This document shows, in pieces, positions 1 through 64,000 of a DNA stretch of 64,000 bases. The position numbers and the translations under genes are program-made. This DNA is from Nitrosopumilus sp. (lineage in GTDB: Archaea > Thermoproteota > Nitrososphaeria > Nitrososphaerales > Nitrosopumilaceae). Numbering within the stretch: position 1 is the first letter of the stretch; each line of letters begins with the position of its first letter. The notes under the pieces were generated by a model. It worked only from the letters and a program-made list of their open reading frames with translations. It did no database searches and was not told where the DNA came from. The DNA is taken from the NCBI GenBank assembly GCA_965249555.1, contig OZ252243.1:448001-512000 (forward strand). The letters are read 5' to 3'.

Positions 1-437
1 CAAAACACAGACACACTGGAGAGATTGAACAAGAACTCAGCCAAATTGCAGGAAAGAAGATCAAAGTTTCAATGAGTCCACATGCAGTTGATGTAGTTCG
101 CGGAATTTTATGTACAAACCATACATTCATGCAAAAAGACATTGATGAAAAAGAACTGTGGAAATTGTATCGTCAAGCTTATGGTGATGAAAAATTTATC
201 AGACTTATTCGTGACAAAAATGGACTATACAAATTCCCAGATCCAAAGTTCTTGGTTGGTTCAAACTTTTGTGATATTGGATTTGATATAGACGAGGACA
301 ATAACAGATTGATTGCATTATCGGCATCAGATAACTTGATGAAAGGTGCAGCAGGTTCTGCCATTCAAAATATGAATGTGATGTGCGGTTTTGATGAAAT
401 GGATGGACTAAGATATACTCCATTAACTCCTGTTTAG
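1..437 (+). CDS. lysY: LysY/ArgC [LysW]-aminoadipyl/glutamyl-phosphate reductase, 5'-truncated by the window edge
   Basis: Open frame from position 3 (KHRHTGEIEQEL...). ArgC C-terminal motifs GSNFCDIG and DNLMKGAAGSAIQNMN. Heads the lys/arg cluster. Confidence 0.92.
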   Translation, partial: KHRHTGEIEQELSQIAGKKIKVSMSPHAVDVVRGILCTNHTFMQKDIDEKELWKLYRQAYGDEKFIRLIRDKNGLYKFPDPKFLVGSNFCDIGFDIDEDNNRLIALSASDNLMKGAAGSAIQNMNVMCGFDEMDGLRYTPLTPV

Positions 438-439
438 AA

Positions 440-1243
440 ATGATCACAATCAAAATTGGTGGAAGTGTAGTAGATAATTTACATCCATCTACAATTGCAG
501 ATATTAAAAAGATGGCAAAATCAGAAGGGGTGATTTTAGTTCATGGTGGTGGGAAGGAAGTCACAAAAGTTTGTAAACAACTTGGAAAAGAACCAAAGTT
601 TGTAACATCACCTAGTGGAATCAAAAGCAGGTATACGGATAAAGAGACTGCAGAAATTTTCACAATGGTAATGTCGGGTAGAATAAACAAGACAATTGTC
701 CAGTTGCTTCAAAAAAATGGCATTAATGCAATTGGTCTTTCAGGAGTTGATGCCAAAGTTATAGAAGCTGATAGAAAAAAGAAGCTTCTCATAATCAATG
801 AAAAAGGTAGAAAACAAGCAATTGATGGAGGCTACACTGGAAAAATTACCAATGTAAATTCGGAATTCATCAAATTACTCTTAAAACAAGGACTTACACC
901 TGTTATTTCACCCATAGCAATTAGTGAAGAGTCAGAATTTCTCAATGTGGATGGAGACCGGGCTGCAGCATATGTAGCTGGAAAAGTAGGTTGTGACAAA
1001 GTATTATTCATTACAGACGTTGATGGACTATTAATGGATGACAAACTTGTTTCCAAACTAACATTAGCAGAAGCAAAAGAAATCAGACCAAAAATAGGAC
1101 CAGGAATGGAGAAGAAGATTTTAGCAGCTACTGAAGCACTAGATATGGGTGTCAAAGAAGCATTGATTGCAAATGGCCAGAAAGAAAATCCAATATCTTC
1201 TGCAATTGCACATGATAATTGTACGGTGATTGAACATGAGTGA
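440..1243 (+). CDS. lysZ: LysZ/ArgB [LysW]-aminoadipate/glutamate kinase
   Basis: IKIGGS, LVHGGG, NVDGDRAA and GMEKK amino-acid-kinase motifs. Confidence 0.93.
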   Translation: MITIKIGGSVVDNLHPSTIADIKKMAKSEGVILVHGGGKEVTKVCKQLGKEPKFVTSPSGIKSRYTDKETAEIFTMVMSGRINKTIVQLLQKNGINAIGLSGVDAKVIEADRKKKLLIINEKGRKQAIDGGYTGKITNVNSEFIKLLLKQGLTPVISPIAISEESEFLNVDGDRAAAYVAGKVGCDKVLFITDVDGLLMDDKLVSKLTLAEAKEIRPKIGPGMEKKILAATEALDMGVKEALIANGQKENPISSAIAHDNCTVIEHE

Positions 1244-2417
1244 AGATCAATTTATGGGGAATCTCTATCAGAGATTTCCAGTTACAATTGAAAAAGGAGT
1301 TGGAGCTCATGTATGGGATACAGATGGAAAAGAGTACATCGACTGCATGGGAGGATACGGTGTAGCATTAGTAGGTCATCAAAATCAAAGAGTCAACAAT
1401 GCAATTAAAGTACAACTTGATAAAATTATCACTGTTCACAGTTCCTTATACAACAAAACAAGAGAAGAGTTTTTGAAAATACTAATTGGACTAGCTCCCA
1501 AAGGACTCACACAAGTTCATCTAAACAATAGTGGAGCAGAAGCAATTGAAGCTGCAATAAAGTTTGCAAGAAAGTTTACAGGTAAAAAAGGAATGGTTGC
1601 AATGAAAGGTTCCTATCACGGAAAATCTTTTGGTGCATTGTCATTAACATTCAATCCAAAATATAGAAAACCATTTCAACCACTTGTTGAAAAAGTTTCT
1701 TTTGCATCTTTTGGAGATATTGAATCACTTCGTTCAATAATTGATGAAGATACAGCATTTGTAATTTTAGAACCAATTCAAGGAGAGAGTGGAATTATTG
1801 TTGCACCTGATGGATTTTTGCAAGAAGTAAGAAAACTTTGCGATGAGAAAGGAATTCTGTTAATTTTTGACGAAATACAAGCCGGTTTAGGTAGAACTGG
1901 ACGATTATGGGCTTGTGATCATTGGAACACTGCACCAGATATTTTATGTCTTGCAAAAGGAATAGCAGGAGGAATACCAATGGGTGTAACTCTTGTAAGA
2001 CCAGACATTCTCTCTTCAATGAGTAAAGGAGAACATTCATCAACATTTGGAGGAAACCCAATTTCTTGTGCAGCAGGGATTGCAGCTCTTAAAGCATTAA
2101 CCGAAGATGGATTGATTGAGAATTCAGAGAAGATGGGGAAAATTTTCAGAGAAGGATTAGAAAAATTAAAAGAAAAACATACGATGATTAGAGAGATTCG
2201 CGGTAAAGGACTCATGATAGGAATAGAGATGAAATTTGAAATCAAAGACATTCTAATGGGGTTAATAAAAGACGGTATTCTGATGCTATACTCTGGACGA
2301 AACATACTAAGAATTCTTCCACCATTAGTAATATCTGAAGAAGACATAACAAAAGTTTTACATGCTCTTGATTCCATACTAACAGAAGAGGAGCAAAAAC
2401 GTAATGTACAGAGATAA
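1236..2417 (+). CDS. lysJ: LysJ/ArgD class III PLP aminotransferase
   Basis: NSGAEAIE, YHGKS, EPIQGESG, FDEIQAGLGRTG and LAKGIAGG motifs. Operon position. Confidence 0.93.
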   Translation: MSEDQFMGNLYQRFPVTIEKGVGAHVWDTDGKEYIDCMGGYGVALVGHQNQRVNNAIKVQLDKIITVHSSLYNKTREEFLKILIGLAPKGLTQVHLNNSGAEAIEAAIKFARKFTGKKGMVAMKGSYHGKSFGALSLTFNPKYRKPFQPLVEKVSFASFGDIESLRSIIDEDTAFVILEPIQGESGIIVAPDGFLQEVRKLCDEKGILLIFDEIQAGLGRTGRLWACDHWNTAPDILCLAKGIAGGIPMGVTLVRPDILSSMSKGEHSSTFGGNPISCAAGIAALKALTEDGLIENSEKMGKIFREGLEKLKEKHTMIREIRGKGLMIGIEMKFEIKDILMGLIKDGILMLYSGRNILRILPPLVISEEDITKVLHALDSILTEEEQKRNVQR

Positions 2418-2823
2418 AGTAGACGAAAAGATCATAGAATATCTAAAAGAAAATTCTAGAGAATCATTTGTGGACATTGGAAAAAAATTAAAGCTTTCTG
2501 AATCAGCTGTAAGAAGACGTGTAAAAAATCTATTAGGAAGTGGAGTAATCAAAAAATTTACTTTAGAACTTGGTGAAGAAAATGCTACTAGTGCAATTGT
2601 TTTAGTTTCAGTAGATTCTGCAACAGATACATTCAAAGTTTCTATGAAACTTACAAAATTAGAAGGAGTGAAAACAGTTTATGAAATTACAGGCCAATAC
2701 GACATTACAGTAATTATCAGTGCAGCAACAATTGTTGAAATTAATAATAGTATTGATGCATTAAGAAAGATTCCAGGTGTAGTTGATACAAATACTGTAA
2801 TTATTTTGAAAAAAGTAATCTAA
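2404..2823 (+). CDS. lysM: Lrp/AsnC-family regulator (LysM-like)
   Basis: N-terminal HTH (LSESAVRRRV) and AsnC C-terminal domain (YEITGQYD), inside the lys operon. Confidence 0.85.
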   Translation: MYRDKVDEKIIEYLKENSRESFVDIGKKLKLSESAVRRRVKNLLGSGVIKKFTLELGEENATSAIVLVSVDSATDTFKVSMKLTKLEGVKTVYEITGQYDITVIISAATIVEINNSIDALRKIPGVVDTNTVIILKKVI

Positions 2824-2939
2824 AACGACTTTCGTTTCATAATTTCAATTCAAAACTAGATTAGGATCATTATTACTTATTTTCAACGAACCTAGTACGA
2901 ATATGTTTATATTCCCAATTTAGGTCAACGATTTCAGTA

Positions 2940-4118
2940 ATGAATGATCCGAATCACTATGCAAATATCTATAACGCATATGAAAAAAATCCAAAGAAGA
3001 TTAGAATTCTAGACAGTACACTAAGAGAAGGGGAACAACACCCAGGTGTTTCATTTACAAACAAACAAAGAATACAGGTTGCATGGATGTTAGATTATTT
3101 TGGAGTTGAACAAATTGAAATCTCACCGGTCATATCAAAAGATCATAAAGAGGCAACTAAGACAATCATCAAACAAGGATTAACTGCAGATATTGTTTCT
3201 CATGGACGTGCTCTTAAAGCAGATATTGATATTTCATTAGATTGTGATGCAAAATGGTGTGCTGCATATTTAGGAATTTCAGATATTCATCTAAAAGATA
3301 AATTACATATTTCAAGAGATGAGGCACTTGACAGAGCAGTAGAGACTGTAGAGTATGCAAAATCTCATGGTCTTAAAATTAGATTTACAGTAGAAGATGG
3401 AAGTAGGGCAGAACCAGAATTTTTACTCAAAGTATGTAAAGCAATTGAAGAAGCAGGAGTTGATAGAATTAGTCTTCCAGATACAGTGGGAATTTTACGC
3501 CCTATTGGAATGTATAATTTTGTTAAGAAGGTTAGAGAGGTAGTAAGTGTACCATTAGATGCACACGTTCACAATGATATTGGATTTGCAGTAGCAAATG
3601 CTTTTTCAGCATGTGATGCAGGAGTTGATCAGATTCATACTACTATTGACGGTATTGGAGAAAGAACTGGAATCCCACCACTTGCAGAAGTTGCAGTAGC
3701 GCTTACTTATCTTTACAAATCACCAAACGATTTCAGATTAGACATGTTACTGGATCTGTCTAGATTAATTGAAGATTATACATCAATCAAACCATATGAC
3801 TCAAAACCAATTGTAGGATCATCTGCATACAAACACAAAGCAGGAACACACCTTGCAGCAATTCTTAGAAACCCTGCAGCCTATGAATCCATACCCCCAA
3901 GAGCAGTTGGAAACAGAAGGAGAATTGTCTTTGGGGAATTAGCAGGTAAGACAGGAGCTGCATATCTAATGTCACTATTAGGACTTGAAAAAGACGATGA
4001 AGGTGCAAAAGCAGTTGCAGCTGGATTAAAGAATCTTAGAATGGGTGATCTTATTGAGATTCCACTTGAAGACAGACTTGAAAAGAAGATAATTAATGAC
4101 ACTGATAGTATGTATTAA
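2940..4118 (+). CDS. Homocitrate synthase / LeuA-family DRE-TIM enzyme; last 5 codons appear to be supplied by the inserted island
   Basis: DSTLREGEQ, PDTVG, HVHND, GIGERTG and HKAGTH motifs. Lys cluster context. Confidence 0.88.
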   Translation: MNDPNHYANIYNAYEKNPKKIRILDSTLREGEQHPGVSFTNKQRIQVAWMLDYFGVEQIEISPVISKDHKEATKTIIKQGLTADIVSHGRALKADIDISLDCDAKWCAAYLGISDIHLKDKLHISRDEALDRAVETVEYAKSHGLKIRFTVEDGSRAEPEFLLKVCKAIEEAGVDRISLPDTVGILRPIGMYNFVKKVREVVSVPLDAHVHNDIGFAVANAFSACDAGVDQIHTTIDGIGERTGIPPLAEVAVALTYLYKSPNDFRLDMLLDLSRLIEDYTSIKPYDSKPIVGSSAYKHKAGTHLAAILRNPAAYESIPPRAVGNRRRIVFGELAGKTGAAYLMSLLGLEKDDEGAKAVAAGLKNLRMGDLIEIPLEDRLEKKIINDTDSMY

Positions 4119-4420
4119 ATATTATTAATGTTGGTTCTGTCGGGTTATCGAAGGATAATTCAGAGTAGTCATAATCACGATCTTATTCCGATTCAAAAAT
4201 CAAAATAGAACAAACCGAATAAAGAAATGGGTCAGATTGAAGCCTTTTAATCAAGACCCTTCAGATAAAATCTCTGGCGGGATTTTTCCCTTATTTTCAT
4301 CATTGCCTTTTTGATTCACACAAAACTGGATTCTATTGAATTAGATCATTTTCAAGATTAGCAGAAGTTGAAATGTCTATCATGATATTTAATTAAATTT
4401 GGGTTAAATTAAGAACTATT

Positions 4421-4678
4421 ATGGATGAAAGAAAACCAATCGATTACATACATGAACCAGACAGACAAGAAATTTTGGATTTATATCAAAGGTTAGAGCG
4501 TATATACAAAAAAATCATAATGACTAAAAATCAACTGAAATCTAAACCTAATAGGATCTCCACTACATCTGATCTAATTACTATTTTTGAAATGTTTGAA
4601 TTGTTATATGCTAGTTTACTGGCAGTTAATACTCAACTCAATATTCTTTATACTAGATATTATAAAGATAAAACCTAA
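4421..4678 (+). CDS. Hypothetical helical protein
   Basis: 85-aa ATG ORF with no recognised motif. Confidence 0.5.
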   Translation: MDERKPIDYIHEPDRQEILDLYQRLERIYKKIIMTKNQLKSKPNRISTTSDLITIFEMFELLYASLLAVNTQLNILYTRYYKDKT

Positions 4679-4690
4679 TTATTTCTCACA

Positions 4691-4849
4691 CTAGTGTTTT
4701 ATTTTTGGTATGCCTAATTGTTTTCTCTTTTTTTCATTTAATTTGTTTAATTGTACTATTTCTTTTTCCAACTCTTTTTTCCATTCATCATTTAGTGGTG
4801 CTTTTGACTTTAGTTTTTTTACTATTTTATCTAGACAATCACATATCAT
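4691..4849 (-). CDS. Small basic hypothetical protein (52 aa, MICDCLDKIVKK...)
   Basis: Manually translated ATG-TAG ORF below the track cut-off. Confidence 0.3.
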   Translation of the reverse strand: MICDCLDKIVKKLKSKAPLNDEWKKELEKEIVQLNKLNEKKRKQLGIPKIKH

Positions 4850-4888
4850 ATGTAAAATCTAGTTAGATGATAAATTAAGAACTATGTG

Positions 4889-5167
4889 TTATTTGTCAAG
4901 ATAAAAATTAACAAATGTTATAATTTCTTGTTTGAATTCGTAAATTATTACCCACCCACTAGTAAATTTTATTTTTTTAAATTCTTTTTCTGGACATGTT
5001 GCTGTACCTCCTATTTCTAAAGGAGTAGGATGATTTGCAATCTTTATTGTGTATTCATAAATATCTCTTTGGTCAAGTTGTAAAGTTATAAAATCATATT
5101 TTGTAGAAAACCTGTCTGAATAACTACGCTTCCATCTTGTATTTGGATTATCTGTGTTAAATGACAT
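4889..5167 (-). CDS. RelE/ParE-like toxin
   Basis: 92 aa with a YS..F / I..HP...G / WVIIYEF..IITF pattern. Small acidic ORF directly upstream. Confidence 0.5.
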   Translation of the reverse strand: MSFNTDNPNTRWKRSYSDRFSTKYDFITLQLDQRDIYEYTIKIANHPTPLEIGGTATCPEKEFKKIKFTSGWVIIYEFKQEIITFVNFYLDK

Positions 5168-5176
5168 GTTTGATAA

Positions 5177-5314
5177 TTAATGATTAATATCGGGTTTATT
5201 TTTTAGACCCAACTTTTGATCTATTTTGTATTGTACTACAATATCAGTATCTTTATCGTCCCACGAAGTTTCAACAATCATTGCCTCCAACTCTTTGCTT
5301 GAATCATTCATCAT
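5177..5314 (-). CDS. Putative antitoxin (45 aa, acidic)
   Basis: MMNDSSKELEAMIVETSWDDKD... ends 9 nt before the RelE-like start. Confidence 0.35.
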   Translation of the reverse strand: MMNDSSKELEAMIVETSWDDKDTDIVVQYKIDQKLGLKNKPDINH

Positions 5315-6047
5315 ATACTAAATTAATAGTGAATAATTAACTCTTTATTTTCTTTGTGTTGTTTTTACTGATCTAATTGTAACATGATTATGTCTAAAAC
5401 ATGCTTAGGTTTATGATCCATGCTTTACGAAAATTGTTGGCCTTATCCGCACATTCATTGCCTCTACTAGTTCTCCTCTAAACTTTTCATGTCTTCTCTG
5501 TGTGAATATATCTGATATTGCACAAAGCGGATTACTGCCACTGGAATCTCGCAGTTGAACATTTTTTTCCAGTATGGATAATGCCATATTTGTAAGACTA
5601 TAATTTCTCTTGAGTATCTTGTGGTGTCGGCCATCTGTGACTATTATTGCCCAGAATTCTAACTCTCGCTTTTGTCCTCTTGGATTTAATTCTGTTCCTG
5701 ATTCTCTAAGAGATTTAGTTCCGAAAATAATTTCGAGGGAGGATATTACTAAACTATATCTTGCCATACCAAATATTGTTCGTGCTAAAAATATCGCTAA
5801 TAAAATATATAGATTAGATTCTCAACTAAAAAAACATTATATTTCGTTATTATCGCATTATCCTAAAATGTCCCATTCTAAACTTTTCAAAATTGCTAAA
5901 TCTTCTATGGTTCGTCAAAAGGTATCTATAAAATTATCAAAAACTATTGCTAAAAATCTAATGTTAAAAGCAGAAAAAAATAATCTATCTTCTAATGATA
6001 TGGAAAAAAGAATTTTATATAGTTATCTAAAGTTCTAATTGTAGATA

Positions 6048-6947
6048 TTGTCACTAACAAGTTTACTATCTATTCAAGAAATTAGGCAAAAATTTAATGA
6101 GACATTTTGCAGACCTAAGGTAAAACTTGAAGGTAAAATTTTAGCAACACCTCAAACAAAAAATTACTCTTTGATTGGTACTGCCTTTGATTATTTAGTT
6201 AGATTTTACATTAAATATGAAAAACCTGATGCAATATCCAGTAAATGGGTTGCAGAAAGTGGATTAGAACAATTAAAACTGTACAGTGGTAAATATGCAC
6301 ATGAAGTTGATTTAGAAAAAAAGACAATAAAGTTAGTACTAAATGAAGATAGTAAAATAAATTCTAATAATTCCAAATACAAAGATTTAGAGATATCTGA
6401 AAAAAACTTTGAAGAGGCTAAACAAAATTATGAATCATATCTTAAATCTGGTAAAATAACAAAGGAATTAATCAAATCTACGATACATCTAGCACAATTA
6501 GATTTTGTATATCGTTCTGGGCGTATCATATTTTCTGATGTTGTTGATCAAGACATACAGGATTTAGAGAATCTTATCAAAGTATTCAAAGATAAAAAAC
6601 TATTTTCAAAAAAATCTACAATTTATTTGAACCCAACTTTTGGTGAGGCTTCGCATCTTGTTGGAGGTGCAGATGCAGATTTAATCATAAATGATACACT
6701 AATAGACATCAAAACAACAAAATTTCTTAAATTTGATCAAAAAATGTATAACCAAATCATCGGATATTATCTTTTGTCAAAAATTGGAAAAATCAATGGT
6801 ACAAGTGAAATAAAGATTAACACTATCGGTATTTATTTCTCCAGACATGGATTGTTATATACATTACCTGTTAGTGTGATAGAAAGTAAAACAAATATTA
6901 AAAAATTTCTAATATGGTTTATGAAAATATCTCTAAAATACAAATAA
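6048..6947 (+). CDS. PD-(D/E)XK nuclease (Cas4/RecB-like)
   Basis: IGTAFDY, GGADADLII..TLIDIKT and QIIGY motifs. Confidence 0.7.
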   Translation: MSLTSLLSIQEIRQKFNETFCRPKVKLEGKILATPQTKNYSLIGTAFDYLVRFYIKYEKPDAISSKWVAESGLEQLKLYSGKYAHEVDLEKKTIKLVLNEDSKINSNNSKYKDLEISEKNFEEAKQNYESYLKSGKITKELIKSTIHLAQLDFVYRSGRIIFSDVVDQDIQDLENLIKVFKDKKLFSKKSTIYLNPTFGEASHLVGGADADLIINDTLIDIKTTKFLKFDQKMYNQIIGYYLLSKIGKINGTSEIKINTIGIYFSRHGLLYTLPVSVIESKTNIKKFLIWFMKISLKYK

Positions 6948-7040
6948 AGATAATTTGAAATATAACTAGAATCTAAAAGGGTAATTTTTTTACTAGATGA
7001 ACCGTTATAGTAATATTATGGCGATATTACTTGATCAGAA

Positions 7041-7811
7041 TTGGGTTTTAAAAAATTTCTTGATGGTGTAAAAGACAAATATGATCAAAGACATGAAAGA
7101 AAACAAAAAGAAGAGGAAAAATTAAAAGAATATAAAAAAACAGTCAATGGACTTTTAGGTAGATTTGAAATTCCTGACTTGGATGATTTTTTTATGAAAT
7201 ATCTTAACGATAAACCCGAATCTGAAATTGAAGAAGAAGAGGATGGAAGAAAAATAGAACAAAGACCAAGTAGAAGAGAGTATATTGATTTTGCTTGGGA
7301 TTATTTGGATGATGAAGATATTACTTATGAGCAATTGAAAAATTTTGCTCTAAAAAAGAGAATTGTATCTCCAAGTTTTTTTAGAACAGTAGATGATTCA
7401 GTAGATGATAACAGTGATTTTGAAGTAATAATAAATTCTATCAAATCTAATTTTGAACCAGAAGCTATTACTAATGAAGAGCATTTAGAAGCACAACTAA
7501 CGATTTTTCTCAAAGCTAAATTCCCAGAAAAAAAAATAAGGCGTCAAGTAACAATTCAAAGAAATGATGTTTTGGATATTTTGGTTGATGACAAATATGC
7601 TTTTGAGTTAAAAGTTCCAAGAGCCAGAGCTGATCTGAGAAATCTTGGCTCACAGCTTGAGGAATATTTAGAACAATATCCTCAGCTTTGTGTTGTGATC
7701 TTTGATGTCAATGAGTCAAATCTAACACAGGACATTATAGATTATTCTAACAAGTATAAACAAAGTTATGGTATTGTTAGTGTTATTTTGGGCGGCATAA
7801 AACGTATCTAA
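7041..7811 (+). CDS. Protein with a C-terminal PD-(D/E)XK restriction-endonuclease-like domain
   Basis: EEHLEAQL...LDILVDDKYAFELK...QLEEY. Charged helical N-terminus. Confidence 0.6.
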   Translation: MGFKKFLDGVKDKYDQRHERKQKEEEKLKEYKKTVNGLLGRFEIPDLDDFFMKYLNDKPESEIEEEEDGRKIEQRPSRREYIDFAWDYLDDEDITYEQLKNFALKKRIVSPSFFRTVDDSVDDNSDFEVIINSIKSNFEPEAITNEEHLEAQLTIFLKAKFPEKKIRRQVTIQRNDVLDILVDDKYAFELKVPRARADLRNLGSQLEEYLEQYPQLCVVIFDVNESNLTQDIIDYSNKYKQSYGIVSVILGGIKRI

Positions 7812-7839
7812 TCAAATGTCTTAATTGAAAACCCAAGAT

Positions 7840-8244
7840 TTAAGTCAATGTTTTTAGATTTATGCTATCAAAATAATAAATAGACATGTCCCCTAACCAT
7901 AATTTATATTTTGAAACATAATATTTCGCAAATTTTTCACTATTACCTAAAACTAGAAATTTTGTCCATCTGTATTTAGAAAATTTATCTAATAATTGCA
8001 TAGCCCATACAGTTGAATTAATATCACTTATTTTTCCTGAAGGGATATTACCACTTTTAGTATATGTCATAAACTTTGCATCTCCCACTATATACAACAC
8101 ATTATTTAGATAATCAAAACTTTTCTCCTTACCATTGATTGATATTTTTTCTTCAGGAAGTGTTGTATTAAATTTATTTTCTAATATTAAACGCATATTT
8201 ATTTCAAAATTTTTTCCTGCCTTTTGTGGAGTTATATTGTTCAA
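7840..8244 (-). CDS. Small PD-(D/E)XK nuclease-like protein
   Basis: GKNFE...KSFDY...VGDAK pattern. Confidence 0.55.
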   Translation of the reverse strand: MNNITPQKAGKNFEINMRLILENKFNTTLPEEKISINGKEKSFDYLNNVLYIVGDAKFMTYTKSGNIPSGKISDINSTVWAMQLLDKFSKYRWTKFLVLGNSEKFAKYYVSKYKLWLGDMSIYYFDSINLKTLT

Positions 8245-8479
8245 ATTCAGTGTTTTTGTTTATTCTAAAAATGATTAAAAGATATCTATCAGACATTATT
8301 GGATTATTGTGAAATGGGTATATTTCTGATGTAGAATATATGTGTATTAAATTTTCGGTTCTGCTAACTTATCGGGTGTAAGCTAGAAATTTTTTTCCCT
8401 GTTAACTGTCGGGTGTTTTTAAGCAGGCATTAAATTTAGTTTTGTTGGCTGTTGTAAGATAGTAAGCAGAAATGCAAAA

Positions 8480-8926
8480 TTGACGGAAATTAATTTTTCT
8501 GGACATGAACTTGCTAATTTAATCAATGAGATTTTATTAGCTAAAGGATTTATCACCAAAGTTTCTTCTTCTGGTCCTGATGGAGGCGTTGATATTCTTG
8601 CAGGATCTGGCTCTTTAGGTTTTGATAGCTCAAAAATTTGTGTTCAGGTAAAGTCTTCTCATAATACTGGAGATGTAAGAATTGTACGTGAATTAGATGG
8701 TGTTGTAAAACATTTCAAAGCAGATTATGGGTTATTAGTTGCATGGGGAGGACTAAACAACAAAGCTCTGCGAGAAATTAACACATCATTTTTTTCAACC
8801 AAACTATGGGATCAAGGAAAAATTGTGAATGAAATTATGGAAAACTATGATAAATTCAGTGATGATATGAAGATAAAATTGCCACTAAAACAGATCTGGT
8901 CTCTAGTTGAAGATATAGATGATTGA
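8480..8926 (+). CDS. Mrr-type restriction endonuclease catalytic domain (probably N-terminally truncated)
   Basis: GPDGGVDILAG...ICVQVK, GLLVAWGG. Confidence 0.8.
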   Translation: MTEINFSGHELANLINEILLAKGFITKVSSSGPDGGVDILAGSGSLGFDSSKICVQVKSSHNTGDVRIVRELDGVVKHFKADYGLLVAWGGLNNKALREINTSFFSTKLWDQGKIVNEIMENYDKFSDDMKIKLPLKQIWSLVEDIDD

Positions 8927-9239
8927 TATTTTCTCATACAACCATTCTCCATTAACTCATTTTGTCTCATCTCCAAGATCCACTTTTGATTCATGCACAA
9001 AATAGTGTTGAGGTATGTAATATCGGATATCTTTTATTTCTCCAAGAAAATTCTGATAGATGTATTTTTTGTATTTGCAGTAGGGGTGATTCTTCAAATA
9101 GAATAGTAGAGGTAGTAGTTGATGAATATCAGGATTGACTGAAAGTATCAGTATATCAGATAGCGTATCTTGGTCAAAGAATGATGAGTGATCACCGTTT
9201 AAGACCCATTTTAAATAACACATAAAATCCATTTTTGAT

Positions 9240-9455
9240 ATGGTTCCAAATATAGATGCAAAAGAGGCCATAGAAAACGCTAGAGAATTTCTAGAGGAAT
9301 TTCATGATTCGTTTAACTTGATATCAACTAAATTAGAAGGTAAAATATGGTTAGTTGTTTGTGATGTTGGTTTTCTCAATAAAGAAATCAAGGAAGTAAA
9401 AGTTGATGCAGATTCTGGGCAGATTTTAGGACATATGGATGTCAACGAAGATTGA
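9240..9455 (+). CDS. Small acidic PepSY-like protein
   Basis: AKEAIENA...WLV...VKVDADSGQI pattern. Overlaps the next gene. Confidence 0.5.
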   Translation: MVPNIDAKEAIENAREFLEEFHDSFNLISTKLEGKIWLVVCDVGFLNKEIKEVKVDADSGQILGHMDVNED

Positions 9456-9831
9456 TGAGGCAGAAAATGATGCAGACAGATTTGCATCTATGGTATTGCA
9501 TTATAGTCATAATGCAGAAAAATATCTGAAAATTAAGGACTACCATAAAGCCAGTGAAATGATGTGGGGTGCAATGTCCTGTGTGATTAAAGCTGTTGCT
9601 GCAAAAGAGAATAAATCAATTAAAAGTCATAGGGATTTAGGAGAATATGTAAGAAATCTGGCAAAACAGCAAAAAGATAAAGAACTTTTTAATTCGTTTT
9701 CAAAAGCAAGTATGTTACATTCAAATTTTTATGAGTCAAATCTTGACCCAAAAACAGTCTTAACAATAATACAAGATGTTTCTAGAACCATTGGTAGACT
9801 AATGCGTAAAATGAAATATAGATCTCCCTAA
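9439..9831 (+). CDS. PaREP1/HEPN-family protein
   Basis: KASEMMWGA, SHRDL and LHSNFY motifs. Confidence 0.75.
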   Translation: MSTKIDEAENDADRFASMVLHYSHNAEKYLKIKDYHKASEMMWGAMSCVIKAVAAKENKSIKSHRDLGEYVRNLAKQQKDKELFNSFSKASMLHSNFYESNLDPKTVLTIIQDVSRTIGRLMRKMKYRSP

Positions 9832-9886
9832 TCAGAAAATTTATCAAGTGATTTCGATTAGAATATTAAACAAAAAATCTATTTCA

Positions 9887-9957
9887 TAATTAGTGGTGTA
9901 GTGTCAGCACGTTCACCTGATAACTGAAAAACACGAGTTAGATTCCCATCTAATCCA
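9887..9957 (+). pseudogene. Degenerate 71-nt tRNA-like element with GAT (Ile-type) anticodon
   Basis: Manual cloverleaf: acceptor (ta)attag/ctaatcc, D gtgt/gcac, anticodon arm ttcac-CTGATAA-ctgaa, damaged T arm acgag-TTAGATT-cccat. Partial second copy at ~9975-10007. Confidence 0.55.
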
Positions 9958-10079
9958 CTAAAAATAAAAAAAGCTAGTGTAATTCTAGCATTTCACCTGA
10001 TAACTGACTAATTCCTACTTTTTAGAGTATAAAAAACTTCGATCAAGGACAGATATTCATCAAAGTTTATGCCCAGTAT

Positions 10080-10283
10080 ATGATGTATTGTGATAAATGT
10101 AAAGAAGAATTCCCTCATAATCCAGCAGGTAATATATGTATAAAATGTGGTAATGAATTAAGAGTTTACAATTATTCTAAACCCGATACAAAAAACATTC
10201 AATCAACAAATAACAAAAACACAAAAAAGATTCTAATTATTGTAGTTGTTAGTATTGTTGTATTAAGTTTAATGTCTGCATGA
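10080..10283 (+). CDS. Zinc-ribbon plus TM protein, probably truncated
   Basis: CDKC...CIKCG, followed by a hydrophobic helix that ends at the stop codon. Confidence 0.5.
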   Translation: MMYCDKCKEEFPHNPAGNICIKCGNELRVYNYSKPDTKNIQSTNNKNTKKILIIVVVSIVVLSLMSA

Positions 10284-10519
10284 CCAAGATATGACACTAT
10301 ATTTTAGAGATATTGATGATGATTATCATAAATTAAAAATCCCTAAAAACAAGGAAATTTACATTTGTAGAGATTTGATAATTTTTGATAAATCTTTAAT
10401 TCAGATAGAATTATCAAAAAAACATGATAATTAGAGTAATTATTTACTAATTATACACACACAGCAAGGGGTAAAAAAGATAATTAATGATAAACAGAGA
10501 GGGAAGGTGAGGAAAAAAC

Positions 10520-10687
10520 ATGTCAAAATGTGAAGAATGTGATGCAAATATTTCCGTACCAAGTGATGCACTTGAGGGAGAGATTGTAACATGTCCGGAA
10601 TGTGGCGCAAGTTTTGAATTAGCAAAAGGTTCAGATGGTTTCGATCTAAAGCCTGCCCAAACGGTTGGCGAGGATTGGGGACAGTGA
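10520..10687 (+). CDS. lysW: Amino-group carrier protein LysW (55 aa, not in ORF track), ending EDWGQ
   Basis: MSKCEECDANISVPSDALEGEIVTCPECGASFELAKGSDGFDLKPAQTVGEDWGQ. Its stop overlaps the lysX GTG. Confidence 0.95.
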   Translation: MSKCEECDANISVPSDALEGEIVTCPECGASFELAKGSDGFDLKPAQTVGEDWGQ

Positions 10688-11532
10688 GTCCTGACGTTAC
10701 AATTCTTTACGATAACATCCGTTGGGAAGAAAAAGCTCTACTAGAAGCCGGTAAAAAAAACAACATCAATGTTCAGATGGTTAATTGTAAGAATCTAGCA
10801 TTAGATTTAGAAAAAAAGCCTGAAGATTATGGAATAGTTATCCAGAGGTGTGTGAGTTACTATAGAAACTTGCATTCAACTGCAGCCTTGGAAGGACTTG
10901 GAGTCAAGGTAATCAACTGTCTCAATACAGGTATTTTTGCGGGAAACAAATTATTCACCCACATGTTACTAAAGAAATTTGGAGTGCCAACACCTGATGC
11001 AACTGTTGCTTTTTCAAAAGATGCAGCTCTGCAAGCATTAGAAACACAAGGGTTTCCCAGAGTAATCAAACCAACAGTTGGTAGTTGGGGCAGATTGATT
11101 TCAAAATTAAATGACAAAGAATCAGCTGACGGAATTATTGAAAGTAGAGAAAATATGTATCCAATTCACCAAATCCATTACCTAGAAGAATTTGTAAAAA
11201 GACCGCCAAGAGACATTAGAGCTATAATGGTTGGAGACAAAATAGTTGCAGCAATTTACAGAACTTCGGAAAATGGAAATTGGAAAACGAATATGGCACT
11301 TGGAGGAGTAGCAGAACCATGTAAGGTTACACCAGAGATGGAAGAAATGTGTATTAAGGCAAAAAATGCAGTTCAGGGGGATATCGTAGGTGTGGATTTG
11401 ATGGAAAGTGATGATAAAGGACTGGTAGTTCATGAGGTTAACAATACAACAGAATACAAAAACACAGTTAGAGTTTGTAAAGCAGATATTCCAACTGAAA
11501 TGTTAGAGTATGCATTGAAGATGGGTAAGTAA
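10684..11532 (+). CDS. lysX: LysX/ArgX ATP-grasp ligase
   Basis: IKPTVGSWG, RDIR, WKTNMALGG, GVDLME and EVNN motifs. Follows lysW. Confidence 0.93.
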   Translation: MSPDVTILYDNIRWEEKALLEAGKKNNINVQMVNCKNLALDLEKKPEDYGIVIQRCVSYYRNLHSTAALEGLGVKVINCLNTGIFAGNKLFTHMLLKKFGVPTPDATVAFSKDAALQALETQGFPRVIKPTVGSWGRLISKLNDKESADGIIESRENMYPIHQIHYLEEFVKRPPRDIRAIMVGDKIVAAIYRTSENGNWKTNMALGGVAEPCKVTPEMEEMCIKAKNAVQGDIVGVDLMESDDKGLVVHEVNNTTEYKNTVRVCKADIPTEMLEYALKMGK

Positions 11533-11535
11533 GAA

Positions 11536-12663
11536 TTGAATTCTCATTTTACAGTAACACCAAGTTTTGCAGTAAAGACACTTGAAAAAGCACTCAGATT
11601 GTACACGCCATCTCTCAGTGAAAAACCAATGACAGATTTTTTAGCTGATAAATGTGATGATTTAGGATTTGAAGATATTAAAGTTGACGAAGTAGGAAAT
11701 TTAATTGCAAAGAAGGGAACAGGTTCACCAAAAATTATGTTATGCGGACACATGGATGTTGTTCCAGGAAAAGTCAAAGTTAGAAAAGAAGGAGATTCGC
11801 TTTATGGACGTGGGGCATCAGATGCTAAAGCACCATTAATTGCAATGTTATTTGCCGCAGCATCAATTCAAAATAATAATGGAACTGTAATTTTTGTAGC
11901 AGCTGTAGATGAAGAAGGTAGTGCTACAGGAATAAAAAATCTTGTAAAAAAAAATATGGGTATTGATTATGCAATATTTGGAGAACCAAGTGGAGTTAAA
12001 CAAGTCACAATTGCATACAAAGGAAGATTAGCAATTAATCTTAAAGTTTCAGTTGAGGATAGTTCTCATGCAAGTGCACCATGGCTTTCAAAAAATGCAA
12101 TTCAAGAATCAATGGTTTTTGTAAAAGAACTCAAAGAAGGATTAGAAGCGGGTCAGGACGATAGAACTAAAGGTATGTTACTAACTGCAACTATAACTGA
12201 AATTACAGGGGGAATTAGTCACAACGTTACTCCAAAAGAATGTGAAACTACTTTTGATATCAGAATTCCAGTTGATATGAACTGTAAATCTACTGAACAA
12301 AAAATTGCAACGTTAGTAAAAGAAATTGCAGAAAAAAGAGGTGTAGAGGCATTTTATTCAATTCTTGATGAAACAGAACCATTTGAAGCAAATCATAATT
12401 CACCACTAGTTAGAGCATTTACTCTTGGAGTTATTGATGTAGAGCATTCAAGACCAACTCTAATTAGAAAAACAGGGACAGGGGACATGAACGTTCTTGG
12501 AAATCAGTGGAAAATACCAGTTGTAACATATGGTCCAGGGGATCCTCATGAAGCCCATACAATTGATGAGAAGGTCTCAATTGATGAGTACCTAAGAGGA
12601 ATAGAGATTCTCAAGAAAACACTTCAGCATTTAAAAAGACTTCATGATAAAAAGATGAAGTAA
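11536..12663 (+). CDS. lysK: LysK/ArgE [LysW]-lysine/ornithine hydrolase (M20 family)
   Basis: GHMDVV, GRGASDAK, DEE, GEPS and AHTIDE motifs. Confidence 0.9.
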   Translation: MNSHFTVTPSFAVKTLEKALRLYTPSLSEKPMTDFLADKCDDLGFEDIKVDEVGNLIAKKGTGSPKIMLCGHMDVVPGKVKVRKEGDSLYGRGASDAKAPLIAMLFAAASIQNNNGTVIFVAAVDEEGSATGIKNLVKKNMGIDYAIFGEPSGVKQVTIAYKGRLAINLKVSVEDSSHASAPWLSKNAIQESMVFVKELKEGLEAGQDDRTKGMLLTATITEITGGISHNVTPKECETTFDIRIPVDMNCKSTEQKIATLVKEIAEKRGVEAFYSILDETEPFEANHNSPLVRAFTLGVIDVEHSRPTLIRKTGTGDMNVLGNQWKIPVVTYGPGDPHEAHTIDEKVSIDEYLRGIEILKKTLQHLKRLHDKKMK

Positions 12664-13700
12664 TGCTTTGGTTTGTAGGTTTAGGAATTTCTGGGTTCAA
12701 ATCAATTCCTAATGAAGCACTAGATATTTTATCAAAAGCAGATATTGTCTATCTTGAACAGTTTACCAGCCCAATTGGGAAATCAGATTTGGTGAAAATC
12801 AAAAATGCAACAAAAGGTGAATTCAAACCCGCAAAGAGATGGCTAGTGGAAGATGGAAGTGAAATTTTACAAAATGCAAAGAAGAAAAAAGTGGTTTTGC
12901 TCTCATATGGGGATCCATACATTGCAACAACTCACATTGAATTAAGAACAAGAGCAATTGAAGATAAAATAAAGACATTTTCTATTCATGCTTCATCATC
13001 ACTTACTTCTATGATAGGGGAGTGCGGTTTGCATTTTTACAAAGTTGGAAGAATTGCAACAATAATGAGTGAAATGAAATCACTTACAACACCGTACTAT
13101 CTAATTTACAAAAATATCATTGAAGGGAATCACACTGTACTTCTCTTAGAGTACAATCAAGACAAGGATTTTTTCTTGGATCCTAAAGATGCATTAAGTG
13201 GATTGTTAGAAACAGAAAAAGGACAGAGAAGAAATGTAATTAGCTCATCTACTTATGCCATAGTTGCATCAAGAATTGGATTCAAAGATCAAACAATCAT
13301 TTCAGGCAAAATATCTAGCCTGAAGAAAAGGGATTTCGGAAAGCCACCACATACTGTAATAATTCCAGGTAGATTACACTTTACTGAATCAGATGCCTTG
13401 AAGATGTTAGGTGAATGCATTGATGAGCCATTTGATAATTCTGAAAAAACAAAAAAGATTTCAGTTCAGATGATGAAAAAATATGTTCCAATGGTCAGAG
13501 AGGCACTTGAAGAGATCAAACCACTCTATAAAGATCAAAAAGAATTTCAAGTAATTTTAGAAAATGCAGAATTGTACATACTTGATGCAGAAAAATTCCT
13601 AGCAGATGGTCAAGATGAGGTAGCAATTTTGAGTATTGGATATGCAGATGGTCTTGTTGATGCATTGAGACTGGCAAAAGGCCTTGATCCAAAAATGTGA
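12663..13700 (+). CDS. dph5: Diphthine synthase with C-terminal DUF357-like domain
   Basis: FVGLG, GDPYIATTH, HTVLLL, PPHTVIIPG.LHFTE, and C-terminal YADGLVDALR. Confidence 0.9.
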   Translation: MLWFVGLGISGFKSIPNEALDILSKADIVYLEQFTSPIGKSDLVKIKNATKGEFKPAKRWLVEDGSEILQNAKKKKVVLLSYGDPYIATTHIELRTRAIEDKIKTFSIHASSSLTSMIGECGLHFYKVGRIATIMSEMKSLTTPYYLIYKNIIEGNHTVLLLEYNQDKDFFLDPKDALSGLLETEKGQRRNVISSSTYAIVASRIGFKDQTIISGKISSLKKRDFGKPPHTVIIPGRLHFTESDALKMLGECIDEPFDNSEKTKKISVQMMKKYVPMVREALEEIKPLYKDQKEFQVILENAELYILDAEKFLADGQDEVAILSIGYADGLVDALRLAKGLDPKM

Positions 13701-13745
13701 TCAATATCGATGAATTAAAGAGAGGGTCTAAAAATAAGAAAAATA

Positions 13746-14363
13746 TTGGAAATAAACGAAAAAGCAATTCTTTCTGCCATGTATGTATGTCAAATTGACG
13801 GAAAGCCAGTATTAGAGAAAATTACAAAACAAAGTTTGCTTTCAATAGACACAATTAACTCAAAGATTGATGAATTAATTAAAAACCAACTTGTAAACGA
13901 AGACAGAACCACGCTTACAGAAATTGGGCGAGATTCACTACATGTCGTATTATCTGGAGGGGTTTTCGATATCATTCATCCTGGTCACATTCACACACTT
14001 GATGCGGCAAAAGCATTAGGAGATGTTCTAGTAGTAGTTGTAGCAACAGATAGCACATCTGAAAAGATGAAGAATCGAAGACCACTGCACACTCAGGAAC
14101 AAAGACAAGAATTAGTAAATTCTCTCTCAATGGTAGATCTTTGTCTAGTAGGACAAGAAGATGATATTTTCAAGACAGTTAATCGTGTAAGACCACAAAT
14201 TATTGCATTAGGTTATGATCAAGTTCATCAAGAGAAATTCATCACAGATGGATGCAAAAAGATTGATCTTGAAGCAAAAGTTGCAAGATTGCAATCCCCA
14301 ATTCCTGAAAGCTCTAGCTCTAAAATAGAAGAAGCGTATGGAAAAGATATTCACGGAATTTAG
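13746..14363 (+). CDS. ribL: FAD synthase (cytidylyltransferase fold) with N-terminal wHTH
   Basis: GVFDIIHPGH and ALGYDQ motifs. Convergent with the riboflavin kinase. Confidence 0.85.
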   Translation: MEINEKAILSAMYVCQIDGKPVLEKITKQSLLSIDTINSKIDELIKNQLVNEDRTTLTEIGRDSLHVVLSGGVFDIIHPGHIHTLDAAKALGDVLVVVVATDSTSEKMKNRRPLHTQEQRQELVNSLSMVDLCLVGQEDDIFKTVNRVRPQIIALGYDQVHQEKFITDGCKKIDLEAKVARLQSPIPESSSSKIEEAYGKDIHGI

Positions 14364-15043
14364 GAATTAATTGGAATCTTGATTGAAACTTTTGATCCAT
14401 CTTTTAGTTTTGCAGTTTTTCTTATACAGACTTTTGATATTAATTCAATTATAGAAGCATCATGATGAGTTCGTTCAAGTATGATTAATTCACAATTAAT
14501 TGAATTGTTGAGTTTGGCTGGAAAGCATTTTACCCATCCATAGGTTCTCTTTCCATCTGAAAAGCTCTTAATTTTAATACCCTCCAAAATTTCAAATTGT
14601 TTAATTGCCTCTTGATGAATTTTTTGATCTAATTTAACATTAAGAGTTCCGGGAAATGGAATGTAGCCAATTTTTGGTTTGAACTGTTTTGTATATCCTT
14701 TTAATCCCATATAGTATGCACCCTCACCCATTCCAGAAACCAAAGTTCCTTTTAGATTCACATGAGAAGGAGACGAATCCAAACTTTTTTGTAAAATGGC
14801 TGAGAGTTTGACCATTTCAGAAAAACCTTTTGTAGTAATTTTTACTGAAATATTCCTTCCACTTACTATTCTTTCAATGAAAAGATTTTGTTCTAACTCA
14901 AGTAGATGTTTTGATGCAGCTTGTTGTGATTTTTTGATATTTTTTCCAAGTGAGGAAGTGGTGATAGTAACATAGTTGTGTTTTGCTCCTTTAGACAGAA
15001 GGAAAGAGAGAGTTAAGAGGTGCTGAATCTTTAATTCAGTCAT
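14360..15043 (-). CDS. ribK: CTP-dependent riboflavin kinase with HTH (RbkR-type)
   Basis: SQQAAS HTH, SGMGEGAYY, PFPGTLN and ERTHH motifs. Confidence 0.9.
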   Translation of the reverse strand: MTELKIQHLLTLSFLLSKGAKHNYVTITTSSLGKNIKKSQQAASKHLLELEQNLFIERIVSGRNISVKITTKGFSEMVKLSAILQKSLDSSPSHVNLKGTLVSGMGEGAYYMGLKGYTKQFKPKIGYIPFPGTLNVKLDQKIHQEAIKQFEILEGIKIKSFSDGKRTYGWVKCFPAKLNNSINCELIILERTHHDASIIELISKVCIRKTAKLKDGSKVSIKIPINS

Positions 15044-15052
15044 CTAGAAAGC

Positions 15053-16195
15053 CTATGAGATACCTAAATCACTAAATGTTTTAAGCGTCATGTCATTAGA
15101 GTCGGATAGTTTAGCAACTCTATGTCCAATAACACATTCAACGCCTGCATTTTTGGCACCTTCTATTAGTCTTTGAGTGATAATTCCATCTAGTAGAAGA
15201 TACTTGATTCCTGATTGTGTGGATAATTTACTAACAACCTCACTGATTGGAACTTTGAAAATTTCGTTTTGATCACTATCTAGTGCAACTGCTTCAAGTG
15301 TTTCATTAAGACTTGGGAAAACCTTTGATGCTACATCTACAATTGGTTTATCATCTTCATTTTTGAGTGATGGTGCAGGTTTTCCATTTTTAATTTCATC
15401 AGCAACGGGACTTAGAATTTCATCAATTCTTTGCGGAGTTAGTTCTTCAACTTCAACATCGTTATCTGCCTGAAGTTCATAGTCTAATGTAACAACAGAT
15501 TTGAGTTCTTTGAGGATAAATCCGCCTGATCTATCTCCATCAAGGAATGCAACAACAGTATCTTTGGTATTACATAGTTCTTTGATAGATTCATCAATTT
15601 TTGCACCTTCAATTGCAAGAGCATTGTCATATCCTGCTCTTAAAAGATTGATTACATCTGCTCTTCCTTCAACAAGAATTACCCAAGTAGAATCAAAGAC
15701 GCCAGAACTGCATGTAAGTTTTGATGGTCCATACGTTGATAGTTTTCCAGTATCACCTTGATGAACATCATTTAACATGCTTTCTCCTTCACTGACAGTT
15801 TTTGTTGCCCATTTTTGCTTGATTTCTTTAGCACGTTTTACAATATCGTCTTTCTTGGCAGCTCGTACATCATCAATAGCATCTAATCTAAATTTGCAAT
15901 CAAACGGACCTACTTTGTCAATGCTTTCAATTCCTGCAGCAATTAATGCACAAGTATCAATATCAGTACTCATTGGGATTAAAGCAGTACCGTTTGTAGC
16001 ATTAGCTGTTGATTTTGCATCAACTTCAATACGTCCTACTTTGGAAACTCGCTGCAGTTCATTCAGATTCATCTCCGGACCTAACAGACCTTCTGTCTGG
16101 CCAAAGATTGCGCCGATTATATCTGCTCTTTCAACGAGCCCATCAACTTCATAGGAAAGTTTAACATGATATTTGACAATTCCTGATTGAGGCAT
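15053..16195 (-). CDS. dnaG: Archaeal DnaG (TOPRIM, exosome-associated)
   Basis: GAIFGQTEGLLG, VEGRADV and DGDRSG motifs. Confidence 0.93.
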   Translation of the reverse strand: MPQSGIVKYHVKLSYEVDGLVERADIIGAIFGQTEGLLGPEMNLNELQRVSKVGRIEVDAKSTANATNGTALIPMSTDIDTCALIAAGIESIDKVGPFDCKFRLDAIDDVRAAKKDDIVKRAKEIKQKWATKTVSEGESMLNDVHQGDTGKLSTYGPSKLTCSSGVFDSTWVILVEGRADVINLLRAGYDNALAIEGAKIDESIKELCNTKDTVVAFLDGDRSGGFILKELKSVVTLDYELQADNDVEVEELTPQRIDEILSPVADEIKNGKPAPSLKNEDDKPIVDVASKVFPSLNETLEAVALDSDQNEIFKVPISEVVSKLSTQSGIKYLLLDGIITQRLIEGAKNAGVECVIGHRVAKLSDSNDMTLKTFSDLGIS

Positions 16196-16311
16196 AAATT
16201 ATTCATCTCCTTAATATTCATAATTTGAGTTTCTGCTTTCGATATATGAGGGTATCGCAAAAATTTGCACAGCAATCGCTAGAGACATCTAAAAATGAGA
16301 AATAATGTTGC

Positions 16312-16662
16312 TTATTCAGTGCTAAAAGAGTGACCACATGAACAGGACTTTGTAACATTTGGATTGTTGATTTTAAATCCAGAACCCATTAGGCTTTCAA
16401 TATAGTCTACATTTGCACCTTGAAGATGTTCAACACTGTAACTATCAACTAGGAATTTTACTCCATTTTCCTCCATGACGATATCGTCTTCTTCTGGTGC
16501 TTTTTCAAAGCCCATTCCATAAGATAGACCAGAACAACCGCCGCCTTGAACATATACTCTAAGATATTCTGGGGCTTCGGCTTCTTCTTTCATGAATTCT
16601 TTGATTTTTTCAGCTGCTTTTGCAGTGATTGTGATCATCTTTTGTGTTTGTTCGGTTGCCAT
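16312..16662 (-). CDS. A-type Fe-S carrier (ErpA/IscA/HesB)
   Basis: GGGCSG and NPN...CSCGHSF motifs. Confidence 0.92.
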   Translation of the reverse strand: MATEQTQKMITITAKAAEKIKEFMKEEAEAPEYLRVYVQGGGCSGLSYGMGFEKAPEEDDIVMEENGVKFLVDSYSVEHLQGANVDYIESLMGSGFKINNPNVTKSCSCGHSFSTE

Positions 16663-16790
16663 TATGAATAAAAAAGCAGGTTCAAATTATAATAAGCTTT
16701 TGCCACTCAGCACACTAGGGATTTAAGAAATAAGGCGTATTTTTGCCACAATTATGGTTGTTAAGATAAATAAAAAAAAGTCGGAAATAG

Positions 16791-17588
<798 letters not shown>

Positions 17589-19706
17589 CTATTTTCCTTG
17601 TATTTTGCCCAATTGAACTAATGCACCTGCAGCTTCAACCCAAGTTCGAAGGTCTTGGTAAACTGGAACATTATGTTTCTCAACCAATTTTACCATTTTT
17701 TCAGTATATGGACCACCATTACATCCAACTAAAAGTGGTTTCTTTCTTTTCTTTTGGAAATCAGCAAGATAATCAACAATTGTTTCTTCAAGTGGATCAT
17801 CTTGGAAGACAAACCATGGCATTGCGATATCAATATTTTTTTCGTCCATGAATTGTTGAATGACAAATCTATAATCTTCTGCAGTTGCACCGCCACCTAC
17901 ATCTGCTGGATTACCACTATGAATAGGAACAGCTATTGGAAAATGTGCCTTCATTTTTTTGACACGTTCCGGTGATAACTTTCCTATGGTAAGACCAAAT
18001 TTTTCTAATTGATCCATTCCACCAATCATTGGACCAGCACCATTACTAGTCATAGCAACACGATTTCCCTTTGCAGCTGGTTGCCATGCTAGTGCCTTTA
18101 AGACGCCAGCTAGTTGTTGATAACTGTCAACAGAGATTATACCTGCTTGCTTGAATGCACCCATAATGATTGCATTTGAGCCTCCAAGTGAGCCTGTGTG
18201 TGATGCAGCTTGTTTTGCACCTATTGCAGTTCTACCACTCTTCCAAATAACTATTGGTTTCTTTGTTTCTTTCATAACACGTTTGGCAGTATTGATGAAT
18301 TTTCGTCCATCACCAAATCCTTCAACGTATAATCCAATTACTTTTGTTTGAGGATCATTTGCAGCATACCATATCATATCTGCTTCATCAACATCAGAAC
18401 GATTACCAAAACTAATCATCTTGGATAAACCAAACACATCAGCACTTTCTAACATACTAATTCCCATGGTTCCACTTTGTGAGAAAAATGCAACAGAGCC
18501 TAATTTTGAACGTAGCATTCTTTCTTGTCCTTGGAATGCACAATCAAGGCGATTAGCAGCATTGAACATTCCAATACAGTTAGGACCAATAATTCTGATT
18601 TTGTGTTTTTTAGATAATCTTGTAATTTCAGCCTCATATGCTGCACGTTCTCCGCCGAGCTCTTTTCCTCCACCTGAAACAATTACTACACTGTGAACTC
18701 CTTTCTTTGCACAATCTTCTAAGACAGGAGGAGTCATAGACAAATCTACTGAAACCACAACAAGATCAACTTTGCCTGGAACTGCTGAAACTGTTGGATA
18801 GCATTTTTGCCCAAAGATTTTATCAGCCTTTGGATTTATGGGGTAAACCTTTCCTTTGAAATCATAATTTACCAAACTGTCTAAGATAGAATTTCCAATC
18901 TTTCCAGGAGTTGATGATGCACCAACTAGTGCAACAGATTTTGGAGTAAAGAATGTCTCCATGTTTTCTTTGCTTGGTTTTGCGTTAGAAATGGAATTTT
19001 TCTTTACTTTATCATTAAGAAGAATTTTTGCATCTACAACATAATGAGATTTTGGATAAACAATTACAGGGTTAAAGTCAATGCTGTTGAAATGGTCAGC
19101 GTTTTCTACTCCTAGTTTTCCAATTTGTACAAGCATTTTTGAAACCATGTTAAGATCAATTGGCGCACTTCCTCTGAATCCTTTGAGAAGTGCTGAGCCT
19201 TTGAGTTCATTTATCATTGATTTTGCATCTGAAGTTGTAATTGGTAGCATTCTAAATGAAACGTCTTTCATAACTTCAGTCATTATACCACCTAGTCCGA
19301 CCATAATTACAGGACCAAATTGAGAATCGTTTTGAAGACCAACAATTAGTTCAACACCTTTTGGAACCATCTTTTCAAGAAGTATTCCTTTAACATCAAC
19401 TCCTTTCTTTTTAGAAAGTCTGCCATACATGTCATTGAATGTCTTTTTTACATCATTGATATTATCTAGTCCAACTTTAACTCCACCAACATCAGTTTTG
19501 TGTAAGATTTGTGGTGAGACTACTTTCATTACAAGTGGAAAGCCAATTTTTTTTGCTTGTTTTGCCGCATCCTCAGCAGAGGTTACAAGTGCAAAAGGTG
19601 GAACTTTGACTCCATAACTTTTGAGTATTGATTTTGATAATTCTTCGGTAATGACTTTGTGTTTAGTTTGAATGATTTCGTCAAAAATTTTCTTTACTGC
19701 AACCAT
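17589..19706 (-). CDS. 3-hydroxypropionyl-CoA synthetase (ADP-forming; ATP-grasp and CoA-binding domains fused)
   Basis: [24 protein letters not shown] and NPAD motifs in beta-alpha order. Hydratase neighbour. Confidence 0.82.
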
Positions 19707-19748
19707 GTTTCGATCGATAAAATCAAAACTAAGTATATTAAACTTTGG

Positions 19749-20432
19749 TCAAAGATCGAATGACGATTTGAAGTTGTTGTAAAAATTCTTCATATTTGAT
19801 TTTACAGTTGAAATGTTTTCATCAATATCTGAGCGAATTTTTTGCGAATTTACATTAGGAATGTTTTGTAGTTTTTCCTCAGCTCTATCAAGCCAGAAAT
19901 TGACCATTTCTTCATTTACCTCCAAATGGAATTGCAATCCAACTGCACTTTTGTATTGAAAAGCTTGATTCAGATAATGCTCAGATGAGGCCAATCTAAC
20001 TGCACCTTCAGGTAAATCAAAGGTATCACCATGCCAATGAAAGACAGTGAAGGGATTTTTGAAGCCAGAAAAGAATGTAGTGTCATTATGAATTTTCAAG
20101 TCATTGTAAAATCCAATTTCCTTTCGTGGTCCACGGTATACTTTGGCACCAAAAGTTTTAGCAATTAGTTGCGAACCCAAACATATCCCCAAAACAGGAA
20201 TATTTTTTTCAACACAGTTTTTGACAAGACGTTGTTCTGCGTGAAGATATGGTAAATCATCATTTGCACTTTCAGGCGCTCCTAAAATTACAGCTAGAGA
20301 GAAATCTTTCTTAGGAAGTGGTTCGTGTTTTGCATTAACTGAAGTAATCTCAAATCCATCATTATTGAGAAGATCACCCAAATATCCAGAACCTTCAATT
20401 CTGGTATTTTGTACAAGCAAAACATCAGACAT
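19749..20432 (-). CDS. Type 1 glutamine amidotransferase
   Basis: LGICLGSQ, WHGD and QFHLE motifs. Confidence 0.88.
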   Translation of the reverse strand: MSDVLLVQNTRIEGSGYLGDLLNNDGFEITSVNAKHEPLPKKDFSLAVILGAPESANDDLPYLHAEQRLVKNCVEKNIPVLGICLGSQLIAKTFGAKVYRGPRKEIGFYNDLKIHNDTTFFSGFKNPFTVFHWHGDTFDLPEGAVRLASSEHYLNQAFQYKSAVGLQFHLEVNEEMVNFWLDRAEEKLQNIPNVNSQKIRSDIDENISTVKSNMKNFYNNFKSSFDL

Positions 20433-20481
20433 TATTTTTTAGTTACAAAAGTGCTTAATATGTTCAAACAAATCAGATAAT

Positions 20482-20859
20482 GTGCTCGTTACAGAACAAG
20501 AAATTATAGAGTTGAAAAATTTTATTTTTCAGTTGAACGTTATGGAAGATAGTGTTGTAGTAGTTGAAGGTAAAAAAGATTCCATTGCATTAAAAAAACT
20601 GGGTTACACTGGAAAAGTTTTAGAATTTCACAGATTTGGAGGAATGGTTGACTTTGCTGATTCAGTTTCAAAATATAAAAAATTGATTATTCTTTTTGAC
20701 AGAGACAAAAAAGGTAGAACATTAACTAGAAAAACGATTCAACTATTGCAAAGGAGAACAAAAATAGATCTTTCTTTCAAAAGAAAACTTCGAGAAATTA
20801 CTAAAGGTAAGATAAGGTGTATCGAAGAACTAGTTTGTTACGAATCGTATCTGGTTTAA
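20482..20859 (+). CDS. Small TOPRIM-domain protein
   Basis: VVVEGKKD and LFDRDKKG motifs. Confidence 0.85.
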   Translation: MLVTEQEIIELKNFIFQLNVMEDSVVVVEGKKDSIALKKLGYTGKVLEFHRFGGMVDFADSVSKYKKLIILFDRDKKGRTLTRKTIQLLQRRTKIDLSFKRKLREITKGKIRCIEELVCYESYLV

Positions 20860-22130
20860 GGCCAAATACCTTTTTGATTAAAGGCTTCTACTACTCGTTC
20901 AACAGCTAAAGCCATGGCTGCCTTTCTCATGTCAATTTTGTGTTTTTTGGACATTGCATATGAATCCCTGAATCCTTTTGTGATGTTGGCCTCCATTTTC
21001 TTGGCAACCTCATCAAATGTCCAATAGTAACCCATGTTGTTTTGTACCCATTCTAGATATGAAATACAGACACCGCCAGAGTTTGCTAAAATATCAGGAA
21101 TAACCATAATGTTCTTTTTGTAGATAATTGGATCAGCTTCTGGCAATGTTGGACCGTTGGCAGCTTCTGCAATAATTTTACATTTGAGATTATTTGCAAT
21201 CTTTGCATCGATTTGGTTTTCTAGTGCACCAGGAACCAAGAAATCACATTTGGTAGTAAGTAATTGTTCAGTTGTGATTTTTTCACTTTCAGGAAATCCA
21301 ACAACAGAGCCTTTCTTTTGTTTGTGTTCTAAGATTTTACTAACCTTTGCACCATTTGGAATAGAAATAGAGCCTTTAGAATCACTAGCTGCAATTACTT
21401 TGGCACCCATATCTTCAAGGGATTCTCCTGCAAATGTTGATGCATTTCCAAATCCTTGCAAAACAACTGTGGCACCTTTTAATTTAATTTTCAATTCTTT
21501 GGCTGCTTCTCTCATACAATATGCCGCCCCTAATCCAGTTGCGACATTTCTTGCAAGAGAGCCTCCCATTGAAATTGGTTTTCCAGTAATTACACCTGGA
21601 GAAGATTTGTTGCCGTTTAGTTTGCTAAATGTGTCCATGATTTGAGTCATCTCTCTACCTGTTGTGTAAACATCAGGTGCCGGAATATCTTTTTCAGGTC
21701 CTATAATTTCAGAAATTTTGAATGCAAATCCTCTTGTTAGTCTCTCTAATTCTGCATCGCTAATTTTTTCTGTTTTTGGGTTTACATAGATTGCACCTTT
21801 TCCTCCGCCTAATGGAATATCAACTATTGCACATTTCCATGTCATCCACGAAGAAAGTGCCATAACTTCACGTTCCATGTATTCCACCCCACCTTCTGGA
21901 TTAAAGTAACGAATGCCACCTTTGTATGGACCTCTATCATTGTTATGTTGACTTCTAAAACCTGTAAATATTCTAATTTTACCATTATCCATTTTTACTG
22001 GAATCTTTACTCTCAAAACTTTGTTTGGCATTGCAAGATATTCACGCAATCCTTTGTCTTTAATTCCAAGAATATCACATGCATCATTAACCTGTTTAGT
22101 TGCATTTGCAAAAGGATCATGCTTGAACAA
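20856..22130 (-). CDS. gdhA: Glutamate dehydrogenase
   Basis: GPYKGG, GGGKG, PAPDV, QGFGN, EAANGP and SYLEW motifs. Confidence 0.95.
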   Translation of the reverse strand: MFKHDPFANATKQVNDACDILGIKDKGLREYLAMPNKVLRVKIPVKMDNGKIRIFTGFRSQHNNDRGPYKGGIRYFNPEGGVEYMEREVMALSSWMTWKCAIVDIPLGGGKGAIYVNPKTEKISDAELERLTRGFAFKISEIIGPEKDIPAPDVYTTGREMTQIMDTFSKLNGNKSSPGVITGKPISMGGSLARNVATGLGAAYCMREAAKELKIKLKGATVVLQGFGNASTFAGESLEDMGAKVIAASDSKGSISIPNGAKVSKILEHKQKKGSVVGFPESEKITTEQLLTTKCDFLVPGALENQIDAKIANNLKCKIIAEAANGPTLPEADPIIYKKNIMVIPDILANSGGVCISYLEWVQNNMGYYWTFDEVAKKMEANITKGFRDSYAMSKKHKIDMRKAAMALAVERVVEAFNQKGIWP

Positions 22131-22204
22131 GATGATCGTATTTAATGGACTATGATTATATATTTTTGGTTGAAAATTTCTGATCGCAGTTTAAGAAAAT
22201 AGAA

Positions 22205-22588
22205 TTATAGATAGACCTTTTTGTAATTCATCTTTCTGTCTAGTTTTTCAATTGCTTCATCAAGGGCATTGATATTAATTTCAAGAAAAGTCGACAGGTG
22301 AAAGATTGCACCATATTTTTCGCCAATTTTTGAGACCATGTTATTTTTCTCTAGTACTTTCATGTGATGCTGAATTGCTTTGTAATCAAGACCAAGTTCT
22401 TTTGATAGTTGATGAGTATTGTATGGTTGCTCAAGCAAGTGCATAATAATGCGTAGTCTGGTAAATCCACCTCTAGTACTTGTAAACAAGTAAAGTAACA
22501 GCTTTCTAGTCTGTTTATCTGGTTTTCTTTGTGTAGAAACTTGTTTTGATCTAATAATTTCTTTGAATTCTAGGAGTTGATTAGCCAT
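22205..22588 (-). CDS. ArsR-like winged-HTH regulator
   Basis: STRGG.TR.RI, LGLDYKAIQHH and YGA.F motifs. Confidence 0.85.
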   Translation of the reverse strand: MANQLLEFKEIIRSKQVSTQRKPDKQTRKLLLYLFTSTRGGFTRLRIIMHLLEQPYNTHQLSKELGLDYKAIQHHMKVLEKNNMVSKIGEKYGAIFHLSTFLEININALDEAIEKLDRKMNYKKVYL

Positions 22589-22698
22589 GTTTCTTAAAGA
22601 AAATAATGCCGAGTTTGCTTAAAACTCTATTTCCATATCTTTTCCATATTCAGGAAGATAATTACCCTTAAATTGACTATGGATAAACTCGTGATATT

Positions 22699-23424
22699 AT
22701 GATGGCATCACGCGGTTACGATATGACGCCTACCATGTATTCTCCAGATGGTAGAATATACCAAGTAGAATACGCCATGGAGACTGTAAAAAGAGGAACT
22801 CTAGCAATTGGTATTTGCAGTAAAGAAGGAGTCATTATGGCAGTAGAGGAGAAAGCCAGAACATTACAAACTGCAAATATCACACAAAAAATTTTCCAAG
22901 TGGATTTTCACATTGGGGTTGCCGCAGCAGGATACATCCCAGATGCACGTATTCAGGTAGATAACGCACGATTCTTTTCACAGGGAAGCAGAATGACGTA
23001 TGATGAATCAGTTGAAGTTGCAACAGTTGCCAAACATTTAGCAGACCAATCTCATCAGTTTACACAATATTCAGGAGTACGTCCAAATGGAGTTTCCTTA
23101 ATAATTGCAGGAATTGATCAAAAAGGAGAATCAATCTATGTGACTGATCCTAGTGGAACTTATGTACAATATGCAGCAGTTGCAATTGGAGCAGGTTCTG
23201 AGGATGTAAATGAATTCTTGGAGAAACATTACAATGCAGATATGAGTATGGATGATGCAGTATCTTTAGCTATTGCTGCAATTAATCTAAAAGCAGAACA
23301 GAAAGATATAATCACCGACATCAAAATGGCAAAGATTACAACTGAAGCAAAAGTTTTTGAAAAAATTTCCGAGTCTGATTTAAAGAAGTATTCTCAAAAC
23401 GTATCAAAGTTTTCTTCAGAATAA
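22699..23424 (+). CDS. psmA: Proteasome alpha subunit
   Basis: YDMTPTMYSPDGRIYQVEYA, RPNGVS and DPSG motifs. Confidence 0.95.
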   Translation: MMASRGYDMTPTMYSPDGRIYQVEYAMETVKRGTLAIGICSKEGVIMAVEEKARTLQTANITQKIFQVDFHIGVAAAGYIPDARIQVDNARFFSQGSRMTYDESVEVATVAKHLADQSHQFTQYSGVRPNGVSLIIAGIDQKGESIYVTDPSGTYVQYAAVAIGAGSEDVNEFLEKHYNADMSMDDAVSLAIAAINLKAEQKDIITDIKMAKITTEAKVFEKISESDLKKYSQNVSKFSSE

Positions 23425-24381
23425 AAGTTTTAGATTTGAAAGCCAAGTGTACAAGTTTTCAGCGAAATAATATTCCAATGGGTATTCATAATATATGATA
23501 TATTCATCCTGTATTCAATAAGAACAGGGTAAATTGGTGTCGCATTCTTCTAGCAATATGGGATTTCAGTAATTGTTGTTTTGTTAGTTTTTGAAGGTAG
23601 TATTGGAAAAATTAGTCAACCATTTGCAGTAGCTACTTGTATACATACCAATTGTGATATTTCAAATTGGTTAGCATTAGTAGTTGGTGTTGGAAACGAA
23701 AATCCTTCAAAATTCCTCCCAAATCATTCTCTTTGTCTGAAATATCCAAAAATTTCCAAGTAATGATATTTAGTCCAGCAGTTGATCGGAATTCAAACTG
23801 GAGGGAAATTTTATTACCAATAAGGAATTTTTTTGACCTGTAACCTTTCGGTTGATAAAATATCTATGATCTGAATAATTCTCTGATACGTAATGCATCT
23901 TTATCCTGTTCTATAACAAGATCCCCAAAAGTGACTTTTTTTACATTTTGCATACTCTTTTATGGTATTGTTAGGTTTTATATCTTTACTTGGCTGATGC
24001 CATCAAACTCAAAACAGACGCAGAAAAAAACGAAATCAATTTGTTATTTGCTAAACCATTTAGAGCACGTAATTTTAATCCGATGATAGCGAAAGATTTT
24101 TCGGGATTGGATGGAATCAAGTTTTTACTTCAACAAAATTTGTGTACAAATGTTACTTGATACGCTTATGGAAGGAGCATTTGTATTGCAAGATGCAGGT
24201 GAATTATTGTATCAAGCAGACCAATCGTTAAAAATTCCAAAAGTAAATGAAACCACGAACAGTATGTTCCGATGAGTAAGTTGAACCTAAAACTCACATT
24301 ATCACGAACCTATTTCTAATCCAATTAATTCAATAAATTGTGTTGAAAACTATTCAAACAAGTATTCAGAGACGATAGATT

Positions 24382-25071
24382 ATGGGTTTAGGGAGTTATT
24401 GGGGCGAAGTAATGGATGTACTTCGAGAGATTATTCCTGTTTATGATAAAGTAAATTCAATCATTTCATTGGGAAAAGATGGTGAACACAGAAATCGTGG
24501 AATTTTGGGAAGAGTGCTTCCAGGCAATAAAATTCTAGATGCAGGTTCTGGTTTTGGCAACATGTCAAAGACTGCACTAAAACAAACTGATGGAAAAATT
24601 TCAATCACACTTTATGATCCTCTAGTACCCATGCTCAAAAATACTAGCAAGTATTTTGAAACGTCTCCAGACATGGCAAACGGAGTTTTTGAGCACATTC
24701 CATTTAGGGATGAAGAATTTGATGCAGTGTTGTGCGGATATTCATTAAGAGATGCAATTAATTTGAGAATTGCAATTTCTGAAATTCATCGAGTGTTGAA
24801 AAAAGATGGCAGATTTGTCATTGTTGATTTGGGAAAACCAGATGAAGCATTCATCAGAGCAGGTGTTTCATTTTATCTAAGATGTATTCTTCCCATTCTT
24901 GCATTTATTGCAGGAGGAAGACTTGGATTAAAGTTTGGAAAGCTACATGGTACATTCAAGAGATGGCCTCAAAACAAAAAGCTTGAAGGATTGCTACTAG
25001 AAAAATTCTCCAGAGTAGAATTTGAGAAAGATCTTATGGGCGGAGCAATAATGGTTGCAGCATTCAAATGA
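24382..25071 (+). CDS. UbiE/MenG-like SAM methyltransferase
   Basis: YDKVN..ISLG, LDAGSGFG and EIHRVLK.GR motifs. Confidence 0.8.
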   Translation: MGLGSYWGEVMDVLREIIPVYDKVNSIISLGKDGEHRNRGILGRVLPGNKILDAGSGFGNMSKTALKQTDGKISITLYDPLVPMLKNTSKYFETSPDMANGVFEHIPFRDEEFDAVLCGYSLRDAINLRIAISEIHRVLKKDGRFVIVDLGKPDEAFIRAGVSFYLRCILPILAFIAGGRLGLKFGKLHGTFKRWPQNKKLEGLLLEKFSRVEFEKDLMGGAIMVAAFK

Positions 25072-26222
25072 ACAGAGTTCTGATTCTAGTCAACATTACT
25101 GCCTTAATCATTGGAATTTCATATGGACTGCACGGACCAATTCTGCCATTATTTGCAAAGAATGTAATTGGTGCTACGTATTCTGAACTTGGATTAATTG
25201 GATTGACCAATTTCATCCCTTACATGTTCATTCCACTTTTTGTAGGAATTCTTCTTGACAGGTTTAACAGTGGATACCTACTTGCATTAGGAGCTGCTAT
25301 CAATTCCGCATCAATCTATCTTCTATCAATTGCACAATCAGTTCCAGAAATAATGGGATTTAGAATAATGACAGGAGTGGCTCATGCATTTTTTTGGCCA
25401 CCGTGTCAGGCTATTATCGCGACTGAGAGTACAGAGAAAAACAGAGTCAAAAACATCTCCTGGTTTACAATGTTTTTTGTTATTGGATTTATGGTAGGAC
25501 CATTACTTGGCACAGTATTCCTTGATGGTATCGATATTACCTACAGAATTCTATTCCAGATTACAGCGTTCATTATGGCTACTGCAATAATCTCTGCACT
25601 AATTATCTCAAGAAAAAGAGTTAGAACTCACAATAAACGACTATCTTTCTCATCAATTAAGGAGCTGAAAAGATTTCCAGAAGTAATAATCTTATTGATT
25701 TTCTGTACATCGTCTTTTGGAATAATTCTCACAATTTATCCAGCGTTTCTAAATGACAATGGAATGTCAGCTACAGATATTTTGTTATTGTATTTTGTTT
25801 TTGGAGTATCACGTGTTGTATCACTTGCATTAGTTGGAAAGTTTGCAAAAAAATCAAGTCAGACCTTGATTGCGGCAACAATGGCAGTATCAATTGGATT
25901 AGCCATATCAGTTGTTGCAGATTCAATCATTGGTTTTGCAGTTTCATTGGTTCTAATGGGATTTGGGTTTAGCATATTTTTCCCCTTGACGCTAGAAATA
26001 ATTTTGAGTAAAACTAGAAAAGAAATTTCAGGAAGATTAATTGGAGCATATGAAACAATTTTTGGAATAGGTTGGGCAATAGGACCAATTATTGGCGGTC
26101 CAGTTACAGAATCATTTGGAGATGAAACACCATATTTGATATTTTGTGTAATAGGAATAGGAGTCACACTGTTTGCAATAATGTCAAGAAAGAAACTAGA
26201 GCCACAAAGAATCCAAAGCTGA
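25068..26222 (+). CDS. MFS transporter
   Basis: About 12 hydrophobic segments and a GILLDRF motif-A-like sequence. Confidence 0.88.
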   Translation: MNRVLILVNITALIIGISYGLHGPILPLFAKNVIGATYSELGLIGLTNFIPYMFIPLFVGILLDRFNSGYLLALGAAINSASIYLLSIAQSVPEIMGFRIMTGVAHAFFWPPCQAIIATESTEKNRVKNISWFTMFFVIGFMVGPLLGTVFLDGIDITYRILFQITAFIMATAIISALIISRKRVRTHNKRLSFSSIKELKRFPEVIILLIFCTSSFGIILTIYPAFLNDNGMSATDILLLYFVFGVSRVVSLALVGKFAKKSSQTLIAATMAVSIGLAISVVADSIIGFAVSLVLMGFGFSIFFPLTLEIILSKTRKEISGRLIGAYETIFGIGWAIGPIIGGPVTESFGDETPYLIFCVIGIGVTLFAIMSRKKLEPQRIQS

Positions 26223-26284
26223 AATTGATCATAGGCATAAAACTTGAACATTACGTTTAATTTCAAATGGGAGTATACCAGAGT

Positions 26285-26626
26285 ATGTTTGATTATTCAT
26301 TGAATATAGCTGGAAGCGAATGGGTGATCATTATTTTTGTTGCAATAGTTTTGATTTTAGGAACAGGAAAGCTTCCGGGTGCTGCAAAAAAACTAGGAAA
26401 AGCAGTTAATGAATACAATAAAGCAAAAAACGAAATTCAAGACCAGATGAAGATAGGAGAAGAGCAATCAGCAAAAATTACAGGGCCAGTAGAGACGGAA
26501 CGAGAAAAATTAGAAATCATGGCCAAATCAATGGGGGTAAATGTGGAAAAAACAGATGATGAGTTAAGAAAAATGATTTCAGAGAAGATGGGTCAAAAGA
26601 AAGATGAGCCAGAAAATAAAGAATAG
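26285..26626 (+). CDS. tatA: Twin-arginine translocase TatA/E
   Basis: EW.II....ILGTGKLPGAAKKLGKAVNEY pattern. Confidence 0.85.
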   Translation: MFDYSLNIAGSEWVIIIFVAIVLILGTGKLPGAAKKLGKAVNEYNKAKNEIQDQMKIGEEQSAKITGPVETEREKLEIMAKSMGVNVEKTDDELRKMISEKMGQKKDEPENKE

Positions 26627-26627
26627 A

Positions 26628-27416
26628 CTATTTTGATTTCTTGATTCTATACAAATTTTTATCAAGTCGTTTTTTGGCAAATTTGTAATAGTCAGGAACA
26701 ATTTCAAAACCAAGAAATCGTCTGTTAAGGGATTTGCTGACAACTGCTACTTGTCCTGAACCAAGAAATGGATCAAATACAATGTCTTTCTTTTCACTAG
26801 AATATTCCAATAATTTTTTAATTAATTCAGAAGGAAGTTTAGTGGGCGTTTTTTCGTCTCCAGACCAGTATTCTCTTTTGATATTCCATACATCTTCTTT
26901 GTCTTTGTAATGAAGACTTCGTCCATCTTTTGTTTTATCATCTTTTTTGAATCTAGAAAATGGGAAGAATTTTCGTTTCTTATCATCTTTACAAACATAA
27001 AGGCAATGATAGTGAGAAGTGACAAATTTCTTTTTCGTAACTACACCAAACTGATACTTCCAGATAATATGGTTAATAGTAACAAATCCAACATCATCTA
27101 GTGCTTGTAAAATATCTTTGAGGTTATTCCAGCCTGAAAAAACATACATGCTGCCTGAGGATTTTAGAATTCTAAAAACTTCACTCATCCATGCAAATGT
27201 AAAATCATAGTAATCCTCTGGTTTGATTTCTGTATATCCGGATAGAACCCTAGATGAAATTCTGTTATAATTCGCTTTTTTTGCTTTAAAGTTGATGGCA
27301 AAAGGAGGATCAGTTATTACAAGATCAATTTTATTTTTAGGAATTGAATTCATTCCTTCGATACAATTTAAATTATAAATTTTGTTGATTTCGATTTTTT
27401 TCATTTTTAAATTCAA
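26628..27416 (-). CDS. Orphan beta-class amino (N6A/N4C) DNA methyltransferase
   Basis: TDPPF precedes DPFLGSG. No adjacent endonuclease. Confidence 0.88.
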   Translation of the reverse strand: MNLKMKKIEINKIYNLNCIEGMNSIPKNKIDLVITDPPFAINFKAKKANYNRISSRVLSGYTEIKPEDYYDFTFAWMSEVFRILKSSGSMYVFSGWNNLKDILQALDDVGFVTINHIIWKYQFGVVTKKKFVTSHYHCLYVCKDDKKRKFFPFSRFKKDDKTKDGRSLHYKDKEDVWNIKREYWSGDEKTPTKLPSELIKKLLEYSSEKKDIVFDPFLGSGQVAVVSKSLNRRFLGFEIVPDYYKFAKKRLDKNLYRIKKSK

Positions 27417-27498
27417 GATTATTTCCTAGCTTAATAATGTCATGGTCAATAGTATTGATTAAACAATAAATCACTAATCATTTCTTATCAAATAGATC

Positions 27499-30009
27499 TT
27501 GAAATTTTCATGTCCAAAATGTAAGTCAAAAATAGAGATTCAAAAAACATTCAACAAAAAAATGCATGTCTCTTGTGGAAAATGCGGTATTGAAGATCTG
27601 CTAGAATTTTCAAAAAATATTGATGAGGTATTTCTTGAATTTCTTTCAAGATTTGATCAGGGTTTAGTCACAGAGAAAGGACTCTCAGAGAATCTAAAAG
27701 AGGAGGGGATTCTCAGAGGAGAAGACGAAATAAAAGAAATGATTGGCAAAAACAAGCCAGATAAAATCACAGAAGAAATTTTATTTTCAAAAAAAGACTA
27801 TATCTCAGAATACAAGGTTTTGAAGAATCCTGAGCCTAAAATGGGCTGTAAAGTTGAAGACTTTGGACTAGATGAATCCATTTCTGATCATCTTAAGGAA
27901 TTAAAGATAGAACAATTTTACAAATTTCAAGAAGAATCAATTCAAGAAATTATCTTTGGAGAAAATGTTGTAATTGAAGCACCTACTGCATCAGGAAAAA
28001 CTGAGGCATTTTTAATTCCAGTGATTCAAAGAATACAAAAAGATGCAAGTGATGGAAATGTCTTTGCAATCTTTGTATATCCTACAAAAGCATTATCGCG
28101 AGATCAATATCCAAAAATTCAAAAATTTGCAGAAAAAATTGGAATCAATGTAAAGATTTTTGATGGAGACACAAAACTAGAAGAGAGGAGAGAAATTATT
28201 GATTCGCCACCTCAGATTTTAGTTACAAATTTTGATATTATACACTATCATCTTTGTCATCAGACAAAATTTTCATCAATATTGTCTTCAACAAGAATTC
28301 TTGTAGTAGATGAAGCACATGTGTATTCAGGAATTTTTGGATCAAATGTTCATTATATAATAAAAAGACTCAAGAGAATTTGTAGTAACAAATTACAGTT
28401 TGTTGCAGCATCAGCTACACTTGATGATGCAAAAAAATTCTGTCAGCAATTGTTTGGAGAAAAAATGAAAATCATTCATGGTTCAGGAAAAAAAGGTCAG
28501 ACAGATTTTGTAATGTTGTTTCCATCACTTAGAACTCAAAGAGCATTGATGGTTGATCTTACAAAGAAATTGACTGAGAAAAATCACAAGACTATGGTCT
28601 TTAACAATTCACATCTAAACTCTGAGCTATTAGCAATACAAGCAAAAAAACAAAAAGTCAACATCAAAGTTCACAGGGCTGGTTTGATGGTAAATTACAG
28701 AACTGCAGTTGAGAAACAATTCAAAGAGGACAGATTACAAGCAATTTCATGCACTCCTACGCTTGAACTAGGCATAGATGTAGGCAATGTTGATTGTGTC
28801 ATATCATCTACCATCCCAGTAAACAGACTAATTCAAAGAATTGGAAGAGCGGCAAGAAAGGGACAAAGAGGATATGCATTTTTGGCATTAGGAAATGATC
28901 CTATTTCCCAATACTACAAAAATCACCCTGATGATTATTTTGAAGACATTGAAAAGACATACATCGACCCCAAAAATCCGTTTGTAGAAGAATTTCAAGT
29001 CTTAGCAATGGCATGTGACAGACCAATTTCCAAACATGAACTAAAAGAACATCAAGAAATAATAGAGTATCACATAATCAATGAAAATTTTCTAGTTGTT
29101 AATAATAGAATTATTCCAAATCTTGAGAAAATTAATTCAATGTTGAATGATTACAGCATTAGAGGGATTGGAAAGTCCATAGATATTTTCCTAAATGAAA
29201 GAAAGGTAGGAGACAGGGTATTGCCGATTGCATTAGAAGAATTACATAAAGATGCAATCTATTTTTTGGCAGGTATACGTTACAAAGTGAAGGAATTTGA
29301 TTATCCCAAAAAAAATTATGCAAAACTTGAAAAAATTCCAAGAGACTATCCATACTATACAAAATCACTTACAGAAGAATGGCCAACAATTGAAACAGTT
29401 TTTGAGAAAAGAGAAGCAAATGGTATAGAAGTGGCATTTTGTAAATTACACATAGAGAAGAAAGTTTATGGTTATGTAAACATGGAACTAGGACAAGAAG
29501 TTACCCAAGGAGAAAAAGTACTGTTAGATACTCCACTAGAATATGATTTTGTTACCAAAGGAATTGTCTTCCATGCACCAAGACCTCTCAAAGTTATGGA
29601 GACGGCAGAAGATGAGGATTATACTGAAGCCAGTGGATATCATGCAACAGAGCATGTCGTAATAGAGGGAAGCAACATGATCACAGGAGGAGTATCTCAA
29701 GATTTGGGAGGCATATCTTTAGGCACCTCAGGCTTGATTTTCATCTATGATGGAGCAATAGGGGGAAGCGGTGCCAGTAAAGCACTGTATGATAGATTTG
29801 AGAAAGCCCTTGAGCGAAGTATGCATATTGTAAAGGAATGTCCATGTGAGAATGAATCTGGATGTCCTAGATGCACGTTCTCATACAGATGCGGAAACAA
29901 TAACGAATACCTGCACAAATATTCTGCATTAGAGATTCTGGAGAGGATTAGTAATGGTGAGAAAACAGAATTGGTAGATCCTACTGAAGGCGACAGACCA
30001 CTAGTATGA
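27499..30009 (+). CDS. DEAH helicase with C-terminal 4-Cys DUF1998 domain (Hrq1/MrfA/SftH-like)
   Basis: PTASGKT, DEAH, SAT, LELGID, QRIGRAAR and CPC..GCPRC motifs. Confidence 0.9.
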   Translation: MKFSCPKCKSKIEIQKTFNKKMHVSCGKCGIEDLLEFSKNIDEVFLEFLSRFDQGLVTEKGLSENLKEEGILRGEDEIKEMIGKNKPDKITEEILFSKKDYISEYKVLKNPEPKMGCKVEDFGLDESISDHLKELKIEQFYKFQEESIQEIIFGENVVIEAPTASGKTEAFLIPVIQRIQKDASDGNVFAIFVYPTKALSRDQYPKIQKFAEKIGINVKIFDGDTKLEERREIIDSPPQILVTNFDIIHYHLCHQTKFSSILSSTRILVVDEAHVYSGIFGSNVHYIIKRLKRICSNKLQFVAASATLDDAKKFCQQLFGEKMKIIHGSGKKGQTDFVMLFPSLRTQRALMVDLTKKLTEKNHKTMVFNNSHLNSELLAIQAKKQKVNIKVHRAGLMVNYRTAVEKQFKEDRLQAISCTPTLELGIDVGNVDCVISSTIPVNRLIQRIGRAARKGQRGYAFLALGNDPISQYYKNHPDDYFEDIEKTYIDPKNPFVEEFQVLAMACDRPISKHELKEHQEIIEYHIINENFLVVNNRIIPNLEKINSMLNDYSIRGIGKSIDIFLNERKVGDRVLPIALEELHKDAIYFLAGIRYKVKEFDYPKKNYAKLEKIPRDYPYYTKSLTEEWPTIETVFEKREANGIEVAFCKLHIEKKVYGYVNMELGQEVTQGEKVLLDTPLEYDFVTKGIVFHAPRPLKVMETAEDEDYTEASGYHATEHVVIEGSNMITGGVSQDLGGISLGTSGLIFIYDGAIGGSGASKALYDRFEKALERSMHIVKECPCENESGCPRCTFSYRCGNNNEYLHKYSALEILERISNGEKTELVDPTEGDRPLV

Positions 30010-30051
30010 CAAATCAAAATGGGATAAATATGCCAAAAATTTAGCACATGT

Positions 30052-30882
30052 ATGGAAAAAGTAGCTCTTGTTACTGGTAGTTCATCAGGAATTGGATTAG
30101 AGACGGTATTAGCACTTGCAAGAGATGGTTACCACACTTTTGCAAGTATGAGAGATGTTGGAAAAGCAGGAGAGCTAGAACATGCTGCAAAAAAAGAAAA
30201 CCTCTTGATAGATGTAATAGAGTTAGATGTAGACAAAGAGGAATCAATAGTTTCTGCAATTAACAAAGTATCTACAGATGCTGGAAGGTTAGATGTTTTA
30301 GTAAACAATGCAGGATATGGACAGTTTGGATGCACAGAAGATGTATCAGTTGATGATTTTAGAAAACAGTTTGAGACTAATTTTTTCAGCATTGTAAAAA
30401 TCATTAAAGAGGTAGCTCCAATTATGAGAAAACAGAATTCGGGAATTATTGTAAACATTAGTTCTGTTGTTGGTAGAATGGGATTACCTGGTTCTACAGC
30501 TTATATCAGTACAAAGTTTGCACTAGAAGGATTAAGTGAATGTCTCAGATATGAGCTTGGGCAATTTGGAATTAAAACTACATTAATTGAGCCAGGAGTT
30601 ATCAAGACAAACTTTTTTAATTCAATGAAGATTCCAGAATCAAAAACTGATCCTAAATACAAGACATTAACTGATAACATGCTTGCAGGTCTTAAAATGA
30701 TGGTAGAGATGGGAACTGCACCATCTCAAGTTGCAGATGTAATAATAAAGGCAATTCATGATGATGAGATTTTGCCACGATATATTGTAGGAACTGATGC
30801 GGCCATGTTTTTGGAAGCAAAAAAGACAAAAACAGACATAGAATTTGAGAAATACATGAGTAAGGAGCTATTTACTAGCTGA
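30052..30882 (+). CDS. Short-chain dehydrogenase/reductase
   Basis: TGSSSGIG, NNAG and YISTK motifs. Confidence 0.92.
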   Translation: MEKVALVTGSSSGIGLETVLALARDGYHTFASMRDVGKAGELEHAAKKENLLIDVIELDVDKEESIVSAINKVSTDAGRLDVLVNNAGYGQFGCTEDVSVDDFRKQFETNFFSIVKIIKEVAPIMRKQNSGIIVNISSVVGRMGLPGSTAYISTKFALEGLSECLRYELGQFGIKTTLIEPGVIKTNFFNSMKIPESKTDPKYKTLTDNMLAGLKMMVEMGTAPSQVADVIIKAIHDDEILPRYIVGTDAAMFLEAKKTKTDIEFEKYMSKELFTS

Positions 30883-30959
30883 TGTCGCACTTTTACGTTA
30901 AATTGATATACACATAAGGTACAGTTTTTGTCAAAGTCTACAATTTTAAGGTGAATGAA

Positions 30960-32615
30960 ATGAAATGGAAAACGCTACAACACAATGGAATCTTGTTTCC
31001 TTCTGCATATGAGGCTCAAGGAATCAAGATAAAGATCAAAGGGGAATCAATAGATCTTAACTTAAAACAAGAAGAGATGATTTACCAATGGGCAAAAAAG
31101 AAAGACACCCCATATGCTCAAGATAAGGTATTTCAAAAAAACTTTACAGCGGATTTTGCCAAAACTATGAATTCTAAATTTAAAAAAATTTCATATGAAG
31201 ACATTGATTTTTCTCAAGCTTACAAAATAGTTGACAATAAAAAAGATCTCAAAGAAATGATGACAAAAGAGGAGAAGAAAGAAACTGCTGCAAAAAGAAA
31301 AAAACAGCGAGAGAAACTCAAATCAAAGTATGGGATTGCCATCATGGATGGAAAGAAAGTTGAAGTTGGAAATTACATGGCAGAACCTCCAGGAATCTTC
31401 ATTGGGAGAGGAGAGCACCCAATTAGAGGAAAATGGAAGCCACGTGTTTCTGCAAAAGATGTTACACTAAACCTTGGAAAAGAAGCCAAAGTACCAAAAG
31501 GAGACTGGGGTAAAATTATTCATGACAAAAATTCAATGTGGCTGGCTAGTTGGATGGATTTTCTTACACAGAGAAGAAAGTATGTGTGGCTTGCAGATAG
31601 TTCTGACCTAAAACAAGGCAGAGATAAGGAAAAGTACGAAAAAGCTATCAAGCTTGAAAAAGAGATTGAAAAAATCAAAAAAGCAATGGTCAAAGATATG
31701 AAAGATCCTAAAAAGAGCAATGTTGCTACTGCGTGTTATTTGATTTATAGAACTGCAATGAGAGTTGGAGACGAAAAAGATCCAGATGAAGCAGATACTG
31801 TAGGTGCCACAACTCTAAGAAAAGAACACATCAAAATTACTTCAGATGCAATAGAGTTTGACTTTTTGGGAAAAGACAGCGTAAGATGGCAAGAGACTCT
31901 AAAGGCAGTTGGTGACGATAAACAATTTCAAGAAAATCTCAAAAAATTAATTGAAAAGAAAAAACCAAATGAGGAGATTTTCCACAATATTACATCAAGA
32001 GATGTGAACAAATATTTTTCAGGAATTGTAAAGGAATTAACTGCCAAGGTGTTTAGAACATACCAAGCAACAGCAGTAGTCAAAGACTATCTTGTAGAAC
32101 ATGACAACATCAAAGGAAAGACTGCAAATGAGAAACTATACCATGCAAAACTGGCAAATTTGGAAGCCGCAATGATGTGTAATCACAAAAGAACTATCCC
32201 GAAAACATTTGAGAAATCATTAGAAAAGAAGAGATATACTCTCAAAAAGGCTGAAAAAGATCAACACTCAAAGAAAACTCAAGAAACTCTCAAAAAAGTA
32301 AAGTCATCTGAGCCTAAAACTGACACTCAAAAGAAGAGTAAAGTAAAAAGAATCAAGACACTAAATAAACAAATCAAAAAACAGAAACTAAGACACAAAG
32401 ATAAAGTGGAGAAATTAAAGTTTCAAATTGATTTATCTGAAAAAACTAGAGACTATAATCTTGGAACGTCTCTTAGAAACTACATAGATCCTCGTGTAGT
32501 CAAGGCATGGACTGATGAGGTAGGTGCAGAATGGGAGAAACTCTATACTGCTGCATTGCAAAAGAAATTCCTCTGGGTCAAAAACGAAAATGTAGAGTGG
32601 AAAGAACTAAAGTAA
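30960..32615 (+). CDS. DNA topoisomerase IB (eukaryote-like, thaumarchaeal)
   Basis: KWKTLQHNG, GRGEHP, RVGDEK, FLGKDS, KVFRTY, CNH and SLRNYIDPR (catalytic Tyr). Confidence 0.95.
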   Translation: MKWKTLQHNGILFPSAYEAQGIKIKIKGESIDLNLKQEEMIYQWAKKKDTPYAQDKVFQKNFTADFAKTMNSKFKKISYEDIDFSQAYKIVDNKKDLKEMMTKEEKKETAAKRKKQREKLKSKYGIAIMDGKKVEVGNYMAEPPGIFIGRGEHPIRGKWKPRVSAKDVTLNLGKEAKVPKGDWGKIIHDKNSMWLASWMDFLTQRRKYVWLADSSDLKQGRDKEKYEKAIKLEKEIEKIKKAMVKDMKDPKKSNVATACYLIYRTAMRVGDEKDPDEADTVGATTLRKEHIKITSDAIEFDFLGKDSVRWQETLKAVGDDKQFQENLKKLIEKKKPNEEIFHNITSRDVNKYFSGIVKELTAKVFRTYQATAVVKDYLVEHDNIKGKTANEKLYHAKLANLEAAMMCNHKRTIPKTFEKSLEKKRYTLKKAEKDQHSKKTQETLKKVKSSEPKTDTQKKSKVKRIKTLNKQIKKQKLRHKDKVEKLKFQIDLSEKTRDYNLGTSLRNYIDPRVVKAWTDEVGAEWEKLYTAALQKKFLWVKNENVEWKELK

Positions 32616-32662
32616 AATATTTTAGAATCATTTAATTTCCCAAATTTTTCAGGCATATACAT

Positions 32663-32777
32663 GCCGGGGTAGCTCAGCCTGGTTAGAGTGCCAGTTGAAT
32701 TGGTAAACTCTAACGGTTCTCCAACTAAGGCAATACTCATAATCTGGAGGTCGTGGGTTCGAAACCCATCCCCGGCA
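32663..32777 (+). tRNA. tRNA-Met(CAT), elongator type, with a 40-nt intron at 30/31 (32695-32734)
   Basis: Removing the intron gives ccaga-CTCATAA-tctgg. BHB motif with central helix TGCC/GGCA and bulges AG|T and AT|A. Confidence 0.92.
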
Positions 32778-32826
32778 CACATCATGTAACAAACATAAAT
32801 TTTAGAAAAATAAAAAAGGAATTGGA

Positions 32827-34524
32827 CTATTGTCCAAATGGAGTTTTTAGAGATATTCCACCAACTGGCACATTAGGTGCAGGGTTTGTATCTCCAATAG
32901 GTTCCTCAGTAATCACAATTGCATCATAAATCCAAGGATTTACCATTGGTTGTGAGAACAAGAGTTTTCCTTCATGATTTGCTTTGCCTAGACTTAGCTT
33001 ATAGCCAGTATCCATATCGACAAGCCATCCTTCAAGAATCATTCCTGATGAAACACCTTTGATGTTTGTAATCACTTTGACTTGATCATTGGCATCTACT
33101 GCTATAGAAAAAGTTCCAACAGTTTTACCTCCAAAGGGGGCATCACCTGCAGGAGCAGTCAAATCACCTTTCATATGATTAGATTCCATCATTTTGTCAT
33201 CCATCATTTTGTCATCCATCATTTTGTCATCCATCATTTTGTCATCCATCATTTTGTCATCCATCATTTTGTCATCCATCATTTTGTCATCCATCATTTT
33301 GTCATCCATCATTTTGTCATCCATCATTTTGTCATCCATCATTTTGTCATCCATCATGTGATCATCTTTCATCATGGCATTTACTTCAACAAAAGGACAG
33401 TTTACAACAAAACCAGCTAAACCAGTTTCTAGTTTACCTTTTGATGCTGCTTGAGAAATTTCACTTACAGTCTTAAGAAAATCTGCGCTGTCAGGATTAT
33501 CCCATGTTGCAGTTTGAATTCTCCAAAGTGGACTATAGAATTGATCACCTATAGTTGTTGAGCCAATACTTGCTTGAAATCCAAGTGGACCATTACCTTC
33601 TAAACCGTTTGTAAATACATACAAGTCTGATGAAGATGCAGTTGCAAGCGTATCTTGAATTCTAGGGGCATAAATTATACCCAATTCATTTGCAACATCT
33701 TTACTTGATGCTTCAGTGGCAATGTAATAGATAGTATCACCATTTGGTGCAAAACCTCTGTGTGCAACAAATGTCACTTTCATGTTTTCAAGATCAATGT
33801 TTGTGATTTGCCCACCACCATAAGGATCATCATTGCTAATGTGTGAATTTTCTCGAAGTTGGAGTTGGCCACCATTCCATTTTACAAATGGACAGTTGAC
33901 AATCACTCCTGCTTCTTCAAATGATAGTTCACCATTGCTTTGAGCTGTGAGAATTTCCATTTCAGATTTTAATTCTCTTGGTTCAAATCCTTCATTCCAG
34001 GTTACGGCATTTACATTCCATAATGGACTGTATTTTTCATCACCTGGTTGAGAGTCGGCAACTTGAGGTTGAAACCCAAAGGCACCAGAACCTTCAACAC
34101 CATTGGTAAATGCATAGATTTGTGCAAGTGATTCTTCTGGAGTGAATGCTAATGCTGGAGTATGAGTAACTCTAAATCCTGTAAGGTCAGTTAGATGATT
34201 TGCAACTTCTTCAACAGATGCTTCAGTGGAAATGTAAAAAACTTCATTTCCATCTACATACCCCATTGTTAGTGGAATGTCAAGAGGTAAATTAACATCA
34301 GAAAGATGTGGTTGCATTTTTGATTTTGTCATACTGGATTGTGATTTTACTTCTGAGCACAATTTATCACCACATACAACAGAGCCAGCAGAACCAACCT
34401 TGGTCAAAGGATTACCAGCACTTTTCAGTGCTTCAGCATTTGGAATCAAATCTACAGATGTAGCTGCAGCAGATGTCATAAGAACAGTCATAATGAATAG
34501 GACTGAGATTGTTTTGTTCGTCAT
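32827..34524 (-). CDS. Secreted protein with a duplicated domain (YISTEAS...YSPLW...VNCPFV) and a Met-rich repeat; possible metal binder
   Basis: Signal peptide, thaumarchaeal VCGDKLC motif, two internal repeats and (MMDDK)11. Confidence 0.75.
   Translation of the reverse strand: MTNKTISVLFIMTVLMTSAAATSVDLIPNAEALKSAGNPLTKVGSAGSVVCGDKLCSEVKSQSSMTKSKMQPHLSDVNLPLDIPLTMGYVDGNEVFYISTEASVEEVANHLTDLTGFRVTHTPALAFTPEESLAQIYAFTNGVEGSGAFGFQPQVADSQPGDEKYSPLWNVNAVTWNEGFEPRELKSEMEILTAQSNGELSFEEAGVIVNCPFVKWNGGQLQLRENSHISNDDPYGGGQITNIDLENMKVTFVAHRGFAPNGDTIYYIATEASSKDVANELGIIYAPRIQDTLATASSSDLYVFTNGLEGNGPLGFQASIGSTTIGDQFYSPLWRIQTATWDNPDSADFLKTVSEISQAASKGKLETGLAGFVVNCPFVEVNAMMKDDHMMDDKMMDDKMMDDKMMDDKMMDDKMMDDKMMDDKMMDDKMMDDKMMDDKMMDDKMMESNHMKGDLTAPAGDAPFGGKTVGTFSIAVDANDQVKVITNIKGVSSGMILEGWLVDMDTGYKLSLGKANHEGKLLFSQPMVNPWIYDAIVITEEPIGDTNPAPNVPVGGISLKTPFGQ
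33185..33357. repeat. Perfect 15-bp tandem repeat, 11.5 copies, encoding MMDDK
   Basis: (TCCATCATTTTGTCA)n read directly. Confidence 0.97.
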
Positions 34525-34726
34525 TAAACGAAACAGCAAGTTTTGTTATTAAGCCACTTTACCAATTTTGACCCCAATCTTTTCAAAAATAATCTTTTAA
34601 AAAATAAAAAAATATTTGGTAAGATAGATTTATTCTAACAAAAAATCAACTACAATGATTCGGTTCAAAATTCCACTCTTATTCATTTTTTTATGAATTT
34701 GAATCGAATCAATATTCTAAATCATA

Positions 34727-35596
34727 CTATTTTTTACCAATAATCAAATCTACTTTATAGTTCAAAGTAGCACGTGGATTTAATTTTAAATTCCAGGGAA
34801 TATATGATGGATTTTTTGTTTTGGATAAAATTTTGAATCCAAAATTACACAAATTTGTGCGTAATGTATCTTCATCTAGTTTTTTAACAGAATTTGTACC
34901 TCTATCAAAATCATATGGATCAGAGATTACAAAATGACCAGTAGAGATTTGTTTTGATACTTGTTTTAGCAGATCAAGTGGTTCTACTAATTCTAAAATA
35001 TTTAATGCAAGTATTAAATCAAATTGTAATTTTCCAAAAACAGGAGATAGTGAATCAGCTACAATGTAATCAAGATTGTTTTTAAAAGATTTTTTTGCAT
35101 AACAAAGTGCACTAAATGATCTATCAATTCCAAACACCATATCATGGCAATCAGCCAAAGAGGATGTAATAATTCCAATTGAGCAACCATACTCCAAGAC
35201 AAGTTTTGATTTTGCAATGAAACCAATATTTTTTTTAATTATAGTATAGAATTTGGAACTTTTGTTATTTTGATATATTTTAGACCATCTTTCCTCAAGT
35301 GCAGTTCTATCATCATTGGTTTGTTTAGTTTTGGATAATGAAAATTTTAAAAATTTTTTCATTTTTCCAGTATTAGATAATCTATAGAGTTTACCACCCA
35401 AAACTTTACGAGAGGAAAGATATTTAGAAAAATCATCCCATAAAATTGGAATTTTCTCAATGATTGGAAATATCAAATTGCATTTTTTGCATTCTAAAAT
35501 CCCTTCTTCAATTTCTTGATCAACTTTGAATACATCTAATTCTAGTTTAGAACCGCATCTAACGCATTTTATGAATTTAATACTAGATTCTAGCAT
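34727..35596 (-). CDS. Trm112-like zinc finger fused to a class I methyltransferase
   Basis: CVRC...EGILECKKC...FPI..KIP and LEYGCSIG motifs. Confidence 0.75.
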   Translation of the reverse strand: MLESSIKFIKCVRCGSKLELDVFKVDQEIEEGILECKKCNLIFPIIEKIPILWDDFSKYLSSRKVLGGKLYRLSNTGKMKKFLKFSLSKTKQTNDDRTALEERWSKIYQNNKSSKFYTIIKKNIGFIAKSKLVLEYGCSIGIITSSLADCHDMVFGIDRSFSALCYAKKSFKNNLDYIVADSLSPVFGKLQFDLILALNILELVEPLDLLKQVSKQISTGHFVISDPYDFDRGTNSVKKLDEDTLRTNLCNFGFKILSKTKNPSYIPWNLKLNPRATLNYKVDLIIGKK

Positions 35597-35691
35597 TTCA
35601 GATAACAAATCAATTATTTGTAAACTAATAATTTTTTTGATACAAAAAACCAAGATAATGTTAAATGTAGTATTTTTTGATTTTATTCAAA

Positions 35692-36888
35692 TTGGGAGAA
35701 TTTCAAGAGTTTGCCGAGGCACTATTTGGTCAATTATCAGTCGAAATTGATGAAGAAAAAGAGATTGCAGAGTTAGCAATCAAAGCCAAAGAAGGTATTG
35801 CAGATAAAGTACAGTTCAAGGAATTGGAAGATATTGCTAAAGAAATTTTTCCAATTTTCAAAGATAAGATAGAAGAATATCTGGGTGTTAAAGTTCCTGA
35901 TAATCTACAATTAAAATTTCTAGAATTAACAGATTTAAAGAAAATGAAAGGAGACAAAGTCTTTGCAGACAAGGATGCAAAAGAGTTTGTTACAGAATTA
36001 TTTTACGCAGTTGCAAAAGAAGATCTAAAAAAGATTGCAGAATTAATGGAGCAAGACACTACAAAGTATTTGGTATATTCAACATATGCAATTCAATACA
36101 TCTCAAAAATTACAACAACATATGGAGATTATCTTGATTCTGTAATTTATCTAAACAAATTCATTTTATCAAAATATCCACAGATAATTCTACATAAACA
36201 AGGAGAACCATACGAATCAAGATTTGAAAATGTAAGTTCTGGATATCGAGGTGCAGTGAAGATGACAGTCTTGGAGGAATTAATTCATTCGGCACAAGGA
36301 AATCTACAACAAGTAAACAAGGATGCTGCAATGCAAGTAAACAAAATCAATGAGGAACTAGCAAGTATAATTTTGTCACTGGATGCCGATACAGTCAACA
36401 AGCTTTCAGAATATTGCCAGTTACAAGCAGTACCAGATAATTTCCCATTTGCAAAAAAAGCAAATCTATTTTTCTTTTTGAATCCAGATCATTTTCTAAT
36501 TGAACAGATTGGGCCAGATGTTATGACATTTACACATGTAGAGATAGATCCAAAGATAGGAGAATTAATTCCACAACTGTTAGGTATTTACAAGAAATGG
36601 CTTGTTCCAATTCAACAACACCATGCAGCATTTACGGCTATGGAAGGAATGGCAAGTTTTGCAGTTGAGAATATCTTAAAAGACGATGAAGATTTTCAAA
36701 ATTATCTTACCACGTTTATGGGAACAGACATCTCATCATATCAAGTCAGAAAGAGTATGGGAAAAGACTTTACCAGAATAGTATACGAAAAACTAGGCAA
36801 AGACACATTCAAAAAAATGATTGAAATTCCTCCAAATACCAGAGAGCTCAAGGATCCCCAATTATACCTCAAAAAGATGAGTTTGTGA
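35692..36888 (+). CDS. Hypothetical protein, zincin-like
   Basis: EELIH followed by MEGMA, a variant metallopeptidase pattern. Confidence 0.55.
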   Translation: MGEFQEFAEALFGQLSVEIDEEKEIAELAIKAKEGIADKVQFKELEDIAKEIFPIFKDKIEEYLGVKVPDNLQLKFLELTDLKKMKGDKVFADKDAKEFVTELFYAVAKEDLKKIAELMEQDTTKYLVYSTYAIQYISKITTTYGDYLDSVIYLNKFILSKYPQIILHKQGEPYESRFENVSSGYRGAVKMTVLEELIHSAQGNLQQVNKDAAMQVNKINEELASIILSLDADTVNKLSEYCQLQAVPDNFPFAKKANLFFFLNPDHFLIEQIGPDVMTFTHVEIDPKIGELIPQLLGIYKKWLVPIQQHHAAFTAMEGMASFAVENILKDDEDFQNYLTTFMGTDISSYQVRKSMGKDFTRIVYEKLGKDTFKKMIEIPPNTRELKDPQLYLKKMSL

Positions 36889-36891
36889 TAA

Positions 36892-37710
36892 TTGGAAGAA
36901 GAGTTTGATCCATTTGTTGCAGAATGGCTTTCATTTGTTAAAAATCCAAATTTCAACCTAGTTGAAAAATGTCTAAAATTTGCTCAGATTTTAGAATATC
37001 CAGATCTAGATGTAGAGAAGTACATTCAGAAAATAAATCGAATAGGAATGTCTCTAAAAGAGTCAATTAGTGATGTGAAAAATCCAACATATCTAATTTC
37101 AATGTTAAATGAACATCTCTTTGAAAATTTAGGCTTTAGTGGAGATGATGATGATTACTTTAATCCAAAGAACAGTTTTCTAAATGAAGTTATTGATAAA
37201 AAATTAGGTCTCCCCATTACTATCTCAATTCTTTATGTTGAAGTTGCAAAGTTTATTGGGTTGGAACTGAAAATTGTTGGATTTCCAAGTCATATTCTGG
37301 TAAAATATAATGAAGAGATGATTTTAGATCCATTTCATGATGGAGAACTATTAGATGTAGATGACTTGCAACAAATTCTAGATGTTAATTTTGATGAGCA
37401 AATAAAGTTTCAACCAGAGTTCCTTGATGAGATAAAACCAGAACAAATTCTTCTTAGAATGACTCGTAACTTGAAAAATTCTTATGTACAATCATTTGTT
37501 TATGACAAAGCACTTCGATGTACTAACATAGTTTTAGCAATTGAACCTGAATCTCCAGAAGATATTAGAGATAAGGGAATTATAGAAGAAAGATTACACA
37601 ATTCTGAAGTTGCACTAAAATATTTGAATAGATATTTAGAAATTAGTCCAAACGCAGAAGATATTGATTTTATTTTAGAAATGATAAGAAGTATAAAGAC
37701 TAAAAATTAG
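36892..37710 (+). CDS. SirB1/transglutaminase-like protein with TPR
   Basis: GLPITISILY, GFPSH, LDPF and a C-terminal TPR (RDKG..YL). Confidence 0.85.
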   Translation: MEEEFDPFVAEWLSFVKNPNFNLVEKCLKFAQILEYPDLDVEKYIQKINRIGMSLKESISDVKNPTYLISMLNEHLFENLGFSGDDDDYFNPKNSFLNEVIDKKLGLPITISILYVEVAKFIGLELKIVGFPSHILVKYNEEMILDPFHDGELLDVDDLQQILDVNFDEQIKFQPEFLDEIKPEQILLRMTRNLKNSYVQSFVYDKALRCTNIVLAIEPESPEDIRDKGIIEERLHNSEVALKYLNRYLEISPNAEDIDFILEMIRSIKTKN

Positions 37711-37877
37711 TCAATGATTGATTCTATTTCTTTTCCTTTCTTGATCAATGATATTTCATGACGAGCAATTTTATTTCTTATTGCTCCTTTGAGAATATCT
37801 ACTTCACTTCTGAGTAATGCAATTTCGTCTTCAAGTTTTGCAACTCGTTCATAGATTGTTTCAGCTTCGGTACTCAT
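37707..37877 (-). CDS. Small coiled-coil protein (56 aa, not in ORF track)
   Basis: MSTEAETIYERVAKLEDEIALLRSEVDILK..., a clean ORF filling the intergenic gap. Confidence 0.65.
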   Translation of the reverse strand: MSTEAETIYERVAKLEDEIALLRSEVDILKGAIRNKIARHEISLIKKGKEIESIID

Positions 37878-37951
37878 AATTATCTATCAACAAAAAATTG
37901 TCTTAAAAAGCTATTGGTGAATTTGTTAATTGGTAGGCTCCGCTTTTTGAA

Positions 37952-38113
37952 TTATATTTCAAATTCTTGGCGACATTTCTCGCATTTTCCTCGCTCTTTG
38001 CCAGGTGGACCAAGAAGGAATACTTTACCTATTGTTCTGCACATAGGACACATTCCAGTTGTTGCATTTTTAGGACCAGTTCGAATAATTTTTTGAGTTT
38101 TTCTTCGTCCCAT
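37952..38113 (-). CDS. Small basic zinc-ribbon protein, Elf1-like (53 aa, not in ORF track)
   Basis: MGRRKTQKIIRTGPKNATTGMCPMC...GKCEKCRQEFEI. Confidence 0.7.
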   Translation of the reverse strand: MGRRKTQKIIRTGPKNATTGMCPMCRTIGKVFLLGPPGKERGKCEKCRQEFEI

Positions 38114-38152
38114 GAAAAAACTTTGATTATCGGTCTATTAAGTTTAATTTAA

Positions 38153-38239
38153 TGGCGCGGGGAGGGGGATTCGAACCCCCGTGTCCTTGCGAACATGGAA
38201 TTAGCAATCCCACGCCCTACCAGGCTAGGCGACCCCCGC
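38153..38239 (-). tRNA. tRNA-Ser(GCT) with encoded CCA
   Basis: tggga-TTGCTAA-ttcca anticodon arm, long variable arm, GGTTCGAATCC, G discriminator. Confidence 0.95.
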
Positions 38240-38272
38240 ACAAAGATGCATAGAATTGATCTGTAAATAAAT

Positions 38273-39019
38273 TCACTCGTCGTAGAATTGACTATAGGTA
38301 TTCATGATTTCATCAATAGGGAGTCTTTTTCCGCCTACAATTTTGAGATCTACCTGTACCTTTTTGTTAGAAATAGTAAGAATATTGTAGGTGTTTTCAA
38401 ACAATCCACGAAGTCGTTCAGATGTAGCAGTTCCAGCATTAACAACAGTTAATTTTCCAAAATTCCAAGCCCAAGGCCTGTGTTTGTGTCCACACAAAAC
38501 TACATCAACTTTAGTATCCAAAATTGTTCTTAGAATATCACCAGCATCGACAACAGTGAGCTGATCAGAGCCAGTATCAGGAATTGGAATTAAGTGATGA
38601 TGCATTGCTACAATCTTTATCTGGTCTTTGTATTTTTTCATAGTTCGCTCCAACCATAAATTTTGTCGGTATCCTACTTCACCGTTATTTCTATCAGGTC
38701 TAGCAGTTCCAACTGTTACTAAAACAATATCATCATCTAACTCATTGATTGTTTCAAATGGAAAGAATTTTTTGAACAACAAATAACCAGTGTTTCTATA
38801 ATCATGATTTCCACTAATTGAAATAATTTTTTTTGTGTTAAATTGTGTTAGTAGTGATTTACATTTTTCATATTCTTTCATCAAACCTTCGTTAGTTAGA
38901 TCACCTGTAATTACAATTACATCAGGATTTAGTTCGTTTACCTCTTTGACTATTGTTTCAAATACTTTTGGTTGAAACTGAGAACCTACATGAAGATCCG
39001 AGAGTTGTACAATAATCAT
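38273..39019 (-). CDS. Calcineurin-like metallophosphoesterase
   Basis: SDLH, GDL, GNHD, HHH and GHKH motifs. Confidence 0.9.
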   Translation of the reverse strand: MIIVQLSDLHVGSQFQPKVFETIVKEVNELNPDVIVITGDLTNEGLMKEYEKCKSLLTQFNTKKIISISGNHDYRNTGYLLFKKFFPFETINELDDDIVLVTVGTARPDRNNGEVGYRQNLWLERTMKKYKDQIKIVAMHHHLIPIPDTGSDQLTVVDAGDILRTILDTKVDVVLCGHKHRPWAWNFGKLTVVNAGTATSERLRGLFENTYNILTISNKKVQVDLKIVGGKRLPIDEIMNTYSQFYDE

Positions 39020-39142
39020 CTTCTATCAAAATGAAATCAAATTATGTTAATAAATTACTCTTATAGAAAATATAGAATACAAAAAAATGGTTTCTATGGC
39101 AAGGGTAGAATTAAATACGCTCAATCAGCAAATTACGCTGAA

Positions 39143-40171
39143 ATGGGTAAAAAAGCAGCCGTGATAAATGGCGATGGAACAGGTCCTGAATTAGTTGATG
39201 CTGTGATTCAAGTTTTAGAAGCATGTAATACCCAAATTGATCTTATTCGTTGTGAAGCAGGATCAGAGCAATGGGGAAAAAATGGCGGAGCCACATACAT
39301 TCCTGAGGCCACATCAAAAATTATGGATGAAAGTGATGCTTGCTACAAAGGCCCCACTACAACAATACCATCACCTGATGCTCCAAGAAGTGTAGCAGTT
39401 TCTACACGACAAAAATTTGAACTATACGCAAATGTCAGACCAATTAAGACATATGACAGACTCTCACCAAACACAAGTCTTGATTTTGTATGTTTTAGGG
39501 AAGCAACTGAAGGATTGTATGCAGGAATTGAGTTTGATACATCTGAAGATTCTGCCATAGCAATTAGAAAAATAACAAGAAAAGGTTGTAAAAGAATAGT
39601 AGATTCGGCATTTGAATGGGCAAAAAAATATGGATTGAAAAAAGTAACAGCAATTACAAAGCGAAATATTCTAAAAAGAACTGATGGAATTTTTTGGAGT
39701 GAAGTAGAAAGAGCTGCACAAGAAAATCCAGGAATTGAGATTGAAGAATACTATATAGATAATATGACTCAGCAATTAGTAAAAAATCCTGAGAGATTCA
39801 ATAATTCTGTTTTATTAAGTACAAATCTGTTTATGGATATCATATCAGAATGTGCTTCTGGAAGTATTGGTTCAATTGGAAATGTTTACTCTGCAAATAT
39901 TGGTGATAATTATGCCATGTTTGAGCCAGCACATGGAAGTGCACCAAAATACAAAGGAATGGATAAAGTAAATCCTACTGCTGCAATTTTATCAGGAGCA
40001 TGGATGGCAGAATATCTTGATGAACCTGAAATTAAAGACGCAATTTTCAAAGCCACAGATGAAGTAATTAATGAAGGAAAATTTGTAACGTACGATATTG
40101 GTGGCAATGCCAAATCAAGTGAAATGACTGACGCAATTGCAAAACGTTCTGCTGAACTATTAAAAAAATAA
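39143..40171 (+). CDS. Isocitrate/homoisocitrate/isopropylmalate dehydrogenase family
   Basis: GDGTGPE, REATEGLY and FEPAHGSAP motifs. Start placed at MGKK. Confidence 0.9.
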   Translation: MGKKAAVINGDGTGPELVDAVIQVLEACNTQIDLIRCEAGSEQWGKNGGATYIPEATSKIMDESDACYKGPTTTIPSPDAPRSVAVSTRQKFELYANVRPIKTYDRLSPNTSLDFVCFREATEGLYAGIEFDTSEDSAIAIRKITRKGCKRIVDSAFEWAKKYGLKKVTAITKRNILKRTDGIFWSEVERAAQENPGIEIEEYYIDNMTQQLVKNPERFNNSVLLSTNLFMDIISECASGSIGSIGNVYSANIGDNYAMFEPAHGSAPKYKGMDKVNPTAAILSGAWMAEYLDEPEIKDAIFKATDEVINEGKFVTYDIGGNAKSSEMTDAIAKRSAELLKK

Positions 40172-40705
40172 TTACTTTTTCACTTCAACAAGTATCAATT
40201 CCTCAAAAAATAATTTCTTTTTTGCAATAATTTTTGCTGTCAATCCTTCTTTTTTTGTTGAATCAATTAATGCTTGATAGTTTGATAGCGAAGATGTAAC
40301 AAAAAGGAATTTTCCTGTTGTATTTAGGCACGGAATAGCTGATTTTATTATTTTTAGAGGTATTTCAAGTCCTTCTGCACCACCATCTGTTGCAATATCT
40401 AAAATCTCATCAGTTGCAAGATAAGGTAGATTACAAACAATAAGATCAAATTTTATTTTTAATGCATCTGAACCATTACAGCAAATGAGATTTTTTGTTT
40501 TGTAAGTTTGATGTTTTAAGACTTTATAGTTAATGTCAGTTCCAACTACAAAAGAAAAGTTCTCAGAGAGGAATTTTGTTAGATATCCAGAACCACTTCC
40601 TATATCTAATGCAAAATCTCCTTTTTCATTTTCAATGTTATCTACTAGAAAAAAAGTATCCTCCGATGGAGGATACTCATCATTTTTCAAGGATTTGGTT
40701 TGCAA
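40172..40705 (-). CDS. HemK/Mtq2-like protein methyltransferase
   Basis: YPPSEDT, LDIGSGSG, NLPY, DGG and FFE motifs. Confidence 0.85.
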   Translation of the reverse strand: MQTKSLKNDEYPPSEDTFFLVDNIENEKGDFALDIGSGSGYLTKFLSENFSFVVGTDINYKVLKHQTYKTKNLICCNGSDALKIKFDLIVCNLPYLATDEILDIATDGGAEGLEIPLKIIKSAIPCLNTTGKFLFVTSSLSNYQALIDSTKKEGLTAKIIAKKKLFFEELILVEVKK

Positions 40706-41387
40706 GTTGAATTATTTCATCTCCTGAAAGATCGTCTACTCGTTTATCTATTACAGTTTCCTTGTTGAATTGTTTTAGAATATTTTTGATAGTTTTTCGT
40801 CTATATGAAAAAATTTTGTTGATTGTTTGAATTAGATCTTTGTTCATTGTGTTTTTTTGTATTATTTTTAGAATTACAGAGTCAACTTTTGGAGAAGGAG
40901 AAAAATTATTTTTTCCCACCTTAGAGATCTTGGTAATTTCAAAGGCATGACTGGCAACAACACTTACAGCTTTTCTCTTCTTTGAGGATTGTGCAAGTAG
41001 TTTATCAGCAAATTCTTTTTGAACCATTATCACACCATGAGAAAAAGAAGTTTGTGCAAGCCATTCTATTGCATCTTTACTCTTAGAGTATGGCAAATTA
41101 GATACAAAAATAGAGAAAGAGTCTTTTTTCTTAAGGCCATCACCTGACTTTAAGATGAGATTATCAATATTAGAGAACGCAGTTTTTGCATTTTTAACTA
41201 GTTTTTCATCTATGTCAACTGAGATCACTTTGTTTGCTCTCTCACAGAGTAATGGAGTTAAGATTCCTAATCCTGTTCCCAACTCAAATACAATATCTCT
41301 TTTTGTGATTTTAGCCTCAGAAACAATCGATTCGGCTATTGAATTTGAGTTAAGAAAGTGTTGTCCAAGTTGTTTTCGTTTTATCAT
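40680..41387 (-). CDS. ksgA: 16S rRNA dimethyladenosine transferase
   Basis: LGQHFL, ELGTGLG, SNLPY, MVQKEFA and F.P.PKVDS motifs. Confidence 0.92.
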   Translation of the reverse strand: MIKRKQLGQHFLNSNSIAESIVSEAKITKRDIVFELGTGLGILTPLLCERANKVISVDIDEKLVKNAKTAFSNIDNLILKSGDGLKKKDSFSIFVSNLPYSKSKDAIEWLAQTSFSHGVIMVQKEFADKLLAQSSKKRKAVSVVASHAFEITKISKVGKNNFSPSPKVDSVILKIIQKNTMNKDLIQTINKIFSYRRKTIKNILKQFNKETVIDKRVDDLSGDEIIQLANQILEK

Positions 41388-41950
41388 CGCTTTACAAAGA
41401 GATTCATTCTGCTTTGACCAGTAATTTCATCCATGATTCGTTCTGAAATATGTTTTACTGGATCTTTGAATCCAACCCTCTCTTGCAAATCTTTGTAGCT
41501 TTCAAACTTTTTCTTTTCTCTTTCTTCAAGCATTGTTTTCATGTAGGTTTTTCCAATTCCTGGAATTAATTCAAGTGCATGAATTCTTGGTGTTAATGGT
41601 CGTGCATTGTTTAGATATTCAACAAATTTTGATTCATTGATAGTTACAATATTGTCTATTACTGTATCTAATTCACTTTGGGCTGATGATGAGATATGTT
41701 CATATTCCATTTTTCCCAAGACTGATAGAACTTTGGTTCGTCCTTCTTTTCCGATATAGATTTTCTCACCTATCTCAAATGTGGAATTAGCAACTCCAAG
41801 AATTTCTAAAAGAGTCAGACGGTCTTCGCCGATAGCTGTAATTATGATTCCTTCTCTTCCTCTTACAGTAGATGATTTTCCCCTAGGATTAAAATCTAAA
41901 ACATATGCATGTTCCTCATATTTTCTAGGGGGGTTATTTGCCCTGTACAA
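41384..41950 (-). CDS. DUF655 RNA-binding protein
   Basis: AYVLD, TLLE and H.LELIPGIGK motifs. Conserved rpl21e-rpo4-DUF655-ksgA order. Confidence 0.88.
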   Translation of the reverse strand: MYRANNPPRKYEEHAYVLDFNPRGKSSTVRGREGIIITAIGEDRLTLLEILGVANSTFEIGEKIYIGKEGRTKVLSVLGKMEYEHISSSAQSELDTVIDNIVTINESKFVEYLNNARPLTPRIHALELIPGIGKTYMKTMLEEREKKKFESYKDLQERVGFKDPVKHISERIMDEITGQSRMNLFVKR

Positions 41951-41970
41951 AATAAAATATTCCTAAAAAA

Positions 41971-42297
41971 TTAAGAGTGCTCCTTAATTATCTTGAGTAT
42001 TTTTTCAAGAGTTTCGGCAAGAATTAGTTTTTTCCAGCCAAATGTGAAAGAACGTAGTTCAGCTAAACTAGTTGGTCTAATGTTTACAATTTCAACAGCT
42101 TCATCTTCTGTTAATTCACATTCTTTCATGAGTTGTTTTTTCATGTCTTTTGCTTCCTTGGAATCAATTGATACAAATTTTGAAACATAATCATAGGTCC
42201 AACGTTGGATTTGATCCATCTCCTCAACATCTACTTTACCTAAAATTTCTTTAACTTCTGAAAGAGAAATTGCTTGTTTCTTTTTTATTTCTTCCAT
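41971..42297 (-). CDS. rpo4: RNA polymerase subunit Rpo4 (F)
   Basis: ISLSEVK, YVSKF and IVNIRP...ELR motifs. Synteny. Confidence 0.88.
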   Translation of the reverse strand: MEEIKKKQAISLSEVKEILGKVDVEEMDQIQRWTYDYVSKFVSIDSKEAKDMKKQLMKECELTEDEAVEIVNIRPTSLAELRSFTFGWKKLILAETLEKILKIIKEHS

Positions 42298-42299
42298 AT

Positions 42300-42599
42300 C
42301 TATACACCGAATGGTTTGATATGATCCAATCTAGTGATTAAGGTTTTCGATTTATTTCCTAATTTCACATCAAGTGTTATAGCACGTCTACCAACGTTTG
42401 TGATGACACCAACTTTGCCGTGGTATCGTCTGTGTGGTAATCCTTTGTGCTGTCTAGGATCAATGATGACAAGTGCTTGTTGACCTTCATGGTATTCACG
42501 TAACAAGAATGAGACACCTCTTGGGGCCTTTTTCTTCATAACGGATCTGGATTTGTGTTTAAATCCATGTGAACGACCATGAGATTTCTTAGTTGCCAT
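42300..42599 (-). CDS. rpl21e: 50S ribosomal protein L21e
   Basis: IDPRQHKGLPHRRYHGKVG motif. Confidence 0.95.
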   Translation of the reverse strand: MATKKSHGRSHGFKHKSRSVMKKKAPRGVSFLLREYHEGQQALVIIDPRQHKGLPHRRYHGKVGVITNVGRRAITLDVKLGNKSKTLITRLDHIKPFGV

Positions 42600-42629
42600 T
42601 TAGTGTAAAACCTTGGAAAGCCCTATTTA

Positions 42630-42925
42630 ATACGTGGTTTTCAATGATTTGATTTTACAGGATTATTATGATTTGTTCCCAGATTTACTTTCTTTGCAAA
42701 TAATCAGAAAGTATATCATCTGTCATCTCTACAACTTTGATATCTTTTCTCACAGCCAAACTACGTAACTTCCTGGCATTTCCCTTGTTCAACAAAATAA
42801 CAACTCTCTGTTGTAATAATCCACTCTTTGCTTTCTTGAGCAACTTGAGATGAGATGACTTTGGAGAACGACTCAAAACCTTGAGATACTCTCTTCGTAA
42901 TTTCTGATCCAATGGAATGATTTTC
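42630..42925 (-). repeat. Left arm of a 296-bp inverted repeat (3' fragment of the parB-like gene plus downstream DNA)
   Basis: Reverse complement of 59752-60047. ORF 42685-42930 matches the ParB C-terminus (KIIPLDQKLRREYL...). Confidence 0.92.
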
Positions 42926-43703
42926 CACATTTTATTTCACTATCAGGATCCAGGTAACTTGCCATCATCGGTACCGATGACTGGCTCACATCTTTTATCA
43001 GTATCTTCTTTTATTTTATCAAAATCCATGATAAAGTTGGAGATCTTGTATTTTCCATCAGATCTAGACTGACCGCCAGCAGACCACACTTTAATTTTTT
43101 TACATATTCCAAACGATGCTAGTTTTCCTATGCCCACGATGCCAACAGACAACGGTAATTCATTGTACTCCGGACACATCAAAGGTAATGAGGAGATCTA
43201 TGTCAAAGACGATTACCTAGTGATAATTCACGAGAAAAAGGGAAATGTGTTCACCAGGGAATTGTGTCTTCGGTGTACGTAAACTTTTTTCATTCCCTGC
43301 CATTGTTCATCTAATCTGATCCTTCATGCCATGAGTCAATGACATCCCATGACATGATTAGTCCACCTCTAGTTACAGGAGAATGGTGTGTTGTTTTCCA
43401 GTTTCCAACCATGAGTGATGAAAATAAGTGCTCCAATGGTTTGTTGATGCAACAATCTAGATCAGATGGTTAGTTATGCAACACAGCAGTAACTTTGATC
43501 AACTTTCTCTTTTTTGGTTTTTGCTGCTTTGTAGATGTTTAATCTAGGGAATATTTTTAATTGATTTGGGTTCGTATTAATTTTTAATAAATAAAAGATT
43601 AAAAGTCTTTTCAGGCTCTTAATCCAAATTACCATCGGGTAATCGTTTACCATCATAATCGTCATAGCGATTATAATTAAAAGTTACTATAATTTTAGGC
43701 ATG

Positions 43704-43787
43704 TGTATGGAGAGGGATTTGAACCCTTGAAACCCTAAAGGCAATAGTTTGGTAAACGATCACTTTTGACCACCCAGTAATCCATAC
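43704..43787 (-). pseudogene. Degenerate class II (long variable arm) tRNA-like element, anticodon loop TTACCAA
   Basis: Acceptor gtatgga/tccatac, D-loop GGTGGTCAA, anticodon arm atcgt-TTACCAA-actat, variable hairpin, T arm AGGG-TTCAAAT-CCCT. Confidence 0.65.
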
Positions 43788-43969
43788 ACAAAACATGTTT
43801 TTTCAGTGAATATGAATTGGAGGTGATGGTGTCAACTTGCTGGAAAAGTCCATGTTCACATAAACTAGTTAATGCATTTCAGTCTCCCTAGTAAAATCTG
43901 ATTTTTTTTCCATGATGGCAATAAAAAATTCTCCACTCCAAACAGTATTTTAAGACCAAACAAGGCATG

Positions 43970-44064
43970 TATCCATGTGAATTGTTTTTAAACATTTCCC
44001 ACTTTTTTGCATCCAGAGGCATAGCCTTCGCTAGGGAATGCTTTCAATCAAAAGATGACGGACA
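43970..44064 (+). repeat. 95-bp direct repeat, copy A (copy B at 57019-57112)
   Basis: Five mismatches and one indel between copies by manual alignment. Confidence 0.9.
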
Positions 44065-44375
44065 GAAAAAAGAAACGATAAATCTAATTCGATCAATTTA
44101 TTTCAAACATAATAGACTAGTATTCATTTATGAGAAATTTGAGATGTTTCTAAGTTATAGATTCTTCATTATACAAAATTTACGTAATCAAGAATTATTC
44201 AATAATAATTGTATAAGATATTTTTTGTCTCAAATGTTACACAATGGTCAGCTATTGGTGATTTGGTTTTTTGAGTTTTTAATAATATTACATAATATCT
44301 GTCCGGTTTACCAAGTATTTTGATTACTAGCCTTTTGGTAGATGACAAAAATATTGTGTAGGATGGATTATAGTT

Positions 44376-44600
44376 CTATTCTTTACATTTATTGTAAATT
44401 TTTTCAAAATATGGTAATGCAATTCTCATTAATGATGCGTAACGCATAGAAGTTAAATCATCATATTTGTTTTTCTTCTCTAATGTTATTTTTCCTAAAC
44501 TAGCATGTTGAAAATAAAGATACCCTTGTGATGTAGTTGGAAGTATTTTGTATCCCAAAATTCTTAAAATTTTAGAATAGGTATTCCAATTATGGTTCAT
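44376..44600 (-). CDS. HicA-like protein lacking the catalytic His
   Basis: 74 aa, IL..LGY...QGYLYF.H....ITL. Overlaps the hicB-like gene. Confidence 0.45.
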   Translation of the reverse strand: MNHNWNTYSKILRILGYKILPTTSQGYLYFQHASLGKITLEKKNKYDDLTSMRYASLMRIALPYFEKIYNKCKE

Positions 44601-44805
44601 TGAATACTATTTTAAAATCTACACCATTCCCTGGTAATTGTGATTTCATTTCAGGAAATGCTTCAACATAACCATCCATAATTTCATGAATATTTTTACC
44701 GATTTCGGTTTTATTTTTTCCAGTAACTATGATTTCTGGATTATCAGGGCATTGAGCTAAATAACCTTCTTTTGTTCTAGTCAATTTTACTTGCAGATTA
44801 GTCAT
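44590..44805 (-). CDS. Short HicB-like antitoxin
   Basis: GYLAQCPD.PEIIVTGKN..E...NI.E pattern. Confidence 0.7.
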   Translation of the reverse strand: MTNLQVKLTRTKEGYLAQCPDNPEIIVTGKNKTEIGKNIHEIMDGYVEAFPEMKSQLPGNGVDFKIVFNEP

Positions 44806-44940
44806 TGTACAATCACCTAAAGTTACCTCATTTATAGTAAGATATGATCGTTAAAAAGATTTGATAAGTTGATAAATACAAACAAATTCCGGGTTAGAGT
44901 CTGATCGGTAGATCGCTGAAATATTCATTAAAATGGATTA

Positions 44941-45120
44941 TTAATCAGTAGGATCTCTTTGAATATTGGAATAATCATCAGGATTTACATGAAATTTTTT
45001 GACAGAAAAATGACCATGTGGATGGCACTTAGGACAATGACAACGATCTCCCCAATAAACATCTGCTTCTTTTGTACTAAGAAATTCTGTTTTACAGTCA
45101 TAGCATTTTACTAAATTCAT
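44941..45120 (-). CDS. Small zinc-finger protein (59 aa, not in ORF track)
   Basis: MNLVKCYDC...RCHCPKCHPHGH. Confidence 0.5.
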   Translation of the reverse strand: MNLVKCYDCKTEFLSTKEADVYWGDRCHCPKCHPHGHFSVKKFHVNPDDYSNIQRDPTD

Positions 45121-45245
45121 ATTTTTTATTTAATTGATTATTATTTAAAATATATCCTAATCGCTAATTTACCAACCTAGTATGTGTAGACCCTGCTCAT
45201 CCTAGAAACAGAATGAATATCATTGTAGTTTGAATAATAAATTAA

Positions 45246-46144
45246 GGCGATTAGGTAACCTACTACCCCTAACATATTTCTCAGCAATAAATCAAACAGA
45301 TTACAATCCCCGTTATTGTATCTCCATTCCATCTCCTTGAGGTACAGTAAAAATTTGCCTGGACTCACCCGTGATGCTTTGCCATGTTTTCTTTGGCAAA
45401 GCTCCAAAAGCCTTCAATGCCGTTAATGTACACATCCCCTTTGCCAAACATCTTGTTGTGATCTACTGAGAGATGCTTGTATCCATGAAACACCAGAGAA
45501 TCATATCCCTTCCACTTGTCAGTGTACACGATGCTTCCTTTTTTCACTTTTCTAATTGTACTTTTCAGAAGGGTTTTAGCTTTGACGTTGTTTACTATCT
45601 CAACGTGAACCCTTGCCTTTTCTCTCAAATTCCAAACACAATGGTCTTGTTTTTGGCACCGCGTCCGCGATTTCCCATTCCTTTTTCCTCCAAAATACGC
45701 CTCGTCAGCCTCAATCTGGCCCTTTAGGACCTTGTCAGTGTTTGCCAATTCCTCAAGTATGGAATATCTGATTGCATCAAATGCCCTCAGAGCCGTCTTG
45801 TAACTCAGATGCATCTGCTCTGATGCAGTCTTTGCAGATACGGATAGCTCAAAGAGCTTGATCAGCGAGAGCCATTTGGAATTCTAATCAATGAGAATTT
45901 GGAACTTGAAAACGGTTTGAAGTCTTTCTGGCATTTTGTGCATCTCATATTGTTTCTGCTTTTCATGATATAGAGATCTTTGTTTTTGCAGAAAATGCAG
46001 GAAAGATCCTCAGTGCACCTTGATTCCAAGAATTGCACCAACAATGATTCATCAGGGATTGTTTTTGCAAATGATACAAAATCCATCCATTGTTTTTGTG
46101 AAATATTCCATGATAATCTTAGGGGCAGTAGATACCCAATAACC
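45246..46144 (-). mobile_element. IS1595-family element with a frameshifted ISXO2-type transposase
   Basis: Zn finger, EADEAYFGG, YTDKWKGY, INGIEGFWS and YLKEMEWRYN spread over three frames. Imperfect TIRs GGCGATTAGGTAACCTACTACCCCTAA / GGTTATTGGGTATCTACTGCCCCTAA. Confidence 0.9.
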
Positions 46145-46179
46145 TAATTACATATAATTCTCAAAAGATATGATGGAAC

Positions 46180-49100
46180 CTAGTCATTCCAGCTAAGATC
46201 AGAGTCATCATATATCATACAGTCACACAGCATCTCCTGGGCCAGCATCTCTTGTATGGATAGTGATTCCAGCAGTGCAGGATCTGATACTCTGTCCAGC
46301 CTTAATGGCATATCATATGAGAATGATTCATCCAAGGTTCCCTGAATTGCCTTACTATCAAAGATTAGGGTTGCCCTATCCTGCTCATCAATTACCAGAT
46401 TTGCAAAGTTTGAATGAATTCTAGTCATTACGCTTGTTGGCAGATCATCTCTTTGTTGTATATCAGGTCTTGTAATCTGCAACCAGGTGCCATAGTCATT
46501 TTGTGACCATATGTATCCATATTGGTCCTCCCAGACCTGGTAACGTCTGTCCTGCTGGGTTAGTGATATGGTCTCAAACGGATTCTGGTTGCCATGCTTT
46601 TGTTTTAACTCATGAGTTGCTGCTGCAAGTAATGCTTCACCTGTAAACTCTACACCTTCGTTGATATATGTGGTAGTAGAATAACGTTGTTTGTCAACTG
46701 CATTAATTGCCAATACTTCATGGGATAATGGTGCCATTATTACAAATGATATGGTAACATCAAAGCACCTCTCTGCAGTATCTGATGATGTACATTTGAC
46801 TTTGTCAATTGTGGCACCAGTCATCTCCTCATTTACTAGTTCCTCTTTTTGCTCATGGACTATATCTGCAATGTCATAGCCTGCAGGACTGGTATAGTTG
46901 CTATTTACATTCACTATAATGTGGGACTCTGCATTAGTCTTCAGGCCAATTTCTGGAACTCCAAGGGATAAAGATACCGACTTTAGGCCATTTGTTGCAT
47001 AGCCTTTGATGTGGACTGTATTGTCATCACCAATAATGCTGCTAGTCAGATCAAAGTCAGTGTGCCAGTTGTTTGTAATGGTTAATGGCATGCCATTAAA
47101 GACAAAGCCGTCATCAACTAGCTGTACTGCTTGATTATTCCAATGTTTGCCAAAGGTTGGCTTTGTTTTCCATTCATTAGAATCTCCACCTTTTTTCTTT
47201 GGTGTTTCAGTTCCAGAAGGTGCACTAGCGATGCTACCAACTGCTGTTGTATCAAGTGTAATGACTACAGGTGATGATGCGTCAGATGTGTTGACTCCAT
47301 CAGATGCTGTTGCAGTGAATGAGTTCTCACCTTCATCTAGTGCAACTTCTGTAAATGAGAAATTCCCGTCACCATCGGCAGTTATTGTATCAACTGTTGA
47401 TCCTTCATTGAATAGTTCCACAGTTGTCCCGGCCTCAGCCGTACCTTCAATCGTGATTGATGGTGTATTGACAGTTGCAGGTGGTGTGGTAATTGCAGGA
47501 ACTGGTGGTGCTGTAACATCAGATCCTACTGTTACAGTTTCAGTGATTGTTGTGACTTGTCCATTGTTGTCAGTTACAGTGTAAGTTACAACATATTCTC
47601 CAGAAGTGTTGGCATTTACTGTTTCACCGCCAACTAAACTGGATGCAATTCCTGAGATATCAGATTCATTGGCAATTACACCTGGGGTGTATGTTCCGTC
47701 AAATGGTACTGTAGTTGTATAGTCAACTGTGTGACCATCAACATCAAAGGTTGGTGCTGTGGTATCAGATACGGTAATTGTAATTGATTTTTGGTCTGGT
47801 GTGTTGCCTGCCGCATCATCTGGTGCATCATACAATACGGTGTATACTCCTATAACACTGGAGTTAGGCGCATCATCTGTAACTGTTACTGTTCCAGAGT
47901 AATTTGGGTCATTATCTTCTACAGTAGCGTCAGGTATAGTGTAGGTGTTGGTTTGAGTTAACTCAATTATTTCACTAGATCCTGCTGGTGTGATAACTGG
48001 TTTTTCTGTATCAGGTAGAGTTGGTGGTGTGGTAGCTGTAACTGTAACTGTTCTAGTTACTGTAACTGCAGGGTTTCCAGCCGCATCAACTACATCAAAG
48101 GTAACATCATAGGTTCCAATCGTATCGGTATCAGCTGGATATCCAGCAACAACTACATCATCTGTGATAACTCCATCAGTGTTATCAGTTGCAGCAAAGG
48201 TGAATGGTGTGTATGTTTCTCCAAGTTCAACGGAGAATGATTCCTCATTGACTGTGATAGATGGTACTGTGGTATCAAATGCTTCAGGTACAGGTTCACA
48301 TATTTTATTATCTACACCAACACCCTTTACACAAACTTCATTAGCATCGTTTAGATCGATGATACGAGTTATAGTAGTAGTGATAGTATATTGATTTGAT
48401 TCTACAGTTGGAGTGAAAGTATCAAAATCATTACTACCGTCACCAATAGTAAGAACATATTCATTGGGGAGATTAGTTTCTATATTACTCCAGGATACTG
48501 TAACGGAATTATCAGCATTTCTTACAGCATCTATTGTTGGTTCAGGTCCTACTGTTACAGTTTCAGTGATTGTTGTGGTTTGTCCATTGCTGTCAGTTAC
48601 AGTATAAGTTACGATATATTCTCCAGAAGTGTTGACATTTACCAAGTCATCACCAACTACAATACTAGATACAATTACTGAGATATCAGATTGATTGTTA
48701 ATTGCACCTGGGGCGTATGTTCCGCCAAATGGTACTGTAGTTGTATAGTCAACTGTGTTACCATCAACATCAAAGGTTGGCGGTGTGGTATCAGATACGG
48801 TAATTGTAATTGATTGTTGGTCTGGCGTGTTACCTGCTGTATCAGCTGGCGCATCATACAATACGGTGTATACTCCTATAACACTGGAGTTAGGCGCATC
48901 ATCTGTAACTGTTACTGTTCCAGAGTAGGCTGGGTCATTATCTTCTACAATAGCGTCAGGTATAGTGTAGGTGTCAGTTGCAGTTAACTCTATTGTTTCA
49001 CTGGATCCTAATACCGTGATTACCGGTTTTTCGGTATCAAGCGTAATGACTATAGCTGGTGATGCAGCAGATGTGTTGACTTCATCAGATGCAGTTGCAG

Positions 49101-51891
49101 TGAATGAGTTGGTACCTGGATTTAGTGCAACTCTTGTAAATGAGAAATTCCCTGTATCAGCAATTACTGTATCAACTGATGTTGCTCCATTGAATAGTTC
49201 TATAGTTGTCCCGGCCTCAGCCGTACCTTCAATCGTGATTGATGGTGTATTGACAGTTGCAGATGAGGTGGTGATTATAGGAGCTTCCGGTGTTTCAGTA
49301 TCAAGTGTAATGACTATAGCTGGTGATGCAGCAGATGTGTTGACTCTATCAGATGCTCTTGCAGTGAATGAGTTGGTACCTTCATCTAGTGCAACTCCTG
49401 TAAATGAGAAATTCCCTGAACCATCGGCAATTACTGTACCAGCTGATGTTCCTCCATTGAATAGTGTTATAGTTGCTCCGGCTTCAGTTGAACCGCCATC
49501 AATTGTGATTGGTGATGCGCCAACAGTTGCAGATGGTGTGGTAATTGTAGGAACTGGTGGTGGTGTGGTATCAGTACTTTGAGCAGGTACGTCTGCATAC
49601 GTTATATCACCATATGTACTCTCAACAGCAACAGCACCAGCTACGCCAATTCTATCAGCATTATTTATTTTGTCAAAAAATGAATTACTAGTCAGGATAG
49701 TAAGAACAAATACTTCAGCCTCAGCAGTAGGGGAATGTGTAGTAAAGTGAGGTGTTTCTACTGTACCTCCTTTAGATACATAGAGAGCAAAATTGTTAAC
49801 AGATTCTATATTACTCCAGGATAGCGTGATGGAATTATCAGCATTTCTTTCAGCTGTTAAGGATGGAGTTGTATCAGTTGGTGCTGCAAGTGTAGTTACA
49901 GACACGACATTAGAGGCGGCACTGTCTCCAGCTGCTGCCACTGTCCTTATGGAATAAGTATAAGTTGTTTCAGGTTCCAAGGTATCATCAGTGTATGATA
50001 TCTCAGTCCCAGTGACTGGTATCTCAATTGATCCTGTGCCACCTGTTCTGCTCAGCGTATAACCAGTTGCACTAGTCTGCGCATCCCATGAGAGAACTAC
50101 ACTGTTATGAGTAGGGATTGCTGCAGTAAGTGCTGGGGTGCCAGGTACAGTCGATATGGATTCCCTTGCATATTCATGTCCACCAAATGAGATGACAACA
50201 TCACCAATAAAGCCATGACCAGTTAGTAGTGTAATAACTGGGGTGATACTACCTACCTCAGTAGTAATAATAGTCCAGTTCACGCTCGGACCACCTACTG
50301 CTTGAATCACAAATGTGCCTGCTCTTAACGGAACAAAGGATACCTCTACATCTCCATCAGCATTCGCAGTAGTATCAAAAGAGCCTGCCCTGATTGCCAG
50401 TGTCCTTGCAGATTTGCTTGCAACTGTCTCACCATCAAATGAGAGGGTGACTATATCATCAAAGACAAAGCCGACTGTTATTGTTTCCTCTTTTTCTCCT
50501 GAATCTGATACATCCTCAGCTGAGACAACAACAGTATCACTTGACTCACTAGATGTAATCGTAAATGTGCCTTCCTTTAAGGCTGTAAATTTCACAAGTA
50601 ATGTGTCTGCATTTACCGTATTGGTAATCACGAAAGAGTCTGCCTCTATTGCCGGAGTATCAGCTTGAGTTAAGGTTCTTGCATCAAACTCTAGAGAAGT
50701 ACTTGTCCCGGCAGTATTTGTTGCCGTAATGGTATACTTGTACGGTGTATCAGGAGACAGGGTCTCATCAGTGGCAGTCAATACATTGCTGGATACCACT
50801 ACTACATTACCGCCTGCAACAATTCTGGTTAAAGTGTAACTGTCGGCATTATCCACTGCACCCCATGAAAGTGCTATACTTGTGTCAGTGACTTCTCCCA
50901 GTACAAGTGCTGGAGTAGCAGGTGGTTCGGCATTTTGAGCAGGTACTGACCTCCACACAACCGGGCCATTATATTGGTCAACAAAATCAGAGTTAATTCT
51001 TATCGAACCAGTAGAACCAGTTACGCCGATTCTTGTAGCATCATTTACCAGGTCAAGATCCTCACCCGTAATGGTATAAGGGGAATTAAGCGTCTCATGG
51101 AGTTGATTACCATCACTTACGTCATTTATATAAATACCAAACCAACCACTGACAGTTTGCACATTATCCCAGGACAGTTTGATGGAATTGTCATCCAGTC
51201 GTTCAACTGTCAGAGTTGGTGGTGGTGCAGGTCCAGTCGTTACATGTGCCCTTGCAACTTCAACTAGATCAGCTCCGTCTCTAAAGAAAATGACGACATT
51301 GCCATCAAAACCATAACCTATCGTTAGTGTGGGTCCTCTATGTGTACCTATCTGACTATTACTAACAGCTACAAGAATAATGGTATCATCATGGTAAACA
51401 AGATAGTCACCGGCTTGTTTCGGTACAAAAGATACAGTTATTCGATCGTCTCTGGAAACATACTTTTGAATACTAAAACTGTCGTCCTCGATTGCCGTCT
51501 GGTCAGATGTGTAAGTTGGTGCTGTGGCACTAAAAGAGTCCGGTGCAGATGTGGTAGATAATTCCAAAGTATTAGAGTCTGCACTTGTCTGGGCTAAACT
51601 ATTGCGTGATATGGCATGATAAGTGTACTCTGTATCAGGAGCTAAATCATAATCAATGAGTGACGTATCAGCAGTATCTCCTGCGACAGTGCCGTTTCTG
51701 TACACTGTGTATGTTACGGCACCTTCTATCTCACTCCATGTAATCTCAATGTTTGTCGAAAAGATTTCTCCTGCTTCAATTACAGGAGGGACAGGTGCAA
51801 TTGGGGCTTGAGCCTCAGCACTTGCAAGAAGCGATATGGCAAACAGGACAACCCCCCCCCCCACTAACGCATTAAATAACATTTTATTCAT
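46180..51891 (-). CDS. 1903-aa secreted/surface protein with FN3 and bacterial Ig-like (Big/DUF5011-type) repeats and a C-terminal domain beginning KPTFG
   Basis: Signal peptide, repeated LSW...YTL.R...L.PDT.Y.Y FN3 units, DT..P.IT...Y.V.Y Ig units, Thr/Asp-rich. Confidence 0.85.
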   Translation of the reverse strand: MNKMLFNALVGGGVVLFAISLLASAEAQAPIAPVPPVIEAGEIFSTNIEITWSEIEGAVTYTVYRNGTVAGDTADTSLIDYDLAPDTEYTYHAISRNSLAQTSADSNTLELSTTSAPDSFSATAPTYTSDQTAIEDDSFSIQKYVSRDDRITVSFVPKQAGDYLVYHDDTIILVAVSNSQIGTHRGPTLTIGYGFDGNVVIFFRDGADLVEVARAHVTTGPAPPPTLTVERLDDNSIKLSWDNVQTVSGWFGIYINDVSDGNQLHETLNSPYTITGEDLDLVNDATRIGVTGSTGSIRINSDFVDQYNGPVVWRSVPAQNAEPPATPALVLGEVTDTSIALSWGAVDNADSYTLTRIVAGGNVVVVSSNVLTATDETLSPDTPYKYTITATNTAGTSTSLEFDARTLTQADTPAIEADSFVITNTVNADTLLVKFTALKEGTFTITSSESSDTVVVSAEDVSDSGEKEETITVGFVFDDIVTLSFDGETVASKSARTLAIRAGSFDTTANADGDVEVSFVPLRAGTFVIQAVGGPSVNWTIITTEVGSITPVITLLTGHGFIGDVVISFGGHEYARESISTVPGTPALTAAIPTHNSVVLSWDAQTSATGYTLSRTGGTGSIEIPVTGTEISYTDDTLEPETTYTYSIRTVAAAGDSAASNVVSVTTLAAPTDTTPSLTAERNADNSITLSWSNIESVNNFALYVSKGGTVETPHFTTHSPTAEAEVFVLTILTSNSFFDKINNADRIGVAGAVAVESTYGDITYADVPAQSTDTTPPPVPTITTPSATVGASPITIDGGSTEAGATITLFNGGTSAGTVIADGSGNFSFTGVALDEGTNSFTARASDRVNTSAASPAIVITLDTETPEAPIITTSSATVNTPSITIEGTAEAGTTIELFNGATSVDTVIADTGNFSFTRVALNPGTNSFTATASDEVNTSAASPAIVITLDTEKPVITVLGSSETIELTATDTYTIPDAIVEDNDPAYSGTVTVTDDAPNSSVIGVYTVLYDAPADTAGNTPDQQSITITVSDTTPPTFDVDGNTVDYTTTVPFGGTYAPGAINNQSDISVIVSSIVVGDDLVNVNTSGEYIVTYTVTDSNGQTTTITETVTVGPEPTIDAVRNADNSVTVSWSNIETNLPNEYVLTIGDGSNDFDTFTPTVESNQYTITTTITRIIDLNDANEVCVKGVGVDNKICEPVPEAFDTTVPSITVNEESFSVELGETYTPFTFAATDNTDGVITDDVVVAGYPADTDTIGTYDVTFDVVDAAGNPAVTVTRTVTVTATTPPTLPDTEKPVITPAGSSEIIELTQTNTYTIPDATVEDNDPNYSGTVTVTDDAPNSSVIGVYTVLYDAPDDAAGNTPDQKSITITVSDTTAPTFDVDGHTVDYTTTVPFDGTYTPGVIANESDISGIASSLVGGETVNANTSGEYVVTYTVTDNNGQVTTITETVTVGSDVTAPPVPAITTPPATVNTPSITIEGTAEAGTTVELFNEGSTVDTITADGDGNFSFTEVALDEGENSFTATASDGVNTSDASSPVVITLDTTAVGSIASAPSGTETPKKKGGDSNEWKTKPTFGKHWNNQAVQLVDDGFVFNGMPLTITNNWHTDFDLTSSIIGDDNTVHIKGYATNGLKSVSLSLGVPEIGLKTNAESHIIVNVNSNYTSPAGYDIADIVHEQKEELVNEEMTGATIDKVKCTSSDTAERCFDVTISFVIMAPLSHEVLAINAVDKQRYSTTTYINEGVEFTGEALLAAATHELKQKHGNQNPFETISLTQQDRRYQVWEDQYGYIWSQNDYGTWLQITRPDIQQRDDLPTSVMTRIHSNFANLVIDEQDRATLIFDSKAIQGTLDESFSYDMPLRLDRVSDPALLESLSIQEMLAQEMLCDCMIYDDSDLSWND
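51852..51862 (-). repeat. G11 homopolymer in the signal-peptide codons of the surface-protein gene
   Basis: C11 on the + strand, GTG GGG GGG GGG GTT on the coding strand. Confidence 0.95.
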
Positions 51892-52544
51892 ATTGTATCA
51901 AAAATAATTTGCGGTTATAAAAGGTTTGTAGGTTGATTTTTTAAGCTTGTAATTTGGCAATCGTGAGTAATTTGGGCATAGCTCAGATATGCATATGTGT
52001 AAAGTTTTGTAAAATGAGATTCAGGGGATCTCATAATTTTGATCGTATTTTTCACAGTGGAATGCCAATGCCTAAAAATGGTGATTGGGCATCATACCCC
52101 CCATACACTTGCAATGGATCAAATGAATTAGTTTCTGTATTCCACCTTCGGCGTATGGTAAAAATTTGCCCGGACTCACTCCAGGGGCAGGCAGGTTGGC
52201 ATATCATCAGGCATATGCCATAACTGAAGACAAGAGAGCAGGAAGACTGCAAGATGGAATTGATAAATTAGAAAACAGAATAAAAGAGTTGGAGCTAAAC
52301 TGACATGGAACTAGTGAGGCAGACATTGATGAGGGAATCTTACAACTTTGATCTCAGATTGATGCCAAACAAAGAATCATTGGTGGTATTAACACCCCTG
52401 AATTAATTACAGATGGGGAAAGAATATTATCAATTAATGCTGAATTAAATTCTTTGATTAATGACATGAATGGTATAGTTGGAGATATCAATGACTTGAG
52501 GTCACAATTAGCGAGGACTATTAAGAGAACCTGAACCCATTGTA

Positions 52545-52913
52545 TTGCCGGAACAACAAGAAATTAACACGCTTGAGCCTTTTGTTACAGCGGATAAGGT
52601 ACAGTATGGTTTAGCAGATACAACATACACAACTGGATTAAGAGAAGTGCCTCCACCAAAAATGCTAGTTGATGGCTCTACTGTACCATATAATGAAATA
52701 CTACATCTTTATCTTGTTAATTATCAAAGTGGTGAGTTTGTAAAGGTGTGTAATGATCCGTGTGTTGTGTTAAATGATGGTGGTTCTTATTTGAGACAGA
52801 TTGGAGTCTCAGGGGATCTCGAAATAGGTTCTTATCATATTTTGTCATTTCATCAAGGCGGTATTGGAAATAATTATGGTATTATATATTCTCAACAATT
52901 CATAATCCAATAA
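52545..52913 (+). pseudogene. 3' portion of an eroded gene (coiled-coil-like remnants upstream at ~52250-52540)
   Basis: 122-aa TTG ORF preceded by broken heptad-like frames. Confidence 0.35.
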
Positions 52914-53220
52914 CCAAATTTTTTGAATTTTAGAATATGTATCTCTTACATAATAACTTTGATAATACATTTGATGCAACAGTTAACATCTTCTATTAAT
53001 TATTATTCATTTCAAAGTGAAGATCACAAGTATGGAAAAACCACATGTAAACATCCATGGGCGGGACACTAGATGGGAATAATCTTGGCCCTACAAATAC
53101 AGTTCATGCAGCGCCAACAGGTGATATCTCTACATTAATAATTAGATTTTATCTGCCACGATAATTATTGTATTGATGGTGTAACACTAAACTATCATGT
53201 ATGGTATATCCTATCCAAAT

Positions 53221-53314
53221 TAGAAAAAAGAGATTAGCACGCTGGCCTAACCTATCTAAGAAGTAATGCTATTACTATTCATTTTTTAATAAACCTTGTG
53301 GGCGTGTAGCATGA
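53221..53314 (+). repeat. ~94-bp diverged copy of 58677-58770, including the first 15 nt of the tRNA-like element
   Basis: Shared AAAAGAGATTAGCACGCTGGCCT, TATTACTATTCATT and TTGTGGGCGTGTAGCATGA. Cut off by the IS110 remnant. Confidence 0.85.
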
Positions 53315-54022
53315 GGACTGGTCTTTACGGCAGCATACACTCTTGAATTAATCTCTGCAATTTGCAGATTGATATGGCCTATCTGTCGTAGAAATCCATC
53401 TATGCGATAGTCACCTAGGGAGATGAGTCTTTCGTTGTATGTTACAGTGAACGGGACCCCGGGTATCTTGATTCCCTCTTGCAACAAAATTCCATGAACA
53501 GAATTTTTGAGAGAGGTCCTCCACTGAACGAGTTTTTTTCTGTATCTTACCAGCTGGCGATGTTTTACTATCTTTTTGTTTGTAATATGGCATGTTGCAA
53601 TGTATCCCCCGCGCAAAAGATCTGCCAGTATCCTGGCATCAATCTTGTCTGTTTTTTTTGATGCAGCTATTGCCTTTGTAAGATAGGGGTTTGAAAGTGT
53701 AACATTTTTGTATCCCAATTCATCTGTAAGAAATCCATACGTGTTATACTGATGATGACTCCATGACCATATTGGCATGAATCGGTATTCCTGTAAAATG
53801 TTTCCTGATTGATTCATGAGTGTTCTCAACTTTTATGTTTTGTAATATCTTTCCGCCATTATCCATTGTTGCCACTTGAAGAAATTCCTTGTGCAAGTCA
53901 ATGCCAACATACATGCACTTGTCTTTTTTTGCCCTAATCTGTTTCTTTGAGGACGATGGATTACGACTCCTGGACCTGGGTTCATTTCCTATGCTATCTG
54001 AATTCCTTCTTTTGGTATTCAC
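53315..54022 (-). mobile_element. IS110-family transposase remnant (frameshifted, C-terminal domain lost)
   Basis: YVGIDLHKE, VMESS and KTDKIDARILADLLR motifs. Confidence 0.88.
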
Positions 54023-54039
54023 ATATAGTTATCAAGCAC

Positions 54040-54282
54040 TTAGATGTATTTTGCCATCTCAGAAAACATGTTCAATTCCCTTATTCTCCATGTCTCAAAG
54101 CATGTGAGAAAGACTGAGATCATCCTCATGCCCTGACTAATCTGCCCGCGAACATTCCTCTGCATCACGCACTTTCGAATGGAATTCTCTGCATCATTGT
54201 TAGTTGATGGAACATCACCATCCATGACAAACGTAAACATGCTGTTCCTTGCAGTCTTTAGCTTCTTGCCAAACTGAACCAT
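54040..54282 (-). mobile_element. IS66-family transposase C-terminal remnant
   Basis: VPSTNNDAENSIRKCVMQR motif. Confidence 0.8.
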
Positions 54283-54289
54283 CTCCGTA

Positions 54290-54949
54290 TATACTATTCA
54301 TCAATCCAGAAAGTGGCTCTCAATTTCTCATATGGCTTGACATCATGGACATCTGCAGCAGTTACACATGGCAGATAATGGAACCAGTCTTTCCTGTACT
54401 ATACCTCATGTGTAGTTTGTATCCATACACCCAACCCCTTGATTTGGAGAATCCCCACTTGGCATTTGTGTCAATTCCTGCAATTGGCAAGTGATTCTTT
54501 TTGATGTCTGATTTGTGCCATACTGGACCAGAAGCTTTTAGCATTGAACTATCAACTGATGCTGATTCACCATTAACTAATCCTTCTGGGACAGACAAAC
54601 CTCCTACAGTGTCAATAATTTCATTGATTGGCAAGCATTGAAATCTTCTGTCAATTGTCCTTCTGTCAGGGATTTAGTCTGCAAACCTTGAGTAATTTGT
54701 CATTGGTACACTTGATTGAGAGAAGATAATGAAACGTATTGTCACTTGGAATTCTCATCCATGACTTTACGATGTATAATTGCACCATCAGAACAGTCGA
54801 ATGGACATATGGCCGTTCCCCGTCTCACTGCATTCTCATACAGATATAGTGTTCCCGCCAGATACAAAACACCAACAAGAAATGACTCACATAGAATCTT
54901 GCCAGGGATTTTTATTTGTTTTGTAATCATTCCAATGAACAAAACATGA
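54290..54949 (-). mobile_element. DDE_Tnp_1 (IS5/IS982-like) transposase remnant
   Basis: VDSSMLKA...DTNAKWG.SK..GWVYGYKLH, in broken frames. Confidence 0.75.
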
Positions 54950-55426
54950 TGAGATCCTTTGCTTTTTCCATTTGAATAATTTGAGAAATCAGTTAAAAAT
55001 GAGAATGGATTATGCCCATGTCTCAGGTATCTGATTATTTACACCTCCAATAATTGTAAAATTTGTATCTTCTATTCCATCAACAAATATTTTTTTTATT
55101 TTTATTACATCTAGACATGTGTTTACTATATCTACTCTTAGTGGGTTTGGTAATAACTTCAATTAATTTAATATTTTCTGTAGTGTATTTCTTATTCATC
55201 TCAATTTTATCATGTTGTGATAAGATATTTTCTTGAATAGTATTTTCTGCATAATGATAAAGTATGCCAGTTGCGGCACCTACAATTCCAATTTCAAAAA
55301 AGATTGCATTAGAATATGAAATTGAAAAATTAAAAGAAAGGAGAGAGAATAACTGAAAAAATTACTATAGATGAATTTGAATTAAAAAAGATTATGAAAA
55401 ACAATGAAAATAATTAACTGGCAATT

Positions 55427-55828
55427 TTACTCTTTAAGATCATCAGGATTTGTTGACCAAGGTTCTATTGCATATGTCTCAGATTTTCCATCAATTTCTA
55501 ATTTCCACAAATTAATTAAATTTCTACCTAAGAGAACATATTCTTTTGGCATTGCGACCACTTCAAAACTATCAAACTTTATACCGCCAATCTCAATACT
55601 GACAAAATAGTTGTAATGTATGGTTTCCACTCCAGTCACAGTCTTTACTATTGTTTCATCGGTCTTTTTTAGACTTAATGTGTTGACAAGATAATCTGGA
55701 ATTACTGTGTGACTTGAACCTGTGTCTATTTTTCCTTTTTCTGGAAAAGATTTTCCAGAATTATTCCACACTGTAAGATCCAGAACCAAAGAACTGGGAT
55801 TGTCTAGAGTGTTATGTCTAAATTTCAA
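55427..55828 (-). CDS. Retropepsin-like (clan AA) aspartic protease
   Basis: IDTGSSHT catalytic motif, TVTG flap and LLGRNLI. Confidence 0.85.
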   Translation of the reverse strand: MKFRHNTLDNPSSLVLDLTVWNNSGKSFPEKGKIDTGSSHTVIPDYLVNTLSLKKTDETIVKTVTGVETIHYNYFVSIEIGGIKFDSFEVVAMPKEYVLLGRNLINLWKLEIDGKSETYAIEPWSTNPDDLKE

Positions 55829-56274
55829 TGTGAAATAAACTCTGGAGTGTCTATTAGAACCATCTTTTGGCCTGTTATTTTATGCACATACATATCCACA
55901 TTACCGAATTTATCATACATTTTTTTAATTAATGCATTCTTTTTATATCCAGCATCTTGAAATTCACCATTAACGAATGCTACAAATTTATCTTTAAATT
56001 GAGAATTGTTAAAATTATTTTTTGCAAAATTCTCAAAGGCACTTTTATTTTGGATATTTTCAGTGTTTGTTATATTTTTATGCATTGGAATATTTTTCAA
56101 TACATCAACAAAAAATACATTTAGTTTATAACTACAAAAAATATTTTCATTAATGTCAAACCATGACTGTATGTCTTCTAGATGAAGTTCCGTTTTATCT
56201 AGATTCCATTCTTTAATTTCACTGTGATGATTAAATGACGAGTTTTCTAGTCCACCCGAAATATTCTCAGTCAA
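55825..56274 (-). CDS. Protein with a C-terminal DUF5678-like domain
   Basis: FKDKFVAFVNGEFQDAG....LIKKMY.KFG...YV..I. Its stop overlaps the protease ATG. Confidence 0.6.
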   Translation of the reverse strand: MTENISGGLENSSFNHHSEIKEWNLDKTELHLEDIQSWFDINENIFCSYKLNVFFVDVLKNIPMHKNITNTENIQNKSAFENFAKNNFNNSQFKDKFVAFVNGEFQDAGYKKNALIKKMYDKFGNVDMYVHKITGQKMVLIDTPEFISH

Positions 56275-56881
56275 TTATCTTATCACCAAATTTATCACGA
56301 AGATCACGTATTTCAGTTTTTAATGTATTAGCTCCATCATTTAATACCTCAACTAGTTCTTCAACCTCTTTTAGATTTAATTGAAAATTAATCACGTTAT
56401 CAACATCAAACTCATGTGTGTTTATGCTCACAACTAACGATGGAATAATTTTTGTAATTTTATTTTCATTAGAAATAGGTCTAAACTCTGTAACTGTATT
56501 AAAACCATGAGTGTGCGGATAACCAAATGTTTTAAGGAATTCGGTTTTAATACCAGTAGATAGACTGTCCATGTCTGTTTTATCATGAATTTTTTGAACC
56601 GTTTCTTTCAACACATTCTTTTTATCATCATCCAAATTTGAAGTATCAATAACTCCAAAAATTTTATTTGGACTGCGTTTACTTATGATAAAGTTATAAA
56701 ATATATGTATAATTTCATTATTATCATCATCATTAAAATCATCCCCTAAAATTTTCTTTATTTTAGATAGATCAGGTATTGTGTGTAGTATACTATCATC
56801 AAAAAAATTACCAAGTTCAATAATTTTTCCTTTTGGTATTCTTTTAAAAATAACTAATGTCTGAAAACTTTTTTCCAACAC
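56267..56881 (-). CDS. Putative COMM-domain-like protein
   Basis: Helical N-half, then P....F....EFRP / IPSLVVSI / INFQL and a long amphipathic helix, matching the COMM beta3-alpha layout by eye. Confidence 0.5.
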   Translation of the reverse strand: MLEKSFQTLVIFKRIPKGKIIELGNFFDDSILHTIPDLSKIKKILGDDFNDDDNNEIIHIFYNFIISKRSPNKIFGVIDTSNLDDDKKNVLKETVQKIHDKTDMDSLSTGIKTEFLKTFGYPHTHGFNTVTEFRPISNENKITKIIPSLVVSINTHEFDVDNVINFQLNLKEVEELVEVLNDGANTLKTEIRDLRDKFGDKIID

Positions 56882-57018
56882 CCTAAAAGTAGTATTATAC
56901 TTTTAATATCTTTCTTTGCCAAAAATCATTTGTTCTGACTGATTTTCCAGCATCCTAACTTAACACCTCAGCACCCGAATTTAACAGCAAGCTGAAATCA
57001 ATGAAAACACCCTAAGAT

Positions 57019-57112
57019 TATCCATGTGAATTGTTTTTATACATTTCCCACTTTTTTGCATCCCAAGGCATACCTTCGCTGGAGAATGCTTTCAATCAAA
57101 AGATGACGGACA
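57019..57112 (+). repeat. 95-bp direct repeat, copy B
   Basis: Matches 43970-44064. Confidence 0.9.
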
Positions 57113-57135
57113 TGTATCCATACAAGGCTTGTCCC

Positions 57136-57657
57136 TCAACATATAAAACGCGACTTGCACAGTCCTAACTGTAATTCTGTACAAATTCTCTCCTCTCTTT
57201 TAGCATCCAGTAAATCACTCGCAGAATCTGGATCAAATACACCTATTCTGGCACCTGTCGAGGCAAGAAAATAAAATAGTACTGCATCACGTTTGTTGCA
57301 TGTAGTATCTATTAATTTTTTAATATCTTGTTTTTGCCAAGCCTTGAGCTCTATTGGTCTAGTTTTAAGAGGATACATTTTTCGAATTATTTCCCAATCT
57401 AGCTTGATTCGATTCATGACAAAAAAATGATGTAAACCTAAAAACATTGTAGAAATTGAATTTGCATTAAAAGTATTCTTTAAATGTACTAGATAATCTT
57501 CTAATAAAATTTGTAGTTTGTGTGGAGATATTACAACTAGTTCATCATATGTTGAAATATTAGCATATTCTTGAAATTTTTTAATATGTTGAATGTAATT
57601 TTGTCGGATATATGGCGATCTTATAGATTCGTTGAATAAATACATACATCGTTGCAT
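57136..57657 (-). pseudogene. Tyrosine integrase, truncated after the first catalytic Arg
   Basis: N-terminal SAM-like domain and RDAVLFYFLASTGARIG. No HxxR or catalytic Tyr region. Confidence 0.8.
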
Positions 57658-57716
57658 ATGATTTTGTAAAATTAGACGTTGTATGTTTGTATTTTTTTTA
57701 ATGGTACTAGTTTCGA

Positions 57717-57909
57717 TCAGAGTAATTTCAGAAATTCTTTTTTTGTTAACCCGCAATCAGAAATTATTTGTAATAACAATCCCTTACCAATCTCTTTTTT
57801 TCTAGGTACGCTAGTCCATACAACCTCTTTTGTTATCAACTATAATGTGGCTTCCAGTTTGTCTTGTTGGATAAAAACCTCTTTTTCGTAGTGCTTTGAG
57901 TATATCCAT
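57717..57909 (-). pseudogene. HicA toxin with a single frameshift
   Basis: MDILKALRKRGFYPTRQTGSHII..., then shifted frame WTSVPRKKEIGKGLLLQIISDCGLTKKEF. Span is 193 nt. Confidence 0.8.
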
Positions 57910-57930
57910 ATAACCCAATAACAGGAAGAC

Positions 57931-58149
57931 TCAAAGTGCTATGGTAATTAATTCTGATGCAAAATTCTTCTTTTTGTCTTCAATGTAAGATTTGCATAGT
58001 TTGATTGCTTTTTTTGTATCTGTAATTGCCTCAGATCTTGTATCTCCTTGACCTCTAGCCTGTGGTATTTCCAAACAATAACCAACGTAGACATTTCTAT
58101 CTTTTTTGATTAGAATGCTGTAATCTACTTTTTTACTCACACGTTTCAT
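57931..58149 (-). CDS. HicB antitoxin
   Basis: YVGYCLEIPQARGQGDTRSEA pattern. Confidence 0.82.
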   Translation of the reverse strand: MKRVSKKVDYSILIKKDRNVYVGYCLEIPQARGQGDTRSEAITDTKKAIKLCKSYIEDKKKNFASELITIAL

Positions 58150-58213
58150 ACAAGATTTAATTATATAAAATCGATCATTGGTTTGCCAAATGCTTTGAAG
58201 GTATTTCCTGAAT

Positions 58214-58560
58214 TTATCACAAATGACGCTATGGTTGAAATTACGTTATTATGATAACTTTTGATGTTTATCTGATTTTATTTTTTCAAGAAGGATAGAG
58301 GCTGGTTCATCATTAGGATCTTGAGGCACAAGCTTACCCTCAAAGGCTTGCTTTAGGACACTTTGTTTTAAAATATCAAGAGGACTTCATCCATTAGCCA
58401 CACATTTTTCAAGAGAATCTATCTTGTCAAAGATTGATTCAATTTTTGATATGATTCTTTTTTGTTCAGATAATACAGGCAGCGGTATTTCAAATTGTTT
58501 GATTATACTGACATTAAGACCAGGTTGATTACTACCTTTAGATACACTACGAATTTTCCA
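58214..58560 (-). pseudogene. Type I R-M HsdS specificity subunit remnant (3' part; ends approximate)
   Basis: QPGLN...FEIPLPVLSEQKRIISKIE and [30 protein letters not shown] in different frames. Confidence 0.8.
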
Positions 58561-58755
58561 ATACTGTGATTGAATAAAATAAAATAAAAGTATGTATCAA
58601 GCACTTTAGATGTATTGATTTGTGCGTGAAGGTTGATACATACTACAAAATTTGTATAAAAACATAACATTTGAAATAGAAAAGAGATTAGCACGCTGGC
58701 CTTACCTCACCCGAAAACTACCATTATTACTATTCATTATTTAATAAATCTTTGT

Positions 58756-58826
58756 GGGCGTGTAGCATGACGGTCATGCACTCACTCGAAAACTGAGAGA
58801 TTTGGGTTCAACTTCCAACACGTCCA
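58756..58826 (+). ncRNA. 71-nt non-canonical tRNA-like element, central anticodon GAA (Phe-type)
   Basis: Acceptor gggcgtg/cacgtcc, D gcat-gacggtc-atgc, anticodon arm ctcac-TCGAAAA-ctgag, T ttggg-TTCAACT-tccaa. C33 and a C31.C39 mismatch are atypical. Confidence 0.7.
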
Positions 58827-59185
58827 CAAATCAATCTTTTGTTTTTTAATCCAACTATTATGATTTTAGTATTAATTTGATGTTTCAGAAAATATAAAAT
58901 AAAAAAAGGGGTTTCTATGTTTGATGCATGTGATTATAGTTTTACACTAAAAAATGCAGATATCTTTGCCAAAGAATCTTGTACCGGAGTATTGAACGGT
59001 AACTATGAGCAAGCAATTAAAATCCTTTATGAATTAATTATGAAATCAAATTGATAATATCATGTAAAATGCTTGGATTTTGTTGGTAATGATATGTAAG
59101 TTTTAGAATCACTGTTCAGAATTTCTCTTTTTGTCAACAATTCATCAACTACTCTTTTTAACAAGAGTCAGTTATTGGTATAATC

Positions 59186-59992
59186 ATGGCTAAAAGATAC
59201 AACTCCCCAATTACTTATCGATTAAAGGAAATTCCCATTAAATACATCAAAATATGGAAGGATGCACAAGCTAGAAAACTAGACAGGGAGGGAATCGCAG
59301 AACTTGCCCGTTCCATCAAAAATGAAGGATTGCAGAATCCACCTATGGTCCAAAAGGAATCAAAAAACTCGTATTTGTTACTGTCTGGACAGAGAAGGCT
59401 TGCTGCCCTGAAAAGGTTGGGTGCAAAGAAGATACCGGTGTTATTGCTTACACATAGTACGAAATATGATGTACATGATGCAAAGGCAGCATCAGTGGTT
59501 GAGAATCTGCATCGAAACAAAATGAACACAAAGGACATGACGGCAGCATGTGTATTTTTGACAGAATCAGTTGGAAAAAGTAAAGCTGCAAAATCACTAG
59601 GAATATCATCACAAACACTGAAGAAATACCTTGGATTTGCAGCGGTTCCAGATAGATTGAGGCAGTTTGTACCAAAGGAGCTGTCTCGTGATGATTGTGT
59701 GAAATTATATCAGGTCATCCCAAATCCATCAAAGGCTGTATCTGTTGCAGAGAAGATCATTCCACTGGACCAGAAACTACGAAGAGAGTATCTCAAGGTT
59801 TTGAGTCGTTCTCCAAAATCATCTCATCTCAAGTTGCTCAAGAAAGCAAAGAGCGGATTACTCCAACAGAGAGTTGTTATTTTGTTGAACAAGGGAAATG
59901 CCCGGAAACTGCGTAGTTTGGCTGTGAGAAAAGATGTAAAAGTTGTAGAGATGGCAGATGATATACTTTCTGATTATCTGAAAAGAAGGTAA
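59186..59992 (+). CDS. ParB/Spo0J-like protein
   Basis: LARSIKNEGLQNP, LSGQRRLAA and ENLHR motifs, plus an HTH (AAKSLGIS). Confidence 0.88.
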   Translation: MAKRYNSPITYRLKEIPIKYIKIWKDAQARKLDREGIAELARSIKNEGLQNPPMVQKESKNSYLLLSGQRRLAALKRLGAKKIPVLLLTHSTKYDVHDAKAASVVENLHRNKMNTKDMTAACVFLTESVGKSKAAKSLGISSQTLKKYLGFAAVPDRLRQFVPKELSRDDCVKLYQVIPNPSKAVSVAEKIIPLDQKLRREYLKVLSRSPKSSHLKLLKKAKSGLLQQRVVILLNKGNARKLRSLAVRKDVKVVEMADDILSDYLKRR

Positions 59993-60047
59993 ATCTGGGA
60001 ACAGATCACAATAGTCCTGTAAAATCAAATCATTGAAAACCACGTAT
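59752..60047 (+). repeat. Right arm of the 296-bp inverted repeat
   Basis: Reverse complement of 42630-42925 with scattered substitutions. Confidence 0.92.
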
Positions 60048-60326
60048 CAAAGTATTGTTTGACAATTTTAGTTTTTCTCTAAAGAATCACCCTATCATTG
60101 TAATTATTGAAGATAAAAGTATGCTTTGTATGAGATATAATAATCAAAAAACTTTTGGATGAAGGTTAGAAATAATATACAACCAGATTTCTTTTGATAA
60201 GATAATTTTATTTTTTTAGTAGATTCAAATACAGAATAGATTTCTTGCCACTTTTTCTCTGTAATAGTTTGATAGTATTTTTTTCATACCATTGCTGTGA
60301 CCTTTCATTTAATGGTTGTAATGCAA

Positions 60327-60623
60327 CTAATCTACATCCATACTGGTATTGTAGGCTGTTTTGATAGCATGACTAGGCATCATATCTCCCAAACCATTGT
60401 GAGAATAATCTTTGTGAGCTGCAAATTGCCCGATAAGTAATGAAGGAATTGTTTGATGGCGGTATGGTTCTTTACCATCATCAGGCATTTCTTTTTTGTC
60501 TATGGAATATGTCGCAAGAGAAATAAACCCTAATAGAATTTTTTTATCTAAAACCCAACACATGGTTTTACCAAGCATGTTATTTTGATCATTCAAAGCT
60601 TCATGTTTGATGTAATGCTCCAT
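60327..60623 (-). pseudogene. GNAT acetyltransferase toxin-like remnant
   Basis: LGFISLA...IPSLLIGQFA.HKDY...GLG, with a premature end. Confidence 0.65.
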
Positions 60624-60704
60624 TTCTGATTCAACGCAAGAAAATGTATCAACAGGAGTAAGATCAGCAATGAAGTGCTTGCTAATGAAAAGTCAATGTT
60701 CAAT

Positions 60705-60887
60705 TTACAACGGAATTGTTGGGACTTTTTTTACATGTAATGCTTTGGTTATTTCTTCTTCTTGTTCCTTGGTTTGACCTTTATTGATGTCATTAACTAG
60801 TGTGGTAAAATCCCCCTCAACTAATGGTTCAATTTCTCGCAATGCCATGTTATACATATGGATATGATCAACATATAATGATTCCAT
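60705..60887 (-). CDS. Small protein upstream of the GNAT, putative antitoxin
   Basis: Position and size only. Confidence 0.35.
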   Translation of the reverse strand: MESLYVDHIHMYNMALREIEPLVEGDFTTLVNDINKGQTKEQEEEITKALHVKKVPTIPL

Positions 60888-61158
60888 TTTCTGACTAGAT
60901 CAAAAGATCAATTTTTCCCATGCATATTTACTCCTAAAATGGCATAAGGTGTTTTATATGGAAATACAAAATTCGTCATTTTGGGATCTTAAGATCACAA
61001 AACATAATTGATTATTTTCAAAAACAACATCCCATTATAGTTTATTATAATTTTGAAGATGTATATCGTTGAAGACAAAGCCATTATCAACTAGTGGCAT
61101 TTCCTGGTTGTTCCAGTTTACACCAAAGGTGGGTTTTGTCTTTTATTCAGAACTGCTG

Positions 61159-64000
61159 TCAACTTTGATGGATAAAGGTCCTTGCAACTGACTCACCATC
61201 AAATAAGATGAATATCTTGCCATTATAACCAGGGCCGACTGGTACTGTAGTAGTTGATTTATCACGTAAATCACTATCTGTAATGCGGACAGTAATGCTC
61301 TGATCAGTACCATATTCAATCGTGAAATCACCGGATCTTAATGGCACAAATGATACAAATGCGTCATTAGAAGTAGAATAATAATCAATTCCAAAAGAGC
61401 CTGGTCTGATTGCAGATGGTGCTGTGTCAGTTGCTGCAGGTGTAGTTGCAGTGACCTCGTTAGATGAAGCACTTGGTCCAACGGAATTTGTAGCTATAAT
61501 GGTATACTTGTACTCTGTGTCTGCAGTCAGGTTCTCATCAGTGAAAGTCGTTGCATCGCCGGATAACGTTTCAGTATCATCAGCACTGCCTGCAAGGGTT
61601 CTGCTCAAAGTGTAACTGTCGACATTATCCGCTGTACCCCATGAGAGCGTTATACTTGTATCAGTAGTTGCTCCTGCGACAAGTACGGGTGCTGCAGGTA
61701 CAGTTGGCGTGGCAAGTGTAGTTGCAGTGACCTCGTTAGAGGCTGTGCTTGGCCCGACAGTGTTTGTCGCTATAATGGTATACTTGTAATCGGTTTCGGC
61801 AGTCAGGTTCTCATCAGTGTATGATATAGTAGTGCCCCCAGAGACCGGTATCTCAGCTGGCTCTGCGCCACCTGTTCTGCTCAGGGTGTAGCTGTCGGTA
61901 TTATCCACTGCAACCCATGAAAGTAATATAGTTGTATCAGTAGTTGCTCCTGCAGAAAGTACGGGTGCTGCAGGTACAGTTGGTTCAGGTCCTACTGTTA
62001 CAGTTTCAGTGATGATAGTAGGTAATCCATTGCTGTCAGTTACGGTATAAGTTACAACATATTCTCCAGAAGTGTTGACATTTACTGTGTCACCGCCAAC
62101 TATACCAGGTGCAGTTCCTGAGATATCAAATGCATTGTTAATTGCACCTGGGGTGTATGGTCCGCCAAATGGTACTGCAGTGGAATAGTCAACTGTGTTA
62201 CCATCAACATTAAAGGTTGGCGGTGTGGTATCAACTACGGTGATTACAATTGATTTTTGTTCTGGTTTGTTACCTGCCGCATCATTTGGCGCATCATACA
62301 ATACGGTGTATACGTCTACAACACTGGTGTCAGGTGTATCACCTGTAACTGCTACTGTTTCAGAGTAATTTGGGTCATTATCAGCTACAGTAGCGCCAGG
62401 TATAGTGTAGGTGTCAGTTGCAGTTAACTCTATTGTTGTATCAGATCCTGTTACTGTGATTACTGGTGCTGTTATATCAAATGCTTCAGGTACAGGTTCA
62501 CATATTTCATTATCTACACCAACACCCTTTATACAAACTCGATCAGCATCGTTTAGATCGATGTTAGTAGTAGTACGGATAGTGAATTCATTTGGGCCTC
62601 CAGTTGCAGAGAAACTATCAGAAGAACCACCATCATGAATAATAAAAGAATATTGATTAGGGGCATTAGTATCTATATTACTCCAGTATACTGTAACGGA
62701 ATTATCAGTATTTCTTACAGCATCTACTGTTGGTTTAGGTCCAGTTGGTTCAGGTCCAGTAGTTACAGATAACTTTGCAACCTCGCCATTGCCAAGGAAA
62801 ATCCTGACATTGCCTGTATAATCATACCCGACTGTTTCTGTGTGAATGAATGGGACGGCTGCATCATCAATTGTAAAGCCAATGGTACGACCACCCTCAA
62901 ATTCAATTGTAAAATCACCGGTGTGTGAGGATCTGAAGGTTATGACTACCTTGTCTCCGTCAGTAGCATGAGGGGCATCGCTGGAGGTGTACACGGCAGG
63001 TGACGGGCCTGGTTTGAGTGGATCAGTGCTAGCAATAAGTTCACCAGCTGTACTTGTCCCGGCAGTATTTGTTGCCATAATTATATACTTGTACTCTGTA
63101 TCAGCAGTCAGGTTATCATCAGTGGCAGTCAATACGTTGCCTGATAACACTTTAACATCATCACCGCCTGCAACGACTCTGGTCAGGGTGTAACTGTCGG
63201 CATTATCCACCGAATTCCATGAGAGCGTTATGGTATTATGGGTAACCGAGTCCTCACTGAGTGTAGGAGTGATAGGTGCAGTTGCAGATGTGGTAGTTAC
63301 ATCCAATGGTACAGATGGGATACCTTCTAGGAGACCACTTTTAATTGCTATGACGTGATATGAGTAGGATGTATCAGGAGTCACGTCCTCATCAAGGTAT
63401 TGGAAACCATTATCACGATGGACACCAGCATTGACGATGTCTATTTGAACAGTATCTCTAAACAACCTATAGAAGTTTACATCATCTACTTCATTCCATG
63501 AAATCGTGACACTGTCATGAGTGACTGCTATTTCCTCAAGTGTGACAATGGCTGCATCAGGTGCTGTAGGTGCAATTGGGGCAGCAGCAGTCCTTGCAGT
63601 GACCTCGTCAGCCGCGCCTGGCCCGGCAGAGTTTGTCGCTATAAGGGAATACTTGTACTCTGTGTCAGCAGCCAGGTTCTCATCAGTGAAAGTCAATGCA
63701 TTGCCTGATAACACTTCAGTACCATCAGTACTGCCTGCAAGGGTTCTGCTCAGGGTATAGGCGACTGTATTATCCACTTTACCCCATGAGAGTGCCACTG
63801 TCGTATCAGTGACTTTTCCCAGTACAAGTGCAGGAGCTGCAGGTACAGCTGTGGCAACAGCAGTAGTTGCAGTGACCTCAGAAGGTTCACTTGGCCCGAC
63901 AGAGTTTGTCGCTATAAGGGAATACTTGTACTCTGTGTCAGCAGTCAGTCCGGTATCAGTGGCAGTCAGTCCGGTATCAGTGGCAGTCAGTCCAGTTGTT
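61159..64000 (-). CDS. Second FN3/Ig-repeat surface protein, paralog of 46180-51891; 5' end beyond the window, C-terminus disrupted
   Basis: Frame stays open to 63999 and shares modules with the first paralog. A detached KTKPTFGVNWNNQ..LVDNGFVFN relic follows the stop at ~61060-61145. Confidence 0.8.
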   Translation of the reverse strand, partial: TTGLTATDTGLTATDTGLTADTEYKYSLIATNSVGPSEPSEVTATTAVATAVPAAPALVLGKVTDTTVALSWGKVDNTVAYTLSRTLAGSTDGTEVLSGNALTFTDENLAADTEYKYSLIATNSAGPGAADEVTARTAAAPIAPTAPDAAIVTLEEIAVTHDSVTISWNEVDDVNFYRLFRDTVQIDIVNAGVHRDNGFQYLDEDVTPDTSYSYHVIAIKSGLLEGIPSVPLDVTTTSATAPITPTLSEDSVTHNTITLSWNSVDNADSYTLTRVVAGGDDVKVLSGNVLTATDDNLTADTEYKYIIMATNTAGTSTAGELIASTDPLKPGPSPAVYTSSDAPHATDGDKVVITFRSSHTGDFTIEFEGGRTIGFTIDDAAVPFIHTETVGYDYTGNVRIFLGNGEVAKLSVTTGPEPTGPKPTVDAVRNTDNSVTVYWSNIDTNAPNQYSFIIHDGGSSDSFSATGGPNEFTIRTTTNIDLNDADRVCIKGVGVDNEICEPVPEAFDITAPVITVTGSDTTIELTATDTYTIPGATVADNDPNYSETVAVTGDTPDTSVVDVYTVLYDAPNDAAGNKPEQKSIVITVVDTTPPTFNVDGNTVDYSTAVPFGGPYTPGAINNAFDISGTAPGIVGGDTVNVNTSGEYVVTYTVTDSNGLPTIITETVTVGPEPTVPAAPVLSAGATTDTTILLSWVAVDNTDSYTLSRTGGAEPAEIPVSGGTTISYTDENLTAETDYKYTIIATNTVGPSTASNEVTATTLATPTVPAAPVLVAGATTDTSITLSWGTADNVDSYTLSRTLAGSADDTETLSGDATTFTDENLTADTEYKYTIIATNSVGPSASSNEVTATTPAATDTAPSAIRPGSFGIDYYSTSNDAFVSFVPLRSGDFTIEYGTDQSITVRITDSDLRDKSTTTVPVGPGYNGKIFILFDGESVARTFIHQS

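What the first reader, a model, noticed from the sequence alone, without database searches (positions are those of the whole stretch)
55427..56881. Intact coupled three-gene module: COMM-domain-like protein + DUF5678-like protein + retropepsin
Seen: three ORFs overlap by 8 nt and 4 nt (ATGA) and are intact, although the neighbouring IS, integrase, hicA and hsdS genes are all broken. The protease keeps its DTG and LLGR motifs. Established: DUF5678-type genes often sit next to clan AA proteases, and COMM domains drive ring oligomerisation in the eukaryotic Commander complex. Inference: the 204-aa first gene has a helical N-domain followed by P....F....EFRP / PSLVVSI / FQL / long helix, resembling the COMMD layout. 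An oligomeric scaffold coupled to a dimerisation-activated protease in an archaeal defence-type island would be a candidate new protease-switch or anti-virus system. The fold call is by eye only.
Basis: partly seen in the sequence, partly recalled or inferred. Interest (0 to 1): 0.8.

Follow-up and report, generated by a model that had tools for sequence, protein, structure and literature searches.

The report
COMMD-like ring gene coupled to retropepsin cassette
A small mobile three-gene operon in an ammonia-oxidising archaeon joins a relative of the eukaryotic COMMD ring proteins to an HIV-protease-like enzyme and its small partner, giving a testable clue to what COMMD-like proteins do in microbes.

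Summary
The three overlapping minus-strand genes are real and intact. Gene 3 is a retropepsin-like aspartic protease (Pfam Asp_protease_2, E 6e-10). Gene 1 has no Pfam match, but its AlphaFold model matches COMMD proteins first and over its full length: Foldseek E 2.6e-7 to the bacterial COMMD-like octamer 9q6c, and VIA Z 11.0 to human COMMD chain 8f2r_D.

Gene 2 is only DUF5678-like. It has no Pfam hit and hhalign gives 68% probability. It does sit where true DUF5678 genes sit, directly before a retropepsin.

The trio recurs in 10 distinct Nitrosopumilaceae loci, down to 32% gene-1 identity, usually with the same 8-nt and 4-nt overlaps. Six are intact and four decayed. Only the trio is conserved between genomes.

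In 4 other loci a gene-1 relative heads a different downstream pair.

Prokaryotic COMMD-like rings were published in 2026 with function unknown and no protease link in the text I read. Function here is inferred, not shown.

The parts
56267..56881 (-). Gene 1: 204-aa COMMD-like protein, with an N-terminal helical HN-type domain (about residues 1-118) and a C-terminal COMM-type domain (three strands 123-168, then helices 170-198).
   Evidence: ORF. No Pfam or NCBIfam family. AF2 model pLDDT 69.4. Foldseek best hits are 9q6c_A at E 2.6e-7 and 8p0w_H at 1.1e-6. VIA gives 8f2r_D Z 11.0 over 169 residues and 9q6a_A Z 7.1. Single copy in its genome.
55825..56274 (-). Gene 2: 149-aa adaptor-like protein. 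The N-terminal 69 residues (1-69) are predicted disordered. Residues 70-136 form a DUF5678-like domain, followed by an invariant I-D-T-P-E-F tail.
   Evidence: ORF. No Pfam hit at E up to 10. AF2 gives pLDDT below 50 for residues 1-69 and about 85 for 70-136. hhalign against 8 true DUF5678 proteins gives probability 68%, E 4.9e-5, over 32 columns. The Atlas top three clusters carry DUF5678, at scores 0.83-0.80, which is a lead only. Conserved columns.
55427..55828 (-). Gene 3: 133-aa single-domain retropepsin-like aspartic protease with D35-T-G and G101-R102 motifs. It has a trio-specific C-terminal P-W-S-T-N-P tail.
   Evidence: Pfam Asp_protease_2 E 6e-10 (40.1 bits, cut-off 24.3) and gag-asp_proteas E 2.7e-8. 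TIGR03698 scores 28.1 bits, below its 57.35 cut-off. PADLOC PDC-M08B E 2.3e-6. Alignment.
56894..56910 (-). AT-rich TATA-like element (GATATTAAAAGTATAAT), 13-29 nt upstream of the gene 1 GTG. It may be an archaeal promoter giving a leaderless or short-leader mRNA.
   Evidence: Read by eye. No promoter tool for archaea was available, so this is inference only.
55384..55412 (-). Three oligo-T runs within 45 nt after the gene 3 stop codon. This may be an archaeal oligo-T terminator.
   Evidence: Read by eye. Inference only.

Best explanation
The three genes form one self-contained, horizontally mobile operon. It encodes (1) a COMMD-like protein that, like its solved bacterial relatives, probably assembles into a homo-oligomeric ring; (2) an adaptor whose C-terminal DUF5678-like domain is the cognate partner of the protease, as in the widespread two-gene DUF5678 + retropepsin cassette, and whose long disordered N-terminal extension is an add-on; and (3) a retropepsin-like protease that must dimerise to form its active site.

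My reading is that this is the ordinary DUF5678-protease pair captured by a COMMD-like platform. The ring tethers, and so controls, several adaptor-protease units through the trio-specific additions (the gene 2 N-extension and the gene 3 C-tail). Protease dimerisation or release would then be switched by the state of the ring. The module would behave as a selfish or conflict element of the toxin-antitoxin or abortive-infection type, not as housekeeping.

Shown: gene content, folds, synteny, translational coupling, cassette-like mobility and patchy distribution.

Inferred: ring formation, physical contacts, the switch, and any toxic or defensive effect.
For: Fold of gene 1: COMMD or COMMD-like chains take the top 10 Foldseek ranks (E 2.6e-7 to 6.6e-5) and the top 5 VIA rows (Z 11.0, 8.8, 8.5, 7.1, 6.2; the best unrelated row is 4.9).

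Protease. The catalytic columns are invariant in 11 of 11 aligned sequences.

Partner logic: both true DUF5678 genes of this genome, and 8 of 10 DUF5678 loci in the genus, have an ORF with a D[ST]G[AS] motif next to them, directly downstream.

Coupling and synteny:
- The trio occurs in 10 distinct loci: window, L002-L007, L022, L029, L044.
- It persists at 32% (L022) and 41% (L044 type) gene-1 identity.
- An 8-nt gene1/gene2 overlap is present in 6 of the 7 loci where both genes are whole or nearly so (L044).
- A 4-nt gene2/gene3 overlap is present in 5 of those 7.

Cassette: tblastx between the window and six genomes aligns the trio block and, in the flanks, only a few short low-identity matches that are not collinear.

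Patchiness: 11 of 401 Nitrososphaeria genomes, own included, in 4 of 81 genera. In a phylum-wide draw, 3 of 401, own included.

Trio-specific additions:
- Gene 2 relatives are 141-154 aa in the 17-row alignment, and 191 aa in L022, against 68-75 aa for stand-alone DUF5678.
- The P-W-S-T-N-P tail is on 6 of 7 trio proteases, with a variant S-F-S-Q-N-P in the seventh. It is on 0 of 4 stand-alone partner proteases.

Modularity: in 4 further loci a gene-1 relative heads a different tightly packed downstream pair.

Solved COMMD-like proteins form 8- or 10-mer rings (PMC13392464, abstract and sections 6 and 12).
Against: - No experiment or computation here shows that the three proteins touch.
- The COMM-domain half of the model has low confidence (pLDDT 53-67 per 10-residue block). 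There is no sequence-level COMM match: Pfam finds none, and the PDB profile search gives only COMMD3 at E 0.12.
- Gene 2 fails the DUF5678 Pfam model.
- DUF5678-protease pairs work without any COMMD-like gene elsewhere in this same genome, and gene-1 relatives occur with other pairs. Neither half needs the other in general.
- Genes 1 and 2 match no PADLOC defence model.
- No relative was found on viral contigs.
- No confirmed defence gene lies beside the trio.
- 4 of 10 trio loci are decayed.
- The only full-length gene1-gene2 fusion (P0067) is a single sequence on a single contig and may be an assembly error.
Confidence: 0.4

Rival explanations
1. Genes 2 and 3 are simply another copy of the autonomous DUF5678 + retropepsin pair, a protease held in check by its small partner. 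Gene 1 is a loosely attached accessory, for example a regulator or a chaperone of the adaptor. It is not a ring scaffold that controls the protease.
For: The pair exists alone twice in this genome and in 8 of 10 genus loci. Gene-1 relatives pair with other cassettes. Liu et al. report that AlphaFold predicted no contacts between COMMD-like proteins and their neighbours in three other lineages (sections 10 and 11).
Against: The 8-nt gene1/gene2 overlap is kept down to 32% identity. The trio moves as one block. Genes 2 and 3 carry additions found only in the trio context, which suggests adaptation to gene 1.
Confidence: 0.25
2. The protease acts within the module. It cleaves the disordered N-extension of gene 2, or the COMMD-like protein itself. 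The operon would then be a proteolytic maturation or one-shot switch of a ring assembly, with a cellular role unrelated to genetic conflict.
For: Gene 2 has a 69-residue predicted-disordered N-terminus and an invariant I-D-T-P-E-F tail. From my own knowledge, not from a call: retroviral proteases mature by cutting flanking disordered segments.
Against: Patchy distribution, decay in 4 of 10 loci, and IS/integrase surroundings do not fit a conserved cellular role. No cleavage site was identified.
Confidence: 0.15
3. The trio is a remnant of a virus or provirus, and the retropepsin-like enzyme is a virion maturation protease.
For: An integrase fragment and tRNA-Phe lie within 2 kb. The block has lower GC than its surroundings.
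Against: No relative on IMG/VR contigs, either by profile-derived peptide patterns (0 of 204 candidate stretches) or by DNA pattern (0 of 2). In other genomes the trio occurs without shared flanking genes.
Confidence: 0.05
4. The three genes are neighbours without a common function.
For: None beyond the lack of direct interaction data.
Against: Same order, same strand and same overlaps in 10 loci across 4 genera.
Confidence: 0.03

Closest known systems
Prokaryotic COMMD-like proteins (Liu, Collins, Healy et al., Nat Commun 2026, PMC13392464; PDB 9q6a, 9q6c)
   Same: About 200 aa, a helical HN domain plus a COMM domain of three strands and a long helix, one copy per genome, below 20% identity to eukaryotic COMMDs. 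Function is stated as unknown in the paper (section 12).
   Different: This is a separate sequence family, found here only in Nitrosopumilaceae. The words Nitroso-, Thaumarchae- and protease do not occur in the paper's main text. I could not see its Dataset S1, which may list members. Here the gene heads a translationally coupled operon with a protease, whereas the paper reports Myxococcota neighbours related to type VI secretion and no predicted partners. Ring formation was not tested here.
DUF5678 (PF18929) + retropepsin-like protease two-gene cassette (Asp_protease_2 PF13650; NCBIfam TIGR03698 clan_AA_DTGF)
   Same: A small partner gene directly upstream of, and overlapping, a single-domain D-[TS]-G protease. 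Gene 2 residues 82-113 align with the DUF5678 core.
   Different: Gene 2 is twice as long, fails the Pfam model and has a different C-terminal tail. Gene 3 has an extra C-terminal tail and scores below the TIGR03698 cut-off. A third gene precedes the pair. One full-text search for 'DUF5678' returned one unrelated paper, so no study of the pair was found.
Retroviral and cellular retropepsins (HIV-1 PR, Ddi1 RVP domain, Rickettsia APRc); recalled from my own knowledge, not from a call
   Same: A single roughly 100-130-aa lobe with D-T-G and G-R-[DN] motifs. Such enzymes are active only as homodimers.
   Different: No polyprotein context and no membrane anchor. Dimerisation and activity were not tested.
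Type II toxin-antitoxin and HEPN-type modules
   Same: Small, mobile, tightly overlapping operons with patchy distribution and frequent decay. In sister loci the third gene is HEPN-like by weak leads (PADLOC PDC-M05B E 1.5e-4; Atlas 0.93).
   Different: Three genes, no DNA-binding antitoxin recognised, toxicity untested. Pfam finds no HEPN in those third genes.
PADLOC candidate system PDC-M08
   Same: Gene 3 matches three PDC-M08B models (best E 2.3e-6).
   Different: Genes 1 and 2 match no PADLOC model. The match is weak and probably reflects the shared protease fold.

Membership tests
Prokaryotic COMMD-like proteins (as defined in PMC13392464) | N-terminal all-helical HN domain with COMMD topology | tested here: met
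   The model has helices 2-118 at pLDDT 71-93 over residues 11-100, falling to 55-67 at both ends. VIA alignments to 8f2r_D, 8esd_T, 8p0w_J and 9q6a_A start at model residue 1-2 and run to 182-183.
Prokaryotic COMMD-like proteins (as defined in PMC13392464) | C-terminal COMM domain: three-stranded antiparallel sheet followed by an extended helix | tested here: met
   Strands 123-138, 141-157 and 160-168, then helices 170-198. The COMM-only chain 6bp6_A gives Z 6.2 over 65 residues and TM 0.63. Model confidence in this half is only 53-67.
Prokaryotic COMMD-like proteins (as defined in PMC13392464) | Homodimer through the COMM domain and assembly into 8- or 10-mer rings | not tested
   No homo-oligomer job was run. 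The single complex job scored only gene 2 as partner.
Eukaryotic COMM domain (Pfam COMM_domain) | Sequence match to the Pfam or PDB COMM domain | tested here: not met
   No Pfam hit. The profile against PDB sequences gives COMMD3 at E 0.12 and COMMD2 at E 0.32 only. This is the same situation as for the published prokaryotic members.
Retropepsin-like aspartic proteases (Pfam Asp_protease_2, clan AA) | Pfam score above the gathering threshold, with catalytic D-[TS]-G and G-R motifs | tested here: met
   40.1 bits against a 24.3 cut-off. D35, G37, G101 and R102 are invariant.
NCBIfam TIGR03698 clan_AA_DTGF | Score above the curated cut-off of 57.35 bits | tested here: not met
   28.1 bits, E 2e-6. 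Related, but not a member by this model.
DUF5678 (PF18929) | Match to the Pfam model (cut-off 23.2 bits) | tested here: not met
   No hit at E up to 10. A genome-wide scan with PF18929 hits two other loci above the cut-off and a third weak place (E 0.36), but not this one.
DUF5678 (PF18929) | Profile-level similarity to bona fide members | tested here: inconclusive
   hhalign probability 68%, E 4.9e-5, 32 columns. The Atlas top three clusters carry DUF5678 at scores 0.80-0.83, a lead only. No solved fold to compare: best VIA Z 4.0, Foldseek none at E 0.001 or better.
DUF5678 (PF18929) | Position directly upstream of a retropepsin-like gene | tested here: met
   4-nt overlap with gene 3. The same arrangement is seen in 8 of 10 true DUF5678 loci.
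Type II toxin-antitoxin system | Toxic effector neutralised by the co-encoded partner | not testable with these tools
   Needs expression assays.
PADLOC PDC-M08 candidate defence system | All component models present | tested here: not met
   Only the B component is matched weakly by gene 3. Genes 1 and 2 have no match.

The most novel reading that the evidence does not exclude
COMMD-like rings are the constant platform of a family of modular three-gene conflict systems, with swappable adaptor-effector pairs. The pair here is a DUF5678-like adaptor with a retropepsin protease. In sister loci it is an unknown adaptor with a HEPN-like protein. On this reading, the ancestral job of the COMM fold is to hold effectors inactive on an oligomeric ring and release them on a signal. 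That role would predate, and could inform, its scaffold role in the eukaryotic Commander complex.
Probability: 0.25. Interest if true: 0.85.

Novelty: new variant of a known kind. Interest (0 to 1): 0.62.

Why it matters
[quoted passage not shown] The first found no predicted partners among neighbouring genes.

This locus offers a compact, conserved, translationally coupled partner set whose enzymatic output, proteolysis, is easy to assay. The question 'what do prokaryotic COMMD rings do?' becomes a bench experiment.

It also gives the unstudied DUF5678-retropepsin pair a natural three-component variant. The extra parts of that variant, the gene 2 N-extension and the gene 3 C-tail, point to where contacts should be sought.

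Tried and rejected
- Complex prediction of two copies of gene 1 with gene 2 as partner. The verdict was 'no answer' (score 0.20, mark 0.32). This is no evidence either way.
- RNA evidence. No RNA holder was listed, only four DNA or contig runs. Nothing can be said on expression.
- Fold of gene 2. Foldseek against PDB gave nothing at E 0.001 or better. VIA over 48,161 chains gave a best Z of 4.0. No assignment was made.
- Gene 2 profile against the middle proteins of the alternative loci: hhalign probability 0.1%. No shared adaptor domain was detected.
- Third genes of the alternative loci. Pfam gave none and a PDB sequence profile gave 0 hits. The HEPN idea rests on weak leads only.
- PADLOC on 8 true DUF5678 proteins gave 0 families. 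On 17 gene-2 relatives it gave only single stray hits.
- The search for related loci with the wide alignments A5 and A8 failed technically, because no conserved stretch was available.
- A back-translated DNA pattern in metagenome contigs gave 26 stretches, of which 1 (L044) was a true relative.
- Viral contigs: 0 of 2 pattern matches were true, and 0 of 204 candidate stretches.
- A search for longer, fused forms with A5 looked only at proteins of 637-2000 aa and found none. This is weak evidence.
- The fusion P0067 is a single sequence on a single contig, so I give it little weight.
- The single-protein search in 60 relatives found no match other than the window's own genome. The profile search was needed to find relatives.
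- Makarova et al. 2009 on toxin-antitoxin systems (PMC2701414) contains none of the words aspartyl, aspartic, retropepsin or pepsin.
- Earlier-findings look-ups by sequence and by combined words found nothing.
Full report
OBSERVATION

One search lists three consecutive minus-strand ORFs:
- 56267..56881 (204 aa, GTG start; gene 1)
- 55825..56274 (149 aa, TTG; gene 2)
- 55427..55828 (133 aa, TTG; gene 3)

They overlap by 8 nt and 4 nt. The 4-nt overlap reads TTGA here, not ATGA. The block is 28-30% GC against 31-45% around it, so long open frames are not expected by chance. All three ORFs have homologues. Residues 9-20 of the long GTG-start form of gene 1 are conserved in relatives, which supports that start. 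By eye, an AT-rich TATA-like element lies 13-29 nt before the start, and three oligo-T runs follow the gene 3 stop. This fits one transcription unit, but it is inference.

WHAT THE PROTEINS ARE

Gene 3 is a single-domain retropepsin-like aspartic protease. Pfam gives Asp_protease_2 at E 6e-10 and gag-asp_proteas at 2.7e-8. D35-T-G and G101-R102 are invariant in 11 aligned sequences. It scores below the NCBIfam TIGR03698 cut-off.

Gene 1 matches no Pfam or NCBIfam family. An AlphaFold2 model from 11 relatives has mean pLDDT 69.4. The helical N-terminal half has block means of 71-93 over residues 11-100, falling to 55-67 at the ends. The C-terminal half, three long strands then helices, is lower at 53-67.
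- Foldseek against the PDB puts COMMD proteins in all top ranks. These include the bacterial 'octameric COMMD-like protein MBK5214510' (9q6c_A, E 2.6e-7; 9q6a) and human COMMD ring chains (8p0w_H at 1.1e-6, 8f2r_H at 1.7e-6).
- VIA-align gives full-length alignments: 8f2r_D Z 11.0 (169 residues), 8esd_T 8.8, 8p0w_J 8.5, 9q6a_A 7.1, and the isolated COMM domain 6bp6_A 6.2. The best unrelated row is 4.9.
- At sequence level there is only a marginal COMMD3 match (E 0.12). That is the same situation the discoverers describe for prokaryotic members.

Gene 2 has no Pfam hit even at E 10. Its model has residues 1-69 at pLDDT below 50 and a folded helix-hairpin-helix-strand domain at 70-136 (pLDDT about 85). 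That domain has no solved counterpart. A profile of 17 relatives aligns with a profile of 8 true DUF5678 proteins at 68% probability (E 4.9e-5, 32 columns, gene 2 residues 82-113). The three nearest Atlas clusters carry DUF5678, at scores 0.80-0.83, which is a lead only. It is DUF5678-like, not a demonstrated member.

THE TWO-GENE RELATIVE

The same genome has two true DUF5678 genes (46.1 and 45.7 bits). Each lies directly upstream of a D-S-G retropepsin-like ORF. In a draw of 41 genomes of the genus, 8 had DUF5678, giving 10 loci. Eight of those 10 loci show an adjacent D[ST]G[AS] ORF. Compared with these pairs:
- Trio gene 2 is about twice as long: 141-154 aa in the 17-row alignment against 68-75 aa.
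- Trio gene 3 has a C-terminal P-W-S-T-N-P tail. It is present in 6 of 7 trio proteases, with a variant in L044, and in 0 of 4 stand-alone ones.

RECURRENCE AND MOBILITY

The trio was found in 10 distinct loci.
- A genome-collection scan returned 6 Nitrosopumilus or Nitrosopumilaceae loci, all with genes 2 and 3 downstream.
- A profile search of 401 Nitrososphaeria genomes found the family in 11, own included. All were in one family and 4 of 81 genera.
- A phylum-wide draw found it in 3 of 401, own included.
- A metagenome pattern scan added L044 (1 true hit of 26).

Merging duplicates gives the trio loci window, L002, L003, L004, L005, L006, L007, L022, L029 and L044.
- Six are intact: window, L002, L003, L004, L022, L044.
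- Four are damaged. L005 and L007 share a deletion that fuses genes 1 and 2. L005 gene 3 has a stop at codon 4. L007 gene 3 is truncated. L006 gene 1 is split by about 1.1 kb. L029 is riddled with stops and lacks gene 2.

The trio persists at 32% gene-1 identity in the GC-rich L022, where the overlaps are again 8 and 4 nt. tblastx between the window and six genomes aligns the trio block and, in the flanks, only a few short low-identity matches that are not collinear. In the window the block lies among a split IS110 transposase and IS66 and DDE fragments. A weak integrase N-fragment and tRNA-Phe are close by.

OTHER CONTEXTS OF GENE 1 RELATIVES

In L023, L025 and L026 (27-33% gene-1 identity by tblastn), the gene is followed by a different packed pair. 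The first is a 220-243-aa protein of no known family. The second is a 125-155-aa protein with an A-V-S-R-x-Y-Y-S motif. That second protein gives weak leads to HEPN-type proteins: PADLOC PDC-M05B at E 1.5e-4 and an Atlas score of 0.93 to a HEPN cluster. Pfam finds nothing. In L024 a further, different pair follows. So, in the 14 loci seen, gene 1 heads a three-gene unit whose last two genes change as a pair.

Earlier notes of this scan describe the same pattern for bacterial COMMD-like genes (e1-1260302, e1-1522147, e1-5072592) and the DUF5678-retropepsin pair (e1-971438 and others). These are unchecked leads. My counts are independent of them.

LITERATURE

Liu et al. [quoted passage not shown] I read the abstract and sections 6, 10, 11 and 12, and searched the text. 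They solved octameric and decameric rings, and state that function is unknown and that AlphaFold predicted no partners among neighbours. The words protease, Nitroso- and Thaumarchae- do not occur in the main text. Their supplementary dataset was not available to me and may list this family.

A 2026 preprint (10.64898/2026.02.02.703414; passages only) also calls the prokaryotic function unknown. One full-text search for 'DUF5678' found one unrelated paper. One search for 'COMMD-like' found five papers holding the term; the three listed were the two above and one unrelated.

MECHANISM

Established knowledge, recalled by me: retropepsins are active only as homodimers. Shown elsewhere: COMMD-like proteins form rings.

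Inference: the trio is the DUF5678-protease pair captured by a COMMD-like ring. The gene 2 N-extension and the gene 3 C-tail would serve as docking elements. The ring would set whether protease monomers can pair or leave. Patchy distribution, cassette behaviour, frequent decay and swappable effector pairs point to a selfish or conflict module rather than housekeeping. I put this at 0.40.

Rivals:
- An autonomous pair with a loosely linked accessory gene (0.25).
- A self-processing switch of the ring (0.15).
- A viral remnant (0.05).
- Chance adjacency (0.03).

VERDICT

The fold call and the synteny are supported. The DUF5678 label is only partly supported. The defence function is untested.

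The components belong to known kinds. Their union in one operon was not in the text I could search. It is a useful handle on an open question.

Noticed in passing
window 43970-44023 and 57019-57072: A 54-nt direct repeat (94% identical), 13 kb apart. It brackets the variable segment that holds the IS fragments, a 1903-aa surface protein and the trio. One copy lies just after tRNA-Gly, the other between the integrase fragment and gene 1. It may be attachment-site or duplicated gene-end debris.
   Followed up: no
window 42685-42930 (-) and 59186-59992 (+): The 81-aa ORF at 42.7 kb is a near-identical copy of the C-terminal part of the 268-aa ParB_N protein at 59.2 kb, in inverted orientation (translations; ParB_N). 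This suggests a rearrangement or duplication linking the two tRNA-proximal regions.
   Followed up: no
window 46180-51891 (-) and 61159-63999 (-): Two very large surface-type proteins (1903 aa, and more than 946 aa running off the window) with fn3 and Ig-like repeats. They share 80-90% identical DNA repeat units.
   Followed up: no
gene 1 family alignment A5 (window gene 1 residues 119-135, 167): The family signature F-G-H-P-H-x-H ... T-E-F-R-P ... Q. G120, H123, R134 and Q167 are nearly invariant across 42 sequences. This His-rich loop at the start of the COMM domain could be a metal or ligand site. It is unexplained.
   Followed up: no
gene 2 family alignment A3 (window gene 2 residues 141-146): The extreme C-terminus I-D-T-P-E-F is invariant or nearly so in 17 sequences. 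It is absent from stand-alone DUF5678 proteins, which end in hydrophobic L-I-L or L-L-L tails. It may be a docking peptide or a pseudo-substrate.
   Followed up: no
L032 1339-1875 (-) and L034 1297-1767 (-): Proteins of 178 and 156 aa match only the N-terminal (HN) half of the gene 1 profile (E 2.4e-10 and 2e-6) and have a different short C-terminus. In L032 the next ORF gives sub-threshold PIN matches (E 0.075-0.19). This is a weak hint of another toxin-type partner.
   Followed up: partly
L009 596-1351 (-) and L044 2116-3255 (+): A stand-alone DUF5678-protease pair of the window's own genome and the metagenomic trio L044 each lie next to transposase-like ORFs. By eye these ORFs share long identical stretches. 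Not tested with a family search.
   Followed up: no
L006 4600-6345: Gene 1 of this genome is split into two pieces about 1.1 kb apart, probably by an insertion. Genes 2 and 3 remain open.
   Followed up: no

What the first reader, a model, noticed from the sequence alone, without database searches (positions are those of the whole stretch)
58751..58830. Non-canonical tRNA-like element that shares its architecture with one 49 kb away
Seen: 58756-58826 folds into a complete 71-nt cloverleaf with a 7-nt D-loop and 4-nt variable loop, and its acceptor stem extends to 12 bp (TTTGTGGGCGTG/CACGTCCACAAA). The element at 9887-9957 has the same segment lengths and the same odd anticodon arm, YTCAC-YYGAWAA-CTGAR, including the same C31.C39 mismatch. 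Neither resembles the GC-rich host tRNAs in this window, and both lie in islands near RNase-type toxin genes (HicA, HEPN). Inference: a shared mismatch argues for a family of virus/MGE-borne tRNA mimics (nuclease decoys, RNA antitoxins or integration targets) rather than independent decay.
Basis: partly seen in the sequence, partly recalled or inferred. Interest (0 to 1): 0.72.

Follow-up and report, generated by a model that had tools for sequence, protein, structure and literature searches.

The report
Alanine-type tRNA paired with antisense RNA
The odd tRNA-like element is one of a family of alanine-type tRNAs carrying the anticodons of other amino acids, each sitting beside a tiny gene whose RNA is complementary to that tRNA's own anticodon arm, an arrangement that looks like a new kind of RNA-only control or poison-antidote cassette.

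Summary
The cloverleaf at 58756-58826 is real (ARAGORN; Rfam tRNA 43.7 bits). It is not a decayed viral tRNA. It belongs to a covarying family: at least 11 copies in this 2.23-Mb ammonia-oxidiser genome, found in at least 16 of 150 other genomes of the genus, and in other Nitrosopumilaceae.

Members keep a tRNA-Ala acceptor (G3:U70 in 43 of 46, A73 in 44 of 46). Their anticodons are GAA, AAG/CAG/GAG/UAG, GAU or GUC. The 31:39 pair is often unpaired (26 of 46).

The new point is a small partner unit within 160 nt of 44 of 46 members. On the strand antisense to the tRNA it reads: A/T box, a 11-19-nt seed complementary to tRNA positions 28-41, a hairpin, then a T-run. Seed and anticodon arm co-vary copy by copy. 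Mismatches are mostly G:U-compatible (15 against 1 reverse transition), which points to RNA-RNA pairing.

The second element (9887-9957) is a broken member: an 8-bp deletion removed its 5' acceptor strand, while its partner is intact.

Best reading (about 0.4): a mischarging tRNA held in check by a cognate antisense sRNA, toxin-antitoxin-like. Expression and charging are untested.

The parts
58753..58829 (+). Intact tRNA-like gene. Core is 58756-58826, 71 nt, plus the TGT/ACA extension of the acceptor helix. It has a tRNA-Ala-type acceptor (GGGC..GUCC, G3:U70, A73), anticodon GAA, C33 and C31.C39.
   Evidence: ARAGORN; Rfam 43.7 bits; family model R1 85.0 bits; family covariation.
58674..58724 (-). 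Predicted antisense sRNA gene partnered with the 58756 tRNA-like. The seed at 58706-58719 is complementary to tRNA positions about 27-40 (13 Watson-Crick pairs plus 1 G:U). The scaffold GGCCAGCGTGCTAATCTC lies at 58684-58705, followed by a T-rich end.
   Evidence: Partial copy found. Layout on the antisense strand. Same scaffold in 5 genome copies. Expression was not tested.
58736..58750 (-). A/T-rich TATA-like box, 12-26 nt upstream of the predicted sRNA start. It abuts the 5' end of the tRNA-like gene, so the two genes are divergent.
   Evidence: Read. An A/T 8-mer centred 18-34 nt upstream of the seed is present in 41 of 44 modules. The promoter function is inferred.
9851..10048 (.). Extent of the second cassette: the stretch homologous to the copy in a related genome. 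The flanks on both sides are unrelated.
   Evidence: blastn match covering query positions 1-189 only; pairwise alignment.
9887..9957 (+). Broken tRNA-like of the GAU type. An 8-bp deletion removed the 5' acceptor strand, and there are 4 substitutions in the T-arm and acceptor. The anticodon arm is intact.
   Evidence: Rfam 31.7 bits; R1 32.2 bits against 71.6 for the intact homologue L058; alignment.
9960..10010 (-). Intact antisense sRNA gene of the second cassette. Seed at 9992-10007 (16 of 16 complementary to the anticodon arm), hairpin at 9973-9989, T-run at 9960-9972. The TATA-like box lies at 10027-10037.
   Evidence: Exact 16-nt repeat; layout; fold; identical to the homologue's partner.
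43704..43787 (-). Third tRNA-like, built on a different chassis: long variable arm, A73, no G3:U70, anticodon ACC, with TGT/ACA flanks.
   Evidence: ARAGORN; Rfam 34.6 bits; sequence.
43621..43655 (-). Predicted antisense partner of the 43704 element, on the same strand and downstream of it. The seed at 43639-43652 is complementary to tRNA positions 25-38 (13 Watson-Crick pairs plus 1 G:U). Hairpin ATTACC/GGTAAT. The T-run is weak.
53226..53316 (.). Fourth, truncated cassette. It has an intact sRNA gene (53226-53268, minus strand) and spacer, but only the first 17 nt of the tRNA-like (53300-53316, plus strand). Unrelated sequence follows.

Best explanation
The element is a working member of a two-gene, RNA-only cassette of about 200 bp.

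Gene 1 is a tRNA built on the tRNA-Ala chassis. It has G3:U70 and A73, so alanyl-tRNA synthetase, which ignores the anticodon, should charge it with alanine. It carries a Phe anticodon here; Leu, Ile or Asp anticodons occur in relatives.

Gene 2 is a small RNA of about 50 nt, with its own A/T-box promoter and a hairpin plus T-run end. Its 5' seed pairs with positions 28-41 of its own tRNA, covering the anticodon loop and most of the stem.

Pairing would open the anticodon stem, which is often already weakened by a 31:39 mismatch. It would mask the anticodon and so keep the tRNA off the ribosome or mark it for decay.

The most likely role is toxin-antitoxin-like, for addiction or abortive infection. 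A stable, alanine-misinserting tRNA would be the poison and a dedicated antisense RNA the antidote.

Shown: the family, its fold, the alanine-type identity elements, the partner unit and the copy-by-copy covariation.

Inferred: transcription of both units, alanylation, decoding, and toxicity with its neutralisation.

The confidence of 0.4 is for the whole statement including the toxin-antitoxin-like role. For the bare architecture (a tRNA plus a cognate antisense RNA gene) I would say about 0.9.
For: 1. The fold is under selection. 94.9% of 1101 cells are paired against 74.1% in shuffles. 17 of 24 pairs have compensatory changes. 0 of 500 shuffles reach the observed covariation score (independent 11-sequence alignment).

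2. The alanine identity elements are conserved while the rest varies. G3:U70 is present in 43 of 46 and A73 in 44 of 46. The family model's next-best hits are the host tRNA-Ala genes. G3:U70 is the alanine determinant and transplants alanine acceptance into tRNA-Phe (PMC9976931, passages read).

3. Anticodon-loop features needed for decoding are kept. A37 is present in 46 of 46 and a pyrimidine at 33 in 46 of 46. Only 9 anticodons are used, although the stems around them differ widely.

4. A partner lies within 160 nt in 44 of 46 distinct members. Among the other 46 tRNA calls of this genome, none has a copy of its anticodon arm of 11 nt or more nearby.

5. The footprint is sharp. tRNA positions 28-41 pair with the partner in at least 91% of 43 modules, with 3-5 pair types per position. 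Pairing falls to 65% at position 26 and 53% at position 42.

6. The pairing is RNA-level. Of the differences between arm and copy, 15 are G:U-compatible for an antisense RNA, 1 is the reverse transition and 4 are transversions (p = 5e-4). After adding metagenome and other-genus members by hand the counts are 20, 4 and 7 (p = 0.0015).

7. Orientation fits an antisense transcript. A T-run lies 12-45 nt downstream on the antisense strand in 40 of 44 modules, against 7 of 44 on the sense strand. A hairpin precedes the T-run in 39 of 40. An A/T box lies upstream in 41 of 44 against 24 of 44. This layout holds in all three arrangements: divergent, convergent and tandem.

8. The pairs are specific. 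Cognate duplexes average -27.1 kcal/mol against -13.7 for non-cognate ones, and the cognate tRNA ranks first for 36 of 44 seeds.

9. Decay is asymmetric. In this genome 3 cassettes keep an intact sRNA gene beside a deleted or truncated tRNA-like, and one further scaffold fragment stands alone. Only 1 tRNA-like lacks a partner.

10. The distribution is patchy and multi-copy, in IS-rich islands, with no conserved protein neighbour.

11. tRNA-Ala with non-Ala anticodons mistranslates and slows growth in yeast (PMC10543346, abstract read).
Against: - There is no expression data for either RNA.
- Neither alanylation nor decoding was tested. Ten of 46 members have C33 and 26 of 46 lack the 31:39 pair, which may weaken or abolish decoding.
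- One intact-looking member (genome 58883) has no partner anywhere in the genome at up to 2 mismatches. That is awkward if the tRNA is lethal on its own.
- The individual sRNA hairpins are no more stable than shuffled sequence (z from -0.87 to +1.39).
- A broad automated recount of mismatch direction gave only 26 against 14 (p = 0.08). That run included about 10 pairs that are ordinary neighbouring tRNA genes, which I removed by hand afterwards.
- Related sequences are not independent, so the p-values are overstated.
- The A/T-box criterion is weak in a 34% GC genome: it is met in 24 of 44 modules even on the wrong strand.
Confidence: 0.4

Rival explanations
1. The architecture is the same (a tRNA plus a cognate antisense sRNA), but the tRNA is not a poison. 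It could be an accessory or non-ribosomal alanine donor, or a conditionally used recoding tRNA. The sRNA would then be an ordinary regulator of its level.
For: All the structural evidence fits equally well. The non-canonical loops (C33 in 10 of 46, 31:39 mismatch in 26 of 46) suggest poor ribosomal decoding. One member lacks a partner without obvious harm.
Against: - No enzyme that would use Ala-tRNA is linked to the cassette.
- Orthogonal, fast-diversifying pairs, patchy multi-copy spread and loss of the tRNA before the sRNA are typical of conflict modules rather than housekeeping regulation.
- The anticodon and A37 are conserved while the stems diverge. That is unexpected if decoding did not matter.
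Confidence: 0.25
2. The element is a DNA-level feature. The tRNA-like and the partial copy would be attachment or crossover sites of a site-specific recombinase, or a product of gene conversion, and the identity between them would reflect recombination rather than RNA pairing.
For: Mobile elements of these archaea usually integrate into tRNA genes and leave short att repeats (PMC6563490, passages read). The cassettes lie in IS-rich islands, and IS110-, IS66- and DDE-type transposase genes are nearby. The cassette is a discrete unit of about 200 bp found at unrelated loci.
Against: - The two copies lie only 17-70 nt apart, with nothing mobile between them.
- They occur as direct or inverted repeats, which would give opposite recombination outcomes.
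- The tRNA-likes are whole, not split.
- Pfam found no integrase within 5 kb of 8 copies. The best hit was a sub-threshold integrase SAM-like match at E 0.028.
- Mismatches are directional, G:U-compatible on one strand only, which DNA identity does not predict.
- The footprint edges are the same in all arrangements.
Confidence: 0.1
3. One reading: the tRNA-likes are decoys or replacements that absorb or evade anticodon nucleases such as HEPN-type enzymes, carried by mobile elements.
For: The anticodon loops are altered. A PaREP1/HEPN gene lies 56 nt upstream of the 9887 element and an Mrr-type nuclease gene is nearby. The islands carry defence-like genes.
Against: - It does not explain a dedicated antisense partner for each copy.
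- It does not explain the alanine acceptor combined with Phe, Leu, Ile or Asp anticodons.
- No nuclease gene is consistently linked.
- HicA was not found.
- No members were found on the viral contigs searched.
Confidence: 0.07
4. The elements are decaying pseudogenes of viral or host tRNA genes with no function. The nearby copies would be chance or remnants of duplication.
For: The 9887 copy and the 53300 fragment are indeed broken.
Against: There are compensatory changes in 17 of 24 pairs and the identity elements are invariant. A partner is present in 44 of 46 members, with a 14-nt covarying footprint.
Confidence: 0.02

Closest known systems
Type I toxin-antitoxin systems (for example hok/sok): an antisense RNA antitoxin paired with a toxin mRNA (recalled knowledge)
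   Same: A small, separately transcribed antisense RNA is encoded beside its target. Pairs are cognate-specific. Distribution is patchy and multi-copy on islands and mobile DNA. The target gene tends to decay first.
   Different: The target here is a tRNA, not an mRNA for a small membrane peptide, and the cassette has no toxin ORF. The antisense gene does not overlap its target, so complementarity has to be maintained by covariation.
CreTA / type VIII toxin-antitoxin: an RNA toxin with an RNA antitoxin, known in archaea (PMC8501985; only the search listing and the start of the abstract were seen)
   Same: Both partners are RNAs, translation is the process attacked, and it occurs in archaea.
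   Different: CreT sequesters a tRNA, and CreA is a CRISPR-like guide that needs Cascade to repress transcription. Here the tRNA itself is the presumed effector. The partner pairs directly with it, and no CRISPR repeat or cas gene is linked.
Mistranslating tRNA-Ala anticodon variants, engineered in yeast and natural in humans (PMC10543346, abstract read; PMC12084884, search listing only)
   Same: A tRNA-Ala body with G3:U70 and a non-alanine anticodon. AlaRS ignores the anticodon, so alanine is inserted at other codons and growth suffers.
   Different: Those are single mutants of housekeeping genes without a dedicated regulator. Here a diversified gene family is conserved as such and is always coupled to an antisense RNA.
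tRNA genes as integration sites of archaeal mobile elements (PMC6563490, passages read)
   Same: A tRNA-related sequence with a nearby partial copy, located in a genomic island.
   Different: In integration the repeats flank kilobases of mobile DNA and usually involve the 3' part of a host tRNA gene. Here the copy lies 17-70 nt away, covers the anticodon arm, can be inverted, and carries its own promoter-like and terminator-like signals.
Phage- or virus-encoded tRNAs with altered anticodon loops (recalled knowledge)
   Same: Extra tRNA genes of lower GC than the host set, with unusual anticodon loops.
   Different: No family member was found in IMG/VR in the loci examined. Acceptor identity and anticodon disagree, and an antisense partner is present.

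Membership tests
tRNA (Rfam RF00005) | Cloverleaf scoring above the curated gathering score of 29 bits | tested here: met
   43.7 bits for 58756-58826 and 31.7 bits for 9887-9957.
tRNA (Rfam RF00005) | Conserved tertiary nucleotides: U8, A14, G18-G19, T-loop GTTCRANYC | tested here: met
   Read from alignments A1 and A2. The T-stem G53-C61 column is G-C in 42 of 46.
tRNA (Rfam RF00005) | Canonical 7-nt anticodon loop closed by a 31:39 pair, with U33 | tested here: not met
   The window copy has C31.C39 and C33. Across the family, 26 of 46 have a 31:39 mismatch and 10 of 46 have C33.
tRNA-Ala isoacceptor | G3:U70 wobble pair and A73 | tested here: met
   G3:U70 in 43 of 46 and A73 in 44 of 46. 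Both are present in 58756-58826.
tRNA-Ala isoacceptor | Anticodon NGC, reading alanine codons | tested here: not met
   Anticodons are GAA 17, AAG 9, GUC 8, CAG 3, GAG 3, GAU 3, AUC 1 and UAG 1. Only 1 of 46 is CGC, and that one is an ordinary tRNA-Ala without a partner.
tRNA-Ala isoacceptor | Charged with alanine by AlaRS | not testable with these tools
   Needs an aminoacylation assay.
Type I toxin-antitoxin | Antisense RNA complementary to the toxin transcript | tested here: inconclusive
   Complementarity and gene-like signals are shown. The transcript itself was not observed, because no RNA run was listed.
Type I toxin-antitoxin | The toxin is a small hydrophobic peptide encoded by the target mRNA | tested here: not met
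   The target is a 71-nt tRNA, and no conserved ORF lies in the cassette.
CreTA (type VIII toxin-antitoxin) | The antitoxin RNA carries degenerate CRISPR repeats and acts through Cascade | not tested
   No repeat-like flanks were seen by eye in the sRNA units. cas genes were not searched for.
Integrated mobile element with tRNA att sites | Direct repeats flanking an element that encodes an integrase | tested here: not met
   The copies are 17-70 nt apart and can be direct or inverted. No integrase was found by Pfam within 5 kb of 8 copies.
Virus-encoded tRNA | Located on viral contigs or in a provirus | tested here: not met
   0 of 80 IMG/VR loci match model R1. All 30 loci found with a stricter pattern are ordinary tRNA-Ala genes with encoded CCA.
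C/D-box guide sRNA targeting a tRNA | C (RUGAUGA) and D (CUGA) boxes bracketing the guide | tested here: not met
   No C box was found in the partner units read by eye, and the motif is recalled. Rfam reported only tRNA matches in the window at gathering thresholds.
IS110-family bridge/seek RNA | A guide RNA at the end of an IS110 element inserted into the matching target, splitting that target | tested here: not met
   IS110 transposase genes lie near some copies, but in no fixed position or orientation. The tRNA-likes are intact, not split.

The most novel reading that the evidence does not exclude
This is a new class of RNA-only toxin-antitoxin or abortive-infection module. The toxin would be an alanine-accepting tRNA that reads Phe, Leu, Ile or Asp codons and corrupts the proteome. 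A second chassis with a long variable arm (43704-43787) may do the same through another anticodon-blind synthetase. The antitoxin would be a short-lived antisense sRNA that masks the anticodon arm. Pairs would diversify to stay orthogonal, as plasmid incompatibility determinants do.
Probability: 0.35. Interest if true: 0.95.

Novelty: categorically new. Interest (0 to 1): 0.82.

Why it matters
If both RNAs are made, this is the first case I could find of a tRNA gene with its own dedicated, co-evolving antisense RNA gene. Eight full-text searches found no description of such a pair.

It would also be a natural, conserved family of tRNAs whose acceptor identity (alanine) contradicts their anticodon. 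That would make deliberate mistranslation a candidate weapon or addiction device in archaea. It would extend toxin-antitoxin biology to a tRNA toxin.

The pairs could also supply a set of naturally orthogonal tRNA and anti-tRNA switches for synthetic biology.

For annotation, these genes are currently called tRNA-Phe or tRNA-Leu by standard finders. That inflates tRNA counts in Nitrosopumilaceae genomes and mislabels the genes.

Tried and rejected
- **RNA evidence:** The look-up of sequencing runs listed no RNA holder.
- **Viral origin:** two IMG/VR scans gave 0 of 80 and 0 of 30 family members.
- **Integration or att-site idea:** rejected on spacing, orientation, lack of an integrase and the direction of mismatches.
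- **IS110 bridge-RNA idea:** transposase fragments are nearby but not in a fixed relation, and the targets are not split.
- **C/D-box guide:** no boxes were seen.
- **A conserved protein partner:** only IS transposases recur near 26 modules.
- **HicA near 58756:** not found.
- **A mistaken inference, corrected:** I first took the 63-bit hit present in every genome of the genus for an orthologue of genome 87428. It is the ordinary tRNA-Ala(UGC).
- **Over-broad recount:** a wide regex recount of mismatch direction pulled in ordinary neighbouring tRNA genes and gave p = 0.08. It was superseded by a hand-filtered count.
- **Short sRNA-scaffold patterns (13-16 nt):** too unspecific to count orphan partners. 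Only the 18-mer scaffold was usable.
- **Stability of single sRNA hairpins:** not above shuffles.
- **Earlier scan findings:** none were returned.
- **Metagenome records behind L252 and L305:** they could not be opened for context.
- **The 93-nt 'b' family:** no partner was found.
Full report
**1. The observation**

The window is G000:C1:448001-512000 of a single-contig genome of 2,230,439 bp at 34% GC.

ARAGORN finds three tRNA genes in the window, among them tRNA-Phe(GAA) at 58756-58827. Rfam's tRNA model gives five matches above its gathering score of 29 bits:
- two GC-rich host genes, at 38156-38239 and at 32663-32777 (the latter with a 49-nt insertion);
- three lower-GC ones: 58756-58826 (43.7 bits), 43704-43787 on the minus strand (34.6 bits) and 9887-9957 (31.7 bits).

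**2. It is a family, and the fold is under selection**

The genome has 58 Rfam tRNA matches. Eight of them are 71-nt look-alikes of the 58756 element, at genome positions 58883, 92748, 506756 (the window copy), 1841925, 1886429, 2185021, 2194433 and 2214901. All share GGGC...GTCCA ends, and all but 58883 have TGT/ACA flanks.

An 11-sequence alignment that includes four copies from other genomes supports the cloverleaf. 93.6% of cells are paired against 75.0% in shuffles, and 13 of 24 pairs have changes on both sides.

With a covariance model (R1) I collected 47 matches, 46 of them distinct. On these, 94.9% of cells pair against 74.1% in shuffles. 17 of 24 pairs have compensatory changes, and 0 of 500 shuffles reach the covariation score. 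That alignment is fitted to the model, so it leans towards the structure.

Decaying pseudogenes would not behave like this.

**3. What kind of tRNA**

The first four acceptor pairs and the discriminator are almost invariant. G3:U70 is present in 43 of 46 sequences and A73 in 44 of 46.

These match the host's own tRNA-Ala genes (GGGCCGG...CCGGTCCA). The model's next-best hits in every one of 150 genomes of the genus, and in four genomes of other genera, are ordinary tRNA-Ala(UGC) genes.

G3:U70 is the alanine determinant, and moving it into tRNA-Phe confers alanine acceptance (PMC9976931, passages read).

The anticodons, however, are not alanine anticodons:

| Anticodon | Count of 46 |
|---|---|
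| GAA | 17 |
| AAG | 9 |
| GUC | 8 |
| CAG | 3 |
| GAG | 3 |
| GAU | 3 |
| AUC | 1 |
| UAG | 1 |
| CGC | 1 |

The single CGC is an ordinary tRNA-Ala that the model also picked up.

A37 is invariant (46 of 46) and position 33 is always a pyrimidine (U 36, C 10). The 31:39 pair is unpaired in 26 of 46.

A separate canonical, GC-rich tRNA-Phe(GAA) exists at genome 2017742. It is conserved at 90% identity or more in most of the 150 genomes searched.

So these are alanine-type bodies carrying the anticodons of Phe, Leu, Ile or Asp.

**4.

Each member has, within 160 nt, a short copy of its own anticodon arm. This holds for 44 of 46 distinct sequences. The two exceptions are genome 58883 and the true tRNA-Ala of G072.

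As a control, I looked in this genome for exact self-matches of 11 nt or more within 300 nt. They fall in the anticodon arm for 8 of the 11 tRNA-likes; two more have a single mismatch. They fall in the anticodon arm for none of the other 46 tRNA calls. Two of those 46 have matches elsewhere in the molecule.

The copy can lie in three positions relative to the tRNA-like:
- upstream and direct, the commonest arrangement;
- downstream and inverted;
- downstream and direct.

Read on the strand antisense to the tRNA-like, all three arrangements give the same gene-like layout:
- an A/T-rich box;
- about 22-26 nt of spacer;
- a seed of 11-19 nt complementary to the anticodon arm;
- a short hairpin ending in CTAGCC or GCTAATCTC;
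- a T-run.

Counted over 44 modules:

| Feature | Antisense strand | Sense strand |
|---|---|---|
| T-run 12-45 nt downstream | 40 of 44 | 7 of 44 |
| A/T 8-mer centred 18-34 nt upstream | 41 of 44 | 24 of 44 |

A hairpin of 4 bp or more precedes the T-run in 39 of the 40 modules that have one.

**5. Evidence that the pairing is RNA with RNA**

*Footprint.* tRNA positions 28-41 are complementary to the partner in at least 91% of 43 modules, and in 100% at positions 29, 30 and 33-39. There are three to five different pair types per position. Complementarity drops to 65% at position 26 and 53% at position 42.

*Direction of mismatches.* Where arm and copy differ, the difference is mostly one that an antisense RNA would tolerate as G:U. 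That means tRNA U against copy C, or tRNA G against copy A. There are 15 such cases, 1 reverse transition and 4 transversions in 42 distinct pairs (p = 5e-4).

A broader automated recount over all loci gave 26 against 14 (p = 0.08). That run had pulled in about ten ordinary neighbouring tRNA genes from phage and bacterial loci, plus one palindromic misalignment. I removed these by hand. I then added the pairs of L054 and L066 and of window 43704. The count becomes 20, 4 and 7 (p = 0.0015).

Relatives are not independent, so these p-values are upper bounds on the strength of the evidence. DNA-level identity, whether from recombination or conversion, predicts no such asymmetry.

*Specificity.* Cognate seed-tRNA duplexes average -27.1 kcal/mol and non-cognate ones -13.7. 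The cognate ranks first for 36 of 44 seeds. Within this genome only the 58756 and 1841925 modules, which share the arm, are predicted to cross-react.

**6. The four cassettes of the window**

(a) *58753-58829 (+) with its partner at 58674-58724 (-).* Both are intact and divergent. The seed at 58706-58719 makes 13 Watson-Crick pairs and one G:U.

(b) *9851-10048.* The tRNA-like at 9887-9957 is broken. Compared with its homologue in G036, 8 bp (TAGTGGGC) including G1-C4 are deleted and four positions are substituted. The partner at 9960-10010 (-) is letter-for-letter intact over seed, hairpin and T-run. Homology to G036 ends at both cassette borders, so the cassette is a discrete unit of about 200 bp sitting at different loci.

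(c) *43704-43787 (-).* This is a different chassis: long variable arm, A73, no G3:U70, anticodon ACC. It has the same TGT/ACA flanks and a downstream partner at 43621-43655 (-), with one G:U.

(d) *53226-53316.* An intact partner gene and spacer, but only the first 17 nt of the tRNA-like.

Across the genome, the 18-nt scaffold of the 58756-type partner occurs five times: twice beside an intact tRNA-like, twice beside a truncated one and once as an orphan fragment. Conversely, only genome 58883 is a tRNA-like without any partner in the genome.

**7. Distribution and context**

Family members scoring above the tRNA-Ala background were listed in 16 of the 150 other genomes of the genus, mostly the larger ones. 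This is a lower bound, because 1694 matches were not listed.

In a sample of 145 genomes from other genera of the order, only ordinary tRNA-Ala scored.

A pattern scan of one genome per species found 25 family-like loci (non-Ala anticodon plus partner). All are in records titled Nitrosopumilus sp., Nitrosopumilaceae archaeon or Thaumarchaeota archaeon. The other 13 loci are ordinary tRNA-Ala genes from unrelated lineages.

A metagenome scan gave 79 loci, of which about 16 are family-like. Four of these are high-GC (0.53-0.56). Their partner lies about 100 nt downstream, behind a TTGACA...TACTAT motif. I could not place their host.

No member was found in IMG/VR.

Around 26 modules the only recurring neighbours are IS transposases. 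Pfam finds no integrase near eight copies. Copies share only the roughly 200-bp cassette.

**8. Mechanism**

*Shown:* the fold, the identity elements, the partner unit and the covariation.

*Inferred:*
- Both units are transcribed.
- AlaRS charges the tRNA.
- The tRNA decodes Phe, Leu, Ile or Asp codons.
- The sRNA invades the anticodon stem-loop from the loop. The frequent 31:39 mismatch enlarges the loop to 9 nt, which should help nucleation.
- The duplex blocks decoding or triggers decay.

tRNA-Ala with foreign anticodons mistranslates and reduces growth in yeast (PMC10543346, abstract read).

Several observations fit a toxin-antitoxin-like cassette with a tRNA as the stable poison. These are the orthogonal, diversifying pairs, the patchy multi-copy spread in islands, and the loss of the tRNA before the sRNA. 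I put this at about 0.4. The bare architecture, a tRNA plus a cognate antisense RNA gene, I put at about 0.9.

The main rival keeps the architecture but makes the tRNA harmless: a regulated accessory or non-ribosomal alanine donor. DNA-level recombination, nuclease decoys and plain decay are less likely, for the reasons listed under rivals.

**9. What is missing**

No RNA run was available. Charging and toxicity cannot be computed. The supplementary tables of PMC6563490, which list att sites of thaumarchaeal elements, were not opened and might list some of these loci as integration sites.

Eight literature searches found no description of a tRNA gene with a dedicated antisense partner. That is absence from the held library, not proof that it is unpublished.

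Noticed in passing
window 43704-43787 (-) and 43621-43655 (-): A second chassis with the same cassette logic. It is a tRNA-like with a long variable arm, A73, anticodon ACC and TGT/ACA flanks, followed by a downstream antisense seed. From memory, a long variable arm with A73 marks leucine identity in archaea, and LeuRS also ignores the anticodon.
   Followed up: partly
window 53226-53316: A truncated cassette: an intact partner sRNA gene, but the tRNA-like is cut after nt 17 by unrelated sequence. IS110, IS66 and DDE transposase fragments follow at 53.7-54.9 kb.
   Followed up: partly
genome G000:C1 181323-181415, 1539985-1540077, 1917746-1917838, 2195354-2195442: A further family of 89-93-nt tRNA-likes with a long variable arm, discriminator G and anticodon GAA. 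This would be a serine-type body with a Phe anticodon (the identity rule is recalled). No antisense partner was found within 300 nt.
   Followed up: partly
genome G000:C1 87428-87502 (locus L014:678-757 and 770-830): A family member with a fully canonical anticodon loop (CUGAAAC) and a downstream partner with a T8 run. It lies about 5 kb from another cassette. It is the member most likely to decode efficiently.
   Followed up: partly
metagenome loci L241, L248, L252, L305: A high-GC (0.53-0.56) group of alanine-type tRNAs with a GUC anticodon. An 18-nt antisense seed lies about 100 nt downstream, preceded by a TTGACA...TACTAT motif that looks like a bacterial sigma-70 promoter. The cassette idea may therefore exist outside the Nitrosopumilaceae.
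   Followed up: partly
window 4200-10050: A low-GC island inserted between a homocitrate-synthase-like gene (2940-4118) and the lysW/lysX-like genes (10080-11532). It carries an Mrr-type restriction endonuclease (8480-8926) and a PaREP1/HEPN gene (9439-9831). The remaining ORFs have no Pfam family.
   Followed up: partly
window 33140-33409: At least 13 in-register copies of a 15-nt tandem repeat (TCCATCATTTTGTCA), just downstream of the intron-containing tRNA gene at 32663-32777.
   Followed up: no
window 45000-53000 and 61159-64000: Very large surface-protein genes rich in fn3 and Ig-like domains, at higher GC (0.40-0.45). Long internal and mutual repeats of 80-90% identity run over hundreds of bases.
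   Followed up: no
window 43970-44023 and 57019-57072: A 54-nt repeat at 94% identity. It belongs to a roughly 95-nt segment found at many places in the genome next to IS110-like genes, and is probably the end of an IS.
   Followed up: partly
window 59186-59992: A ParB-N domain protein with a sub-threshold NUMOD1-like match (E 0.0023, 18.6 bits against a cut-off of 22.8), 360 nt downstream of the tRNA-like. Retropepsin-like aspartyl protease genes recur in two of the islands (window 55427-55828 and L017:7583-8011).
   Followed up: no
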